Shown here: piece after piece, positions 1-64,000 of the stretch | Numbering within the stretch: the first letter of the stretch is position 1 | How the letters are laid out: every line of letters begins with the position of its first letter | Origin: Folioceros fuciformis | Lineage: Eukaryota | NCBI GenBank assembly: GCA_049999805.1 | Contig: JBNGIO010005900.1 | Coordinates: 1 to 64,000 of the forward strand | Length of the DNA: 64,000 bases | Reading direction: 5' to 3' | Notes under the pieces: generated by a model | Told to the model about the DNA's origin: nothing | What the model saw: only the letters and a program-made list of their open reading frames with translations | Database searches by the model: none | Position numbers and translations under genes: made by a program

Positions 1-3000
1 CGACCGGTCGCCCATGCCATGGCTGCCATGTTTTTTTAATCCCCGTGCTATGTACCTATTTCCGTGTTGAAATGCCTTTAATAAATTCCATGACGGCAAG
101 GGGGGAATATTTTTGGGATTTTGCAGCATTGTGACAGTAATTACTATTTCGGATGGGCACAATTTCGGGGTCATCGTCGGCCGTTCTGGCTATATTTGGG
201 GGACGGTGGGGCTGCCTATTTTATTGTGAAGTGATGTGAATGACGCCCTGTTTTAGCAACTCGGGAATCGTCACAGGGGAGACTGCGACTGGGACTGGGA
301 CTGGGAATGGGGACACTCATCGCGAAGCCAGGCAGAGAGCAAATCGAAGCCAAGAACGTTTGATAAAAGTGGTGGGAGTCTTCACAGGGCAGCAGAATAG
401 AATGTGTGTTGCACACCCTTCCACCTGCTCATCACTGAGAGACTTCTCCCTATCTATTCCTTTGGATCTCCATGTGGCCCTCCGGTTGCGCTTGCCATCC
501 CATGTGTTTATTAGTAAGCACCCCGTTCCTCTTGCTTTCATCTTATGCTGCTTCTTGTGCGTTTCCGTGTTGTTGCCGTCGTCGCTCTTGTTGTCGATGG
601 TGCTTTCCTTTGGCCTTGCCTTGCTTTGCCCTGATAGGAGACAAGGCACTTGTTTCCAAATAGAAGGTGTTGTTGGACGGTGGTTCATGCGCGACATGTG
701 CCAATCTCCCTTGACTCCCCTCCGATTCCTATTCTGGTTCAGGTCTCCTGTCCCGTCCATTCCCCTCTCCACTCCTCCCTTGCCATTTTTCGGCACAGGC
801 CAGCCAACCTACGAAGCGTGGTGGTTACGGTATCAATCAAAATGCATCCATGGCAAGCCGGAAATAGGACAAAGCCAAGGCACCAACCGACAAAGCAGGG
901 CTGGGTTGGGGTTGGGGCTGGAGCTGGGACTCTTGGGAGTGAAGGGGTCTGGTGTGTGGGAGTACCGTGAGTGAGTGAGTGAGCGAGTGGGAGGGAGTAG
1001 AGCAAGGAGTCAAGTCAAGGGGGACATGTCTGGGGGAGGGGAAGGTTGGTGAACGGTTGAGGTGAAACCGGGGTACGGGGTGAAGTTAAGCCTCGGGTGG
1101 GACCCGAGTTAGGACCGGCCGCCGCGAAGAGAGGGTGAGAGAAGGTGGGGGGCCAATGAGGACGCCGCCCGCCAGGGATTGGCTCAAAACTAAAGAGGTC
1201 GGGCAGGCAGGCAGGCTCCAACCGCCAGGGCAAGGCGGGGCAGGGCAGGCTAGGCCAGGGGCACTGGATGGATGGACGGATCTGTGTCCCCGGCGACGAG
1301 GCATGCAAGAAACCGTTTTATGGCTTGCGTTGCCTGAGGCGTAATGCTGTGCGTAACTGCAGCGGGAGGGAGGGGATGCGTAACTGTTGTGGTTGTGATT
1401 GTGCTGTTTGTGGAGCATAGGCAGAGCAGCTCGAGTTGGGTTAAGGGAGAAAGGGAGATGGGGAATCTTGGGGCTGTCTCTCCTCTCGGACATAGTAATA
1501 GGCTTGAGAGAAGGACGGAAGAAAGGAGCGCAAGAAGGGAGGAGGAACATGCACGTCGTTTGATGCAGGAAGAGAGTGGAGCCTTGAGGTGGATTGCGCA
1601 GCCAATGGGAAGGCGAGTGCGATGTTGTGGATGCCACTCCCAATACCTGGCCGGATCCTGCCCTAAAGTACCTTTGGGCAGCTGCGTGCCCGCCTGCTCG
1701 CTTGGTGCTTGGCTGGATAGGGCTGGGCTGGGACTAGGAGTCTGGGACTGGGGCATGAGGAGCCTTGCCTTGTCTTCTCCTCTCCCCTGCAACCTGCAAC
1801 ATGTGCATCGCACCGCATCGCATCGCATCGCACCGCATCTCACCTCATCCTTTTGCATCGGCATTCCCAACTCCTCCGGAGTCCCACCTGTTTGCCATTT
1901 TGTGGGTGAGTGTGCCGTAAAGCCAAGCGCAACCCTACTCCCGCAGGCAGCTCCCATGACCCCCAGTGGCATCTTGGTCAACTACTTGCAGCTGGTGCAC
2001 GCAGTTTGAGTTCCAGTTCTGACTCCAACCAAGCTGCATTGCGGATGCAACGGAATCTCGGAATTGCACGATGCAGGCCAGGCTCATGACCCTGCTTCAA
2101 CTACATATCTCTTCTCTTCTCTTGTCGTCGTCATCCTCATCCTCATCCTCATCCTCATGTTGTGGGTGCTGTGGTGTGATGAGATGTACATATTACATAC
2201 ATAGCTCAGCCAGCGCCATCACTCCCAAAAGCAAACCAAAAAGGCTGCCACTCCATACTCTTGCTTTTACCTTGCGTACACAAGCCAGCCTGCCTGACTG
2301 CGTGCCTGCCGTCCTTGCTTCAAATAACGAGCACGAAATGGGGAAAGAAAGAGCACAGGAAGTTCTAGAAGTCACCATGGTGGATCCAGGCAGCCAGCCC
2401 ATCCAGCAAGCCCGGGACAGCAGGGAAGGTAGAACCGTACAGTAGTAGAGCGCGCAGTGCAGTGCAGTTGCAGTTGCGTGGTGGGTTAGGACAAAAATAG
2501 CAGGCAATGGTAGGAGCAGAGGGTACACGCTAAATAAATGGTGGGCCGTGCCGATTTTAGGTCGGCTGGCCTCGCGTCTCCTGGCACCGCAAATCCACCA
2601 AATCCGCTAAATCATCACACGTCAGGTGAGCGATCTGCCGCTGTCCTAAGATAGCCACCCCCATAGTCCGCCATGTTCATCTCCCACCAACCCTTGCTGC
2701 CTTTGTCCTCTTCACGCACACCATAATTACACAACAGATAACGGACGCCACATTCATGCAATTATGTATGTATGTAAGTATGAATGTATATGCATATTTG
2801 TGTCTGTAAGTGCACACTCTGTTCCCTTCTCTTCTCTCCTCGTCTCCTCTCCACACACGCTCTCTGTTACTATTAATACAACACATACAGTAGTCACATG
2901 AAAAACCAAGACAGCCCTAACCCTAAATTCCACCAGCCTGGACGGGGGAGACAAATTGCTTTCCACCCTAATCTGGGAAATTGGGATCAAAGCGGTGGCC

Positions 3001-6000
3001 AAGGCCAAGCAGGGAGGGGAAGGGACAGGACAGGAAATTAGGGCAGAGATGATAGAGGCGAGGCGAGGCGAGGCGAGGCCAGGAGCCATGATGGGAGCCA
3101 AGCCCAGCACAGCAGCGGGTGGTTAAAATATGTATATCTGGATATATTATTAGAGGGCAAGTTTGTGTGGTTTGTGCGGGTGGGTGCATGGGCTAGCTAT
3201 TTGTGAGCAAGGCGATGAGCGAGTCCCCGGACCCGAGGCGGGAAGTGGAGAGAGTGTGGCGTGGCTTGGCCCGGCCAGTGGCCAGACGAGGGCGCCGTAC
3301 CCTTAGAATAAGCAGGCCGTTTGTACGCGCTGAGCTGCGCTACTCTGCAGTGCACTGAGCAGAGGAAGAGGAAGACGAAGACGAAGAGGAAGAGGAAGAG
3401 GCCAGAAGGCAGAAGCAAGACAGCAGTGCCTAAATGCGGGATATCCCATTAAATGGAAAAGGCGGTCGAGCGGGCAACGTGGAGCATGTGATGTTTTGTC
3501 CCTATTTCCCACCTGGAATTTCCAATATCACCGTCCTCCTGTGGGCGCTCAGATTCCTCTGCTGTACGGGGGCATGGGCATGGGCAGGGCATGGCAATGC
3601 GAGGTGTAATACCACCTATTTCTGGTGCACACAAAATAAAAAACCCATATCGGGGTTCCCTTTTTTTGGCACTGCCACTCTCCTCCTTGCTTTCTTTCCT
3701 GGCTGGTACAGCAGGCCGGGCCAGCCCAGGCCTGTGCTATGGTCCTCATTGTGCAGGCCAAGCCTGGCCTGTCCTGGCCTGGCCTGGCCCTCTTTTCCTT
3801 TTCTGTGCCAAGCGCAATCACTAGCACAAAAGCACAAGCCTTCACCCCGCCAGACGCAGGCCTATATCCGAAAGAGAGAGAGGTGGCAGCCACTCCAGTC
3901 CAGAGTGCAGTCCGGTCTAGTCCAAGTCCAGTCCATTCGCCAGCGTGAGGGCAAACTTGGGTAAGGCCACATGGATCCCCCTCTTACGTGGCCTCTGTGC
4001 ATAGCACTTTAGGAAGCAGTACATATTGGTGGGAGGATTTGTGTATGGCTGACCCCACATTGTGGGGTCGGTCGATCACACATAAATCTACTACTGTGTC
4101 ACCGCACTGCACCCATTTCTGTGGGGGAAATGGAAGTGAGGTGTGTGTGTGTGAACCAGAAACTTTGTTGTGCAGGAAGGGAAGGGGAGGGGAAGAGAGG
4201 GGAGGAGACGACAGGGGAGCATCTCCCCCACCCCCGTGACAGGTGTGGGAGACTAGGAGCGAGTACAAGGGAGGAGAATTTTATTGGAGGCCAGTAGTGA
4301 GATCAGGAAGGGGACGGGGACACGGACACGGACATGGTGCTCTCCTCAGCTCGGGATACATGCAGTGCAATACTATACAATACAAAACACAGGTAGGCAC
4401 AGCACAGGCAAGCCAGCGTACGGATGAGACATTTAGGAGGAGGAATATCGCGAAGCCCAACCCCGGCCCTAACCCCCAACCCGGCGATTGTTGCTCTCCA
4501 GCTCGGCCGGGGCTATTCTTGGCATGGCGATGGAGTAAGGGCGGGGACTTGCCACACCGATGATGCCTCGTTCGCGGGATGAGGAGAAAGCCGCAACCGT
4601 AAGGCATGGGCAGCCTCGGAATGCCGCACCCACGCGAGCTCACACATGTGGAGTAGGGAGACCTGCCAGAGGGCACATGGCCCATGCTCCTTTACACTCG
4701 TAACAGGGGAAAACCCTCCGTGTCGCTCTCTCGGGACTCGGGGATCGATCGGTTTAATGGAAATGCCATGACACATTACCCACTCATGCGATCGGATCTC
4801 TCCACCATCACTCACTTCCTCCGTCTGCGCCCTGCTGTCTGCTGCTGTGCAGCGTGCACTGCACGCCCTGTTTCTGGGCTCTGCTGTGTGGGGCAAGGCA
4901 AAGCCTTGTCTCTCCCCAGGCTCTGCACTGACGAGAAGAGAGACAACTCCTGATACCCACTCTAATAAAACGAGTGGTCTCCCTGCAGCTGATGCCCCTG
5001 CCCCAGCTCCAGCCCCCGCCCCCCCCTCCGCCTCAGTCCCCGCTCCCCTCCTAGATAGCCATGGCGTCCAGTCATGGACCAGCGAGCTGTAGCCAGTCCG
5101 CGCAAGGAGCTGGCCAGGCGGGCGACCGCGGCGTCAGGAGCCTTCAGACAAATGGGCCCAGGACCACAGCACATACAGCTTTGGCGTTTTCCTGTCCAAA
5201 ATTAGACCTCGGCCGCGCGTCATCCGGTGTCTCTCTCTGTGACCTCATCCGCTTTGAACATCGTTCTCCTGGTGGCCGCTTCCAGACCTGCAGACTCCTC
5301 CCCTCATTATTTTAATGTTTTTGGTGTGGCGGACTGGAGATATGGCCGGTGTAGCAGCTCTGTCTAGCCCCACAAGGCTGGGCCGGGCCAGGCTGGGCCC
5401 GACCTTGTGGTCGCAGTCACATGAATTTGAAGTCACGGCAGGGAGTCTGGCGATGATGAGGCTGACACACAGACACACACACACGCTGTGTGGGTGAAGA
5501 ATCGCATTGAAAGTTCAGCTCCTCTAGACCAGCTGCTTGCCTTGAGCTCTCAGCTGGTGGCACTGGAAGGGCCGGGACTGGACGGGACGGGGAGAAATGC
5601 CACACATCACACCAGACCAGGCCAGACCAGATACACCAGTGCAGGCCGGGGACTGTAAAACCTACATACAAACTGTACACATGTATCGTGCACTTCGTTG
5701 AATCTTGTATCATTCCAAGTGGATCGCTTCGGGCCTCCGGGGAGCTTTGTGGTGCAGCAGATTCGTGGGGGCCGGGCGGGGTTAAGGTCCGGGGAGTGAT
5801 TCTGCATCGGGGTGCGGCAGATGCTGCTTTGTGGAGCCGGAGATTCATCCGGAGTGGGATGGGATGGGATGGCGACGGCTACGGCCTGGGATGTGTCTCC
5901 GCGCTCTTCTCCCTGCTTCCATGCCCAGGCAATAGCGGACATCCTGTGGGAACCTTTGACATCGCCTTCTAGAAGGAAGAAGCCAAGGAGCAGGCCACCA

Positions 6001-7634
6001 TGGAGTTGCATTGCATGCATCCCAGTCCAATCGGAGGCCGGTTGCAACATGTCTCGACGTGGATGTGGGATAAGCGGAAAATTCTTATTCCTGCTCAGTA
6101 CAGTACTTTAACTGGGCAGTACAGCATTGTCGGGATTCCATGACACCCGGCTCCACACCTGACCGCGTGTCTGAACTGGTTGAATTACCGTCACTGTGGG
6201 GCGATTGTACTGTCGGTCCAGCCCGCGTGGAGGGGAGCCAAGCCTGGCCCGTTCTGCCCTCGCATTCAAGGCGGAGTGTTGGAGTAAAAGGGAGAGGAAC
6301 AGAAAGCACGGGAAAGGCAGAAAGAGCCTTGGAAAGTCCAGGCAGCCCTCTTTTCATGGTAACCACGGAGAACGCGTGATAGTCATGTCATCATGGACGC
6401 GGGACGTGGCTCGGGTGTGTCCTATGGACGGCGAGGACAGCGAGTGATGAGGGATAAACATGAGGAGAAAGCATTGTATTACACTGCCTGTTGTGGTGTG
6501 AGTGTGGAATCAGCCCGTCTTTGGCAACAACAGGTCGAAATCATGCACGGGTTTGGGGGATCACGCATCCTGAGCTTCAGCAGCAGCGACCTCTTGCAGT
6601 GGACGGCCTTGCTGCTGCTGCTGCTCCTCCTCCTCCTTCTTCCTGTTTGCCTGCACCGACCTCCGACAGCCGGATTGCCTTTGCCATGATCCCTACAGTT
6701 GGGTGAAGAAGCGACGGAAGACCCACAGAAGCTTCCGGGTGCTACGACATTCTCCCGGGCTAGCTTACCCGGATGCTGAAAGAGAAGGGGGTTGGTTGGT
6801 TGGTTGTACGAGACGTGTTGGGCTTTCATAGCGTCCAATGATTGTGCCCAGATTACAACCTGGAGATTGCTAAGCTTGGATACTTCCATCACACGGGAAG
6901 CCTACTCGTTGTTCAGCACACAGAATCCTGGTCCACGTTGCTGCTACAACTCGTCTTTCCAACTAAGACATTGGCAAGAGACTTCACGTCGCTGCACAGG
7001 AAGAAAGGCATGCATGATCCTGATTTAACAGGACCCAGCAAGGAGGGGTGTACCACGACTAGCTCATGGCAGTTTGCCCCTCTGTAGATAGAAAGATGCT
7101 GCAAATAGCGTGCCTTTTGCGTATCCTTGCTACCCTCTCTTTCTTGGAGGTTGGGCGCTTCGTACATGGTGGCTACTCGAACACAACGACAGATCATAGT
7201 AGACAGTGGTTGAATCCAAGAATGGTCGATTCAAGAGACAGGGACTCCTTATTACACATGGGGCCGAGAAAGCCCTGCAGCCACAGATAGCATCTGCCTT
7301 GCTAAAAACAATACCATGTTTCCTTCTTCGAGCTGAAGAGGCATGTCAGCAACGCAAAATATCCTTCGCTTGCTTCCTACAAAGAATGAATGCTGCCAAG
7401 GGAGTGAGAGCCCAAGGTATGGTTTTGCTGTACAAAAATGGGTATGAGCATTAGAATGAGGGTATCAGAATAACCTCATCGCCAAAAATGGAGGACCCTC
7501 TTCAGCCTAATCCCAGTAGTTGGAAGAAACACCGAGGAGGAAGAACTTGCCAGAAACCAGAAAAACACACCACCTCTCCTTGTCCACCTTGCACTTAGCA
7601 AGGGCTTTGACGTCCAACTTGCCAATCAAGTATA

Positions 7635-10417
7635 TTAAAGAGGAGGAAGATGTTCCAGTGGATCAACTGTGCGACCGTCCTTATGAATCTCAAAGTGAAG
7701 GTGAGGACCTGTGGAATGACCAGTATTTCCAGAGAGGGCAATGACTTGCCCCTTTCTTACGAACTGGCCGAGTCTGACATGCAGGTCGTCACAGTGGGCA
7801 TAGAGAGTTGCATATCCGTCCCCATGATCAACACAAACTGTCTTGCCGTAACCCCCTCTCCAGCCAGACCATGTAACCTGCACAAAGCCACACACAGCAG
7901 GGCCAGTCAGCATTCGCTGAGAGGAAGGAGAGAGGAAGCCCTCGGGCCACGAGACAGAAAGAAACCCACCTTGCCACTTGAAGCTGCACAAACTGCAGTT
8001 CCTCGTTCTACAGCAATGTCGATGCCATTATGAAAGTACCACCGTCCATCTGCAGATTACCGATTGTGAAACACTCCACTGCTCAGTATTGTTAGTCACC
8101 CTCGAAATATCCATCTCAGTTGACATGATTCACAGTAAGAGAAGCCAAAGTCGAGTCTCCACCTTTCCACCCATACAAGGAGCTCAACCAGCCACCTTCC
8201 ACCGGGAGACCGAAGGGCTCAGGTCGCCACTTCGGCAATACTGCAAGCACCAGCTTGTGTTTACAAATGTCTCGTAGAAGAGGGACTGTTTGCAAATTCT
8301 CCGGCCGCAGTAGATAAGGAAGAGGCGGTATGCGGTACAGCAATGGTGTTGTCCGTTTTCGGGGAGCAGGAATTATAAGTTCTTGTCCGAGATACAAGTT
8401 ACTGGATCCCTGCAAGCAACAAAAGTCCTTAGCCATGCTCAACACCACCACAGCCAACGATCGAGACACAGGCTTCTGCTCAGCAGAGAATAACTATGGA
8501 CGGAACCCAAGCCTCAGGTCAGTTATTCATCACATCCCAGGTGCGATGCACACAAATGCATTTGTGTGACATTTTCTGATTGCAGCTGCAATGAGATACT
8601 GTGGTGCACGAAGCTTAATGTCGCCAACCAAACGCATTCCGGAGTAAATCTTCTTCAGTCAAGGCTAAGGATATACCTGAGGCAAGTTGTTGCATCTCCG
8701 GATGTCATCGATTGTGACATTGTGATCTTCAGCAAGGCTCCACAGAGAATCACCCCAGTTTGCAATGACTCGCTTCTCTCTTCTCTGCTTTCGTTCCCCT
8801 GCGTGGGTTCGGGGACAACACGCCAACATTCAACATTGATGATAATGCATGTGGTCCTTCAGAACGAAGATAGATCAACATGAACAAATCAGTGGGTACG
8901 AGCAAGTGACTTACACACATTGCTCCGTTTGGATTGCTGACTTTTCCGTGGTATCAGGAGTGTCTGTCCTGCCTGTCATGAAAACAGACGAAACAATAAA
9001 CATCACGCAACACGAAGAATAGGTACTGATGCTGCACAAGCAATCACGTCCACCAGGAAAGGGTAAAATTGGACGCACCTTGAGAGATTCTATGTTGGCG
9101 ATGTTGTTCACTCTTTGCAGGATATCAATGGGAGTCCCGACTGTCCTAGATATTTCTGAAAGGCAATCCCCCGGTCTGACTACGAAGGTGGAGTACTCTG
9201 GTTGTTCCATAATAGCTTGCTTTGGCTTGTGTTTGATATTCAAGGACCATGACTGACTGCCGCAAGCCCATGACTGCAGGAAGCGTACCAAAAACCCTAT
9301 TTTATGGCCTGGATCCAGCAAAGGCGATCTCGGTGCTTCTAGTGTTCCATCACTGTGGGTTATCAATCTTTCGGGCTTCCAAGCACCTGCAGACCTATTC
9401 CTAGTCGTGGTGGTCATCGTTAGAAATTTAACTACTGAAGGATTGTCAATATTCCCAAGCAGGGCAGCAATCACTTGACAGCAAGTGTACTTGTGCTCCA
9501 CAGAACAGGAAAGCCGGATGAGTTATGTCACATTGACCGTGACATCTTCAGCTCTCCTGTGGCCGTGGTATCTTCAGCTCTCCTGTGACCACCTAATCCC
9601 ATTCACAGGTAACTGAATCCAGCCCCTGCTCTTTGCCACGTGCAGTAGCGAGGACAAATTCATAGTTAACGACTCCACCAAACCAAGCGCTGCTGCTGAA
9701 TCAAAGGATTTCCCTCCTGCTCGTCACGGAATCATGACCCTGCAACAAGTAATTCCCTCCCATTTCCGTGAATCGTCCTCAGACAAGGCACTTCTCTATC
9801 GACCAAAACTTCAACCAGACTGGAGGCGCAAAAACCAAGTGAGGAAAGCACCACCAGAGCTACCAAATCACACCACGACGCACACTTCAGACAAGGATCG
9901 CCCGAGGAATACGAAGACAAATATCTGACCCCACGATCCCCGCACACTGATGTTCCCGCACCCTCGAATTCCCAGGACAGCAAGCCGACCAGTGCGATCC
10001 ATTCCCGAAAAACGGAGACAGCAATTCAACCTCCATCGCAGCATCGAAGACCGGAGAAAAGCAGAGAGCAGAAAGTAGCAAGCAGCAGCTCCTCACCTCA
10101 CCTGGCGTTCCAAGAGAAGACCTTCCCTCCACCAACAGCTTCTCCAATTCAGCTCCAGGAACCCGGTCACGACCACCCAACTTCTTGGAATCTGCACAAT
10201 CCACGCTCGCGATCGATTTCAGAAGAGACACGGCCCAAACTCCGAGCTCCTTCCCTGGCGATATTATCTCTGCAAAACCCAGAGATTGGCGGAAGCGAGA
10301 GGAAGCCTGCGCAGCTCCGCTTCTTCTACCCGTGTCGAGGATGAACAGCACGTCACGCCCCGCCGGCGACCGCTGTCCTGCGACCGGTCGCGGCGGCATC
10401 ACAACGGTTACCTCCAT
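7635..10417 (-). CDS. DipM: LysM-LysM-M23 (LytM) peptidoglycan endopeptidase, DipM/NlpD-like, probably plastid-targeted; multi-exon, 5' exons uncertain
   Basis: Splicing by hand gives LysM1 YSTFVVRPGDCLSEISRTVGTPIDILQRVNNI (~9080-9200) and LysM2 VIANWGDSLWSLAEDHNVTIDDIRRCNNLPQ (~8677-8798). The M23 domain follows as PVEGGWLSSLYGW, then FHNGIDIAVERGTAV (~7970-8049), then GGYGKTVCVDHGDGYATLYAH...STGPHLHFEIHKDGRTVDP*. Introns are GT-AG. ORF 9887..10417 is taken as exon 1 (donor gtgagg). Confidence 0.85.
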
Positions 10418-10941
10418 CCGATAGCAGTTACTGCCGGGAGAAAATGGAAAGATGCCGTTGCCACCACCACTAACGGTAACGTCGCCTGATTAAATGCGGG
10501 CTTACCGTCTAAAGCCTGGGCGCGCCGACCGGTCGCGGCCGATACCGGGCCATCGAAAATGGGCATAGCCGTTGAAGCCCACGTCCGCCATAGCCGTTCA
10601 GCCGGTCAACATCCCAGAGTAAGCGAAGGGCCTGTTTGCGTTACCATGCACATGCCACATGCCACATGCCACATGCGTTCTTGCCGGCTGGTCCTGCTGG
10701 TCTCGTGACTGGTCAATCGTACACATTCACAATCGTAGGATTCTTATGCACGTAGATTGTACATCAGGGAGATGGACTGGCTGGGTACTTTCTTGCGTGG
10801 GGTTCCAAGACTTGAGTGAGCCATGGCCAATTGATCCCATGAAAGGCACAGTCTGTGTGATTTCTTTTGGTGTGCAACGCATGAAGTTTGGGAGACAGGA
10901 CGATGTGTCCTAGTTTGGGAGGATTTGTACTAGAAGGGCTG

Positions 10942-13314
10942 TTATGCAGGGGAACGCCTTGGCTTGCATGTTTCCCTTACTTCAGCCAGAAGGTGTGTTT
11001 CCATGAGGTCCCATGCGAGCTGGGATCCTTGTTCGCTGAGGTGTATCCAGCTATCTGAGCTTCCCGTGCAGCTGAGCCCCTTGGCGTTCATGGCCTTGGA
11101 GAGGAGGAGGATATCCTTCGAGCTGTACCCGGGGGTGTGGAACCGGATGTGTCCAGTCCTGGGATCACTGAGCATGTACCAGTAGGCTAATGCTCGAGGA
11201 GTTAGCCAGCGATGGATGAGCCTTGGAACAGCTGCTTTCCCACCGGGTCTGTACTGGGATGCGAAGAATCGAAGGGATGGGTGGCTGATGGTTAGAAACT
11301 GAAGCAGGCTGGGATAAGTACCATCTGGAGGTGGTGAATGGGTCCATCCGCCGAAGATGGCTTCCAGGTTCTGCAGGAGGCTTACCGCTACAGAGTTGGT
11401 TGGATCAAGACATAGTCTGACATGGAAGGTTAGGCCGGAATCGTCAGTACCCATGTGAGCCCCACCAAGCAATAAACCCACCAGTGCTTCTCTTCGGCAC
11501 GTGTCGAGAGTCAGGTCATGTGCTGCTGCTGGAGGCAATGCTTCGGATGAGGTGGTTGGAGAGGAGAATGCAGCTGTCACCACGTCTCTGTTCTGAGATT
11601 CGACCTCACAATGCCTGTTCATGACAGACAACACCTCCTTCACCTTGCTCAAGTTACCTTCTGTTCCATAGCCTTGAAGCATGAGGTTGTACGTCTGTTG
11701 ATTGGGGTGATAGCTGTTCAGCATGAACTCGAACACCTGCTCTGCTTGTTTTAGGAGTCCAGCTCTGATATAGGATTCGATGAGCGTGTTGTAGGACTCA
11801 CGGTTGGGACGGCACTGTTGTCCCTGCATCTGATCAAATGTTAGCTTGACCTTGTCGAAAGCCCCCATCTTGAGGTACATACCCATGATGGCGTTGTACG
11901 CAGGTAGCAATGGTGTCATGCCACTGGAGCGTAGACAGTCTAGAAACTCGAGGGCACAAGTTTCTTCGCCTGCGTCTGCCGTACTCTGAAGAACAACCAA
12001 GTAAGCTTTATAGCTAGGATCCATCCCCTTGCTCACCATGTCTTGAAATGTCTGATGAACTTTCCAGGGGAATCCAGCCCTTCCGTATGTCTTCATAGCC
12101 TGCAGATAAGCGGGCCCGTCGGGCTGCAGGCCAGCTTTAACCATGTCACGCCACGCTCTATCAGCACTTTCCACATCTCCTTCCTTGGCGCAGAGCTGCA
12201 AGATAGACGTAAACCCTGCTAAACCCAGTTTGAGTTGATTCCTCTCCATTTTCGCAACCACAGACCACAGCTGCCTCCTGTTTCCCATCCTGCCGTGGAT
12301 CCGCATTAGGGCTTCACACATCTCTGTGCTGAAGGGGTGCCCCGAGTTGACAATGTGGTGGAACACGACATCAGCATGGTCACCAAACTCAGCGACATCA
12401 TCAGCCATGCACACCAGGGCAGAGAAGAGCTTGTTCTGAACTGTCAACGGCGGATCATAGCCACCCACAAGAGTCATCTGGTTGTACACACTCCAGGCCT
12501 CCCTGACAGATGCCTCCTGCCCTTCCTTGATGTAAGCAACAATCACGGATGAGAAGGTAGCTGCATCAGGTGGATTCCCACTGCGCACGATAACGTCCAG
12601 AAGGTCGTGTGCCTTGCTTGCCTTCCTATCCAGAGCCAGCGAATTCGCTACCCGTGTTGTCAACCCGTACTCAAACTCGTACCAAGGCTGAGCATGTGCC
12701 CATTTGTAAACCTGTAACCCCAACAGATCACTAACTCTCAGCTCCAACTTCCTGGAACCCAAGCATCAATGACCAGGGACGATAAACAAGACCAAGGTCA
12801 AGCCGATACGTACATGGTAGCAGCAAACGAATTCCCGGAGGAACAAAAGTTGCTCCATCACCTTCTGCGCATCCACCCACTTGATCCATTTCCTCTGGTC
12901 CTTGAGCAGGCCAGCAATCTCACGCCCTCTCCGCACGGGCAGCTCCTTGCACAGCCACCCTATCCTCTTCCTTCTCCAGACCTCCTTGCTGGGGGCATCT
13001 GCCTGGTGCCCAGTATAGTAGGTGGTGGCCTTGTTTGACAACGGCATCCGGGGACCTAACAAGACGGGATCTACCTTTATCCAAGAATGGCAATCCAACC
13101 CTTGCTCCCCATCCCCTGTACCTGTACAAACCACAAGCACGGGGTGCCATGGGCTGCATAGCTTTCGCCCTCTGCCAGCTGATGCTCGGTGGAATCCCGA
13201 TCTCCACGAGAAAGCGGCAGCTGATGCTGGGAGGAATCCCGATCTCCACGAGACAGCGGCGCCCCACGCAGGCGACCTGCCGACCGTCGAGGTCACGCAC
13301 CTCTGCTCCCACAT
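10942..13314 (-). CDS. OTP51: P-class PPR protein with C-terminal LAGLIDADG-like domain (organellar intron splicing factor); 2 exons, intron 12712-12813
   Basis: N-terminal WLCKELP and YKWAHAQPWYEFEY segments, about 9 P-type PPR repeats, and C-terminal REALVGLLLGG...PRLIHRWLTPRALAYWYM as in OTP51. A GT-AG intron joins ORFs 12766..13314 and 10942..12762 in frame. Confidence 0.9.
13176..13260. repeat. Two-copy ~42-bp tandem repeat in the OTP51 N-terminal coding region
   Basis: cagctgatgct-gg--ggaatcccgatctccacgaga occurs twice and encodes WRSGFLPASAAAFS / WRSGFHRASAG on the minus strand. Confidence 0.85.
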
Positions 13315-13459
13315 TGGCAGCCTTCACTGTCAGAACCCACAAGGCTTCACACGGGATCGCATCGTTCCGTAAAGTCCGGTTTGCTCGGGCTCCCGGAGAT
13401 ATCGACAATTTACGCCAGCTGCCGGTCGCTGCCGCCCCCTGGAGTGATTGTGGGCTGTT

Positions 13460-15676
13460 ATGGCGGACGCGGTGGTGTCGTCTCTGACGAACACGCTGCA
13501 CTGCGATGGCTGCAGCCTGGATGCTTCTGACCCGGTGAACCAGGCTTGCTGCACCTCGATCATGGCTGGAGGAGGAGGAGCAGGAGAGTGTGCCGACAAG
13601 GCAGGCGTTGCGGAGACGAAGCGGAAGAACCAGGAGAGCGAGAGGCACTCGACTTGTGGGAAGCGCGAGGATGGCCAACTCTCGGTAGGGCTGCATCTCA
13701 AATTGGTGCAGGAGCTGGAGGGACACACGGACCGGGTGTGGGGATTGGCATGGAGCCCGGCGGGCTCGGAGGGGAGCAAGTCCTTGTTGGCTTCCTGCAG
13801 TGGGGACAAGACTGTCCGGGTTTGGCAGCACTCTGCCGCATCTCCTTCCGTGGCAGGCAGCTGGTTCTGCGATTCGGGTCCTTCTCTTGCTCTTGCCGGT
13901 GCCCATCTTGATTCTTTTTTGTGGAAAGGAAGGTACGATTCCTTGGAGGGATGGTACTTGAATTGATATCCGCGCTGTCCTGTTTAGGCAGTCCTCCAGG
14001 GAACACAGACCCGGACGGTAAGGTCCTGTGACTGGTCACCGGGTGGGAAGTTACTTGCAACTGCAAGCTTTGATGCAACAACCGCGATCTGGGAGAACGT
14101 TGGGGCTGAATTTGAGTGCGTGGCTTCTCTAGAAGTATGTAACCCCATTCGTCGCAGTGTGGTGAGGAATGAGGGTAGTTCCTTGAGCCTGAAGAATCTT
14201 TGTCTGTAACGTGGCAGGGACATGAAAATGAGGTGAAGGGTGTTTCCTGGAATGCGCAAGGCACACTTTTGGCTACATGTAGCCGAGACAAGTCCGTTTG
14301 GATATGGGAACTGCAGCCTGGCACCGACTTCGAATGCGTCTCCGTGCTCACAGGCCATACACATGATGTGAAGATGGTGCTGTGGCACCCTGCGCGTGAC
14401 CTCTTAGTGTCTGCCAGCTATGATAATACAATTAAGGTGTGTGTGGTTCCTCTCTTCCATCTGGATACCTTCCGCGAGGATGGTCCTTCTGGCTCGCTGT
14501 AATATGCTTCTGGGTCGGGCTGGTGTGCAGATCTGGGCAGAGGACGGGGGAGATGACGACTGGGGATGCGTACAAACGCTTGGCGAGCCTGGAATGTACA
14601 TCCCTTTGGCACATACTCGACTAGTGATGTGTTTCCTTGTACGTTGCTATCAGGTCCGACATGAATTATGACTGTTTCAAACCTGCAGTGGTCACAGCTC
14701 GACTGTCTGGGCAGTGTCATTCAGCGTTTCTGGTGATCGGATGGTGTCAAGTAGGTGCGCTGTTTGCCATTTCATCCAGTTGTATTGTAAATGGGATCCC
14801 ATTTTGGTACCTCTATCTAAATTTTCTGACTCGCAAATTGTTCCTGGGCCTGCAGTGACGATTTGTCGGTAGTGGTCTGGGACTCGAGCACAGACCCATC
14901 GCAATCTGTCGGGGTGGGCTTTGGGCCATGGTAAGAACTCTACCACTCCTGAGAGAGACAAAATCCCTACATGCGTTGGCCCTTAAACAACATCTGATGG
15001 GAGCGTCTAGCTAACTTTCAGCGTTCTGAACATTCATGGGGCAGGAAGCATCTCACTACAATCACTGGTTACCACACCCGCACCATCTTTTCGGTTCATT
15101 GTTCAAGGTCAGCCTGTTGCCTCCTTGAATCAGATCCAGATCCAACACATCCTTGCCACCACATTGTGTCCAATTGACTCGTTGGTTCTGGCTGTGTTTG
15201 TGCAGCTTGCACTCCATCATAGCAACTGGTTCAGGGGACAATTCCGTGCAAGGCTTTGCGGAGGATACCTCATCACCGGTCAGTGATACGTCGGTTTTCT
15301 TCATCTGTTCCCTTCCTCATGAACCCATGTTTGCATGTACAGAATTGCCCCCTGAACCTCGGCAATTCTGTACATGATCATGATGCCTGATCATGTCTTG
15401 TTTTCACCACAGAGTGAACGCCCGTCCTACTCTCTGGTTCTGAAGCATGATAAGGCTCACCTCACTGACATCAACTGTGTTAGATGGCATCCGACCGTAA
15501 GAGCTCACTTCGTTTCTCTGTTTTCTGTTGTGCCCCTTGGCTATCCCTTTCTAACGACCCTGAATCTGCCACAGGATCCAAGAGTCCTGGCCTCGTCGAG
15601 TGACGACGGAACTGTGAGAATTTGGCAAGTTTGTGGAGACATGAGCCCGTACCTGTGTGCCGCAGACGAAACATAG
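13460..15676 (+). CDS. CIA1: WD40 cytosolic Fe-S protein assembly factor CIA1/CIAO1; multi-exon; start at 13460 or 13562
   Basis: [61 protein letters not shown]...[53 protein letters not shown]. These segments are separated by short GT-AG introns. Confidence 0.93.
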
Positions 15677-16041
15677 TGGAGGCCTCCTTGCTCCACATGT
15701 GTCGTCCAAACCCTCGGCCTATTCGAGGCCAGACGTTTGATGGCTGCTGACCGGGAGTAAGCAGACGGTGCGGAATCGGGATCTGGGAAGATTGCAGGCA
15801 GGAAGTAGGAAGTGTGGCTGCGGCCGTTCGTGATACGCAAGACTGCCTAGTGTTTACAGTGCTGCTGGTCGATTGTCCGTTCTCGCCGAGCTCGTAAAGA
15901 ACGCGTTGAGCAGTTCCACCCCATTGCAGGGTTTTCTTACAACATGGGAAAGGGTTGCTGTGAGCACGGGGGTACCGTAACTGTCGTCGCTCGTTTGCGG
16001 TAGGCTTCTTGCTCGTCGCGGTCATGCAGCTTCGAGAAGCT

Positions 16042-16056
16042 AAACCCTAAACCCTA
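16042..16056 (+). promoter_or_regulatory. Tandem telo-box (AAACCCTA) upstream of SRP72
   Basis: aaaccctaaaccctaa lies ~230 bp before the SRP72 ATG. Telo-boxes are typical of plant translation-machinery promoters. Confidence 0.5.
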
Positions 16057-16281
16057 ATCGATGCTGTCTGAGTAGCATACATCAAGGATTGAGCAAAATC
16101 GTCTTGGTACCAGGAACTCGGCATGCCGCGTACACGTGACTAGTATAGGTTTCTAGATCGCTTGCTTTCACAATTAGCTCAAGCACAAGGCATGAGGAAG
16201 TTAGCTAGTGAAAAAGGATTGCAAGGAAGGAAGGAAAATTGCGAGGAGGGGAGCAGGAGGAATTGACGTCGCTCGAGACAT

Positions 16282-18893
16282 ATGGCGCCCAAGGCAAAGC
16301 ACAAAGCTCTGGCCCCGGCGAAAGGGGCATCTGCTACGGATCTCAATACACCACCTTCAGCGCCGCAGGGACCGACCGTGGATGATCTCATAGCTGTCCT
16401 GGATAGACATGTAAAATTCAGGGACGACAAGGAGGCCCTGAAGCAGGCCCTGCAGGTTTCAGAGCAGAGTATCCTCCATGGATTGAGTGATCCATGGCGA
16501 TGTTGCATATTGAATGTCTTCGATGCAGCGGGAGATATTGTACTGTGGTCGGGCGTGAGGGTTTGTGTGATTTGTTGCTTGTGGAGTTCCTTGACCTATT
16601 CGCAGTTTTGGCATTGGATCCTAAGGATCCTGAGGCGATAAGATGCAAGGTTGTAGCTCTTGTGCAGCTGGAGAAGTTCAAAGAAGCGTTGTTAACCATC
16701 GGAGTCAACCAGGCACGAGAAAGTTTGTTTTTCTTCGAAAAGGTTGGTGGATTTGCTCGTTTGTCTGGTATTGTTAGGCGTTATGGATTTTGCAGATCCA
16801 AAGAGCTCTGGCTTTGTCGTTAATACGGTGGGGATGCTGCTTGTGTCAGGCGTATTGTCTGTACAAAGAGAACAGGATGCAGCAGGCACTTAATGCTTTG
16901 AAGACCGGTGACCAGACTGCAGCTGCCATTCAGTTGGAAGCTCAGATTCATCACAAAATGGGTGATTTTGCTGCTTGCATCAGCAGTTATGAGAAGCTGT
17001 TCCACAAGCACAAAGTCGACGCAGATGAAGTGAAGACCAATCTTGTGGCAGCTTATGTGTCTGGTGGGAGATCAAGCGAGGTCCCTGCACTCATGGACAG
17101 TTTGAAAGTGACTCCCAAGACTAGCTTTGACTTGGCATACAATGGTGCATGTTCGTTGATAGAAATGAGGGAGTTTGTGAAAGCAGAAGAGCTGCTTCTT
17201 CTGGCGCGAAGGTGGGTGGGGGCGGTTGCATTTGCTACCCCTGTCTTAATAGTATGAGGAGCAAGTTATCAGTTCACTGATTGTGAGTAAGCGCTGTCTA
17301 CAGGATTGGTCAGGAAATGTTGATCGAGGATGATTACACGGAGCAACAGATAGTTGAAGAGCTAGCTCCCATTGCTGTGCAGCTTGCCTATGTGCAACAG
17401 GTACGAGCTGTGGCTGAATAGGATCCATGTTTTGTCTGCCTTTTTCCAGTCGTGAACCATGGATGAAAATCAACCCTTGAATTTTTTGATTTGGACAGAT
17501 GCAAGGGCGGGCAGCAGAAGCAATGGCAAGCTACAGTGCTTTGTTGAAGCAGAAACCAGATGATGTACCGTCTTTGGCTGTAGCGTCTAATAACTTGATA
17601 GCACTGAGGGGAGCAAAGGAGCTCTTCGATTCTTTGAAGAAGTTTGACAAGATAATTGCAAAGAAAGGGGGACAGTTCGTGGATAATTTGGACCATAAGC
17701 TTTCCGCTCGACAAAAGGAAGCAATGAGCTTCAACCGGTTTCTTCTGCTCCTGTACTCGAGCAAATTTGATCAGGTGACGTCACTCTCTGAGTCGTAGCT
17801 TCTACCGTTGTCAAGAGTAGAAGAACTTATGACGCTGACTAGTGCAACATGTTTCTCGCAGGCACGTGAACTTGTGCCGCTGCTCCAGGAAACCTTTCCG
17901 AACAGTGTAATGCCAACTCTGCTTGCAGGGTCAATGTATCTGAAGGAGGGGAAACCTGGAAAGGCAGAAGAAATCCTAGGGCAATATGTTGACGCCCATC
18001 CTAGTGGTTCAACCGAAGCACTTCTTGTACGTGCTCAAGCAGCAGCTGCTGCAGGCCAGTATCAACGTGCTGTTGAATCCCTGGAAAAGATAGGGGAGTT
18101 AAAGCACATGCCAGGAGTAGTTGCTACTCTAGTCTCCCTCAAAGAGCGAGTGGGGGACGTGAAGGGTGCAGAAGCGGTTCTGGACGCAGCTGTACAGCAC
18201 TGGCAGAACAGCATGCTGAACGAATCCGGTACGTACGAGACAGTCCTTCTGGAAGCAGCAGCAGAGTTCAAGCTAAAGCACAACAACTTGAAGGGTGCTG
18301 CCATTCTGTTTCAGCAACTGGCCAAGAGCCCATCCCCAGTGGCTCGTTCAAAAGCTTTACATGGGCTGATCTGCAGCACAGCTCACTTGAATCCAGCAGA
18401 AGCTGAAGGTTATGCAGCTGAGCTTCCACCACTGCCTGGCTTGTCGGCGCTGGATATAACAACATTGGAGCAGACGGCGAGTGCCACTCCCATGGCAAGC
18501 AAGCACGCTCGGGCTGGGGAAGACGGTTCAACGATCATAGTTGAGGACAAGGCCGACAGAAGCAGACCTAAAAAGAAGCGGAAGAGAAAGCCTCTGTACC
18601 CCAAGGGTTTCGATCCTGCGAATCCAGGCCCACCCCCTGACCCGGAAAGATGGCTGCCAAGGAGAGAGAGGTCCACTTACAAGCCGAAGAAGAAAGACAA
18701 GAGGAGCGCCCAGATAAGAGGTGCCCAGGGGGCTGTGAGCAAGGACAGCAAGGCCTCGGAGCTCAACGTCGGTAGTGGGAAGCAGGTGGGGGCAGGGTCT
18801 GGCAAGCTGTCAGCCGCTTCCAGTTCTGTGCAAGCAGCGGAAGCGTCCCGGCCTCCGTCGCAGAGGAGCAGCAAGAAGAAGGGTCGTCGATGA
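16282..18893 (+). CDS. SRP72: Signal recognition particle subunit SRP72; multi-exon
   Basis: TPR-like N-terminal exons (AYCLYKENR, LEAQIHHKMGDF, FDLAYNGACSLIE, ELAPIAVQLAYVQQ) and the C-terminal SRP RNA-binding motif YPKGFDPANPGPPPDPERWLPRRERSTYKPKKKDKR. Confidence 0.95.
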
Positions 18894-21049
18894 TAGCCAC
18901 ATTCTAGTGTTATAGGCATCTGCTGGTGCAGCTGCTTTTTGCAGCGAGACAAAAAGCAGGTACATGCTTCGCACTGTACGCGCCATGTGTTTCAATATTG
19001 AGTGGTGTCCCGGCTCCCATTGACATACGAGATAGGTGGAAAGCTGCGATCTGAGTTTGATGTATCCAATGCCTGGAACGGGGATATGGCGTACGGGTGA
19101 AGAAGACAAAGGGGAAGGAGGAATAGAGAATGATATCTATATTATCTTCCCCCAGCAAAGCCAAGCAGGGTCCCCCGCGAATTTCTCGATCCGGGTGCCA
19201 AGCTCGTCCCAGCGTAGGGTGTCGGCTGCGTGCTCCTGGGCGATGACTTCCAGGAGCAGGACATGTATGCATACCTGTACATGGTAGATGCCCGTGGGCC
19301 TGGAGAATGTCGTCCTGACAGCGCCGTCGCCGTCGCGGTCGAGGCTGGCTGCAGCAGCAGCAGATTAACAGATGCCAGCAGCCAGAGTGCGTGGCGCTGT
19401 TGTTGAGCATGGGCTCGTGATGGGGCATAGGCCCATGAGAGGGACATGGTGATGATGGGTGAGATGGCATCGGGGCTGCGGCTGCGCGTGCGGCGTGTGG
19501 CGCCCTTGGCTGACGCCGGGGAGGAGCAGGGAGCAGGGAGTCGGACCCGAGGTAGGCTTGCTTGGATGGAAGCCTGAGGAAGGTGCCTGAGAGCTCGGCA
19601 GACGGAGTCGGGAGTGGACAGACGCGGTTGGTTGAAGTTTGTTGGGATTGTGGGTAACAGACACCTCAGCCGGGGCCCCGGAATCCTTGGCCGCGCTACA
19701 GACAAGCAGCTGCATGATCGGATGAGCACAGGCATGTGCCAGGAGCCAGGACGCTGGTGCAGGCTAGAGCCAAGCAGATGGATGGCCTTTATCTCGGCAC
19801 AACCCATGGGCTCCTTGTCCTCTTCCCTGATCCCGGCTGCCGCGCTCTAAGCAGGGGCGGGGCGGGGTAGATGCAAATCCGGATTTACGCCATCTTTGCT
19901 ATCATTGGTATGCGCTTGTTTTTTCCCCTCATGTGGACTGCCTTTTGCAGAGCCTGCTGGGCGGGGTTGTGGGTTCGGACATGGCGGGGAGACGCAATAA
20001 GGCAAGTTGCGCACTGTCGGTTAGTCGCATAGACAATGACACCCCGCAGGCGGACAAAGGCCCTCCCTGATTGATTAGGGAAGCGAACGCGTGGAAGGGC
20101 GGGAAGCTCCTGGCGTTTTGACAATGCCCGGGGGGTCTTAAGGACAAGGGATTTTGGGTTTGCCAGCTGCTTCCAGGCCCAGACCCAGGCCTGCTCCCCG
20201 GGCCGCTTCCCGGCCTGTATGAAACCTCACTCTCGCTTTCCAACGTTCGCTTGTGCCCTTCGCATTCCAATCTCCTCCTCCTGCTCTTCTGGCCTCTGCC
20301 TCTCGTGTGCTCTCCTGTTTGTTGAACTTTTCACCTCGCTCTCCTCTTCTCATCGCCTTTGATTCATCTTGGGAATCTGGAATACATTGAGCCTTTCTCT
20401 CTCTACCCTCCGCTACTAGCTTCTTGTATTTTTTCCACCAGTCTACCCAGCCCCTTGTAGCCTTTAAAGACAGCAATCCCCTTGCACCATAATTCCTTGC
20501 CTTCCTCTGCTCCTCGTTACTGGTGCACCAGCCCCCTAGCTCTTCCTGCACGTCATGTGAGGGATTGGTGGATCCATCCTGTTGCTGGCACGCCTGACCT
20601 GACATATACAGGCTCCCAAGCTCATCAGAGCCCCGTCACATCCCTCCCAGCGCAAGCCTGCTTCTTCGACTCACGTCTGCGTCTTTGTAGCTCGAAGAAT
20701 TGCTTTCTGAGCTGTCTGGGTGGTTCCTTCCCAGTAGACCAATCCTAGTGCAGAGGACTCCGTCTCAAGGTCTGGATTATCACTGGTTGGTTGCCTGCTG
20801 CGCTACACTGTTGCTTGTCCACACAATTCCTTGCCTCCTCGCTTGCTTCTCTGTGGGGCCTGTCGCCAGCTCGTCGTACCATCTCATTCTCATTCCAACT
20901 GTTGTGAGGGATTCCTGCAATTCCTCGAGTGTGTCGAGGGCTCTTTCTTTTTGGACTGCCTTCCCTCCGCGCCAAGCTTCTTGTTGCAATCTGACGAATC
21001 AACTCAGGTTGCAGATTTAGAGTGGGTGGGTATCTTCGAGACCGGGAAG

Positions 21050-21378
21050 ATGAGTACCCGATCCAGCGTTTCGTCGTCCATCCAGCAACCCACTTGCGGC
21101 CTGGACATGGCCTCGTGCGGGCCTCTGCTGGCGACCCGTCCCCGTCCGGTCGTGACTTGCAATATGGATCCAGACGAAGTCCGCACCATGTACGCAGACA
21201 TCTCTCACAGGTGCGTTCCTGGCGTGTGACTGTGGAGCCCGGGCCACGAGCGGAGGCTGAATTTGCTTACATGGGTCACGTCGGGTGTTTGCTGTGCAGG
21301 TCGTCGTCATCAACAGGTTCCCAGGCGCAGCTGGAGGCAAAATTCAGCCAGAAGCTGTCCATCAAATCCGATGGATGA
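21050..21378 (+). CDS. Putative 79-aa small protein of unknown function (exons 21050-21210 and 21300-21378)
   Basis: A canonical 89-nt intron (CAG|gtgcgt...gtgcag|G) joins two ORF pieces in frame: MSTRSSVSSSIQQPTCGLDMASCGPLLATRPRPVVTCNMDPDEVRTMYADISHRSSSSTGSQAQLEAKFSQKLSIKSDG*. No family recognised. Confidence 0.4.
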
Positions 21379-21482
21379 AGTGGGAGTCTCGCAGCCCCTG
21401 AGGAATGGTGTCCAGAGCCGGCACCCCGTGGCCGGATTCGGGCTTTGTAAATTCTTGGTAGCTCCTGTCGCAGTAGGGCAGA

Positions 21483-21537
21483 AAGACAGACAGGCAGGCA
21501 GACAGAGAGACAGACAGACCGACAGACAGACAGACAA
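21483..21537. repeat. Imperfect (CAGA)n microsatellite
   Basis: agacagacaggcaggcagacagagagacagacagaccgacagacagacagac. Confidence 0.85.
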
Positions 21538-22261
21538 ACCATAACTAGCTACGGCTAACAGTAGCCGTCCGTCCCATGGAGCAAAGAGCCTACAAGCAAT
21601 GGCACTTGCCTGGGGCCCCTAAGTCTCGAGCTGGCAGAGGAGGAGAAGAAAGGCTGGGTGTGAAATTGCGTTACGCACAGTTTTGGAGGGGAAGTAAGGG
21701 ATAGCAGATGCGCTGTGAGCTGGAAAGCAGGCTGCAGCTGAGGCAAGAACAAGTCAGTCGTTAGACCCTGTGAAATGTGGTAGGACAGTGAAGCTGAAAC
21801 CAAGTTCCTTTACCTACCATAACGAGATATAACGAGATACACTATATGTACTAATAACCTACGCAAATGTCCAAGTGTAAAGCGGGTCTGTTCGCTGTTT
21901 TGCAACAGCAAACTGGTGCTTCTGGTCTGTGGTGCACGCTTTTCGATTCTGCTGCCCCGCCAGATCCAAGATGAATGCCAGTCGTTGCCAGAACGGTCTC
22001 CAACACCGTCGTGCATGACAACCTTAGCATTAGCGAGCTCCACGTGGGGCCACTATTACAATAAGCACCCTTGTACATACTGACAGCACAGCATGTAGTC
22101 CCAACACACTCCACTCGATCGTCCCTTCTCATTTCCACCTCAAACACAACACAACCCATATTGCATAGACTCACATTCGTCGCCTCAAAACCTGAACCAA
22201 TTGTTGTGGCTCGTCTCAACATAATGTTTATATTGTAAATGCATAAAGTAAGCGGTACATA

Positions 22262-22334
22262 GCCGCCCTAGCTCAGTCGGTAGAGCGCAAGGCTCTTAAC
22301 CTTATGGTCGGGGGTTCGAGCCCCCCGGGCGGCG
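22262..22334 (+). tRNA. tRNA-Lys (anticodon CUU), intronless
   Basis: Cloverleaf: acceptor stem GCCGCCC/GGGCGGC, D-stem GCTC/GAGC, anticodon arm CAAGG-CT CTT AA-CCTTA, T-arm GGGGG-TTCGAGC-CCCCC. AT-rich upstream region and a downstream T-run. Confidence 0.93.
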
Positions 22335-22896
22335 GCAACGTGATGTTTTGTTTCCTTGCTGTACCACCTCGGCTTTGAACGGACATTTATTAACAAACCA
22401 AAGGCGTTCGACGTGAAAGGGTAAGGGGTATGTACATCAACAGGTCGTGCACCAAGGACTAAGGTATCCTCGAAGAGTCATGCCAAGGTGGCGTGCCCTC
22501 CGTTGTGACGCACCTCCCCCTGCAACGATTTGTCTAACTTTGGTTGCCAAGACGCTAACGTCCAAACCTCCCTCTATTTTTTTAAGTTCCTTCCCTCGGC
22601 TCCTCCCAATCTATGACTTATTGCATTTCCCAATTTGTGAATTCTTCCATTTTGGGAGCTCGTAGTGGTGAAGAAATTCTAGATGTCCCTTTCGTTGTGT
22701 GGCTCCCCCTTGTTCGTGGGGGTTCAGATATCTAGGTGCTGATTCATGGTGCCAAGAGGCGCAGACAACCACAGCCTTTCATTCCTGTCCAATATCTCGC
22801 AAGGCTGCACACTTAGCAGCATGCAGTCACTCTCTCTTCTACACCCCACTTGTGGTTAACAGGTTCCCACCCTTTGACCTCACTACTTGGTCGTTC

Positions 22897-25791
22897 TTAA
22901 GGTCGACCCATGCAACTGCAACAACCAGCTGCAAATCGGTGCACACGGTGTCCATCCCGCACAACAATGTCTCTCTTTTCAAGCCTGGACATGATCTCTG
23001 TGGAACTGTGGCAGTCACCGCACATGCGGAGATTCTTCGTTACCACCAGAGGTGTGCCACTTGGAGTGTTCAAAAGACCAAACGCCAAAGCTAGCTTCTC
23101 AGCATGCCCGCACAGATCATCTTCCTTTTCCTTCTCAGATAGTGGCTTTAGCACCAACTGTGTGTGTGGCACGTGGCCCCCTTCCTGCTTCAGACGTGCG
23201 TTCACGCTCTCCACCTTGAGAGCAAGGTCATCTCTGTTTTCACCCACCACAAATGTGTGCACCTGCTGGTTCACTTCAATGCCTGCCACTGCAGGTTTCT
23301 TGTTAGCTCCTGCTGCCATTCTCTGTGCTTCAATCCTGTCTACGTGGGTCCACATTCCTGCATTGGCGTAGGCATTGGCCATGAGTACATAAGCGGATGC
23401 ACCTTGAGGCTCCAATCTAACAAGACTCTTGAAACAACGCTTTGCCATCTCGATGTTTCCGTAACATTTGCATGCATTCAGCAAAGATGTCAACCCAACA
23501 ACATTGCATTGACTCTCACATGATAACAGCATCCTCTCTGCATCGTCTAAATGGCCAGCACGCCCAAGAAGATCCACCATGCAATTGTAATGCTCCACTG
23601 TGGGTTTGATGTGATGCTGTTCAACCATGGAATCGAAGTACTTACGCCCCTCGGTAACCAGTCCCTCGTGACTGCATGCCACTAAAAGGCAAGAAAAAGT
23701 AGCCTCATCAGGCTGGATCCCGGCAGCTAACATCTCCTCAAACCGAGCTAGTGCCTTCTGACCTTCGTTGCAAGAACCACACCCAGCTATCAGCGCATTC
23801 CATGTGACCACATTCTTTGTGGCCAGGCTGTCGAAAACACAGCATGCCTCACCCAGTTCACCACACTTTGCATACATGTCCACCAGGCAAGTGCCCACGA
23901 CAACGTTATCCAGCTGTCCTCTCTCTACAATCTGTGAGTGCAGCTGCCTACCCTTCTGTAAGGCGCCAGCGCTTCCACAGGCCTTCAGAAGGCACGCAAG
24001 AGTAACATGGTTACCCAAAACCAGGCCCTCTTGCTCCATTTGTCCATGCAGAACAAGCGCCTTGTGGCCGAGCCCATGATTTGCATACCCAGCTATGAGG
24101 GCCGTCCATGTCACCACATCTTTCGTGCCCAGGCTATCAAAAACCCTGCGTGCATCTTCCAGTTCGCCACATTTCGCATACATGTCTACGAGGCAGTTGC
24201 CCACCAATGTGTTCTTTAATAGTCCTCTTTCCACTATCTGAGAATGCAGCTGTCTACCCTTCTGTAAGTCACAAGTGCTTGCACACGCACTCAGAAGGGA
24301 AGCAAATGTAACATGGTCAGGCACAACCAGGCGTTCCTGCTCCATTTTTCCATACAGATCGAGCGCCTCTTGGCTGAGCCCTTTCTGAGCATACCCAGCA
24401 ATCAGGATATTCCATGTCACTACATCCTTTGTAGCTAAGCTGTCAAAAACATGACGGGAATCTTGAAGTTCTCCACACTTTGCATACATGTCCACCAGGC
24501 CGTTGCCCACAAGTATGTTACCTAGCTGTCCTCTTTTCCAAATATGAGAATGCAGCTCCCTGCCTTCCTGTAAGGCACCGGCACTTGCACAGGCCTTCAG
24601 GAGGCAAGCGAAAGTAACATGGTTTCCCACAATCAGGCCCTCCTGCTCAATTTGTCCATACAGACTAAGAGCGTCTGTGGCGAGCCCATGATTTGCATAC
24701 CCAGCTATAAGGGCATTCAAGGTCACCACATCCTTTGTGGGCAGGCTGTCAAAAACCCTGCGTGCAGTGCCCAGGTCTCCACATTTTGCGTACATGTCCA
24801 CCAGGGAGTTGGCTACAAACAAGCTAGGAGGAATGCCACTGCGCAACACATCCCCGTGAATCTCTCTGCCAGATTCCACTTCCGCAGCAAGTGCACAAGC
24901 TTGAAGGGCTGCAACGAAGACGTGAGCATCTGCTTTCACACCTGAGCCACGCATCTCACGGTATAGTTGTATGGCCTGCATAGGCTTCCCATGTTTGGCA
25001 TGTGCGGATATTATCGAGACCCACATGAAAACATCGGGTTTGCCCACCCTGGTGAACACATCCATGGCCTCCTCTAGCCTACCGCCACCTGCATACACGC
25101 GTAAGATATGGTTCCCCAAGAACGTATCTTCCTCATACCCAAGTTTGATGGCGAGATCATGAACTCGTCGACCCACACCCATATCCTTCTTAGCTGCACA
25201 CAGCTTTAGCACAGCATAAAGCAGGGACTGAGAAATAGGACAGCCCGTCTGCGCCAGAGACTCCATAGCTCCAACAGCCTCAGTAAGCTTTCCCTGATCA
25301 CATAACGTACTCACGGTGATGGCAGTTACAACCCCCATTTCCCACCCTGCACTACCAGGCTCATGCTTATCCGGCGAGCTCGCCTCGACATGACCCATCT
25401 GCATATCCAAAGACACGAGCTGCTCATCCACCCAAGGTGGTTTGGACATGCTGTTTAACCAGAGGACCTCGCCGGACCCCTTTCGCCGGAAGTCAGGCGT
25501 TCGAGAGTTTTTCTTGCCTCGCCTGTTATCCCACCACATGGCTGGGTCTAGAAACAATTGTCGCCACAAGAGCTCCTGCTCCTGCTGGCAACCTGGACCA
25601 TCGTTGGAAAATACTTCCCCAGCCATAAACCTGCTCGGAAGTGCTGGGCTCCCTACACTACTGCACCTGTCTTGGCTCTTTGCATGCGGTTGACTCCCTA
25701 AGGTGAGGTGAGAAGAACCTCCTGGTCGAATTCCTGTACAGCCACCAACATGCTGGGTCCACAGACCTTCCGGTTGCCACACGGTTGCCAT
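22897..25791 (-). CDS. PLS-class PPR protein with E1/E2 and DYW:KP deaminase-like domain ending in GRP (candidate organellar U-to-C RNA editing factor), with an N-terminal OSB-type PDF motif; intronless CDS
   Basis: P-L-S triplets; KKPAVAGIEV in place of the PG box; GHAEKLALAFGL; KNLRMCGDCH; HRFAAGCCSCMGRP*. N-terminal LWRQLFLDPAMWWDNRRGKKNSRTPDFRRKGSGEVLWL. Start placed at the first ATG (MATVWQ), which follows an acceptor-like ttttttcaag. Confidence 0.93.
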   Translation of the reverse strand: MATVWQPEGLWTQHVGGCTGIRPGGSSHLTLGSQPHAKSQDRCSSVGSPALPSRFMAGEVFSNDGPGCQQEQELLWRQLFLDPAMWWDNRRGKKNSRTPDFRRKGSGEVLWLNSMSKPPWVDEQLVSLDMQMGHVEASSPDKHEPGSAGWEMGVVTAITVSTLCDQGKLTEAVGAMESLAQTGCPISQSLLYAVLKLCAAKKDMGVGRRVHDLAIKLGYEEDTFLGNHILRVYAGGGRLEEAMDVFTRVGKPDVFMWVSIISAHAKHGKPMQAIQLYREMRGSGVKADAHVFVAALQACALAAEVESGREIHGDVLRSGIPPSLFVANSLVDMYAKCGDLGTARRVFDSLPTKDVVTLNALIAGYANHGLATDALSLYGQIEQEGLIVGNHVTFACLLKACASAGALQEGRELHSHIWKRGQLGNILVGNGLVDMYAKCGELQDSRHVFDSLATKDVVTWNILIAGYAQKGLSQEALDLYGKMEQERLVVPDHVTFASLLSACASTCDLQKGRQLHSQIVERGLLKNTLVGNCLVDMYAKCGELEDARRVFDSLGTKDVVTWTALIAGYANHGLGHKALVLHGQMEQEGLVLGNHVTLACLLKACGSAGALQKGRQLHSQIVERGQLDNVVVGTCLVDMYAKCGELGEACCVFDSLATKNVVTWNALIAGCGSCNEGQKALARFEEMLAAGIQPDEATFSCLLVACSHEGLVTEGRKYFDSMVEQHHIKPTVEHYNCMVDLLGRAGHLDDAERMLLSCESQCNVVGLTSLLNACKCYGNIEMAKRCFKSLVRLEPQGASAYVLMANAYANAGMWTHVDRIEAQRMAAGANKKPAVAGIEVNQQVHTFVVGENRDDLALKVESVNARLKQEGGHVPHTQLVLKPLSEKEKEDDLCGHAEKLALAFGLLNTPSGTPLVVTKNLRMCGDCHSSTEIMSRLEKRDIVVRDGHRVHRFAAGCCSCMGRP

Positions 25792-26853
25792 CTTCAGGCA
25801 CGGTTCTTGAAAAAAGAGACACACAATAAACTATGCAGGCCGTGGCCGCAAGGCCACGAACATACCGTGCATCATCACACCACCCTTCGCAAGGGCATTG
25901 CACATTCTTCGTTTGGCTGAAGCCTCTGAAGCATCTAATTCGCAAGACCAGAAGCCACCTTTACTCAGAAGGTTTTCACACGGGAAGGAAAAAAGGAGAC
26001 GGGTGACCCCATCTGATTAAGGACATCAGACGGAGAAGGGCATCAAAAAAGGCATGGCCATCCAAGGCAGATGCACATGAAACGGAGACACCCCAAGGCC
26101 TAAGGTCGTAGTAAAGAAGAGCAATTACGCTCGTCTAAAATCACCTACTACACTCACCATATCGTTAACGAGGAAGATTGAATGGCCTAATCTTTGTCCG
26201 GCAGTCCGTGCTCTGCATAAGACCGCTATTTTACGGGCTATGGCGGCTGATTCCGTGCTGGCAGGCGTCTCGAGACTCCTGGGGTTCGGCTGACGATGTG
26301 AATTCCGTGGTCGGTGGTGAAGCCAAGCAGCCACCAAAACTGCTGCATGACCATGATGAAGTCATCCGTTACACCGGTTACTTATACACATAAATGCGAA
26401 GCCTCATACAATACTGACCGCCATCTTCCGGTTTCCCAGTCACACATGCATGTATGCCCATCATGTGGCATCCATACCAAGTTGCGGATGCATGAGCATC
26501 CGGGACCGAGCTTTTGCGATCCATGAACAGATGGCTCTCACAAGGGATGGGTCTGACATCCGTGGATGGGGAGCTGGCCATGATGGTTTGGTCGATTATG
26601 CCATGGCCGGAGACCGGGAACCGGACGGGCCGGTGGCTCTCGCACGCCTCGCATTTACTGTGTGATCAAACCTCGTTCGTTGGTTTGTTACAGCCGTTTG
26701 CGATGCTTGGTGTAGCATGGCTTGGAGTAGCATTTAGCCTGCTGGTGTGTGTGCGCATGTTGTTGCTTTCGCTGATCAGTTCTCAAAGCTTGGCGAGGAG
26801 TAAGCTTAGCAAGGAGTTGTTCCTGGACGTTTCTTCAATTTTGGGTGTAAGGT

Positions 26854-29800
26854 ATGGCTACCATGGTGACCACTCGCAAAGTGTTCGTGGAGGAGCTGAG
26901 AAGAGTGAAGTTCAGCATCGGAGCTTGTGAACGAAATCCCCTGGCAGAAGACTACAACGAGGCCATAAAACAGCTCTCTGTGGCTTTGTATCAAAAGGAT
27001 ATCCACTTCATATCGGAGTTGATACAGGTACAACGATCGGCCACTTGGCATCACAATTCCATGTTGAGTTCCTCTCAGGGTAGATGACGGGAGGCTTTAT
27101 ATGATGTGTGCAGAATGCGGAAGATAATGCTTATCCCGCTCAATCAAAGCCGGCATTGGAGCTGGTTCTAACCAAGACCGATGTCACTGGGCTTGGTGCT
27201 TCAGCTACATTGTGCCTGTTCAACAATGAAAAGGGTTTTGAGGAATCCAACATCAAGGCCATTTGTGGCGTTGGAGCGTCCACGAAGAAGGGCAAAAGAA
27301 AAAGTGGTTACATTGGAGAAAAGGGTGATGCCTCTGCAGTTCGCAGCTTACGACGTGCATCATAAGTCTATTTGTTGACGGTCCTGTGTGTCTCCTGCTC
27401 CTCAAGCCTAGACCGCCTGAACCCTGATTCAGTCCCGCCCGTGCTGTGCTTCCTGCAAGTATAGGATTCAAGAGCGTCTTTCTTGTGACGCAAACCCTAC
27501 ATATCATCAGTAATGGATACCGCATCCGTTTTGACGAGCGTCCCCACCCAGAAGCCGGTGTAGGCTATGTGGTGCCAGAATGGACCCCAACTCCTACGAA
27601 CTCGGACCTCAGAAACGTGTACCATGGTGGTGTTGTCTTACCCACCACGGTTTTGGTGTTGCCATTGAAGGACACCAAAGTGCAGGCTGTGCAGTTACAG
27701 CTGCAACAGATATCCCCGGAGACAATCCTCTTTATTAAGCACCTGAGCAAAATAAGCATCAGGAATGAGTTTGATGCGACTCGAGGACAAGATGAATTCA
27801 TGATCACCCGGCAGGACGGGCCCATCTGGGTCTCCCATGGTCTGCCATTGCAGACAATAACCGCCGCGCTGTCTGTGCAGAAAGGCAGCCAAGTCGTAAA
27901 GTCTGGGAAGTATTTTCTCTACCGGGAATCATTTCCTGTCGAAAAGCAGGCTGTAGTGGAAAGCAGAAGAGGGGTTGATTCATGGACGGTGACTCTGGCC
28001 TTCCCTTGCCTGCATCGCATTGTTGTGGAAGGTTTGGCTCAATCTGGAGATGTGTTTGCTTTCTTACCCACTGAGCTGAGATCCAAATTGCCCTTCCTAG
28101 TAAATGCGGATTTTCTGCTTGTGGATTCCCGGGAGACCATGCTCTTCGACAGTCCATGGAATCAGGGAATCTTAGGCTGCATTCCGAGAGCTTTCGTCAG
28201 GGCTTTCGATATCCTGTTGCAAAAAAATACGCTTCATCGAGACGCAGTGCCTCCCTTGGAAGTGGAGGATGCATATAGTTTCGTTCCTGTTCAAGCGTCC
28301 CCTGTTCCTGCACTGGAGACTGCCAGATCATCCATCGTGCGAGAACTTCGCGATGGGGAATTCGTCTTATGCTCGCAGTATGCTGGTTCTAGCGGCGGGC
28401 AACTGTTCTGCAAAGGTTCCGCTGCTCGAATGATACATCAGGATTTCCGTAGCATTTTGGAGCTCTCAGACGAAGAGAGTTTATCCGGGTTTTTTATCAC
28501 GGGGAAGTAGGACCTTGTTCATTGTGAATGAGTCTGTGCAAGACAAGTATGCGGCTGCTTTGATCGACATGAGTGTGACGCACATGTCGCACTACGAGTA
28601 TGCTTTGTGCATTTCCTCTCCAGGTTGGCTGGAGAAGCTCAGCACCAGCCTCTACCTTGACGTTTTGGGTTACATTGCTGATCACCTGGGTTCTTGTACA
28701 TCACCCACTGGAGCGTTGTATAAGATTCCCCTGCTCCGTTGTCAACAGAAACCAGGAGACACAGTTCAACTAGTATCCTTGGACGAACAGAATATGACAA
28801 GAACAGGAACTCAGAGGAAGATTTTCAGATCGGATACACGCGTTGAAAGCTTGTTGAGCAAGTGGACCGATTGTTTTGCTTTGTGGACAAGACTTTACTT
28901 CTTGCCCGCAGACGTGGTGCATGCTCTAAGCGATCGCAGATACGAGAATATAAACTGCTGGTTCCGCAGCACAGCAAACTTGAGAGAGCTTACGGTTTCC
29001 CAGTTTGCTCAGCAGCTAATAGCGTCAGCGAAACAAAATTGCAGCCCACATCTGGTGCTGCTCTTGACCGGTCTCCTGTGTTATTGTATTGCAGCTGGCC
29101 AGCTTTCCGCCCAAGAAGTGATGTCATGTGCAGAGGGTACGCTACCCGCGGTTGACAGGCATGGACTTGTCAAGCTAGTGAGTAGCTCACAAGTCGTTGC
29201 TCAGCCTCATCTAGGTAGCAAGTGGCCTGAGCTTATAGTGGATGATTCGTGGAGTTCTCACATGCTGGTGCTATCGGATGACGCTTCAATCCTGACAAGA
29301 CAAATGTATCTTCCTCTGAATCCATGAAGCAGTTCCTGCAAAGCATGCTTCATGCTGAAGATCTTCCGCAATTGCCGATAGCTAATTTACGACTGCCAGA
29401 TATATCCAGAACATTGGTGGAGAGGAGCTCTGCCTGCCTTTTGTTTGAATGGATAGGTACTCATACATACAGAAGCTTGCCCAACGCGTTTCTCGCAAGT
29501 ATCCAATCTTGGCCATGGGTGAAGACAGTTTATCATGGACGTAGATGTGCAACTTTCTGCATTTTGAATGGCGGGCAAGACGACATGCTTTTGAGTTCTG
29601 ATGTTCCAATGGTGAGTTGTGCTGAATACGGGACTGAGCTATCAATGTTTCGTAAATCTCTTGAAGCAATTGGGATAGCAGTGGGAAATGCAGAGAAAGC
29701 CAGAGTGATAGTCAAATATTTAAAGAAACTCCCCCATTCTTCTGAATATGTACTCGATCTGGGTGTCGCTACCAGGTTATACACTTGTCTGCGAATGTGG

Positions 29801-30928
29801 AAATGGAATCCGGCGTCAAAGGATGATGCCCTACAAATGATATGGGTTCCCCCTGGAAGGTGGATAGCGGTGCAGAGTTGCACAATCGCTGACCCCAGCC
29901 GCTTGTTTACAAAGTTTGTGTCAGTTCTTGGTGAAATCTACACAGATGCAGAGCTCCTTACCTTCTTTCAAACGGTTCTACGTGTCCCCAAAGTGCCGAC
30001 GGTGCAGCGTCACTGCGAGCTCTGGCTTACGATTTCTCAAACCCGCGATAACATAACCGGCAGTCATGTTGAGACTGTGTGGCGTGCAATCACCGACTCC
30101 TGGGATAGATGCGAGTCAGGGGTCCGTGAGACTTTCCTGCAAAGTGCTCGAGTTCCCTTTGTATACGCTGGAAAGATTGCAGGACCTTACTTGGACCTTG
30201 CGCCTGAGGGTGAAGCTTTCTTGCCAGATAGCTTGGAACTAGTTCATGCTTTTTCGAAGGGGGAAAATGAGCGTCCAAAGGTAGTCTGGATTCCCAGATG
30301 TTCAGCAACTCTGAACAGGGGCAATCTGTACCAGCTCTACTCCAGGATGGGTGTGCGCAGCCTGCGCGACAGTGTTAAATCAAAGATCTCTTCCCCGCTA
30401 ACAGGTGGTCCATTGCGAAACAGGGTTACCAAAGGGCAGGTCCTGGTGACCAAGAGTCTTACTTCAGGAGTTCTAGCATTTTTGTCCCAGGCAGAGCTTC
30501 AACTCAATGTATCTAGGAGGCATCAGATGTTGACGTCTTTGGTTGAAGTACAAGAGTACGAGATGAAGTCCCCCCATCATCTTGAGCATGTACTACAGTG
30601 TGGGACAAAGAAGAGTAATACGGCTTCCCAAGACAATATGGTTCACTGGAACGGTTCAGCAGAGCTTTGCTACCTGAATCAGAAGAAGGTGAAGAATCTG
30701 AACCTGCCAGATCATCTCCTATACGCAAGCCAACTTGTGAAGGCGTTGGCTTATGGTGTAGCTGGGGAATGTCCTCATGTGGCACAGGAATTACAAGAAT
30801 TTCTCCTAATCTTGTACCACAGTGGCAAATTTCAACAGGATGCTGTGGACTATTGGCTTCGCCATAAGAACATAGAGATCTTCCAAGAAGATGAGGCCTT
30901 CTTGCTAGAAATCTCCAAACAACTCTGA
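26854..30928 (+). pseudogene. Sacsin/NO VEIN-like GHKL-ATPase (ATP/DNA-binding) gene with two frameshifts (pseudogene or assembly errors)
   Basis: LYQKDIHFISELIQ|NAEDNAY, FNNEKGF, ICGVGASTKKG...YIGEKG|IGFKSVF, VFAFLP...LPFLVNADFLL. The frame changes at a T6 run (~28490) and again at ~29282, with no intron signals at either site. Confidence 0.8.
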
Positions 30929-32114
30929 CGGACATTACGAAGTGGTTGCTTACAGGGACCAAGTCCCTTCGAGAAATTGTCCATTTTGAGCATGGATAGT
31001 GATCTTAAAGCTCCTGGCAGAGTGCCCCTCCCACATGCTCTATCAATAACATATTCTACCATAATTAAGCTGCTTGCCGAAGAGATGTGACAGAGCGCGG
31101 GTCTTGCAACTCAACAACGTGACTTTTCTTCGCAGCATCCTGGCACCTACGCTTCTATACAAGTTTAGACGACAAGAGAAATTTCAGAGCACTACACCAA
31201 CACAAACCACGGATTGTGATCTTCGAGAAAATTCCGACTGCATTTTTCCAGACTCAAATCCATGCAGGTTGCCATGCAGTATGAGCGCGTCATGCAGTCG
31301 AACACAGCCGTTCTCGGGTGTGATATGCGCTTCATCATTCTGTAACCGAGCCCTTAACGATGAACAAATTTCACAGGTTTCCAAGCATGATTTCTGGGCC
31401 AATGCTTTCGTGTCGCGTCTACTTTAGCAATTGGTGGACTTTTTAGTAAGAAAACTGTGTCCTTCCGATCTGCGTTAATAGGTCTTCTCGATCTGCCAGA
31501 ATTCACAAACGCGATTAATTGCCTGGTTGCCGTCCCAGTTTTGTGAGCAAGGCTCGTGCAGCACTGCAGGTAACGAGTTCACTGTATCGAGGTAGACAGA
31601 CAATGGCGTATGCTGTTCATGCGCGAACAATTTGTTGCAATTCGTAGGAAAGTGCTGTGATTGTTTGCCTACCCTCAAAGGTGCAATCATGTGTAAACCA
31701 TTTATAATTATGCAGCGCCCGACCAATTAAAGATGTTTGAGAGACAAAAGACTGAGGATGCGTTTCTTCCGCCAGCTGATGAAAGTCGCTGTCCTGTTGC
31801 TGTTGCATGTTGTTGCAGGACTGCAGGCCAGTAGTTCGCCCTCTCTTCGTTCGGGGTTCACCTGTAGTCTGCCATTCAGGTGGTCTCCTGGGATGGTACA
31901 CAGCTCCAGCATGCAGAGTGTCTAACATACAGATTGGCGGGGCAGATAGCGTTCTGTATGTTGTCTAAGCTTCTGTTCCTAGGAGTGAAGGGAACCTCTT
32001 GTCCGTTGTACGGTTTGCTGGCATTCGCGACGTTACCATCTCATTGAAGGTGCTTGTGGATGTACTCATTGTTGCTGCTTGGGAAACTTGTGCGACCGGC
32101 TGTTGTGGGAGCTT

Positions 32115-35100
32115 ATGATGGGGGAAACTCGTGAGGGAGAGAGTGATCTTCAGCAACAGAAACCGACTGCACCTGCATCGAGTGAAAAGGCCACCGTGGA
32201 GGAAGTTGTCTCAAAATCTGAACCAGCACTTGCACAACCGGCAAGCAGTTCCCATGGGGATGGGCCCAAGAAGTTCACCTTCAGACCGTCTCTTCCTGCT
32301 CATAGGAAATCTAGGGAGAGTCCGCTCAGTTCCGATGCAATTTTTAAACAGGTCCCAGCTTTTCTTTGGTTGCTGCAACTGGACCCTTGTCTGCAATTTC
32401 GTACCCTGCTCGACTATAATCAGGTTTTTTTCTTTAAATCTGATTCATGGCAAGGCTTCAGAGCCATGCAGGTCTGTTCAATCTATGTGTAGTCATCCTT
32501 GTGGCTGTAAATTCCCGGCTTATCATTGAAAACGTGATGAAGGTATGTCCTCGGCTCCTTAGGCATTGTAGTAAGTGCCTCAGCTCTTAAGTGTAACTGT
32601 CGATGTTAAACTCGTTCGTGTCAGTTGCAACATTCTTGTTATCGTGGTGGATTGAGATATTTGGATGCGCTCCTCTTGCAGTATGGGATCCTCATCCAGT
32701 CTGGTTTCTGGTTCAGCTCCAAGTCTCTGAGGGATTGGCCCCTTTTCATGTGTGGGTACAGCACGAACTCTAAACTTCTGATCTCTCGTGACTCATGGGC
32801 ATAATCTGTTGGTAGATCTGTTTTAACAAGACAGGCGTGATCTTGTACAGTTTAAGCCTTGCCATCTTTCCGTTTTGTGCCTTGGTGGTGGAAAAGCTGA
32901 AGGCTCGGTATCCGTTTATTCCAGAGCAGGTACCTCAACCATGAGACTTAGGTTCGTCATCAATCCGCCACGTGACTTACTTCTGACCAACGTACTGCAG
33001 ATCATTGCCCTGGCCCATGCAGTCATAACATCCACCTCCATTGTGTACCCATCATATGTGATTTTCAGGTATGTTTGGTGGTTACCTGCTCATGACTGTG
33101 CACAAGGATTTTTCTGGATATGGTATCAGCTCCAACAAATGACGCTGCTTTGATGGCAGGGTTCAATCGGCTCTTCTGTTTTGTTTCATGCTCATCCTCC
33201 TTGCAGTAACCACATGGATGAAGCTAGTTTCCTATGCACATACAAACTTTGATGTTCGAGCTCTGAAGTCTGAAGGGCTAAAGGTAGTTCGTTATCCTGG
33301 TCTCTCTACGGAAGACCGCTTACCTGTCTCTTAGTTTTATTATGTTGTCATCGTTGGTTCACCTCATCTTCTGGGGTAAACATAACTCAGTATTTTGCTC
33401 AAGGTCATACTTGTTCTGGTATGTATCAGAGTGTTAATGTGTGCTTCGGTTCCTTGCTGACTGTGCAAGCAGCCAGATCTTCCTGCTGATCTGCCTCAAG
33501 TTGAGTATCCGAACAATCTCTCACTGGAAAACATATGCTACTTCATGGTTGCGCCAACATTGTCATACCAGGTTCGCAAAGCTGGCAGCCTTTCTGGTAG
33601 CTTGAAGATACTGTTGTGCCTAATGTGTCTGGTTAATCCTGCTTTCCTTTTCGTGGGATTAACAAGGCTGAGATGTGTTTCAGCTCAGCTATCCAAAATC
33701 AGATGAGATCCGTCCAGGCTGGATACTCCGCCAAACTGTGAAGCTTTTAGTCTTCTTGGGTCTAACTGGGTTCATTGTGGAGCAGGTAGGCTTCCTCACA
33801 CAGTCTTTCCAAGGACGACTCCAATCTCGTTTGTCTGTATTGCTCTTCTGTGCAGCAGCTTTGCTCTTTCAGTGGCCCGTAGGAACCTTGCATTTGTGAG
33901 GAGGAGCTAAATTCGTGCTGTTTTTCAGTATGTCAATCCAACTGTGAAGAATTCACAGCACCCTTTGAAGGGCAACTATCTAAATGCGATAGAGAGGATA
34001 CTGAAACTATCCATCCCGACCCTCTATGTTTGGCTCTGCATGTTCTACTGTCTCTTCCATCTCTGGTAACGTGAGGCAGCCACATCCAAAGTAGCTGTAT
34101 GTCAAACCTTTCATGCAAAATTTCCTTGGTTGTTAAGATGAGACTCTGCCTTAACTGTTTGCAGGTTGAACATACTAGCAGAGATCACGAGGTTTGGAGA
34201 TCGAGAATTTTACCAAGATTGGTGGAATGCAAAGTCTGTGGAAGAGGTAAGTACTGGTTGATATTATCACCAGAAGCAGACATGGAGGATATCTTGATAC
34301 TAGAGCATCATCTTCACTGCTTCTAAAGACAAGCAATTTGCCCACACCTTTTCTTGTGTTTTCTTGTGAGTTGTGCGCTGAGTGTGTTGCCTCTGTGGTC
34401 TCTTAAATGTTGCGGCCAACAATTCACAGTACTGGCGAATGTGGAATATGGTGAGAGACACTTTCCACCAGCAGCTGTGAATCATCCCTTGCTGCATTTC
34501 AAACCCTCAATTGCAGTAGCTGGCAGAGCTTGGTCTTCACATCACTAACATAATCCGCTACTATCTGCTGGGTGCAGCCAGTACATAGGTGGTTGGTTCG
34601 TCACATTTACTTTCCTTGCCTTCGATTGGGGATTCCTCAGGTATCTAGATGTCCTCCATGCCAAATGCACCTGATTTCATTTTCCTAGCCGAGAACAGGG
34701 CTATGCATTTACGGTTCCCCAAATTCGTACAAAGTATTCCTGCCGTCAAACATGTAGCCAGCTGTTGGTTCTTAGAATTGTGTGACCAAGAATTTGAATT
34801 GAAGACTATCTTAATGCAGGGACTCGCAACAGTTATCGTATTTGCCGTCTCAGGCGTGTTCCATGAGGTAGGTCTCTCCTCCTTGCATTCAAGAGAATCG
34901 CTAACTGTATTGTTCCAGCTTAGCCAACCTTTACATCTGACTGGAACATACTCTGCACTGTTGCAGCTTTGTGTTGGAGTCCCTTGCCACATGGTGCGAG
35001 GATGGGCTTTTCTTGGAATCTTGCTGCAGGTAAGTTTATGTTTCATTCAATCACGCTGTCTGCCTAGCCTTACCTCCCTCAGCTTCCGATTAAGGGTCAA

Positions 35101-35398
35101 CTTACAACTGTTCTCGTGATGCAGGTGCCTCTGATTGTGCTCACCAAATTCTTGCAAAAGAGATTTGCAAATGCGATGGTAAGGAAGCACGCCCTTCCCT
35201 TTCGTGCATGATTTCGTGATCTGAAGTGCCTCGTCCTCTGCGCGTCACCTTCGACATGTTTGATTGCAGCTCGGGAACATGGTGTTCTGGTTCTTGTTTT
35301 GCATAGTCGGGCAGCCTATGTGCCTCCTTTTGTACTACCACGATTTCGTCAACCAGCAGCATGCTCAGAGCGCGACGGCAGTTTTGAGAAGACTGTAG
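32115..35398 (+). CDS. DGAT1: Diacylglycerol O-acyltransferase 1 (MBOAT); about 16 exons
   Basis: [121 protein letters not shown]. Confidence 0.96.
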
Positions 35399-35916
35399 AT
35401 GGGAAATGTTAGGTTGAACAGAACTGTATATGTCCTAAAACAAAATACAAAAAATGCCGCCTGGCCTGCAGCCCCGGACCTCGCCTCGTGATGGACGGCA
35501 CAAACGGACAGGCAAGTTTTCTCTTTGCCGCGACCACAGTCAGTCCAGCGTTCTCCATCCTGCCGGATGGCGGAAGCCGGAAGCCGCCGAAACCGAAGCA
35601 ACAACAACTAGAGACACTTTGTAGGACCCGCGCCCTTCCCAAGCAGTGTGCCGGGCTCTCCAGAGCTGAAATTTTGAGACATGAAATCTCGAGCCTCTAT
35701 GAGCAACCCTGGGGACCTGGATGTTCATTGATTATCACGACGTGCCGAACGCGGAGACGGCTCCCTGTGGAACAAGACCCTCGAGGATGTGCTGGGAAGC
35801 TTCTCGGCCGGCTCGACTGTGCCACACAACATAAGCAACGGCGATGCCCAGAAGTCACAGCGCATTGCCGAATTCAATCTCCAGGGTCGAGGAATCAGAA
35901 GATTTCGAAAATCGAG

Positions 35917-36886
35917 ATGAAGCAACTTTCACAGCTCGGTGTCGCATTTGCATTGCCGCTGCTGCTGGTAGCGGCTTTGTCCCACATTCAGCCCACGCTT
36001 GCAGCAGGCGGCAGGATTTTCTTCACGGACGGCTATGGGTTCCGTGCGGACAGGAAGTTGTATCAGATCCACGGTGTCCTGCTCTGGTTCGCTTTCGGGC
36101 TGGTGTTTCCCGTCGGCATCATCGTCGCCAAGTATTGCAAGACGCGTCTCAGGCAGCACTGGCTCAGCATCCACGTTGGCCTCCAGGTGATTCTCGGAAT
36201 TCCGTTGCGTGCTTGCGTGCGTGCGTGCATGCGTGCATGCGTGGGAGGAGAGAAGATTTGGAATTTGAAAGAACCAGCATTTTGAATGTGACTGTACCAG
36301 GTGCTAGGAGTGGCAGCGACCACCGCGGGCCTTGTGATTGCCATAACTAAATTCGATGCCTTCTGGAAATCACTCCACTCTAAGGTGGGATTCGTGCTGG
36401 CTGTCATCATCTGGGCGCAGTTCATCATCGGCCTAGCTCGACCTCGAATGTGCGTACCCGCAAGAGTGCTGCAGATGAATGCATTATGCGCTAGTAGCTG
36501 CGATGCCGTGGGAATTGGCGGGAATGTCTTACCGTGTCTGGGTTGCGCTTGGCCATTGCAGATACTCCCCTGTGCGAGCAGGTTGGTACTTTACACACTG
36601 GCTTCTAGGTACGGGGTCGGTCATCCTGGGCTGGTACACCATCTACAAAGGCTTGAAGATCTACGAGCGAGATAGCGGTGACAGTCTACACGTGAGATCC
36701 CGCTCCACGAATCTCATCTCACACGGCTCCTCAATTCCTCTCCCCTTCCCTGAGCCCCGCCTAAATTCGCGTCATGCGTGTTTGCAGATATTTTTCATCC
36801 TGTTCGTCGTGGAAATCTCGGTGGTTGGATTCGTCTACCTGCTTCTGGATAGGTGGGATCACCTTTGGCACCAGACCTTGCGTTAG
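35917..36886 (+). CDS. Cytochrome b561 domain-containing membrane protein; 4 exons
   Basis: Signal peptide-like N-terminus and four heme-ligand His segments: IHGVLLWFAFG, SIHVGLQ, SLHSKVG, WYFTHWLLG. Ends in YLLLDRWDHL. GT-AG introns. Confidence 0.88.
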
Positions 36887-38436
36887 AGCAAGGCAGGACC
36901 ACGTTTTCGCAACTCGGCCGCAAGCGACTCTGCTCCATCCGGGACTCCATGCCAATGATCACTTGGCCATCTTCACTGTTGTGAGCTGCTACTTTTGTGA
37001 TTTCCTCGTCTGTCAAGCTTGTGATAAGAGGAAACCGGGTGGGGGAGAGTGTTCTTTTGTGGATTGCACCTCTATGTAGCGACAACGCAATCTTCGAAGA
37101 AGCAGTGGTTCCCAAATCTGAACCACGACTTGTAGAATTAGCGAGCACTTGGAATCCAAGTGGCTGTTCTGTAGACCATCTCTTCCTGCTCATACGAAGC
37201 TGGAGGAAGCCCGTCTATTCAGTCCCCATTGTTTTGGTACGTAGACAAATCTCTTGGTTTGCAAAGTTGCAAGCCTAGATTGGTGCCATTTTACACCATA
37301 TCAAACTCAAATTCATCAACCAGCGCAAAAGAGAACTCAGAGCTCAGCTCAGATTTCGGTGAATGACACAACGCTGCTATGTGGGAGCAAATATATGTAC
37401 ATATTTCTATCTGTGTTTGAATAAGTCAGATCGGAGAAGAGAGCCATCACCATCACCCAGTTGCTTCACTTAGATTGAGTGCCTCTCGCTCTCCAAGATA
37501 TATAGTACGCAGAAAAACCACCACCGTTTCACACTTCCCAAGTTACCTAGCCTAGGTACAGACGTACATGTACTCTAGTTGCCCAAGAACGTGCCGCTTT
37601 ACATATGAGTGCGGGAACCTGACAAAATCCACAGGTGTCGAACCAAAATTTGCCCACTTGTTACCGGCTCCTCATAGCACCGAGTCCACCAGCTGCCCCT
37701 TGAATTGCTCCGGTCCTCGCTTGGGGCACTTGTCGGCATCTATGCTGCCGCCACGTACTCATTTCTCCACCAGCTTAAGACGTTCCTCTTGTTGCGTTCG
37801 GAGTGTTTCCTCGGGACTCAGGCTTTACAGACTGGGCGCTGTGTCCGCTGGTGGTCCGAGGTCTCTCCGGGAGCCGCCTCCCATGACACTTGTGCAACCA
37901 GGAGCCTCTGGACAGCCCGTGTCAGCCGTCAATGGCTCCGAGGACTGATGCTCCCCTAGCAGCGACGTCGTGGCACCCGTTATATCGCGTTCCCAAGGAG
38001 GTCACGGTTGCGCGTTGCATTCCGTGTTCCTTGCCTGTGGTGCTGGCTCGTCGCACCTCCATTTGGCAGGTCTCCGAATTCCAGATCTGGTACCTGAGAG
38101 GTAGGCGGGGTTTAGGTCGAACCGGAGGCTGCAGGGCCGGATTGCAGGAGTCGCTGAGGTCTTGGAGTCTTCTGGTGGAGGAAACATCGGGTTTGGATCG
38201 AAGACCCACAGGCTGTGCAATTCCCCTTGATTTCGGGGTTCTAAGAGCCTGTGTTGCTTGACACACCTTCGCATGCGCTGGCTAAGGTTCTCCGTCAGCT
38301 GAATTCGGAGCAGCGTCGGTTGATCTGTTGCTCAGAGGAGAGTCTTGAAAAGTGGTGAACCGGGGGTTCAGTGTTGCTGTATTCGGTTCTTTTAGCAGAT
38401 TTAGTTCCGAAGCAGAACGGGTACTTCGGCTCAGCC

Positions 38437-39782
38437 ATGACAGGACGCGAACATGAGGGAGACAGAGACGGGTCGGGCCGGAGGCTGGCGAAGCAAATGT
38501 ATGCTGCGGGGCTTGCAGGGATGCTTGCTGATGGGACTATGTTTCCCATGATGACTGTCAAGTCTCGCATGCAGGTAAGTGGATGTGCAATGCGTGTGGG
38601 GGACTGTTCGGAGTTTTGTTCTGGTGCTTCGCTGACTCCCGGTAGACTGATGACCTTCTTCTATCAGGTTCAAGGAGGAGGGGGAGGCAAAGCATTGTAC
38701 ATGTACAAAGGTCCTTTGGATGCCATTAGAACTATAGCTGCGAAAGAAGGAATGAAGACTCTGTACAAGGGCTACGGAACTGTGGCTCTGACGGCTCCAG
38801 GGCAGGGCGTATACATGGGGACATACCAAACGGTGAAGAGGTTTCTTCCAGGTACTTCGCTGGTTCGAGTTCTGAGGTGTCTTGTCTTGTCCTTTCGGCC
38901 ACCTTCCCTGTTGCGATGCTCATGTTCTTTGGCTTCTGTCTGCAGGAGGGGAGGAGAATCCGCTGGTCCACTTCTCCGGAGGTTTGATAGCGACACTTGT
39001 TCAGTCTATATTTATGGTGCCTGTTGAGATTATTCGACAACGGCAGATGGTCCAAACTACTGGAGCTGGTGCGTACACGGTATGTCTTTCCCTCGCTTAC
39101 TCCGGATGAGCAACTGCCTGTTGTAGGCGGGCAATACTTATCGTATGTTTAATAATTAGTTCCATGTCTGACATTGGGCTTCGCAGGGCTCCCTGCATGC
39201 TGTCACAAGCATCTACCGGCAAGAGGGTTTGGGGGCTTTGTACAGAGGCTTCTTTCTTGCTCAAATGGTCTGGGGGCCTTACAATGCAATCTACTTTCCT
39301 CTCTGGGAGGGAACGAAAAGGTTCTCCGTATGGTACTCAGGAGCAGAATCTGTTTCGAAGCTTGATATGAGGTGGGAACTTGCCAGCTCATTCTGCAGCG
39401 CCGCATTCTCTGCTGGAGTCACTAACCCCATGGTAAGCCCTTATCTCTGGCTCTAGTGCAAAGGTGATTTTTCCAAAATTTTCAATCTTTCATAAACATA
39501 CACAACCGCCCGGTTCAATCTTGACCTGGACTAATTCTAAAGAGAGCTGACTATGGATGTCTGCAGGATATTATCAAAACAAGGCTACAGGTGCAAGGAA
39601 AAAGCAATGTATCCAATAGTACGAAGTACGACGGAGCTTTAGATGCTGCAAGGTCGATTTGGAGACAGGAAGGTTGGCAGGGTTTCACTAGGGGTGCAAC
39701 ATCAAGAATGCTGTGGGTTGCCCCGTCCAGCATGATTATGTTCACCACGTTCGACCAAATCATGAAAAGGCTTGCCTCCTAA
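38437..39782 (+). CDS. Mitochondrial substrate carrier (SLC25 family); multi-exon, substrate unassigned
   Basis: Three carrier repeats with Px[D/E]xx[K/R]x[R/K]-type signatures: FPMMTVKSRMQ (degenerate), VPVEIIRQRQM, NPM|DIIKTRLQ. Also EGMKTLYKG and EGWQGFTRG. Confidence 0.92.
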
Positions 39783-40315
39783 ACCCCATAGTCAATTGCT
39801 GTGGCGGAACACGATTGCTGTTAATGAAAGCATGAATGCGCTGCCACACGAGGCATTCTGATTTTTCGTCAATGCGACGTTGCCCCACAGTAGTAACGAT
39901 GGTGAAGAGGAACGGGCCTGATAATTACCCAGTGTAGACAGGAGGAGGCATTTTTTTGAGTGAAAGCGTGCAGGCACAAAGCCACAAATGGCGATGAAAT
40001 GGAATGTAGGCTTCCATGATATCCAGATCGTTTTGAACGACTGAACTATGTGCACGGGCACAGTGCAATTCTGTTGCATCAGACCCCACGATCACCTGTT
40101 CTGCTTCCTGGCGTACACGTAGAGGTCCGAGGGGGAAAGAAGTTGAACCTGGTGATGCAAGTAATTGAAGAAGGTGCACCGACTCGTATGCCTTTTCACC
40201 CTAACTGATCAGAGTAACTGTTTTCCAGGAAGGGAGAAAGAAGCTATTGCTGACCAGGGCTATGTTGTATTTGGCTACTTGGAGGCGCGGATAATGCGAA
40301 GATAACAACTGAACG

Positions 40316-41548
40316 ATGGGAGAACAGCATGAAGGAGTACTCACGTGTGTTCGCTCGGATGACTCCCTTAAAAGGAGGGACTGGGGACTTCTGCCGGAGG
40401 AATTCTGGGAATCAGTGGTGGCATCTTTGCCTCTGTCCAGCCTATACCAAGCTCTCATGGTGTGCAAGGTGTGGAACATGTTCATCTTCTCCTCCCGCTT
40501 TTGGGAAATGTCTTTGGCTCACAAGCCTTTCAACAATTCATGCTCGTCCTCCTTTCCATTCTTTGTGCATAAGAAAGGCCGTCGAGTCAGGGTGGGTTTG
40601 GCATACAATCCGACATTGGACAGATGGCACAAGCTTCCAGCTCTGTTCTTTCCTCCTTCAGCACAGATGTCCAGGAATTCTGGAAAGAAGCGTGACAGGT
40701 ATCCATTATTTGGGAGTCAAGGGGTGATGTGCTATGCAAAAGGGATTCATCCCAATGACAATCTAGCACACGCCTATGGAGCCTACACATTTACCGTCTT
40801 CAACGTCCACAAAAAATGGTGGAGAGAACTGCCTAATCTGGAGGGCAGACCTGGCCTCTACTCTTTTCAGATGTTGGTCACAGGAGATGCGGAGTTCAAG
40901 GTGTTTGCAACAAATGCCTTCTTCGAAAGGGGAGTCCTATCCGTGTTCGACTCTTCTCCCGCCAGCAATTCATGGTTGGACGTACCATTTCCACGTTGCT
41001 ATGATCCACCATGGGCTTGGGAAAGCTGTAGAACCACAATCTCCACAGATAAAAAGTTCCTCTACTGTATGGACAGGACCCCAAGTAAAACAGACGTCAT
41101 TGCTTATGACATTGACCAACAGATGTGGAAGGATATCACGCTGGACGTGACGCGGATTCCAGGGGGTTTGATAACAGAATGGAGTAAGCTGGTGGAATGC
41201 GAGGGGCACTTGTACATGAACGTGATGCGCTCCCATTGCCCCCCTTTGCTGGTGAAGCTCAATACTACACTAAAGGAGTGGGAGCAGATCTCAACATTTC
41301 CCCATCTCAAGCACGAAGATGGTTCACTCTGGATTCCAGAGTCTTCCTACCACTGGTACCATTCCGATTCATGCGGGTGTTTTGCAGAGAAAGGCAGACT
41401 GTTTTACGTCATGAAGGACACCAAGTTTCCAAGACATCGATGGAGAATTCTGCTGTACGAAATTCCCAAACGATCGTGGAGGGTGGTGCCTGTGCCCAAC
41501 ATCTTCAAAGCAACCAAATACAGGCTGATACTGTCTTCCATCCAATAG
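40316..41548 (+). CDS. F-box protein with kelch/FBA-like beta-propeller C-terminus; intronless
   Basis: F-box WGLLPEEFWESVVASLPLSSLYQALMVCKVWN, followed by AYNPTLDRWHKLP, FNVHKKWWRELP, IAYDIDQQMWK and LVECEGHLY. Confidence 0.88.
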   Translation: MGEQHEGVLTCVRSDDSLKRRDWGLLPEEFWESVVASLPLSSLYQALMVCKVWNMFIFSSRFWEMSLAHKPFNNSCSSSFPFFVHKKGRRVRVGLAYNPTLDRWHKLPALFFPPSAQMSRNSGKKRDRYPLFGSQGVMCYAKGIHPNDNLAHAYGAYTFTVFNVHKKWWRELPNLEGRPGLYSFQMLVTGDAEFKVFATNAFFERGVLSVFDSSPASNSWLDVPFPRCYDPPWAWESCRTTISTDKKFLYCMDRTPSKTDVIAYDIDQQMWKDITLDVTRIPGGLITEWSKLVECEGHLYMNVMRSHCPPLLVKLNTTLKEWEQISTFPHLKHEDGSLWIPESSYHWYHSDSCGCFAEKGRLFYVMKDTKFPRHRWRILLYEIPKRSWRVVPVPNIFKATKYRLILSSIQ

Positions 41549-43851
41549 CCAGTAGATTGTCGTGGGAAGCAATTCCAGATGTCGGAGTGTTAGCTTAACT
41601 GAAACATTGCAAAACCTAGTTTCACAAACGGTGGCGAACACTTTTGCCTCCTGCAGTAACTCCTTCCGTCGGAGTTCGGTTGGACAGTTTCTTGTTTCTT
41701 CTTGGGCAACAATTATTCTCCCTCGTGGATGCAATGGTCACTGCCCAGACCAGCTCCGCGATGGCGCTAACGCCCGTAGGTCCGCGCAAAAGATTCTTCG
41801 ATCTGAAGAAACCCAGCATGCTGGTTGTTTCGTTCAGCTGGATGGATGATGTTCTTGCCAAGGGGACTCGTCAATTTGCAGGGAGTCGCAACAACAGGCT
41901 GAGGGTTAGGCTGCAGGCCAAATGGGACGGAACACCTGTTTTCGACTCAAAGGGCACTGATGCTCAGGTATGCTTGTTGCCATCCACGACTCGTTTGCGC
42001 TCTGTTGAGGATGCGTTGGCGAGTTACTACATCGGCTTCTCTGCTAGTCAGGAAGGAAGCCTTGGGGAGCAAGAGGAGAATGCTTTCGGGGCATCTACTG
42101 CAGGTGATGTAATGTTTGTAAAGCTGTGGATTTTATCTGTACATCGCCTGGGAGGAAGGGGCTGTGGAATCCCAAACAACACAACAGAGCTGGTTTTTGC
42201 ACCTTGAATCGCTGCGTTCAGGGGGGCAACTGCGGTCGAAGGAGAGTGCGTGGTCGAAGTATTCTGCTCAAAGTGAAGAGTAAATGTCTTTCAGCATGAC
42301 TACCGTGGAATAGTACTTCATCTATCTATCTCCCGGCAGATTGTGCTTACGATGTTAGATATCCCATTCCCATGTAGAATCGTGGTGTCCTACGCTGTTC
42401 TTGAGCTGATCCAACTGTCCATGGCAGACTCACACAAAAGCTGAGGAGGTACGGATCAGCTGGTGTTTTGGCATACGGCCTTTTCAACACAGTGTACTAC
42501 CTAGGAGCTTTTATGTTTGTCTGGTAACGCAACGTGCCAACATGGTGATCTCTCACAACTCTACGGTGTGATTCACATTTGCTAAGCATCATGGGTTGCT
42601 TGTTCAGGTTTTTTGTGACACCTTCACCTGGAGGTCTCGGTTTTCGTGAGGCAGCCCAAAGGTACCTGAAATTGCGTTGCACCCTACGGCAGTACATCAG
42701 ATAATCTGTATTCTCCTACAACCTGATCTGTTCTGATAGGCTCATGCATGTGCAGGTTCTTCAAGGTTTTTGCAATGGTGTGGGCTGGAAGCCAGGTCAC
42801 CAAGCTGTTTCGGGCTGGAGGGTGGGTCCTGGATATACTCCAATGTCCAGCAACTGCACATTGATTGAGCCTTCTCTAACATCCCTACTTGTGCAGCGCT
42901 CTAGCTTTGGCCCCTGCAGTGGACGCGGGGTTGAACTGGTTTACCTACAGGTTCAATGTCCAGTCAAAAGGCAAGGTACCCTCTCCAAACCATCTCCTGT
43001 TAACCACGTCTTCTGCGGCCACTTGTTATTTGCTCTATTGACCTATTTCAGCTCTTTTCTGGCAGGCATTTGGCATAGTGGTCGGTGGTTGTGTCTTTCT
43101 GGCAGTTGTGGTTTTCTTACTCATCACAAGCCTGTGGGCTTAATAAGATTGAAGAAGGACTTTCCTCCGTCAGAGCTATGTATGGAAGTACCGCTAGTCT
43201 ATGATCGCAAGAGTTCCAAGTTGTTGGCCAGCGCTTGACTTCCAAGTTTTGTAGCTTAGTCTACATTTTAGGCAACTAAATAATCAATTGATTAAATGGA
43301 TAAATCATATGTAAAGTCGGGTCGGGTGTGCTGTACGTCTTGGCTGCATGGTTTCTCTTCCCGAGACTCGTGGACTGAACAGGCGCTCTCTGCTTCCTGG
43401 GCACACGCTATGGGATTACGACTATGTATGACCTTCATAGCGTGTCGTGGCCTCGAAAGAATTGCCTTGGATATAGCTGCCTGGATCGCGTAGCTGGACA
43501 TGCATGGTAAGTTTGCGAAGGGCAGGGTAGGCCGAAGACTGCCGGACGATGTGCTGGAGATCTTGTTCGGTCAGTCCGGCCACATTACGATATGGGAGAT
43601 ATGGCAAAGACATTTAGGGAGCTGTCCGATTGGGAAGATGCATGTTGTGCTGTTCGATAGCTGCCAAACAGAAGAGCTGTGTGCTGTCAGCTGTTCAAAT
43701 AGGTGGTCCGCTTACGTTCGCCGTAGTGGTGGTTACTCTAACAAGTCCTGTGCACTGGCGTTCGGCAGAGAGTCTGCCACTGACATTGGCTCCATTGCAG
43801 CGTGGGATGCCATCAGACTCACAGGTGGGAAGGTGGTTCCTGAGTGCAAAC

Positions 43852-43983
43852 ATGACGTTGCAAAGAAAAGCCTTTGTAGAGAACCTGAGGAGGACCAATT
43901 TCAGTATTGGAGCTGCAGAGCGGAATCCCTTGGCTGGGGACTACAACGAGTCAATGAGGCAGCTCTCCCTAGCATTGTACCCA
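43852..43983 (+). pseudogene. 5' fragment of a second sacsin/NOV-like gene, truncated by the repeat island
   Basis: MTLQRKAFVENLRRTNFSIGAAERNPLAGDYNESMRQLSLALY aligns with MVTTRKVFVEELRRVKFSIGACERNPLAEDYNEAIKQLSVALY at 26863. Similarity stops abruptly after ALY. Confidence 0.88.
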
Positions 43984-44009
43984 ACCTAGAACATTATATC
44001 CGGCTTAAG

Positions 44010-44495
44010 CATCATGGTTTCTCATCATCACTATGAGCATTCCATCATCATCACTATGAGCATTCCATCATCACTATGAGCATTCCATGTTAAGGTTTCT
44101 CATCATCATCACTACGAGCATTCTATATCAAGATTTCTCATCATTACTACCAGCATTATGAGCATGAAGGTTATTATGAAGGTTTTTTATCATCATTATG
44201 AGCATTCCATATCGAAATTAAGCTTCGTTAAGCTTCATCGTTACGAACATTCCGTGTCTCAAAATTAAGCTTCATTAAGCTTCATGGTTACGAGCATTCC
44301 ATGTCTCGAAATTAAGCTTTATTAAGCTTCATCGTTACGAGCATTCCGTGTCTCAAAATTAAGCTTCATTAACCTTCATCACTATGAGCATTGCAATCCA
44401 TGTCTCGAAATTAAGCTTCATTAAGCTTCATCACTATGAGCATTCCATGGCTGAAAATTAAGCTTCATCAATATTCCATTTCTCGAAATTAAGTT
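44010..44495. repeat. Compound minisatellite: (catcatcactatgagcattc)-type units, then about 5-6 copies of a 47-bp unit
   Basis: aaattaagcttcattaagcttcatcgttacgagcattccgtgtctc units start at ~44215, 44262, 44309, 44356, 44408 and 44455. Confidence 0.92.
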
Positions 44496-45109
44496 GATTC
44501 AAGTCTACCTTCAACCACATTACTACTGATTCAAGTCTATATTCAATATTCAACATATTACTACTTACTCTCTCTTACCATATTCAAAATATTTTCAATA
44601 ATTTTTTCTAATAATTAGTAACAAGTAAAGTCGTTTTCAATAATTTTTAATGATTGGTAACAAGTGAAGTCATAAGGAAAAAATCTGTTACATATTAAAA
44701 CCTATTACATATCTCATCTAATATTTTATGAGCATGAGCATCATTGTCATTGTGTTTTCAATAATTTCTAATGATTGATAACAAGTTAAGTCATTTTCAA
44801 TAATTTTTAAAAATTGATAAAAAATCAAGTCATAAGGAGGAAAAAATTCAATTTACTTTAAGCTATGTCTCAACTGATATTTTATTTTATGAACAGCAAC
44901 CTCATTCAGAAGAGGCAAAACATTAATATAATTCTTAACTCTCAGAACGGAGTCTAAGGAAGTGGGAGCACAAGGAGGAGCGCAAGGAGAGCAAGCTAGG
45001 GACAAGCAAGGAACTCCCACTCCCTATGTTATTGTGCAAGCACCTTCCTCTACTCTAAAGCTCCCAAAATGCTAATCCTTAGCTAATCTCAAGTTCTCTT
45101 TGAAGTTGT

Positions 45110-46030
45110 ATCCGCTCGTGATCAGAAGTCATTTCCACTAGTGATCAGAAGTCATTTCCACTAGTGATCTTAAGTGTCTAAGTGTCGTGCTGTGGTGCTA
45201 AACATCACACTCATGCATGGTTCATTAGTTAACAATACTCACACCACACCACATTACACACACATTAAACACCGCATGATGGTGTTGCAATTCTATAAAA
45301 GTGAAGTGTTTGCTTCCTTCAGACACCACATCCACACTTCTTAGAGCTACAACTTGGCTTCTTAAATCCTCGATCAAGTCATATAATCTTGCACATTGCG
45401 CACACGCACACCTCAACCGGATTTCCAACAAGAGAATGTTCCCCCAAGAGAAAGCCTATTCCCCAGAAAGCAAGAGAATACAAGCTTATTCCAACAAGAG
45501 AATGCTCCCTCAAGACAAAGCCTATTCCCAGAAAGCAAGAGAATACAAGCTTATAGCTACAGCTAATACTGTTGAGCTAAGCTTTTATGCCTACTACCTC
45601 AGACCTATTGCACCCACATTCACACATATAGTTGTGTGTCTATCTAGTTGACTTTATATTCTATTTTCTAATCATCTCCACTAAATTATTATTAATTACC
45701 ACTAATTCCATTTATTAGCATCACTTAATTATTAATTAATTACTATTTGCATATATCTAAGAGACAACACACAATCATATTTGACACAAGTCTTACCCTA
45801 CTCTTGATCTCAAGTCTTGCTAAGTCGTGTCCGCTAATAATCTCAAGTCCTACTGTGCTCTTGATCTCAAGTCTTGCTAAGTCATATCCACTAGTGATCT
45901 CCNNNNNNNNNNCTACTCTTGATGTCACATCTTGCTAAGTTGTGTCTACTAGTGATCTCTAGTTGTACCTTGCTCTTGATCTCAAGTCTTGGGATCTCAA
46001 GTTCTGCCCCACTCTTGATCTCAAGTCTTG
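45110..46030. repeat. Cluster of short direct and tandem repeats in AT-rich, TE-like DNA (includes a 10-N gap)
   Basis: gtgatcagaagtcatttccacta twice (45118-45165); a ~66-bp duplication at 45422-45553; ctcttgatctcaagtcttg repeated across 45800-46030. Confidence 0.85.
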
Positions 46031-46229
46031 CTTGGTCTTAATATGAAGTACTACCTCGCTTGTGTTCTAACCTCCCATTTATTTTACATTATAATGATGG
46101 AGCGATGTGGCCTAGGGCGGAATAGTGCACTACGGTGGAGCGGTAGGGCCTAGGACGGAATGGTGGAGCAGTATGGTGCAGTGCACTATTGTGGAAGGGT
46201 GTGGCCGTATACGCAAGAGTGTGCTGTAG

Positions 46230-46795
46230 AGCATGGGTTTAGGTTTAGCAATGGTATATTGGATGAAAATGGTATACCAACATGGTGGAGGAAGCAAGTA
46301 AGGTTTAGGGTTTAGCTGTAGGGCAAAGCGGAATGAGTTTGGTGTTTAGTAAAATGGCATAGCAGAATGAGATTAGGATTTAGTGGCATCGCAGAGCAAC
46401 AAGGGTTTATAGTTTACAAGCATGGCAGCAGTAGAATGGATTTAGGGCATGGCAGGGGAGAATGGATGTAGGGTTTAGAGGCATTGTAGAGAAAAATAGG
46501 TTTAGGATTTAGCAACATGATGGAGCAAAATAGGTTTAGGGTTTAGCCACATGGCAGAGTGGAGTGGGTTTAGGATGTAGCGACATAGTGGAGAAAAATG
46601 GCTTAGGGTTTTATCAACATTATGGGGCAAAAATGGGTTTAGGGTTTTGTGACAGGGCAGAGTTTAGGGTTTAGGGTTAGGTTACACGATGGGGAAAAGT
46701 GGGTTTAGCGTTTTATAAACATTGTGGAGCAAAATGGGTCTAAGGTTGAGCGGCTTAGAGTGGAGCATATGGAGGGCATTGTACGGTTATGGGTT
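46230..46795 (+). repeat. Degenerate interstitial telomere-like (GGGTTTA) minisatellite
   Basis: Recurrent ggtttagggtttag cores separated by gcatggcagagcaaaat-like linkers, including gagtttagggtttagggttagg at ~46660. Confidence 0.8.
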
Positions 46796-47399
46796 ACAAT
46801 GAGGAGTACAATTGTTTGGTTTTGATTATTTTACAAGACTTTCTACATGCCTCTATCACATGGCGCATGACACTTAGCCTTTATCTGTCAAGGACACCCC
46901 TTGCCTAGTGTGTTCTCAACTTTGCTCTAGGGTCAAGGGGGTGAAGTGCCGTATTGGTCACAAGCATATGGACTTCGATAGGACCACTTGGGTGGCACAA
47001 GTGCGACTTGCTTCTTCCTCCGAACCACCTACCAATCCTCTTATAACAGATTCTCTGGGGCCATCCCTGGGAGGCTTGGTTGTGGCTTCAAGGGCAATCT
47101 GATTACTTGTTGGCTCTTTTCCATGCTCGTTTTCCATGTCCTCGCCTCTTCCGACGTCTCCCTAGTCGCCTACATGATGATATTCGCCTTGCTTAACATC
47201 TTCCCTTGGATCGCCTTGCTCGGGACCCAAGGGATGAGGGTGCTTGGATTTTGTTCCTTTTCCTGCCAAGATGGTGCCTTCGGCGCTCTAGGGGTGGTCT
47301 GTCAGGTCATACGGAGGTGGCCTCTCGACTTTGCCGTTTTCGATCCAGAGATTAGCAAGCTCTTCAGGAGGAGGATCTACTAGCAGCAAAATCTCGATT

Positions 47400-48375
47400 G
47401 GAGTTAGCTAAGGTTGACAAGGTATGCCATGACCCATTTAAAGCGCGTCTCAAGCGGTGTCTCATGTTGGGCAGGGATGGTGAATATGCTCGGGCTGCTA
47501 GAGCATTGCACCCAGAGCCGGCTGCATCCGCAACTAAGGACGCCATTGCTGCACTTCGTGCCCTTCATCCAGAACCTCATGACACTATACTGCAAGATCT
47601 TCTTGACCACGCAGTTGAGGAGCCTTTTTGCTTGGATAGGGTTGTTTTTGGGCATGTACTCTCTTCTGCACCGTGATAGTTTATGACCATTTTCAAGATT
47701 GTTTTTCTCCTGAGGATCCCTCAAGTGGTTTTTCGGGGCTTTATACACTAGCAACTGCTGTGGCTAGGGGTGAAGGTTGCAATCGAATCTCTCAAGTTTT
47801 GGCGGCTAGTAGGCTACTTGCATTGGAAAAGCCCACCTCAGGAGTGAGCCCCATTGATGTGGGGGAGGTATTTTTGCGCCTTATCGGCCGAAGTATCGCA
47901 ATTCAACTTCGGGAGTACTTCCAAGCGCATCTTGCACCCCACCAATTTGGGATTGTTACCCCAGGTGGGTGTGAATCTGCCACTCTCGGCATCCAGGCGG
48001 GCCCTAAGTTACATCCTCACTAGGTAGCTTTGCAGGTTGATATTGAGAATGCTTTTAACACCGTCTCTAGGGTCGCCATCTTCTCGGAGCTCAAGAGTGC
48101 ATGAGGTCAATTGGCAAGTCTTATCCCTTTTGTTTGGTTCTTCTTTGGCNNNNNNNNNNNNNNNNNNNNNNNNNNNNNNNNNNNNNNNNNNNNNNNNNNN
48201 NNNNNNNNNNNNNNNNNNNNNNNNNNNNNNNNNNNNNNNNNNNNNNNNNTTCTATGGCTCGACATCCAAGCTCTACTACCAACACGACCCAACTATTGAG
48301 GGGGCCTGAGTTTTCGATTCAGCAACAAGCACAAGGCAAGGGGATCTGCTGGGGGGTGCTCTTTTTGCTCTTATA
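47400..48375 (+). mobile_element. Degenerate non-LTR retrotransposon reverse-transcriptase relic, CRE/R2-like early-branching clade
   Basis: GEYARAARAL...LRALHP; RLLALEKPTSGVSPIDVGEVFLRL; LAPHQFGIVTPGGCE; LQVDIENAFNTVSR; FYGSTSKLYY; TRQGDLLGGALFAL. Contains stops, frameshifts and a 100-N gap. Confidence 0.82.
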
Positions 48376-48654
48376 TAAAATACCATTTTACATTGGATAA
48401 GTCAAAATGTCTACAATCTCTGCACTATCTTTAATTTTTTTTCATAAATTATTATTATTATAAAAATTAAAATAATATTTATAGAATTAGATTGTAGTGA
48501 TAGAGAGAGTATGTCTATATTTATAAATATATATAATATTTATAGAAAAAAATTAATATTACTCCTTAATTAAGGTGTACTCAAACCCTGGTTAGGTAGA
48601 ACATTTGTAGAGATATAACATTTAGGGAAATCACACTCAATGTTGGACAAGAAC

Positions 48655-48990
48655 CGAACTTACTTGGAGTGCGCAGTTACTTCCATAGACATACTTCAAC
48701 AACAACTTGAGTTACCTGTTTCCAATGTGCAGTTACTTCCATAGACGTACTCCAACAACAACCTAAGTTACGTTGCAGAGGTATTCTATAACAACAGCCC
48801 AAGTTACCTTGCAAAGGCCTACTACAGCAGCAGCCTAAGTTACCTTGCATAGGCATACGACAACAAGAGCTTGTGCATCAAATCAGGAGCACTTGCCCTA
48901 AGGTAGGCGTACTACAACAAGACCCTGTGCATCAAGTCAGGTGGGCGTACCACAACAAGAGCCTGTACATCAAATCAATGTCACTTGCCC
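48655..48990. repeat. Degenerate ~35-bp tandem repeat at the right end of the repeat island
   Basis: gcagttacttccatagac twice, then agttaccttgca...caacagcc units and gtgcatcaa-tcagg units. Confidence 0.7.
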
Positions 48991-49227
48991 TAAAGAATCA
49001 GTTCGGGCAGCCAGATTGCCGCTTGGCGAGATCACGATGCTTTCACCCTTTCTAGGTGCATCCTCGGACTAAGGTACGAGAGAAGCCACAAAATTTACGT
49101 ACCCCGTCACACCGATGGGAGAGCAAAATAGAGACACTCGACCAGTGGATGATATGAAACATGGAGCACGACAAGGTGAACCTATGAACCTCTACACCTC
49201 TAACACACGTTTTCACCTCTAACAAAA

Positions 49228-50931
49228 TTATTCACCTCGTGGTGGGGCTAGAATTCTGGCCAGGGTGCCTTGGGCAAAAGAAATGGAGTCTATGGCGGTC
49301 TTGGCGAACCAGCTAAGTCCGACTTTCAACTTGTGCTCATTGGTCGGAAGCCGATACAAGTAGGCCAGTTTCCTAGCTGAATGGCCAATTACGCCATCAA
49401 GCGTCAGACCATTTGGAAAGCTCGGTGTCACTGCTGCATCATACTTGCCGAGGGTCATCATCTCGCCTAGATGTGTGTATTTGAACGCACGGAGTGGTCT
49501 GTCGTTGATTGCGGCCCACAGATTCCACCCCGCGTATTCAGCTTGTTGGAAGGCCACCTGGGCAGTTGTAGGCAGCAGGTTTCCCGAGCTGTCCTTGGCA
49601 CCGGCTGAGTCTCCGATGGCAAAGACCCGAGGATGACCCTTCACCCTCAATGTACTGTCCGTGTCCGCTTGACCTCGGCCATTCACAGGAAAAGAAGGCC
49701 GGGTTTCGACGTCTCCAGGTGGAACAAGAGCTTTGGTGCCCACCGTCCAGAGAACCAGATCAGCATGTAGCTTCCGCTCCTCCCCCGGGCCCTCCTCCTT
49801 GGTGCTTTTTAGGTTAAGCACAACGGATCCTGGACTAGATTTTGTGCCGTTATGTGCTGCACTACTGCTGATACTGGTCACAGAGTAACCGAGAACGAGC
49901 TCCACATTCCTCGAAGACAGAATCTTCAAAGCTGCTTCTCGATTTCCAGCAGGTGCTGAAGGGCAGACGGTCAGGCCATTGTCTACCACCTGAACCCTTC
50001 CTCGGGGCCCCAGACGCTGGGCCACAGTAGCTGCTAGCTCCACTCCCGTGTAACCAGACCCCACGACCACAACACTGATGGGTAGTTTACCGACTCCAAA
50101 TCTCTCCCTTTCAAGTACCAGGAGCCGCTCATCCACCTTAAGAGCATCCTCCAGAGTGGAAAATGGCACTGCATGCTCCCGGGCTCCCGGAACAAAGCTC
50201 ATCTTCGTCTCAGCCCCCAGTGCAAGCAGCAACCAGTCATACTCAATCTGCGTTCCACTCTCCAGGACCACAGTACCTCCAATACCTCTCAGCGCGCGCT
50301 GACCCATAGCAGCGTCACAGGGTGTCACATTCTTCACCGTGTCCTGCACAAATTGAATGCTCGTTCCAGCCAACAGTTCCGAAAACCTTGGGGCAATCTC
50401 CCACTGATCCACTTCCTTCGACAAGAGCTCGTACAGCAAGGGCTTGAAAACGAACCTGTCCGACTGGTCAACAAGCAGCACCTGCGGCCGCTTGTTCGAA
50501 GGCCAAACCAGAGACTCCAGTTGCAGTGCCGTGTACAGGCCTCCAAAACCCCCACCCAGAATGCAGATTCGCGGTCTCTTGGAGTCTGTCCACCTGTAGC
50601 TAGATTGTGTACCCTCGTCAGCTCCAAAACGTGCGCCATTGGACCCTTGATCAATGTCCAATGCAGATGAGGAAACAGAGGCCCGCGGCCTCCCAAAAGC
50701 GTCCACAACCACTTTCTGCCTGCTCCAGAGGCTCTGATACTCGGGTAATTTCCACCACCCTGTCGAGGCACAGCATGCGCTCATGGACCATGTCCCCGTT
50801 ATCACCCTTTCTTTGGAAGCACAAAACCCTGTCCACTCCCGAGACAAGCTCCCGCCAGAGGCAGTCGGGAAGGGACTGGGGCGCAGACTTGCGCGAATGC
50901 TGGGAGCCATCGCGCAGGCCGGTGCCGCCAT
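49228..50931 (-). CDS. NDC1: Type II NAD(P)H dehydrogenase C1 (plastid/mitochondrial, cyanobacterial type); intronless
   Basis: RPRICILGGGFGGLYTALQLESL; DRFVFKPLLYELL; second Rossmann fold VVVGSGYTGVELAATV; VFAIGDSA; PTTAQVAFQQAEYAGWNLWA; HLGEMMTLG; RKLAYLYRLPT. Ser/Ala-rich transit peptide. Start at 50931 or 50943. Confidence 0.93.
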   Translation of the reverse strand: MAAPACAMAPSIRASLRPSPFPTASGGSLSREWTGFCASKERVITGTWSMSACCASTGWWKLPEYQSLWSRQKVVVDAFGRPRASVSSSALDIDQGSNGARFGADEGTQSSYRWTDSKRPRICILGGGFGGLYTALQLESLVWPSNKRPQVLLVDQSDRFVFKPLLYELLSKEVDQWEIAPRFSELLAGTSIQFVQDTVKNVTPCDAAMGQRALRGIGGTVVLESGTQIEYDWLLLALGAETKMSFVPGAREHAVPFSTLEDALKVDERLLVLERERFGVGKLPISVVVVGSGYTGVELAATVAQRLGPRGRVQVVDNGLTVCPSAPAGNREAALKILSSRNVELVLGYSVTSISSSAAHNGTKSSPGSVVLNLKSTKEEGPGEERKLHADLVLWTVGTKALVPPGDVETRPSFPVNGRGQADTDSTLRVKGHPRVFAIGDSAGAKDSSGNLLPTTAQVAFQQAEYAGWNLWAAINDRPLRAFKYTHLGEMMTLGKYDAAVTPSFPNGLTLDGVIGHSARKLAYLYRLPTNEHKLKVGLSWFAKTAIDSISFAQGTLARILAPPRGE

Positions 50932-51249
50932 GTTGCAACTCATCACCCACTCCCGCAAAACCTAAAACCTCATTCAGCTGCATGGAGATAATTTCCCCAA
51001 CAATCCCTCATTGCAACGAGTCAGGAAATGTCAACTGGAGAGACAGGCAGTGCCCCCTCACATCCCACGCAGCAAGTAGCTGCGATCCTAACGTGGCGGA
51101 CCGACCACGATGCCAGTCCCAACTCATCTCAAGCTGCGCTATACTTCTATTGTAGGAATTGGAATGGCATCGTTCTAGGAGTAGCAAGAGGTTCTAAACG
51201 CACACCAAATGCAAGGCTCACATGCCTCGTTGCTGGCCACACAAAATTG

Positions 51250-53497
51250 CCTGATTTTATACAAAAAAAAAGTGCCCTCCCTCAATGAACACCTCTCCAC
51301 TGGTCTGTGCGCAGAAGGACGTACCAGATGTCCCGAGGCGCTGTCGTTGTTGATGCAGCTTCCTGACCTCATCTACGAAATGGGTGGACAGTGTGCATCT
51401 CTCACCACCAGCTCCCGCCGTTAGGTCTAGGCTCGTACGATGACTCGTGGTGACTTACAAAGGTGTGCTGTTGGAGCCTATGTGGCAGAACGAGCTTCTC
51501 AGCATTTCCGGAACAACTTTTTGTCTCCATCAGACAGCCAAATGTCCGTGGTGGTCAGTGACCTTAGGTTCCCACCCCAGATTTTGGAGGGAACTTCATC
51601 CTCTATTCCCCAATCAGAGATGCATGGACCGTGGTGCATGAGCAGCCTTGCTCCACGGCGAGAATCCGATGGTGGTCGAAACAGCACTTGCATGTCTAGG
51701 GGTGGCTACCCGGCGCGATGATTACATACGCGATGCTGTGGTAGATCACCCTCTGCGGCTCGCGGAACCCTCAATATGCTCTGCTAGGTCGACTGATGTG
51801 GCAGCAGGGAGCCGTCTGTATGAATCTTGGCAACATCCAGGTGGAGGTCGACGGAGGAAGAGCTCTCTGACAAGCTTTCTCGGTTTTCTCGGTGGCAGCT
51901 GAAGGAGGCGAGCCGTCCTGGGTGCACGTGACGCAATGTGTGACCAAGGATGAGCATGGCATGTTCATGGATAGGTTACATGCTCTCAACGTGCGCTGTA
52001 AGATAAACAGCTCCAGACTTCCTCCGCCGATTGTCTTGGGGTGGCTTCAGTACCGAGAGTGGAAGACTATTGTGAGCTCTGGATTGATCACTGCGAGAAA
52101 TCAAGGTATGCAAGCCAGCGGAGGATGGAGTGAGTGTGGAGACAAGTCTCTCAGCGATGGATTGCTTGTGACGAGGCATGGAGCGTTTCTGGCGATGCAG
52201 AGTCAAGCGACTTTACCAAACGAGCCAATGCTGCGTTTGTGTTTGCTGGAGGAATCCCAGAGGAAGCATTGGAGTTGACATCTGCAGGAGCCACGTTCAT
52301 CCCAGACAGGTCGGAGACGGTGCACGCTTTCGCTTCCAGTGTCACCACTATGGAAGACAGACCTAAGCTTTTGGGGATCGTTCCAAAAGCAAATGATATA
52401 GCATTCCAAAAAGGAAAGAGAGTTTCTGGCCTCCTTTAGCACAATAACCACCAACAGGCTGTCCTTTCTGGAGAACAAACGAGACTACCCCCCCTCCCCG
52501 GAGGAGACATCTACGAGAAGGCGACAAAATCGCCCATGGACTGTGACCTGAAGAGCCGGCGCGCACGGCCCTGCATTACAGTTTTCTTTTCTTATCACTG
52601 TTCAGTGCGTCAGACACATTTAGAGCATGCACCGCAGCCATTCATGTTTCAAGCAAACTCCCTACCCAGTGCGGGCTTCAACACCGCGCGTCACTAGCAC
52701 TTTGGTCACTAAGTTGCCTCTGCCAAACGCGCGTGGTTGGGATGGTCGATCGGTCACCCACGTTCCCCATCCAGAGGAGACCAGCCCCTTGAGTTACGGG
52801 TAGAGGAACTCCGGCCCCTGCAGAAAGCGGGATAGTGACCGTCGACTTCGATATAATTGTGCCATTGTTGAGCAGGGCCTTGGAGGCAGGGAGGGATGGA
52901 TCGACATACAGGAAGCTGCGTCTGAGCTTGTAGGTCTCTAGTTCCCTCTTAGTTAGACTACAGTTTTGTAGGAAGCCATTTGGTACGAAGGGACGCGAGG
53001 AAGGAATCCACTTGTCGTCGTTGTCTTCTGAGGAGTGATGGACAATTTGCTGCTGTGGGGTGTAGTGAGGCACGTCGCCAACCTCGAAGGTGGCCTTTTT
53101 TTCATGCTTCAAGGATTTCAGGCGCTTGTCAAATATCTGCCTCCCTGGAAGATTTCCTTCTGTGTCCTAATCGTAGGCCTCCTGCCTCCAAGGATAACCC
53201 TAAACCAGGGGCACGTATCAGGCATGGCGGTGCCCACACAAGATGAAAATCACGAGTTGCTGGTTGTGGAGATTGTGCTCCTGCAAAACATGATGTGATC
53301 CTTGACCAATGACTGTTGCAGTTGATGATAGCACTACAAATCGCAGTGCGAACCAGCGATTGCAACGATGTCCTCTGCTGCCGTTTCATAGTGGCAAGTT
53401 TTGTGACGAGGCTGTAGACCACTGGCTAAGGTACCAGGACATCATGATCCTCGAGGAGGATGAAACTTTTCTCGCGGGTCTCGCTGATCCTGTGTAG
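51250..53497 (+). pseudogene. Decayed 3' part of the second sacsin/NOV-like gene
   Basis: WVHVTQCVTKDEHGMF matches WIAVQSCTIADPSRLF. AFVFAGGIPEEALELTSAGATFIPDRSETVHAF matches PFVYAGKIAGPYLDLAPEGEAFLPDSLELVHAF. HSGKFCDEAVDHWLRYQDIMILEEDETFL matches HSGKFQQDAVDYWLRHKNIEIFQEDEAFL. Many stops and frameshifts; left boundary approximate. Confidence 0.82.
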
Positions 53498-53750
53498 AGT
53501 AGAAGGCAATCAGATACGAGTAGAAGGCAAGCATCCTCTTGACCCTCACGTAGCCCATTCCTTCCATGTAACACAGAGACAGTGGACCTCAGAAGACAGC
53601 CTTGGGCAGCTTCAGGTCAGAGACTGCAGAGCAGCCTAAGTGACAACACAGTGGCTCGTACAGATACAGATGTTCCACTGCAGACAGCCACTTCTGAAGT
53701 GTCTTGCAAAGGAACAGAGTTTTGCGAAGGAGAACGGAGTGGAATAATCT

Positions 53751-55397
53751 TCAGTACTCGGTTTCCATGAGCCCATCAATAAGTCCAAACTCCATCGCCT
53801 GCCATCACGGGATCACTTACATGAGCCACAAGCAACAAATGCGAGATGCGCACTTTCTGTTGCCGACAAGGACAAAATTGCATCTTATATGGCCAGTCAG
53901 GCAAACCTCTGCTGCTGAAAAAAAGCGGTCACGGTCAGTGAACTTCTGTACTCTCTCAAGAGGCTGTCCAGTGAAGGCAGAATACATCTTGTCTATCTTC
54001 TGCAGAAGACAAGGAGGGGGTGAGAAATGAGAATGACAGGCAACTATCCAACTCCACTGGCAACAGATATACGCCAAGGAACACGTACGTCACGTGATGC
54101 CATCACTTCATTAACCTGCCGGCGCACATCATCCAGTGTCCCCTGCGTACAGCAATACAAGGCAAATCCAGCTGAGCTCGGGCTAAGGCAGATCATCCCC
54201 AGGACCATGGGTTCAACAAATTCCTCCCAAAACACTGTACACTGCTTCAACTGTCAACTGAATGCAAAGCTGCTCCTAGCGCCAGAAGAAAGGGGAAAGC
54301 GGCAAGGAGGTACCCCACATCCGCCTTGAGGTTGATGGATCATTATTCGGGCATTGGGCATGGCAAAGCGTTTGCCCTTTTGGCCTCCTGCAAGAAGCAG
54401 TGCACCTTGACTGGCAGCAACTCCAAAACAGACTGTGCTCACGTCGGGCTTGATCTGCACAGCACAGACCACATTAGACTAGCCGTCATCCTACCAGACT
54501 CTATTACACAACTTCCAAACAAGTAAGCATTAGTCTTGTCTCTGTTGTCTTACCCAGGACATGGTGTCGTAGATAGCCAACACCGAGTACGTGCTCCCCC
54601 CGGGACAGTTAATGTACATCTGTGACAGCCACACGCACACCGGATGAGAGCAGCATCATGGATATTAAACCAGCAACGGGAAGCTAGCACATAGAAAACA
54701 CAGAATCATCCAGAACATGAAAAACACCCACTTTGATATCCTCTTCCTCATCAATGGCCGCCAGGGTCAGCAGCTGAGTGATGACCTTCTGAGCAACCTG
54801 TGAATTCACAGCCGAGCCCAGAAAAATAATTCGATTGCGGAACAACAAGGTGGACAAGTCAGTGGGCCCCGTGCCCGTGAGCACGGCAGGCATGATAGGA
54901 GGAGCTTTCTGCTTGGCTGCCCTGATATCATTCATGCTGCTACCGCACAGACAAGGGAAACAGGCAACAGCCTCCTCGTCAGATCCAAATCCAATGCCCA
55001 AACATCCCCAGTACGACAGAACGACAATACCCACCCACCTCGCGCTGCCTATGCCAAGCGACGGCCTTGAATCTGCGACGCAAAGCCGTTCTCTCCTCGA
55101 CATCCCCCGTGCAGCCACACCCGGCCTCGCGACTGCAAGCGCCGNNNNNNNNNNNNNNNNNNNNNNNNNNNNNNNNNNNNNNNNNNNNNNNNNNNNNNNN
55201 NNNNNNNNNNNNNNNNNNNNNNNNNNNNNNNNNNNNNNNNNNNNCGACATCCCCCGTGCAGCCACACCCGGCCTCGCGACTGCAAGCGCCGTCTGCCCTG
55301 CTTGCCCCACCCCATTCCTGAAGCTGCAGAGCTCCGGAGCCCGCACCTGCTCTCGTACGACAGCCACCGCCGCGGGCAGCGCGGGAACACAAGCCAT
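53751..55397 (-). CDS. CLPP6: Chloroplast ATP-dependent Clp protease proteolytic subunit 6; multi-exon; exon 1 spans an N gap
   Basis: [99 protein letters not shown]. Confidence 0.94.
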
Positions 55398-55531
55398 CTC
55401 AATTGCCTCCTGTTGAAGACAACGCGCAATTTAGCACAAAAGTTTCCTTCTCTTATTTTTCTTTCGCTGAACCCTGAACAACTGCTTGCCGGATTTTGAC
55501 GACCTCCTCAGCATCAGCTGGATTTCCGGCT

Positions 55532-56542
55532 ATGGCGGACTGCAGCAAGGGATCTTTCACCAGGCCCCGGGGCCAAAGCGAGCCAACGCCGCATCTGTAC
55601 GCAGCAAACTGCGGGCCGGCTACTGGCGTCTCCCTCGCCGCCGTTGCCGACGCCTTTTCTCAACACGGGCCGGTGCAGAGCGTGGCGGCTGCAGACGGAA
55701 GCGGGGGGCGGTCAATTGTCTCGTTCTTTTCCGCGGAGTCGGCCGCTGCCGCGCGTAAGGCGTGGCATGGACGCCCTTGTCCCGCGCTGCAGGGCCGCGT
55801 CATGATCCTGGAGTTTGCGGAGCCCGTAGTGGTGCGGGAGCAGGTGCAGCTGCCAGTGTGCCGACACGCGGAGGAAGTCGGGATCTCGGGCCTGTTCCTC
55901 CGCCTGGAATTCGTGTCCGAGCAGGAGGAGGCGGATCTAATGGCTGCCGTGGACGCGCGGCCGTGGCAGGGTTTGGCCAAGCGGCGCGTGCAGCACTACG
56001 GCTTCGAGTTCTTGTACAAGGTCCGGAACGTGGATTTGGATGCGCGGCTGGGGGACATGCCGGAGTTTGTGCTGGGATTGCTGGAGCGGATGCTAGGGCT
56101 AGAGGAGCTGGCGGCCACAGAGGAGGAGGTAGGATTTCCCTTGGATCAGCTCACTGTGAACGAGTATCCTCGGGGCGTGGGACTGTCCCCGCATGTCGAC
56201 ACGCATTCTGCATTTCAAGGCGCTATTCTATCCCTATCCCTAGCCGGTCCTTGCGTGATGGAGTTCCGGAAGTACGGCAGGCGGGATGGTGAAGGTGGAG
56301 ATGATGTGCAGCGCCGGGCGCTCTTCCTGCCTGCCAGATCGCTGCTCATCCTGTCTGGGGAAGCTCGTTATGCCTGGCATCACTACATTCCTCACCATAA
56401 ACGAGATTTTGTGAACGGTGTGCCCGTGGACAGAGGTTCCCGGCGGGTTTCGTTCACGTTTCGGAAAGTCCGGGCCGGGCCTTGCCGGTGCCGGTTTCCT
56501 GAGGAGTGTGACTCTCGTCTCACTGCTTTGGGCAGCGCGTAA
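55532..56542 (+). CDS. ALKBH8: ALKBH8-like RRM + AlkB 2OG-Fe(II) dioxygenase (tRNA wobble-uridine hydroxylase); intronless
   Basis: HLYAANCGPATG RRM; KRRVQHYGFEFLY; DQLTVNEYPRGVGLSPHVDTH; ARYAWHHYIPHHK; RRVSFTFRKVR; Zn-binding CRCRFPEECD. Confidence 0.93.
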   Translation: MADCSKGSFTRPRGQSEPTPHLYAANCGPATGVSLAAVADAFSQHGPVQSVAAADGSGGRSIVSFFSAESAAAARKAWHGRPCPALQGRVMILEFAEPVVVREQVQLPVCRHAEEVGISGLFLRLEFVSEQEEADLMAAVDARPWQGLAKRRVQHYGFEFLYKVRNVDLDARLGDMPEFVLGLLERMLGLEELAATEEEVGFPLDQLTVNEYPRGVGLSPHVDTHSAFQGAILSLSLAGPCVMEFRKYGRRDGEGGDDVQRRALFLPARSLLILSGEARYAWHHYIPHHKRDFVNGVPVDRGSRRVSFTFRKVRAGPCRCRFPEECDSRLTALGSA

Positions 56543-56641
56543 TGTTGTGGCAATTGCAGGTAGAACTCTTTTCCATTACGGTAGAGAATGCGACCAAAGA
56601 TTAAAATTGAAGACGCAGAATTGAAGGCCCTGATGGACCCG

Positions 56642-57506
56642 CTAAGCAGGCTTCAACTTGACAGACGACGACGAAGAAGATGGACGCAATGCCGTCCTGA
56701 TATACAAGTCAGCAAGGAGGCTGTTCACAGAGAAGCAGACGAGCATACTGTAGTCGAAACTGGCATAGAATTCTACTCCGGCTGCTATGAGAAGATTCGG
56801 CAAGAGCCTGGTGAACATGACGGCGTATCTGCGCAGTTCAGGAGAAACGAACAAGAAGGGTCACACATGCCTCATACTGTATCTCTGTGTACACCATGTG
56901 GAAGGATGAATGCTTACCCTATGGCAGCCGTCCTGATCATGAACTTTCGGTGGGAGTCGAAATCCTTGGCGCGGGCAGCTTTTACTGCCAGGAATACGAA
57001 CGAGAGCTGGGCGACGGCGGCTACATTGAAGGTCAATTTGGCAATGTTCCCGAACTCCGTGTGAGGGGACAATACGAGAAGGGCGGAGAGAGCAGTCACC
57101 ACCGCCCCAGCCACGAACAAGTACCCCAGCCTCCTATGGATTACAGGATTGTTTTTCCGGAAGGTGGGACTGAATTGGAAGGGCGCAGCGACCATGAAGG
57201 CGTATGCACCCAGGACGTGCACCTGTGACAGGACCAGGCAGTTCAGCCGTGAACTTCAAGTGTGCAGCTGTGAGATTCGTGACTCCTGACGAACTGTAGG
57301 CGAGGGAGTCGGATACGGACCTGCCATGCCCGAAGATTTTGCTGAATGTGGAGGCCCGCCTCGTCGAATCTGCCTGCATTCCAAAGCACCGTCGCCTTCT
57401 TGTAGATATCGAAGTCGCCGTAGAGGAAGAGAGCTGCGTAAGCGGAGAAGGGAATCGAGATGATCACTACTAGCCACCACGCCACCGTCCCCAACTTGAT
57501 GGCCAT
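56642..57506 (-). CDS. DUF2306-like predicted membrane protein; 3 exons
   Basis: Hydrophobic helices with VHVLGA...APFQFSPTFRKNNPVIHRRLGYLFV and AARAKDFDSHRKFMIRTAAIG (HRxxG and HRxxM motifs). GT-AG introns at about 57223-57320 and 56860-56915. Confidence 0.75.
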
Positions 57507-57799
57507 TGCGGGACTCAAGGCTGCGTTACTACAGCGCGAGGGATCCCCTTTTTCAAGTGGCGCTGGCGCCCCATTTCTGTCTCGCTTGGTGCACCTGGCA
57601 ACTCAAAAGAGCAACGTGTGGTTTCCTGGAAGAGTAGGCTGCGCCTTCCAGGTAACTGGCAGTACTGTATTACGATGAGGTGACTTGTTAGCCAATCGTA
57701 AACTGGTTACCAAACGCTGTGCCTTGAGGAAACGACAGCCTTGCATTTTTCAACGACCACCTGGTCGCAGCCAATCCTGTTCAGGGAATCTGTAAAAAG

Positions 57800-57980
57800 A
57801 AATCCTGTGTGGGGAAGCCCGCTGTTTTCGTTCCCATTACATTCCTCCGCACAAGCTGGATTGCGCGGACGGCGTGCCTGTGCACGGAGGTTCGCGGCGG
57901 ATTCCTCTCCCTTTTCCGGAAGTCGGCGCCGGTCCATGAGAGGAGTTTGACTCTCGTGTCAGAGCTTCGGACGATGCGTA
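57800..57980 (+). pseudogene. Decayed duplicate of the ALKBH8 3' end
   Basis: ILCGEARCFRSHYIPPHKLDCADGVPVHGGSRR...*EEFDSRV aligns with ILSGEARYAWHHYIPHHKRDFVNGVPVDRGSRR...EECDSRL, offset about 1454 bp. Confidence 0.8.
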
Positions 57981-58059
57981 GGCTTCCGGCAAGTGCAGGT
58001 CATTTCCGTACAACGAAGAATGTTACAAGGAATTGGAGGAGAGAACGTGATGCAGCTCT

Positions 58060-59022
58060 TCAGAAGCCTTGGATTTGAGCGATGAGGAAGGAGGAGGACG
58101 CAACGCCGTCATGACGTAAATTTTTGCAAGCAAGCTTTCTCAAAGAGAACGAAGAGAGCGTGCCATAGTCGAAGCTCGCATAGAATCTGGCTCCCACTGC
58201 CAGAAAATCGTCTGGCAGGACCCGGATAGACAAGACGGCGTATTTGCAGAGTTCAGCGGAAACAACCAGGCGGGGTCCAGTATGCATGTCCCGTCCGGCA
58301 CCTGTCTTTTGCTCCACTAGAAAGGATCGCATGCTTATCACATGGCAGCAGTCCTGATCAACGGTGCACTTCCGGTGGGCATTGAACTTCTTGGCCCGGG
58401 CAGCCTTTGCAGCCAGGAATCCAAAAAAGAGCTGAACGACAGAGGCCGCATTGAAAATCACTTTTCAAGTGTTCCCGATTTTCGTGTTAGGGCTCAATAC
58501 CAGGAGGGCGTAGAGAGCTATCACCACAGCCCCCGCCACAAACAAGACGATTACCCCGACCTCCAATGAATTGCAGGAATATTTTCACGAAAGCTGGAAC
58601 AGAAGTGGAAGGGCGCAGCGACCACGAAGGCGTATGCACCAAGGCCAAGGATGTGCACTTGGGAGGACGGCGGGAAGCTACGCTGGACCCTTGAAGTGCT
58701 GCATCTGCTTTGAGATTTGTAACTCAAGGGTATGCTGGAGGAGCGAGTCGGACCTGCCATCCCCGGAGATTGTGCTGAATGTTGAGGCCCGGTTGCTTAA
58801 ATCTTCCTGCAAACTACTGCTGTATAATGGCATCGTCGCCGTCGTGTACAGATCGACGTCGCCATAGACGAAGACGAATGCGTACCCACAGCGGATAGGG
58901 GAATCGAGAAAAGAATCGGGAATATCCACTATTCCACCGGCCCCGCTCGATCGCCCTGGCTGGACTTGAAACTGGACATGCGTACTTCTGGTGCAACGGA
59001 GCGCCGTGCCCCAAGTGGCCAA
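58060..59022 (-). pseudogene. Frameshifted tandem duplicate of the DUF2306-like gene
   Basis: VHILGLGAYAFVVAAPFHFCSSFRENIPAIHWRSG*, AARAKKFNAHRK and ARFYASFDYG mirror the gene at 56642-57506 but are broken across frames. Confidence 0.8.
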
Positions 59023-59573
59023 GATGCTTTCCTGGAAGCCCTGGTCTCCATGTGCAAGCTGTGGTTAGCCGGAATCGGCGTCACTCCCAAGTGACGTGTA
59101 TTCGTGAGCTCATTTTCTTTTCGGCAACATTCTACCTTTACGGTGTCACGCGCTCTTCTTGATGAAGGTGATGGCGAAGAAGGTCTGTGTTTGGACAGAT
59201 AGGCAACTTGAGGTTTGCCAGATCCCAGGGCAAAGCTCCGGGCCAGGCCCTCGGCTTCGCAACGATGGCCGGCCAACGGTGGAGCGGACGGGTGGACTGT
59301 AGATCCATATACGTAGAGGTGGAGAAGAGATCGGCTAAGTGGTAGGACCCATATCCTTCTTGAAGGTGCTCTAGTTTGGTCTGGCACTTGCAGATCTCGA
59401 GTGAGAAGATAATGTGTGGAGTAGGTACAGTGTAGTACTTCACAGTACTCCGCAGGTTTACGATGCTTTATTGCTTTGCGCGGGAAAAGGAAAATTCGGG
59501 GGTTCGAAAACGGGGATCGGAGTCGGGCTTTGCTGGTGAGGACCTGTGAGCGGGGAAAGTGGCGACAGGAGCT

Positions 59574-62500
59574 ATGGCGGAGGCGCAGATGGAAGGGCAG
59601 CTGGACGTGGATGAGGAGATTGTGGATGAGACGAAATCGGTTTGCATCACCCAGAATTCTTCAGCGCGGCAGCGCATTACCGAGTTGATTCTGTCGCACC
59701 AGGAGGATGTCATACTGGACGCATTCGACAAGCGGTGCCGCGTTGCGCAGGCGGGGCATGCCGTGATGGAGTACGCAAGGGCTTTGTTTCATGCGCTTTG
59801 GCCGCTGGCACGGGAGGATGACACCTCCAGAGCCGCGCAATTGCTGCTGCTGGTCACCTTGCGAGTGCTGCACCTGGTGCATTCGGAGAGGCTGGAGGTG
59901 GACAAGAAGGTGCTGGATTGTATCGCGTTTCTGTCGCAGCACATGGAATTCCTTCCCCGGCACCACATCCCCAAGGTTGTGGAGTCCATTCTGGCGCACC
60001 TGCAGAGCCTGGGGGAGGCGCATACCAGGACTGCCGGTACGTCTACGGCGGGAACTCTGGAGCTGCTGCCAAGGTGCCTGCTGCTTTTGGTCACCTCGGC
60101 TGACCCGGTGGCGGTTTGTTCGGGGGATGCTGAGGATGTTGAGGAGCGCAGGATCAGCGGTCATGCGTATTTGAGTGAAGTGGTAGAGCTGCTTGCCACC
60201 ATTCCGTGGCCCCGACTCTTTCTCATGCGGATTGTCACCATACTGCGTGAGCTTCCTGTAAACGTGCAGCACATGGAGATGCTGCTGAAGAAGGTGTTCC
60301 AGCATGTGAAGGAAGCGGAGCCACAGGAGCTGCCGGCTGTGGTGTACCAGCTCCTTCTGCTCGCCTCCAGGGGCTTCAAGCGCAGTGTGCTCAAGGGCTT
60401 GGTGGCCTTCTTCAACAAGTGGAGCACGGCGAATAAGCCCACAAGAGGCTCGGCGGGCGGGAAGAATCTTGTTAATCGCCAGATTGAAGGAACGGTCGTG
60501 CTGCACATCAATTTCGCTGTGAAGCAGGATCCCACTCTGGGAAAGGAGTGGCTTCAGTTGCTGCGCGCTGGGCAGTCTCTCACACCGTTTACTGTCTCCG
60601 TGCTGCTTTCCATTTCGCGCATTCCACGATTTGAACAGCCGGCATACGATATTCTCAAAGCAGCTGCCCACAAGGCGTACCAGGACACTCAGCACTGCAG
60701 GTTCCTGTTGTTGGTGGGATGCAAAATTTATTTTGTCTTGCACTTTCTTTGTTCAAGCCGACCTGTTTCTGACGACGACGCTCTTGTTGGGACGCAGAGA
60801 ATCTCCTTGGGCATCAGCTGCGCTGGGGTTGCGGTGTAATCGCACAGCGCAAGTTCTGGCACAGTCATTCATGCGAACCGTACATCCTGAGAACCCCTGA
60901 TATTCTCTGTCTGCATCCACCAGGCAAGCTCCACATCGGACTCTGAACATCGGTTGTCTCTTCTAACAGGTGGAGAGCAACAGTTTTGGATGGGACCATA
61001 TCATTCCTAGTGTAGTGCAAATTGGGTTTATGTTGGTTGAGTCGGGGCCAACACCAAGGTCTACCCTCGTAGACACTGGAAGGATATCACTGTCAGGCAG
61101 CCAGGAATTGGGAGCCCAAGTATTGACTGCTGCATTTGAAGCACATGCTATTGCACGTGATGAGGTGATGCCCTCATCACGTTGAATTGGCCCAGTGACT
61201 GCACAACTTGACTCACATCTGTGGCCGGATTCCTCACGCAGCATGTATATACGTGGTGCAGATCATCGAGCAAAGCAAATGTAGAATTATTGGTCTGAAA
61301 CCACAAAACAGTTCTCCAGTAATCAGGCAGGTCGAGATCACTGTCGTCGAGTCTTCAATCAGATTGAGAGCTAGCTTTTGAGTCAGTCTTCGTCATGTTC
61401 TGCCATTCCATTTCCCAGCTCTAATTTCCTACTGCATTCCCCATAATGCTGCTGGCCGCTGTGGTGCACTGACTGTGCAGCATGCTTGCTCAGCTTGTAC
61501 AAAATTATCCTCAGCTGATGCTTGAGCATTCTTCCCGCTTGAAGGAGTGCTTGGATTATTTTACATTCCTTCATTCGGCGGCAGCTTCATCTCTCATCCG
61601 TGCTTTTTGTCCACTGTTTCAACTGAGCCAGGATCTCCAGGTACTCTCTCTCCGAATCACCAGTCTTGTCTCAGTTTACGCAGTTGCCGAAGTCCAGAAC
61701 TTTAAGCTGTTCACTGAACGTAGGTAGGTGTCTTGGTGCTCATCCTTCAGGACTACACAGTTTTGGTGCTAAGAAAGGCAATGTTTAGTCGAGATGCCGG
61801 TGCCAGAATGACAGCAGTGCAAGGTATCGTCGACCTTACGATTGCAAACAAGCTGCAAGATTCAGATTCCGTACCACACTCAAACAGTGAAGCTAGCTGC
61901 AGTCAGAGTTTCAGTCAGAGAGAGAATAAGAGCAATAGTGGAAGGGGTTTCAGCTTGCTCCACGACCTTCTTGGATTGCTGCGACGTTGCCTTTCACAAC
62001 AGGTATGGGAAATCGCTACTTCCAAGTAAGTTCACAGTTGTGCATGGTCCAGCCATGGCCCCACTATTGTCTACTCAATTTCTTGCAGGCCTCGGTGAGG
62101 GAAACGATGTACAAGGGGCTCCCAAGGTTGTTGCTTGTTGATCCTCGTTCATCAGAAGCGATTTTTGATCTTGTTTGGTCGCATTTCCATCGCCTGTATG
62201 AAAACAGCGAGGTAAAGTCAGCTTAAGGAAAACCTTGTTCTTCTCACCCTCCTGCCGCCAGGAAGATCCTGATGAACCTCGGCCGTTATGTACCTTTCAG
62301 AGCAGCTCTGGAACACTGAAGCTGAGCTCTTGCGTGAAGATTCAGGATGGGAGTGTGCATTTAGAGGAGCCAGCCCACCACTTAATATCATGCATATACC
62401 AACTGCAGTTACTGCTTGGAGGACATGGACAAGAATCAGCATATGACTTTGGGTTCACCTTGACTCCAGAACAAGAGGTACAAACATGAATTGTTACATG

Positions 62501-64000
62501 AGGGATTTCCCAAAGAAACGCCTCCAGGCTCATGATGATTCTCCCATTTTCATGTTACATTCTGTTCATCACGTCACAGATTGGCAAAGGCTCCTCTTGT
62601 GAAGCTTTGGCTGCTGCTTTTAGGGATCTACGCCAGAGCATGCAAAGTAGGTGCCTGGGAGGTGAGTCGTGGCTTGAAAACTAGACGGAATCACGGGAAA
62701 GCGCAGTGATTTGGTGGATCTATGTCTGAAAAAGCTACTTGTTTATATGTTGCGTCACAGATTTTAAACTGGACAACACTCAAAACTTTGCTGCTGAGAC
62801 CCTTGAAGGAGAGAGCAATTTGGAACAGGCTCGTATGCTCCTTGGTATTTTGGAGGTTCTCATGAATGCGGCTGTGGCAGACCTTAGCCGTCAGGGGACC
62901 CAAGCAGAGAAAGAGCTGAAAGCATACTTGACGATGCATGACTCCTTGGAACAGGTTTTGACCCAGAAACCAGCAAAAGGTGGACCAAAAGTTGTGAAGG
63001 AACGAGCAAAGCCTGTCTCGAGCAAGTCGGGGCAGTTCCTGGTACCCCGAGCGTCCATGGAGAAGCGCAAGCCTCTCCTTGGAAACCCTTGTATTGCTCA
63101 CCTGCTGCTAGTGGTTGCTGAAAAAATTATGAAATCTGTGAATCAGCAAAGTGGTACCCAACCTGCACCCGAGGTCTCAGAGGTCGCACAGCAACTCTCT
63201 GCCTTCGACTGCAGGCTTGCTTCCTTTGCACTTAGGAGCTGCTGGACTCACTTGAAGGCAGTGTCCACAGATAGCACTGAGCAATCTGAGTTTCTGAGCA
63301 AGCTTCACGATCTGACAGACAGCAATTGGAAGATACTTGCCAGGCCCCTTTCTCAGTTGCTGCTAGCATTGAGGACTTGCGGAGTGAGTACTATGTCGCA
63401 GGATATTCCACATGAAAAGCCAAGAACATGGAGAGGCAAGAAGATGATATCTGGAACGAGTGGGAGCCTTGTTTCAACCGCTGTGAATTGTTTGGATGAG
63501 CTTATAAGGTTGGCAGACCAGCAAAACTGTCTAACAGAAGTATTCAGGGAACTCCGTGTGGATGCTGAACTTGTCGATGAAGAAGGGACGGAAGCTGAAG
63601 CCGCTAAGAGTGAGCAGCGGAGGCTCATTCATGATTGGATTACCCAGCACGCTAAACCGCTTGTGATTGAGTTTTTGAGCCATTCCCAGTGGGAGGAGAT
63701 CCAGGTAGGACACAGTTGGTGGTTTCCCGTGCAAATTACTGCTATTTCAGTAGGTTTCTTTTTCAAGTTTGCAAAGTTGCTGTTAAGTCAAATCAATGCA
63801 AGATTTCGTGCTCGCTGATGCCTTGATAATGCTCGTCGGGGCTGTGCAGATCCTGGCTGGTGTGATTGTGTTGATTTCGAGAAGACTGTCTGCATCTCAA
63901 ATGGAGACGCACAGTGCTTGGGCAGAGAATCTGTGTAGAGAGCACAATGTTACTAGCGCAGTAGCAGCGACTGCCCTGGCTTCAATGGCTACCTGTCTTG
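59574..64000 (+). CDS. FANCI: Fanconi anemia group I protein homolog; multi-exon, continues past the window end
   Basis: ELPAVVYQLLLLASRGFKR; RQIEGTVVLHINFAVKQDPTLGKEWL; SVLLSISRIPRFE; FGWDHIIPSVVQIGF; LKECLDYFTF; DYTVLVLRKAMFSRD; LLRRCLSQQ|ASVRETMYKGL; LEEPAHHL. Confidence 0.93.

Follow-up and report, generated by a model that had tools for sequence, protein, structure and literature searches.

In plant organelles, RNA editing owes its specificity to PLS-class PPR proteins, which also underlie the programmable editors for C-to-U and U-to-C conversion. The hornwort PPR proteins of the GRP-type DYW:KP class are candidates for U-to-C editing (Gerke et al. 2020; Gutmann et al. 2020; both cited in PMC9478123), and the GRP subtype is defined in PMC9478123. 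The PDF motif is described in another group of plant proteins, the OSBs. The PDF motifs of Arabidopsis OSB1-4 were reported by Zaegel et al. 2006, as related in the reviews PMC6963530, PMC4166229 and PMC6451138. According to the same reviews, the motif of AtOSB1 suffices for ssDNA binding, and AtOSB1 and AtOSB2 prefer ssDNA to dsDNA or RNA (PMC4166229). Designer GRP-type proteins, KP2 and KP3, carry out U-to-C editing in E. coli and are described with no such N-terminal module (PMC9478123). Here, we describe a gene in a 64,000-nucleotide stretch of Folioceros fuciformis DNA (contig JBNGIO010005900.1), hereafter the window, in which a PDF motif precedes the PPR array of a GRP-type protein.

Results

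The minus strand of the window includes an unbroken ORF of 975 codons (22897-25824) whose single frame covers the PDF motif, PPR array, E motif and DYW domain (Table 1). The frame stays open up to 25824, beyond the ATG at 25791, and an in-frame TAG is located 14 codons upstream of this ATG. Pfam analysis of the ORF protein identified PPR (2e-76), E_motif (1.3e-12, residues 788-850) and DYW_deaminase (5.2e-32, residues 883-972). The signatures of the GRP subtype are present, namely KKPAVAG (KPAxA-type, which replaces the PG box), HAE (HxE) and CGDCH (CxxCH), and the C-terminus reads CSCMGRP, with GRP in place of DYW. With the array, the E motif, the deaminase domain and the boxes all in place, the deduced protein is of the PLS-E-DYW:KP (GRP) architecture. 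The gene is presumably nuclear, and its presumed product is a hornwort-type U-to-C RNA-editing factor that would be targeted to an organelle.

Table 1. Features of the PPR gene identified in the window. Residues are numbered from the start of the ORF; the ATG-initiated protein begins at residue 12.
Feature	Residues	Position	Strand	Remarks
Coding sequence, first ATG (25791) to stop codon (22897-22899)		22897..25791	-	964 codons, single exon
Presequence, presumed organelle-targeting peptide	12-84	25573..25791	-	Poorly conserved; without Pfam match
PDF motif domain	85-140	25405..25572	-	phmmer, own HMM, BLASTP, AlphaFold model
Linker, PDF motif to first PPR-like hairpin (LCDQGKLTEAV)	141-172	25309..25404	-	Poorly conserved
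PLS-class PPR array and E motifs	173-882	23179..25308	-	Pfam
DYW:KP deaminase-like domain	883-975	22900..23178	-	KPAVA box, HAE, CGDCH, C-terminal CSCMGRP

The N-terminal 130 residues matched no Pfam family, and Pfam detected no SSB or OB fold across all 975 residues. By its predicted domain content, the protein bears a PDF motif yet is not a member of the OSB family, which is characterized by an N-terminal SSB-like OB fold. A gene-model artefact was considered as the source of the fusion and rejected, as the PDF motif, the PPR array and the DYW domain lie in one splice-free ORF. A word search of sequencing runs identified one run with 71% of the sampled words and exact contigs over the gene and intergenic DNA alike. 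Since this run also spans intergenic DNA, it must be DNA of the same organism or of one very close to it. Two other matching runs included related PPR pieces only, and none of the runs listed by the search was an RNA run matching the gene.

The initial annotation had recognized an OSB-type PDF motif in one ORF with the PLS array and the deaminase. The peptide that it singled out corresponds to residues 86-136 of the uninterrupted minus-strand frame, and its nucleotides, 25417-25569, are at most 3 nt away from those assigned then. Both the fusion and the nature of the motif were confirmed. A phmmer comparison of residues 70-140 with 1,835,955,588 representative proteins produced 655 matches at E<=1e-3, with 167 at E<=1e-10 and 18 at E<=1e-30. 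Thirty-three of the best 150 (of 655) include a Pfam SSB domain, and one match is labelled 'OSB1, mitochondrial-like' by its source. The BLASTP alignment with an OSB1-like protein is gapless and shows 53% identity over 57 residues (E 4e-20). When all six frames of the entire window were screened with our own PDF-motif HMM, a single copy was detected, at 25405-25614 of the minus strand, with a score of 91 bits. The hallmark residues are W87, F91, P94, W97, W98, D99, N100, R101 and K104 in the first half of the motif, and P110-D111-F112, K115, L121, W122, P129, W131 and V132 in the second. Every residue that both the OSB-linked and the PPR-linked motifs conserve is present, and direct reading of the sequence shows a strongly basic central segment. 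This resemblance is far above chance, and we assign the segment on sequence grounds to the OSB-type PDF motifs, the family that also includes the ssDNA-binding motifs found in plant OSBs. Word-index searches returned no homologue, either with region 60-135 among proteins of similar length or with a 71-residue motif piece among longer proteins. These blanks are a limit of sensitivity, because the exhaustive phmmer search did find homologues in such numbers.

The AlphaFold2 model of the PDF motif domain (pLDDT 83.9, pTM 0.69) predicts, with confidence, a small alpha/beta fold. Comparison with PDB sequences by phmmer gave no match at E<=10, the best Foldseek hit of the model in PDB had an E value of 3.3, and VIA-align against 48,161 chains reached a best Z of 3.6, with no chain at Z>=5. 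Thus, these searches of PDB identified no relative of the predicted fold, which does not by itself make the fold novel. The best score in the ESM Atlas, 0.83 for phage gp49-like clusters, was within the range of chance and was discarded.

A domain of this kind could serve protein interaction or assembly, mediating oligomerisation or recruiting partners such as OSBs, PDF-bearing PPR proteins or editosome components, with no nucleic-acid binding. The many conserved tryptophans could make an interface, and the lineages that bear the motif include some said to lack MORF-type helpers. AtOSB2 was also reported to be tetrameric (PMC6963530). Nonetheless, what the cited literature says of the motif is that it binds nucleic acids, and its statements on the motif are silent about oligomerisation through it. 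The basic character of the central segment in the window protein also argues against a pure interaction module, which we regard as improbable.

The annotation had further stated that such a module is absent from typical PLS-DYW editors, and had implied a link to the KP/GRP type. Neither of these points was supported, and what stands of that interpretation is the fusion of an OSB-type motif to a GRP protein. One to three N-terminal PDF motifs were found in 31 of 120 listed PPR homologues, a sample picked by words common to the first 500 residues of the query in which PDF carriers may be over-represented. The carriers were 3 of the 12 KP-like proteins, 11 of the 33 PG-like DYW proteins and 17 of the 75 proteins without DYW. 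These counts led us to reject an enrichment of the motif in KP relative to PG types. PPR proteins also represent 9 of the 150 best motif matches (of 655). The carriers among the listed homologues belong to mosses, one liverwort, one lycophyte and ferns, and their source names include Diphasiastrum, Adiantum, Calypogeia and Ceratodon; none of the 17 seed-plant proteins among these homologues has the motif. The carriers of Ceratopteris and Pteridium are known from the phmmer motif matches, with the Pteridium match being a transcript-derived ORF, and two clusters of PDF-PPR proteins include Sphagnum members. Since the motif is found in PG-type, KP-like and DYW-less proteins, it is a widespread PLS feature of non-seed land plants. 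The distribution indicates that the PDF-PPR fusion is neither unique nor KP-specific, and that the PDF module is not an add-on of U-to-C editors. A literature search found no link between the PDF motif or OSBs and PPR or DYW proteins, though one may be mentioned in Zaegel 2006, Gerke 2020 or Gutmann 2020.

The three closest PDF-bearing relatives of the window protein are P0167 and P0125, both GRP, and P0259, which ends in DRH; all have the motif at the N-terminus. Identity to these relatives is 25-36 of 56 residues in the PDF motif, 9-23 of 73 in the presequence and 5-8 of 32 in the linker. Therefore, the motif is conserved two to four times better than its flanks. The GRP relatives P0186 and P0202, which are among the closest, are without the motif, so that it is dispensable in near paralogues, although P0202 may be a truncated gene call. 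Such losses would be expected if the motif were a dispensable relic, passed down from an ancestral PPR and in decay, or if it were outside the mature protein, either cleaved with the presequence or bypassed by a downstream start. Degenerate signatures in two relatives, CWDIR and RDF in P0125 and WQDCR in P0259, point in the same direction, as does the activity of designer GRP editors that have no motif (PMC9478123). However, all hallmark residues are intact in the window gene, local conservation exceeds that of the flanks, and PPR proteins have kept the motif in mosses, liverworts, lycophytes and ferns. We consider a relic highly improbable.

The phylogenetic tree of the motifs (54 columns, midpoint root, weak deep support) placed all 45 PPR-linked tips inside one 55-tip clade of the 416 tips, with a support of 0.84. 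There are 7 changes of the PPR label on this tree, compared with a mean of 43.3 and a minimum of 38 in 500 shuffles. As relatives share labels, this clustering is no proof of a single origin. The pattern is compatible with a single ancient fusion early in land-plant history, after which PPR gene duplication spread the motif and losses recurred. PPR-linked motifs have in common two extra residues before the P.WV element, which are absent from most OSB motifs. In the window protein, 36 residues separate the end of the motif from the LC..G.L..A motif of the first repeat (the linker proper has 32), and among the PDF-PPR proteins the median spacing is 29 residues (24 of 41 proteins, those in which the pattern matched).

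These comparisons bear on whether the domain might have kept the ssDNA preference of OSBs and act as a tether to the nucleoid. The editor would then be anchored on single-stranded organellar DNA, at transcription bubbles or at replication or recombination intermediates, and would edit co-transcriptionally near the nascent RNA. The residues conserved in OSBs are all kept in the PPR-linked motifs, PDF-PPR proteins resemble OSBs in having tandem copies (one to three), and PDF motifs bind ssDNA, with AtOSB1/2 preferring it over RNA (PMC4166229, PMC6963530). Yet so short a link (about 30 residues) to an array that is bound to RNA would require neighbouring DNA and RNA sites, and the separate sub-lineage with its two-residue insertion allows for a changed ligand. 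We judge the tether possible but unlikely.

Discussion

PPR arrays lie on RNA with their N-terminal repeats pointing to the 5' end of the target. Given this polarity and a PDF domain located about 30 residues ahead of the first repeat, the domain would be placed 5' of the PPR footprint. The function that we infer as most likely is that of an accessory binder of single-stranded nucleic acid immediately 5' of that footprint. At the mature N-terminus, about 55 residues would fold into a PDF-motif domain that grips single-stranded RNA directly 5' of the footprint. Binding by the conserved aromatic and basic residues would be sequence-unspecific, and could provide extra affinity or hold the target site unfolded. 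The domain would not be required for catalysis. The ligand would be RNA rather than DNA, and both targeting and any influence on editing are putative. The account taken as a whole, a GRP editor with a folded PDF N-terminus that derives from an old fusion and holds ssRNA on the 5' side, has in our estimate about an even chance of being correct. The preference of AtOSB1/AtOSB2 for ssDNA (PMC4166229) counts against the RNA reading and favours a DNA ligand.

In a more speculative proposal, the PDF domain ties editing to the DNA template: it would hold ssDNA at transcription bubbles or recombination intermediates and gather PLS editors on nucleoids, making editing co-transcriptional in bryophytes, lycophytes and ferns. 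We find this rather unlikely. Under this proposal, seed plants would have lost the domain around the time that other helper proteins arose, and in its bolder form some DYW enzymes would be enabled to act on ssDNA.

Heterologous assays and designer proteins routinely omit the sequence ahead of the first PPR, and domain surveys depend on Pfam, which has no model of the PDF motif. Therefore, the module would have escaped notice. As an example of such constructs, PPR56 was cloned with just 14 residues upstream of the first PPR (PMC10482289). The PDF motif is not restricted to OSB proteins, and the module at issue is a conserved domain of an ssDNA-binding family, predicted to be folded, on dozens of editing factors in four or more non-seed plant lineages. 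If it contributes affinity, target unfolding or nucleoid localisation, the view of native editosomes in early land plants needs revision. In that case, the limited efficiency of designer GRP editors might find a partial explanation, and a small portable module would be gained for tool design.

PPR-SMR, PPR-LAGLIDADG, PRORP and RRM-PPR proteins (PMC13386178) resemble the PDF-PPR proteins in combining a sequence-reading PPR tract with a second module that handles nucleic acids. In contrast to the PDF module, which is N-terminal, has no Pfam model and is uncounted in surveys of domain fusions, their modules are covered by Pfam models and are in most cases C-terminal or catalytic. The term 'single-stranded' has no occurrence in PMC13386178, which deals with RRM-PPR fusions.

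The resemblance to OSBs lies in the length of the motif (about 50 residues) and in the shared positions of W, P, WWDNR, K, PDF, K, LW and P.WV, and the motif is present in one to several tandem copies in both OSBs and PPR carriers. While the OSB motifs are C-terminal to an SSB-like OB fold, the window motif is N-terminal to a PPR array in a protein with no OB fold, and the PPR-linked motifs form their own clade with the additional residues before P.WV. With GRP-type proteins, the window protein shares the PLS array, the E motifs, the KPAxA box instead of the PG box, HxE, CxxCH and the C-terminal GRP. The description of these proteins in PMC9478123, as far as it was available, comprises PLS, E and DYW parts only, whereas the window protein and at least P0167, P0125 and P0259 add a PDF motif.

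Results

The PPR gene forms one uninterrupted reading frame (table below), and the statement of the initial annotation that the N-terminal motif shares this frame with the PLS array and the deaminase domain was confirmed. The first ATG is at 25791 and is preceded, 14 codons before it, by a TAG in the same frame; therefore, the protein most likely starts with MATVW. A Pfam scan of the ORF protein found many PPR repeats (PPR, 2e-76; PPR_2, 2.1e-75) besides the E motif and the DYW domain, and no Pfam family matched in the N-terminal 130 residues. The DYW domain includes HAE and CGDCH and carries a KPAVA box in place of the PG box of C-to-U editors, and the C-terminal end is GRP. GRP and DRH are described as the two hornwort DYW:KP variants (PMC9478123), and the window was therefore interpreted as nuclear DNA of a hornwort-like plant. 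The neighboring ORFs fit this interpretation: the SRP72, Pyr_redox_2, 2OG-Fe(II) oxygenase and FANCI genes are ordinary plant nuclear genes, and the fifth neighbor encodes a P-class PPR protein whose C-terminal LAGLIDADG_2 domain gives it the architecture of OTP51-type plastid splicing factors. Three consecutive ORFs on the opposite strand, at a distance of about 1.6 kb from where the PPR gene starts, had no Pfam match at E<=1e-5; they may be parts of a single large gene of no known family that is interrupted by short introns or frame changes. None of the assembly gaps is near the PPR-DYW gene.

Features of the window and of the PPR-DYW protein
Feature	Position (nt)	Strand	Residues	Remarks
PPR-DYW gene ORF	22897..25824	-		975 codons
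Presequence			12-84	
PDF motif	25405-25572	-	85-140	
Peptide quoted in the initial annotation	25417-25569	-	86-136	
Linker			141-172	
E motif			788-850	Pfam, 1.3e-12
DYW deaminase domain			883-972	Pfam, 5.2e-32
PPR-LAGLIDADG_2 ORF	10942-12762	-		606 residues; LAGLIDADG_2, 5.1e-21; no PDF motif
SRP72 exon	17808-18893	+		Pfam
Three consecutive long ORFs	27446-30928	+		354, 270 and 534 residues
Pyr_redox_2 oxidoreductase (dehydrogenase)	49228-50958	-		Single 576-residue ORF, Pfam
2OG-Fe(II) oxygenase	55496-56542	+		Gene or exon, Pfam
FANCI solenoid and helical domains	59559-63818	+		Gene or exons, Pfam
N run	45903-45912			Gap, 10 nt
N run	48150-48249			Gap, 100 nt
N run	55145-55244			Gap, 100 nt

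Residues 70-140 were used as a phmmer query against 1.84 billion representative proteins. At E<=1e-3 there were 655 matching proteins, of which 167 reached E<=1e-10 and 18 reached E<=1e-30; many of the 655 had 2-13 matched stretches each. A Pfam SSB domain was present in 33 of the best 150 of the 655 matches (6 of 24 proteins scanned at E<=1e-3 and 27 of 126 at E<=1e-5). One match, P0118, bears the source name 'OSB1, mitochondrial-like' and shares 53% identity with the window motif over 57 ungapped residues (E 4e-20). The motif was reportedly first described by Zaegel in 2006. In an alignment of 54 sequences, W18, D30, R32, K35 and P60 were invariant (query numbering; adding 69 gives protein numbering), and F22, P25, W28, W29, P41, D42, F43, K46, L52, W53 and W62 were at least 90% conserved; all of them are present in the window protein. 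Judged from these matches, the segment is an OSB-type PDF motif, as initially annotated, an element of 50 residues that reviews describe as binding ssDNA in OSB proteins (PMC6963530, PMC4166229, PMC6451138). A PDF-motif HMM scan found this single copy in the whole window.

Some matches had other contexts. P0047 (Coptis chinensis, 1526 residues) combines a kinesin motor domain with PDF motifs located around residue 190, and P0002 (Kingdonia uniflora, 1160 residues) has 13 matched stretches; either could be a gene-model fusion. The 69 members of the SSB-plus-PDF cluster P0127 derive from metagenomes, both marine and other (Tara, ENA, JGI), and P0108 comes from a transcriptome set of marine microbial eukaryotes. 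OSB-like proteins with PDF motifs thus seem to extend beyond land plants, into algae or protists.

PPR proteins accounted for 9 of the best 150 of the 655 matches: P0006 (three PDF motifs ahead of a PLS array and E motif), P0043 (two PDF motifs), P0125 (PDF, PLS, E and DYW, ending in GGRP), P0104, P0114, P0119, P0120, P0124 and P0126. Source names for five of the nine were Adiantum capillus-veneris, Ceratopteris richardii and Pteridium aquilinum, the Pteridium entry being a transcript-derived ORF. An HMM built from 443 motif instances, seeded by the query and including it, was then applied to the 120 PPR homologues that a search with the whole protein had listed. At iE<1e-5, 31 of them had between one and three PDF motifs at the N-terminus (P0164 had a weak additional match, 1.2e-4), a proportion that may be raised by the choice of homologues through words common to the first 500 residues of the query. 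Tallied by hand from source names, the motif was found in 18/28 listed homologues from Diphasiastrum complanatum, 4/4 from Calypogeia fissa, 1/2 from Ceratodon purpureus, 2/14 from Adiantum, 0/8 from Ceratopteris (carriers do occur among the phmmer matches), 3/3 JGI-only proteins (two of the three clusters with Sphagnum magellanicum members) and 0/17 from seed plants (4 Cryptomeria, 12 labelled 'Gb_', 1 Centaurea). The closest relatives of the window protein include both states. P0167, P0125 and P0259 (59%, 53% and 51% identity; GGRP, GGRP and DRH ends) carry the motif. It is absent from P0186 (57%), which has a long N-terminus, and from P0202 (56%), which begins at the first PPR.

The proposal that the module is special to U-to-C editors was not borne out. 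When deaminase type was assigned by a pattern of our own for the box that precedes HxE, with nine ambiguous rows judged by eye, the motif was present in 3/12 KP-like, 11/33 PG-like and 17/75 listed homologues with no DYW domain. By these counts, it is not tied to U-to-C editing.

A FastTree phylogeny (LG+gamma, 54 columns) was built from 416 distinct near-full-length motif instances, out of 421 passing iE<1e-8. All 45 PPR-linked tips fell within one clade of 55 tips (support 0.84), and the PPR label changed 7 times on the tree, whereas 500 shuffles gave 43.3 changes on average and never fewer than 38. The window motif was sister to that of P0125 (support 0.93), and the pair lay in a group of 12 tips that also holds fern PPR motifs and P0259. 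Two of the 10 non-PPR tips of the clade were SSB-bearing proteins; at least one tip, P0139, is a fragment from a cluster whose other members are named as PPR proteins. All core positions were equally conserved in PPR-linked and SSB-linked motifs, and two residues before P.WV common to the former were absent in 64% and 44% of the latter. The tree fits one old fusion that spread through PPR duplication, with losses; given the short alignment, the weak deep support and the labels common to relatives, it leaves a single origin unproven.

Comparison of the window protein with P0167, P0125 and P0259, respectively, gave identities of 31/56, 36/56 and 25/56 in the motif, 13/73, 23/73 and 9/73 in the presequence, and 5/32, 5/32 and 8/32 in the linker (DYW domain, 66-74 of 93). 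The motif is therefore conserved to the degree of a functional domain, with a fast-evolving stretch on either side; the PDF signatures of P0125 and P0259 are degenerate. An AlphaFold2 model from the 54-sequence alignment was confident (pLDDT 83.9, pTM 0.69), with helices at 8-23 and 62-70 and short strands at 28-30 and 43-45, and PDB searches with model and sequence found no convincing structural likeness among solved structures. Among 41 PDF-PPR proteins, 36 had one copy, two had two and three had three. The first PPR-like hairpin, located by our own pattern LC..G.L..A, was found in 24 of them, at a median of 29 residues (range 17-122) after the last PDF motif, and at 36 residues in the window protein.

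Discussion

The N-terminal repeats of PPR arrays read the 5' end of the RNA site, with the DYW domain active directly 3' of the PPR footprint. Given this arrangement and a tether of about 30 residues before the first repeat, the PDF domain would contact RNA immediately 5' of the footprint. We hypothesize, at close to even chances, that its role there is that of a single-strand clamp without sequence specificity, adding affinity or holding the site open. The main rival, in which the domain ties editors to single-stranded DNA of the organelle so that editing is co-transcriptional, rests on a reported preference of AtOSB1/2 for ssDNA over RNA (PMC4166229) and is considered unlikely. A protein-interaction role is less probable still. 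Designer GRP proteins without the domain are reported to convert U to C in E. coli (PMC9478123), so the domain is, by that account, not needed for catalysis; native moss factors, which may have no PDF motif of their own, are routinely assayed without their N-termini (PMC10482289). That the domain is a dispensable relic seems very improbable.

A full-text search of the literature found no paper in which the PDF motif or OSB is connected to PPR or DYW, although an earlier mention is possible. The fusion is not mentioned in the accessible text of a kingdom-wide survey from 2026 on domain fusions among editing factors (PMC13386178), where 'single-stranded' occurs 0 times. Pfam has no model of the PDF motif, which would therefore be hidden from such surveys. 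The PDF motif and the PPR editor are each known, and their combination appears unreported; the module occurs widely, is conserved and can readily be tested, and it bears on native editosomes as well as on designer editors.
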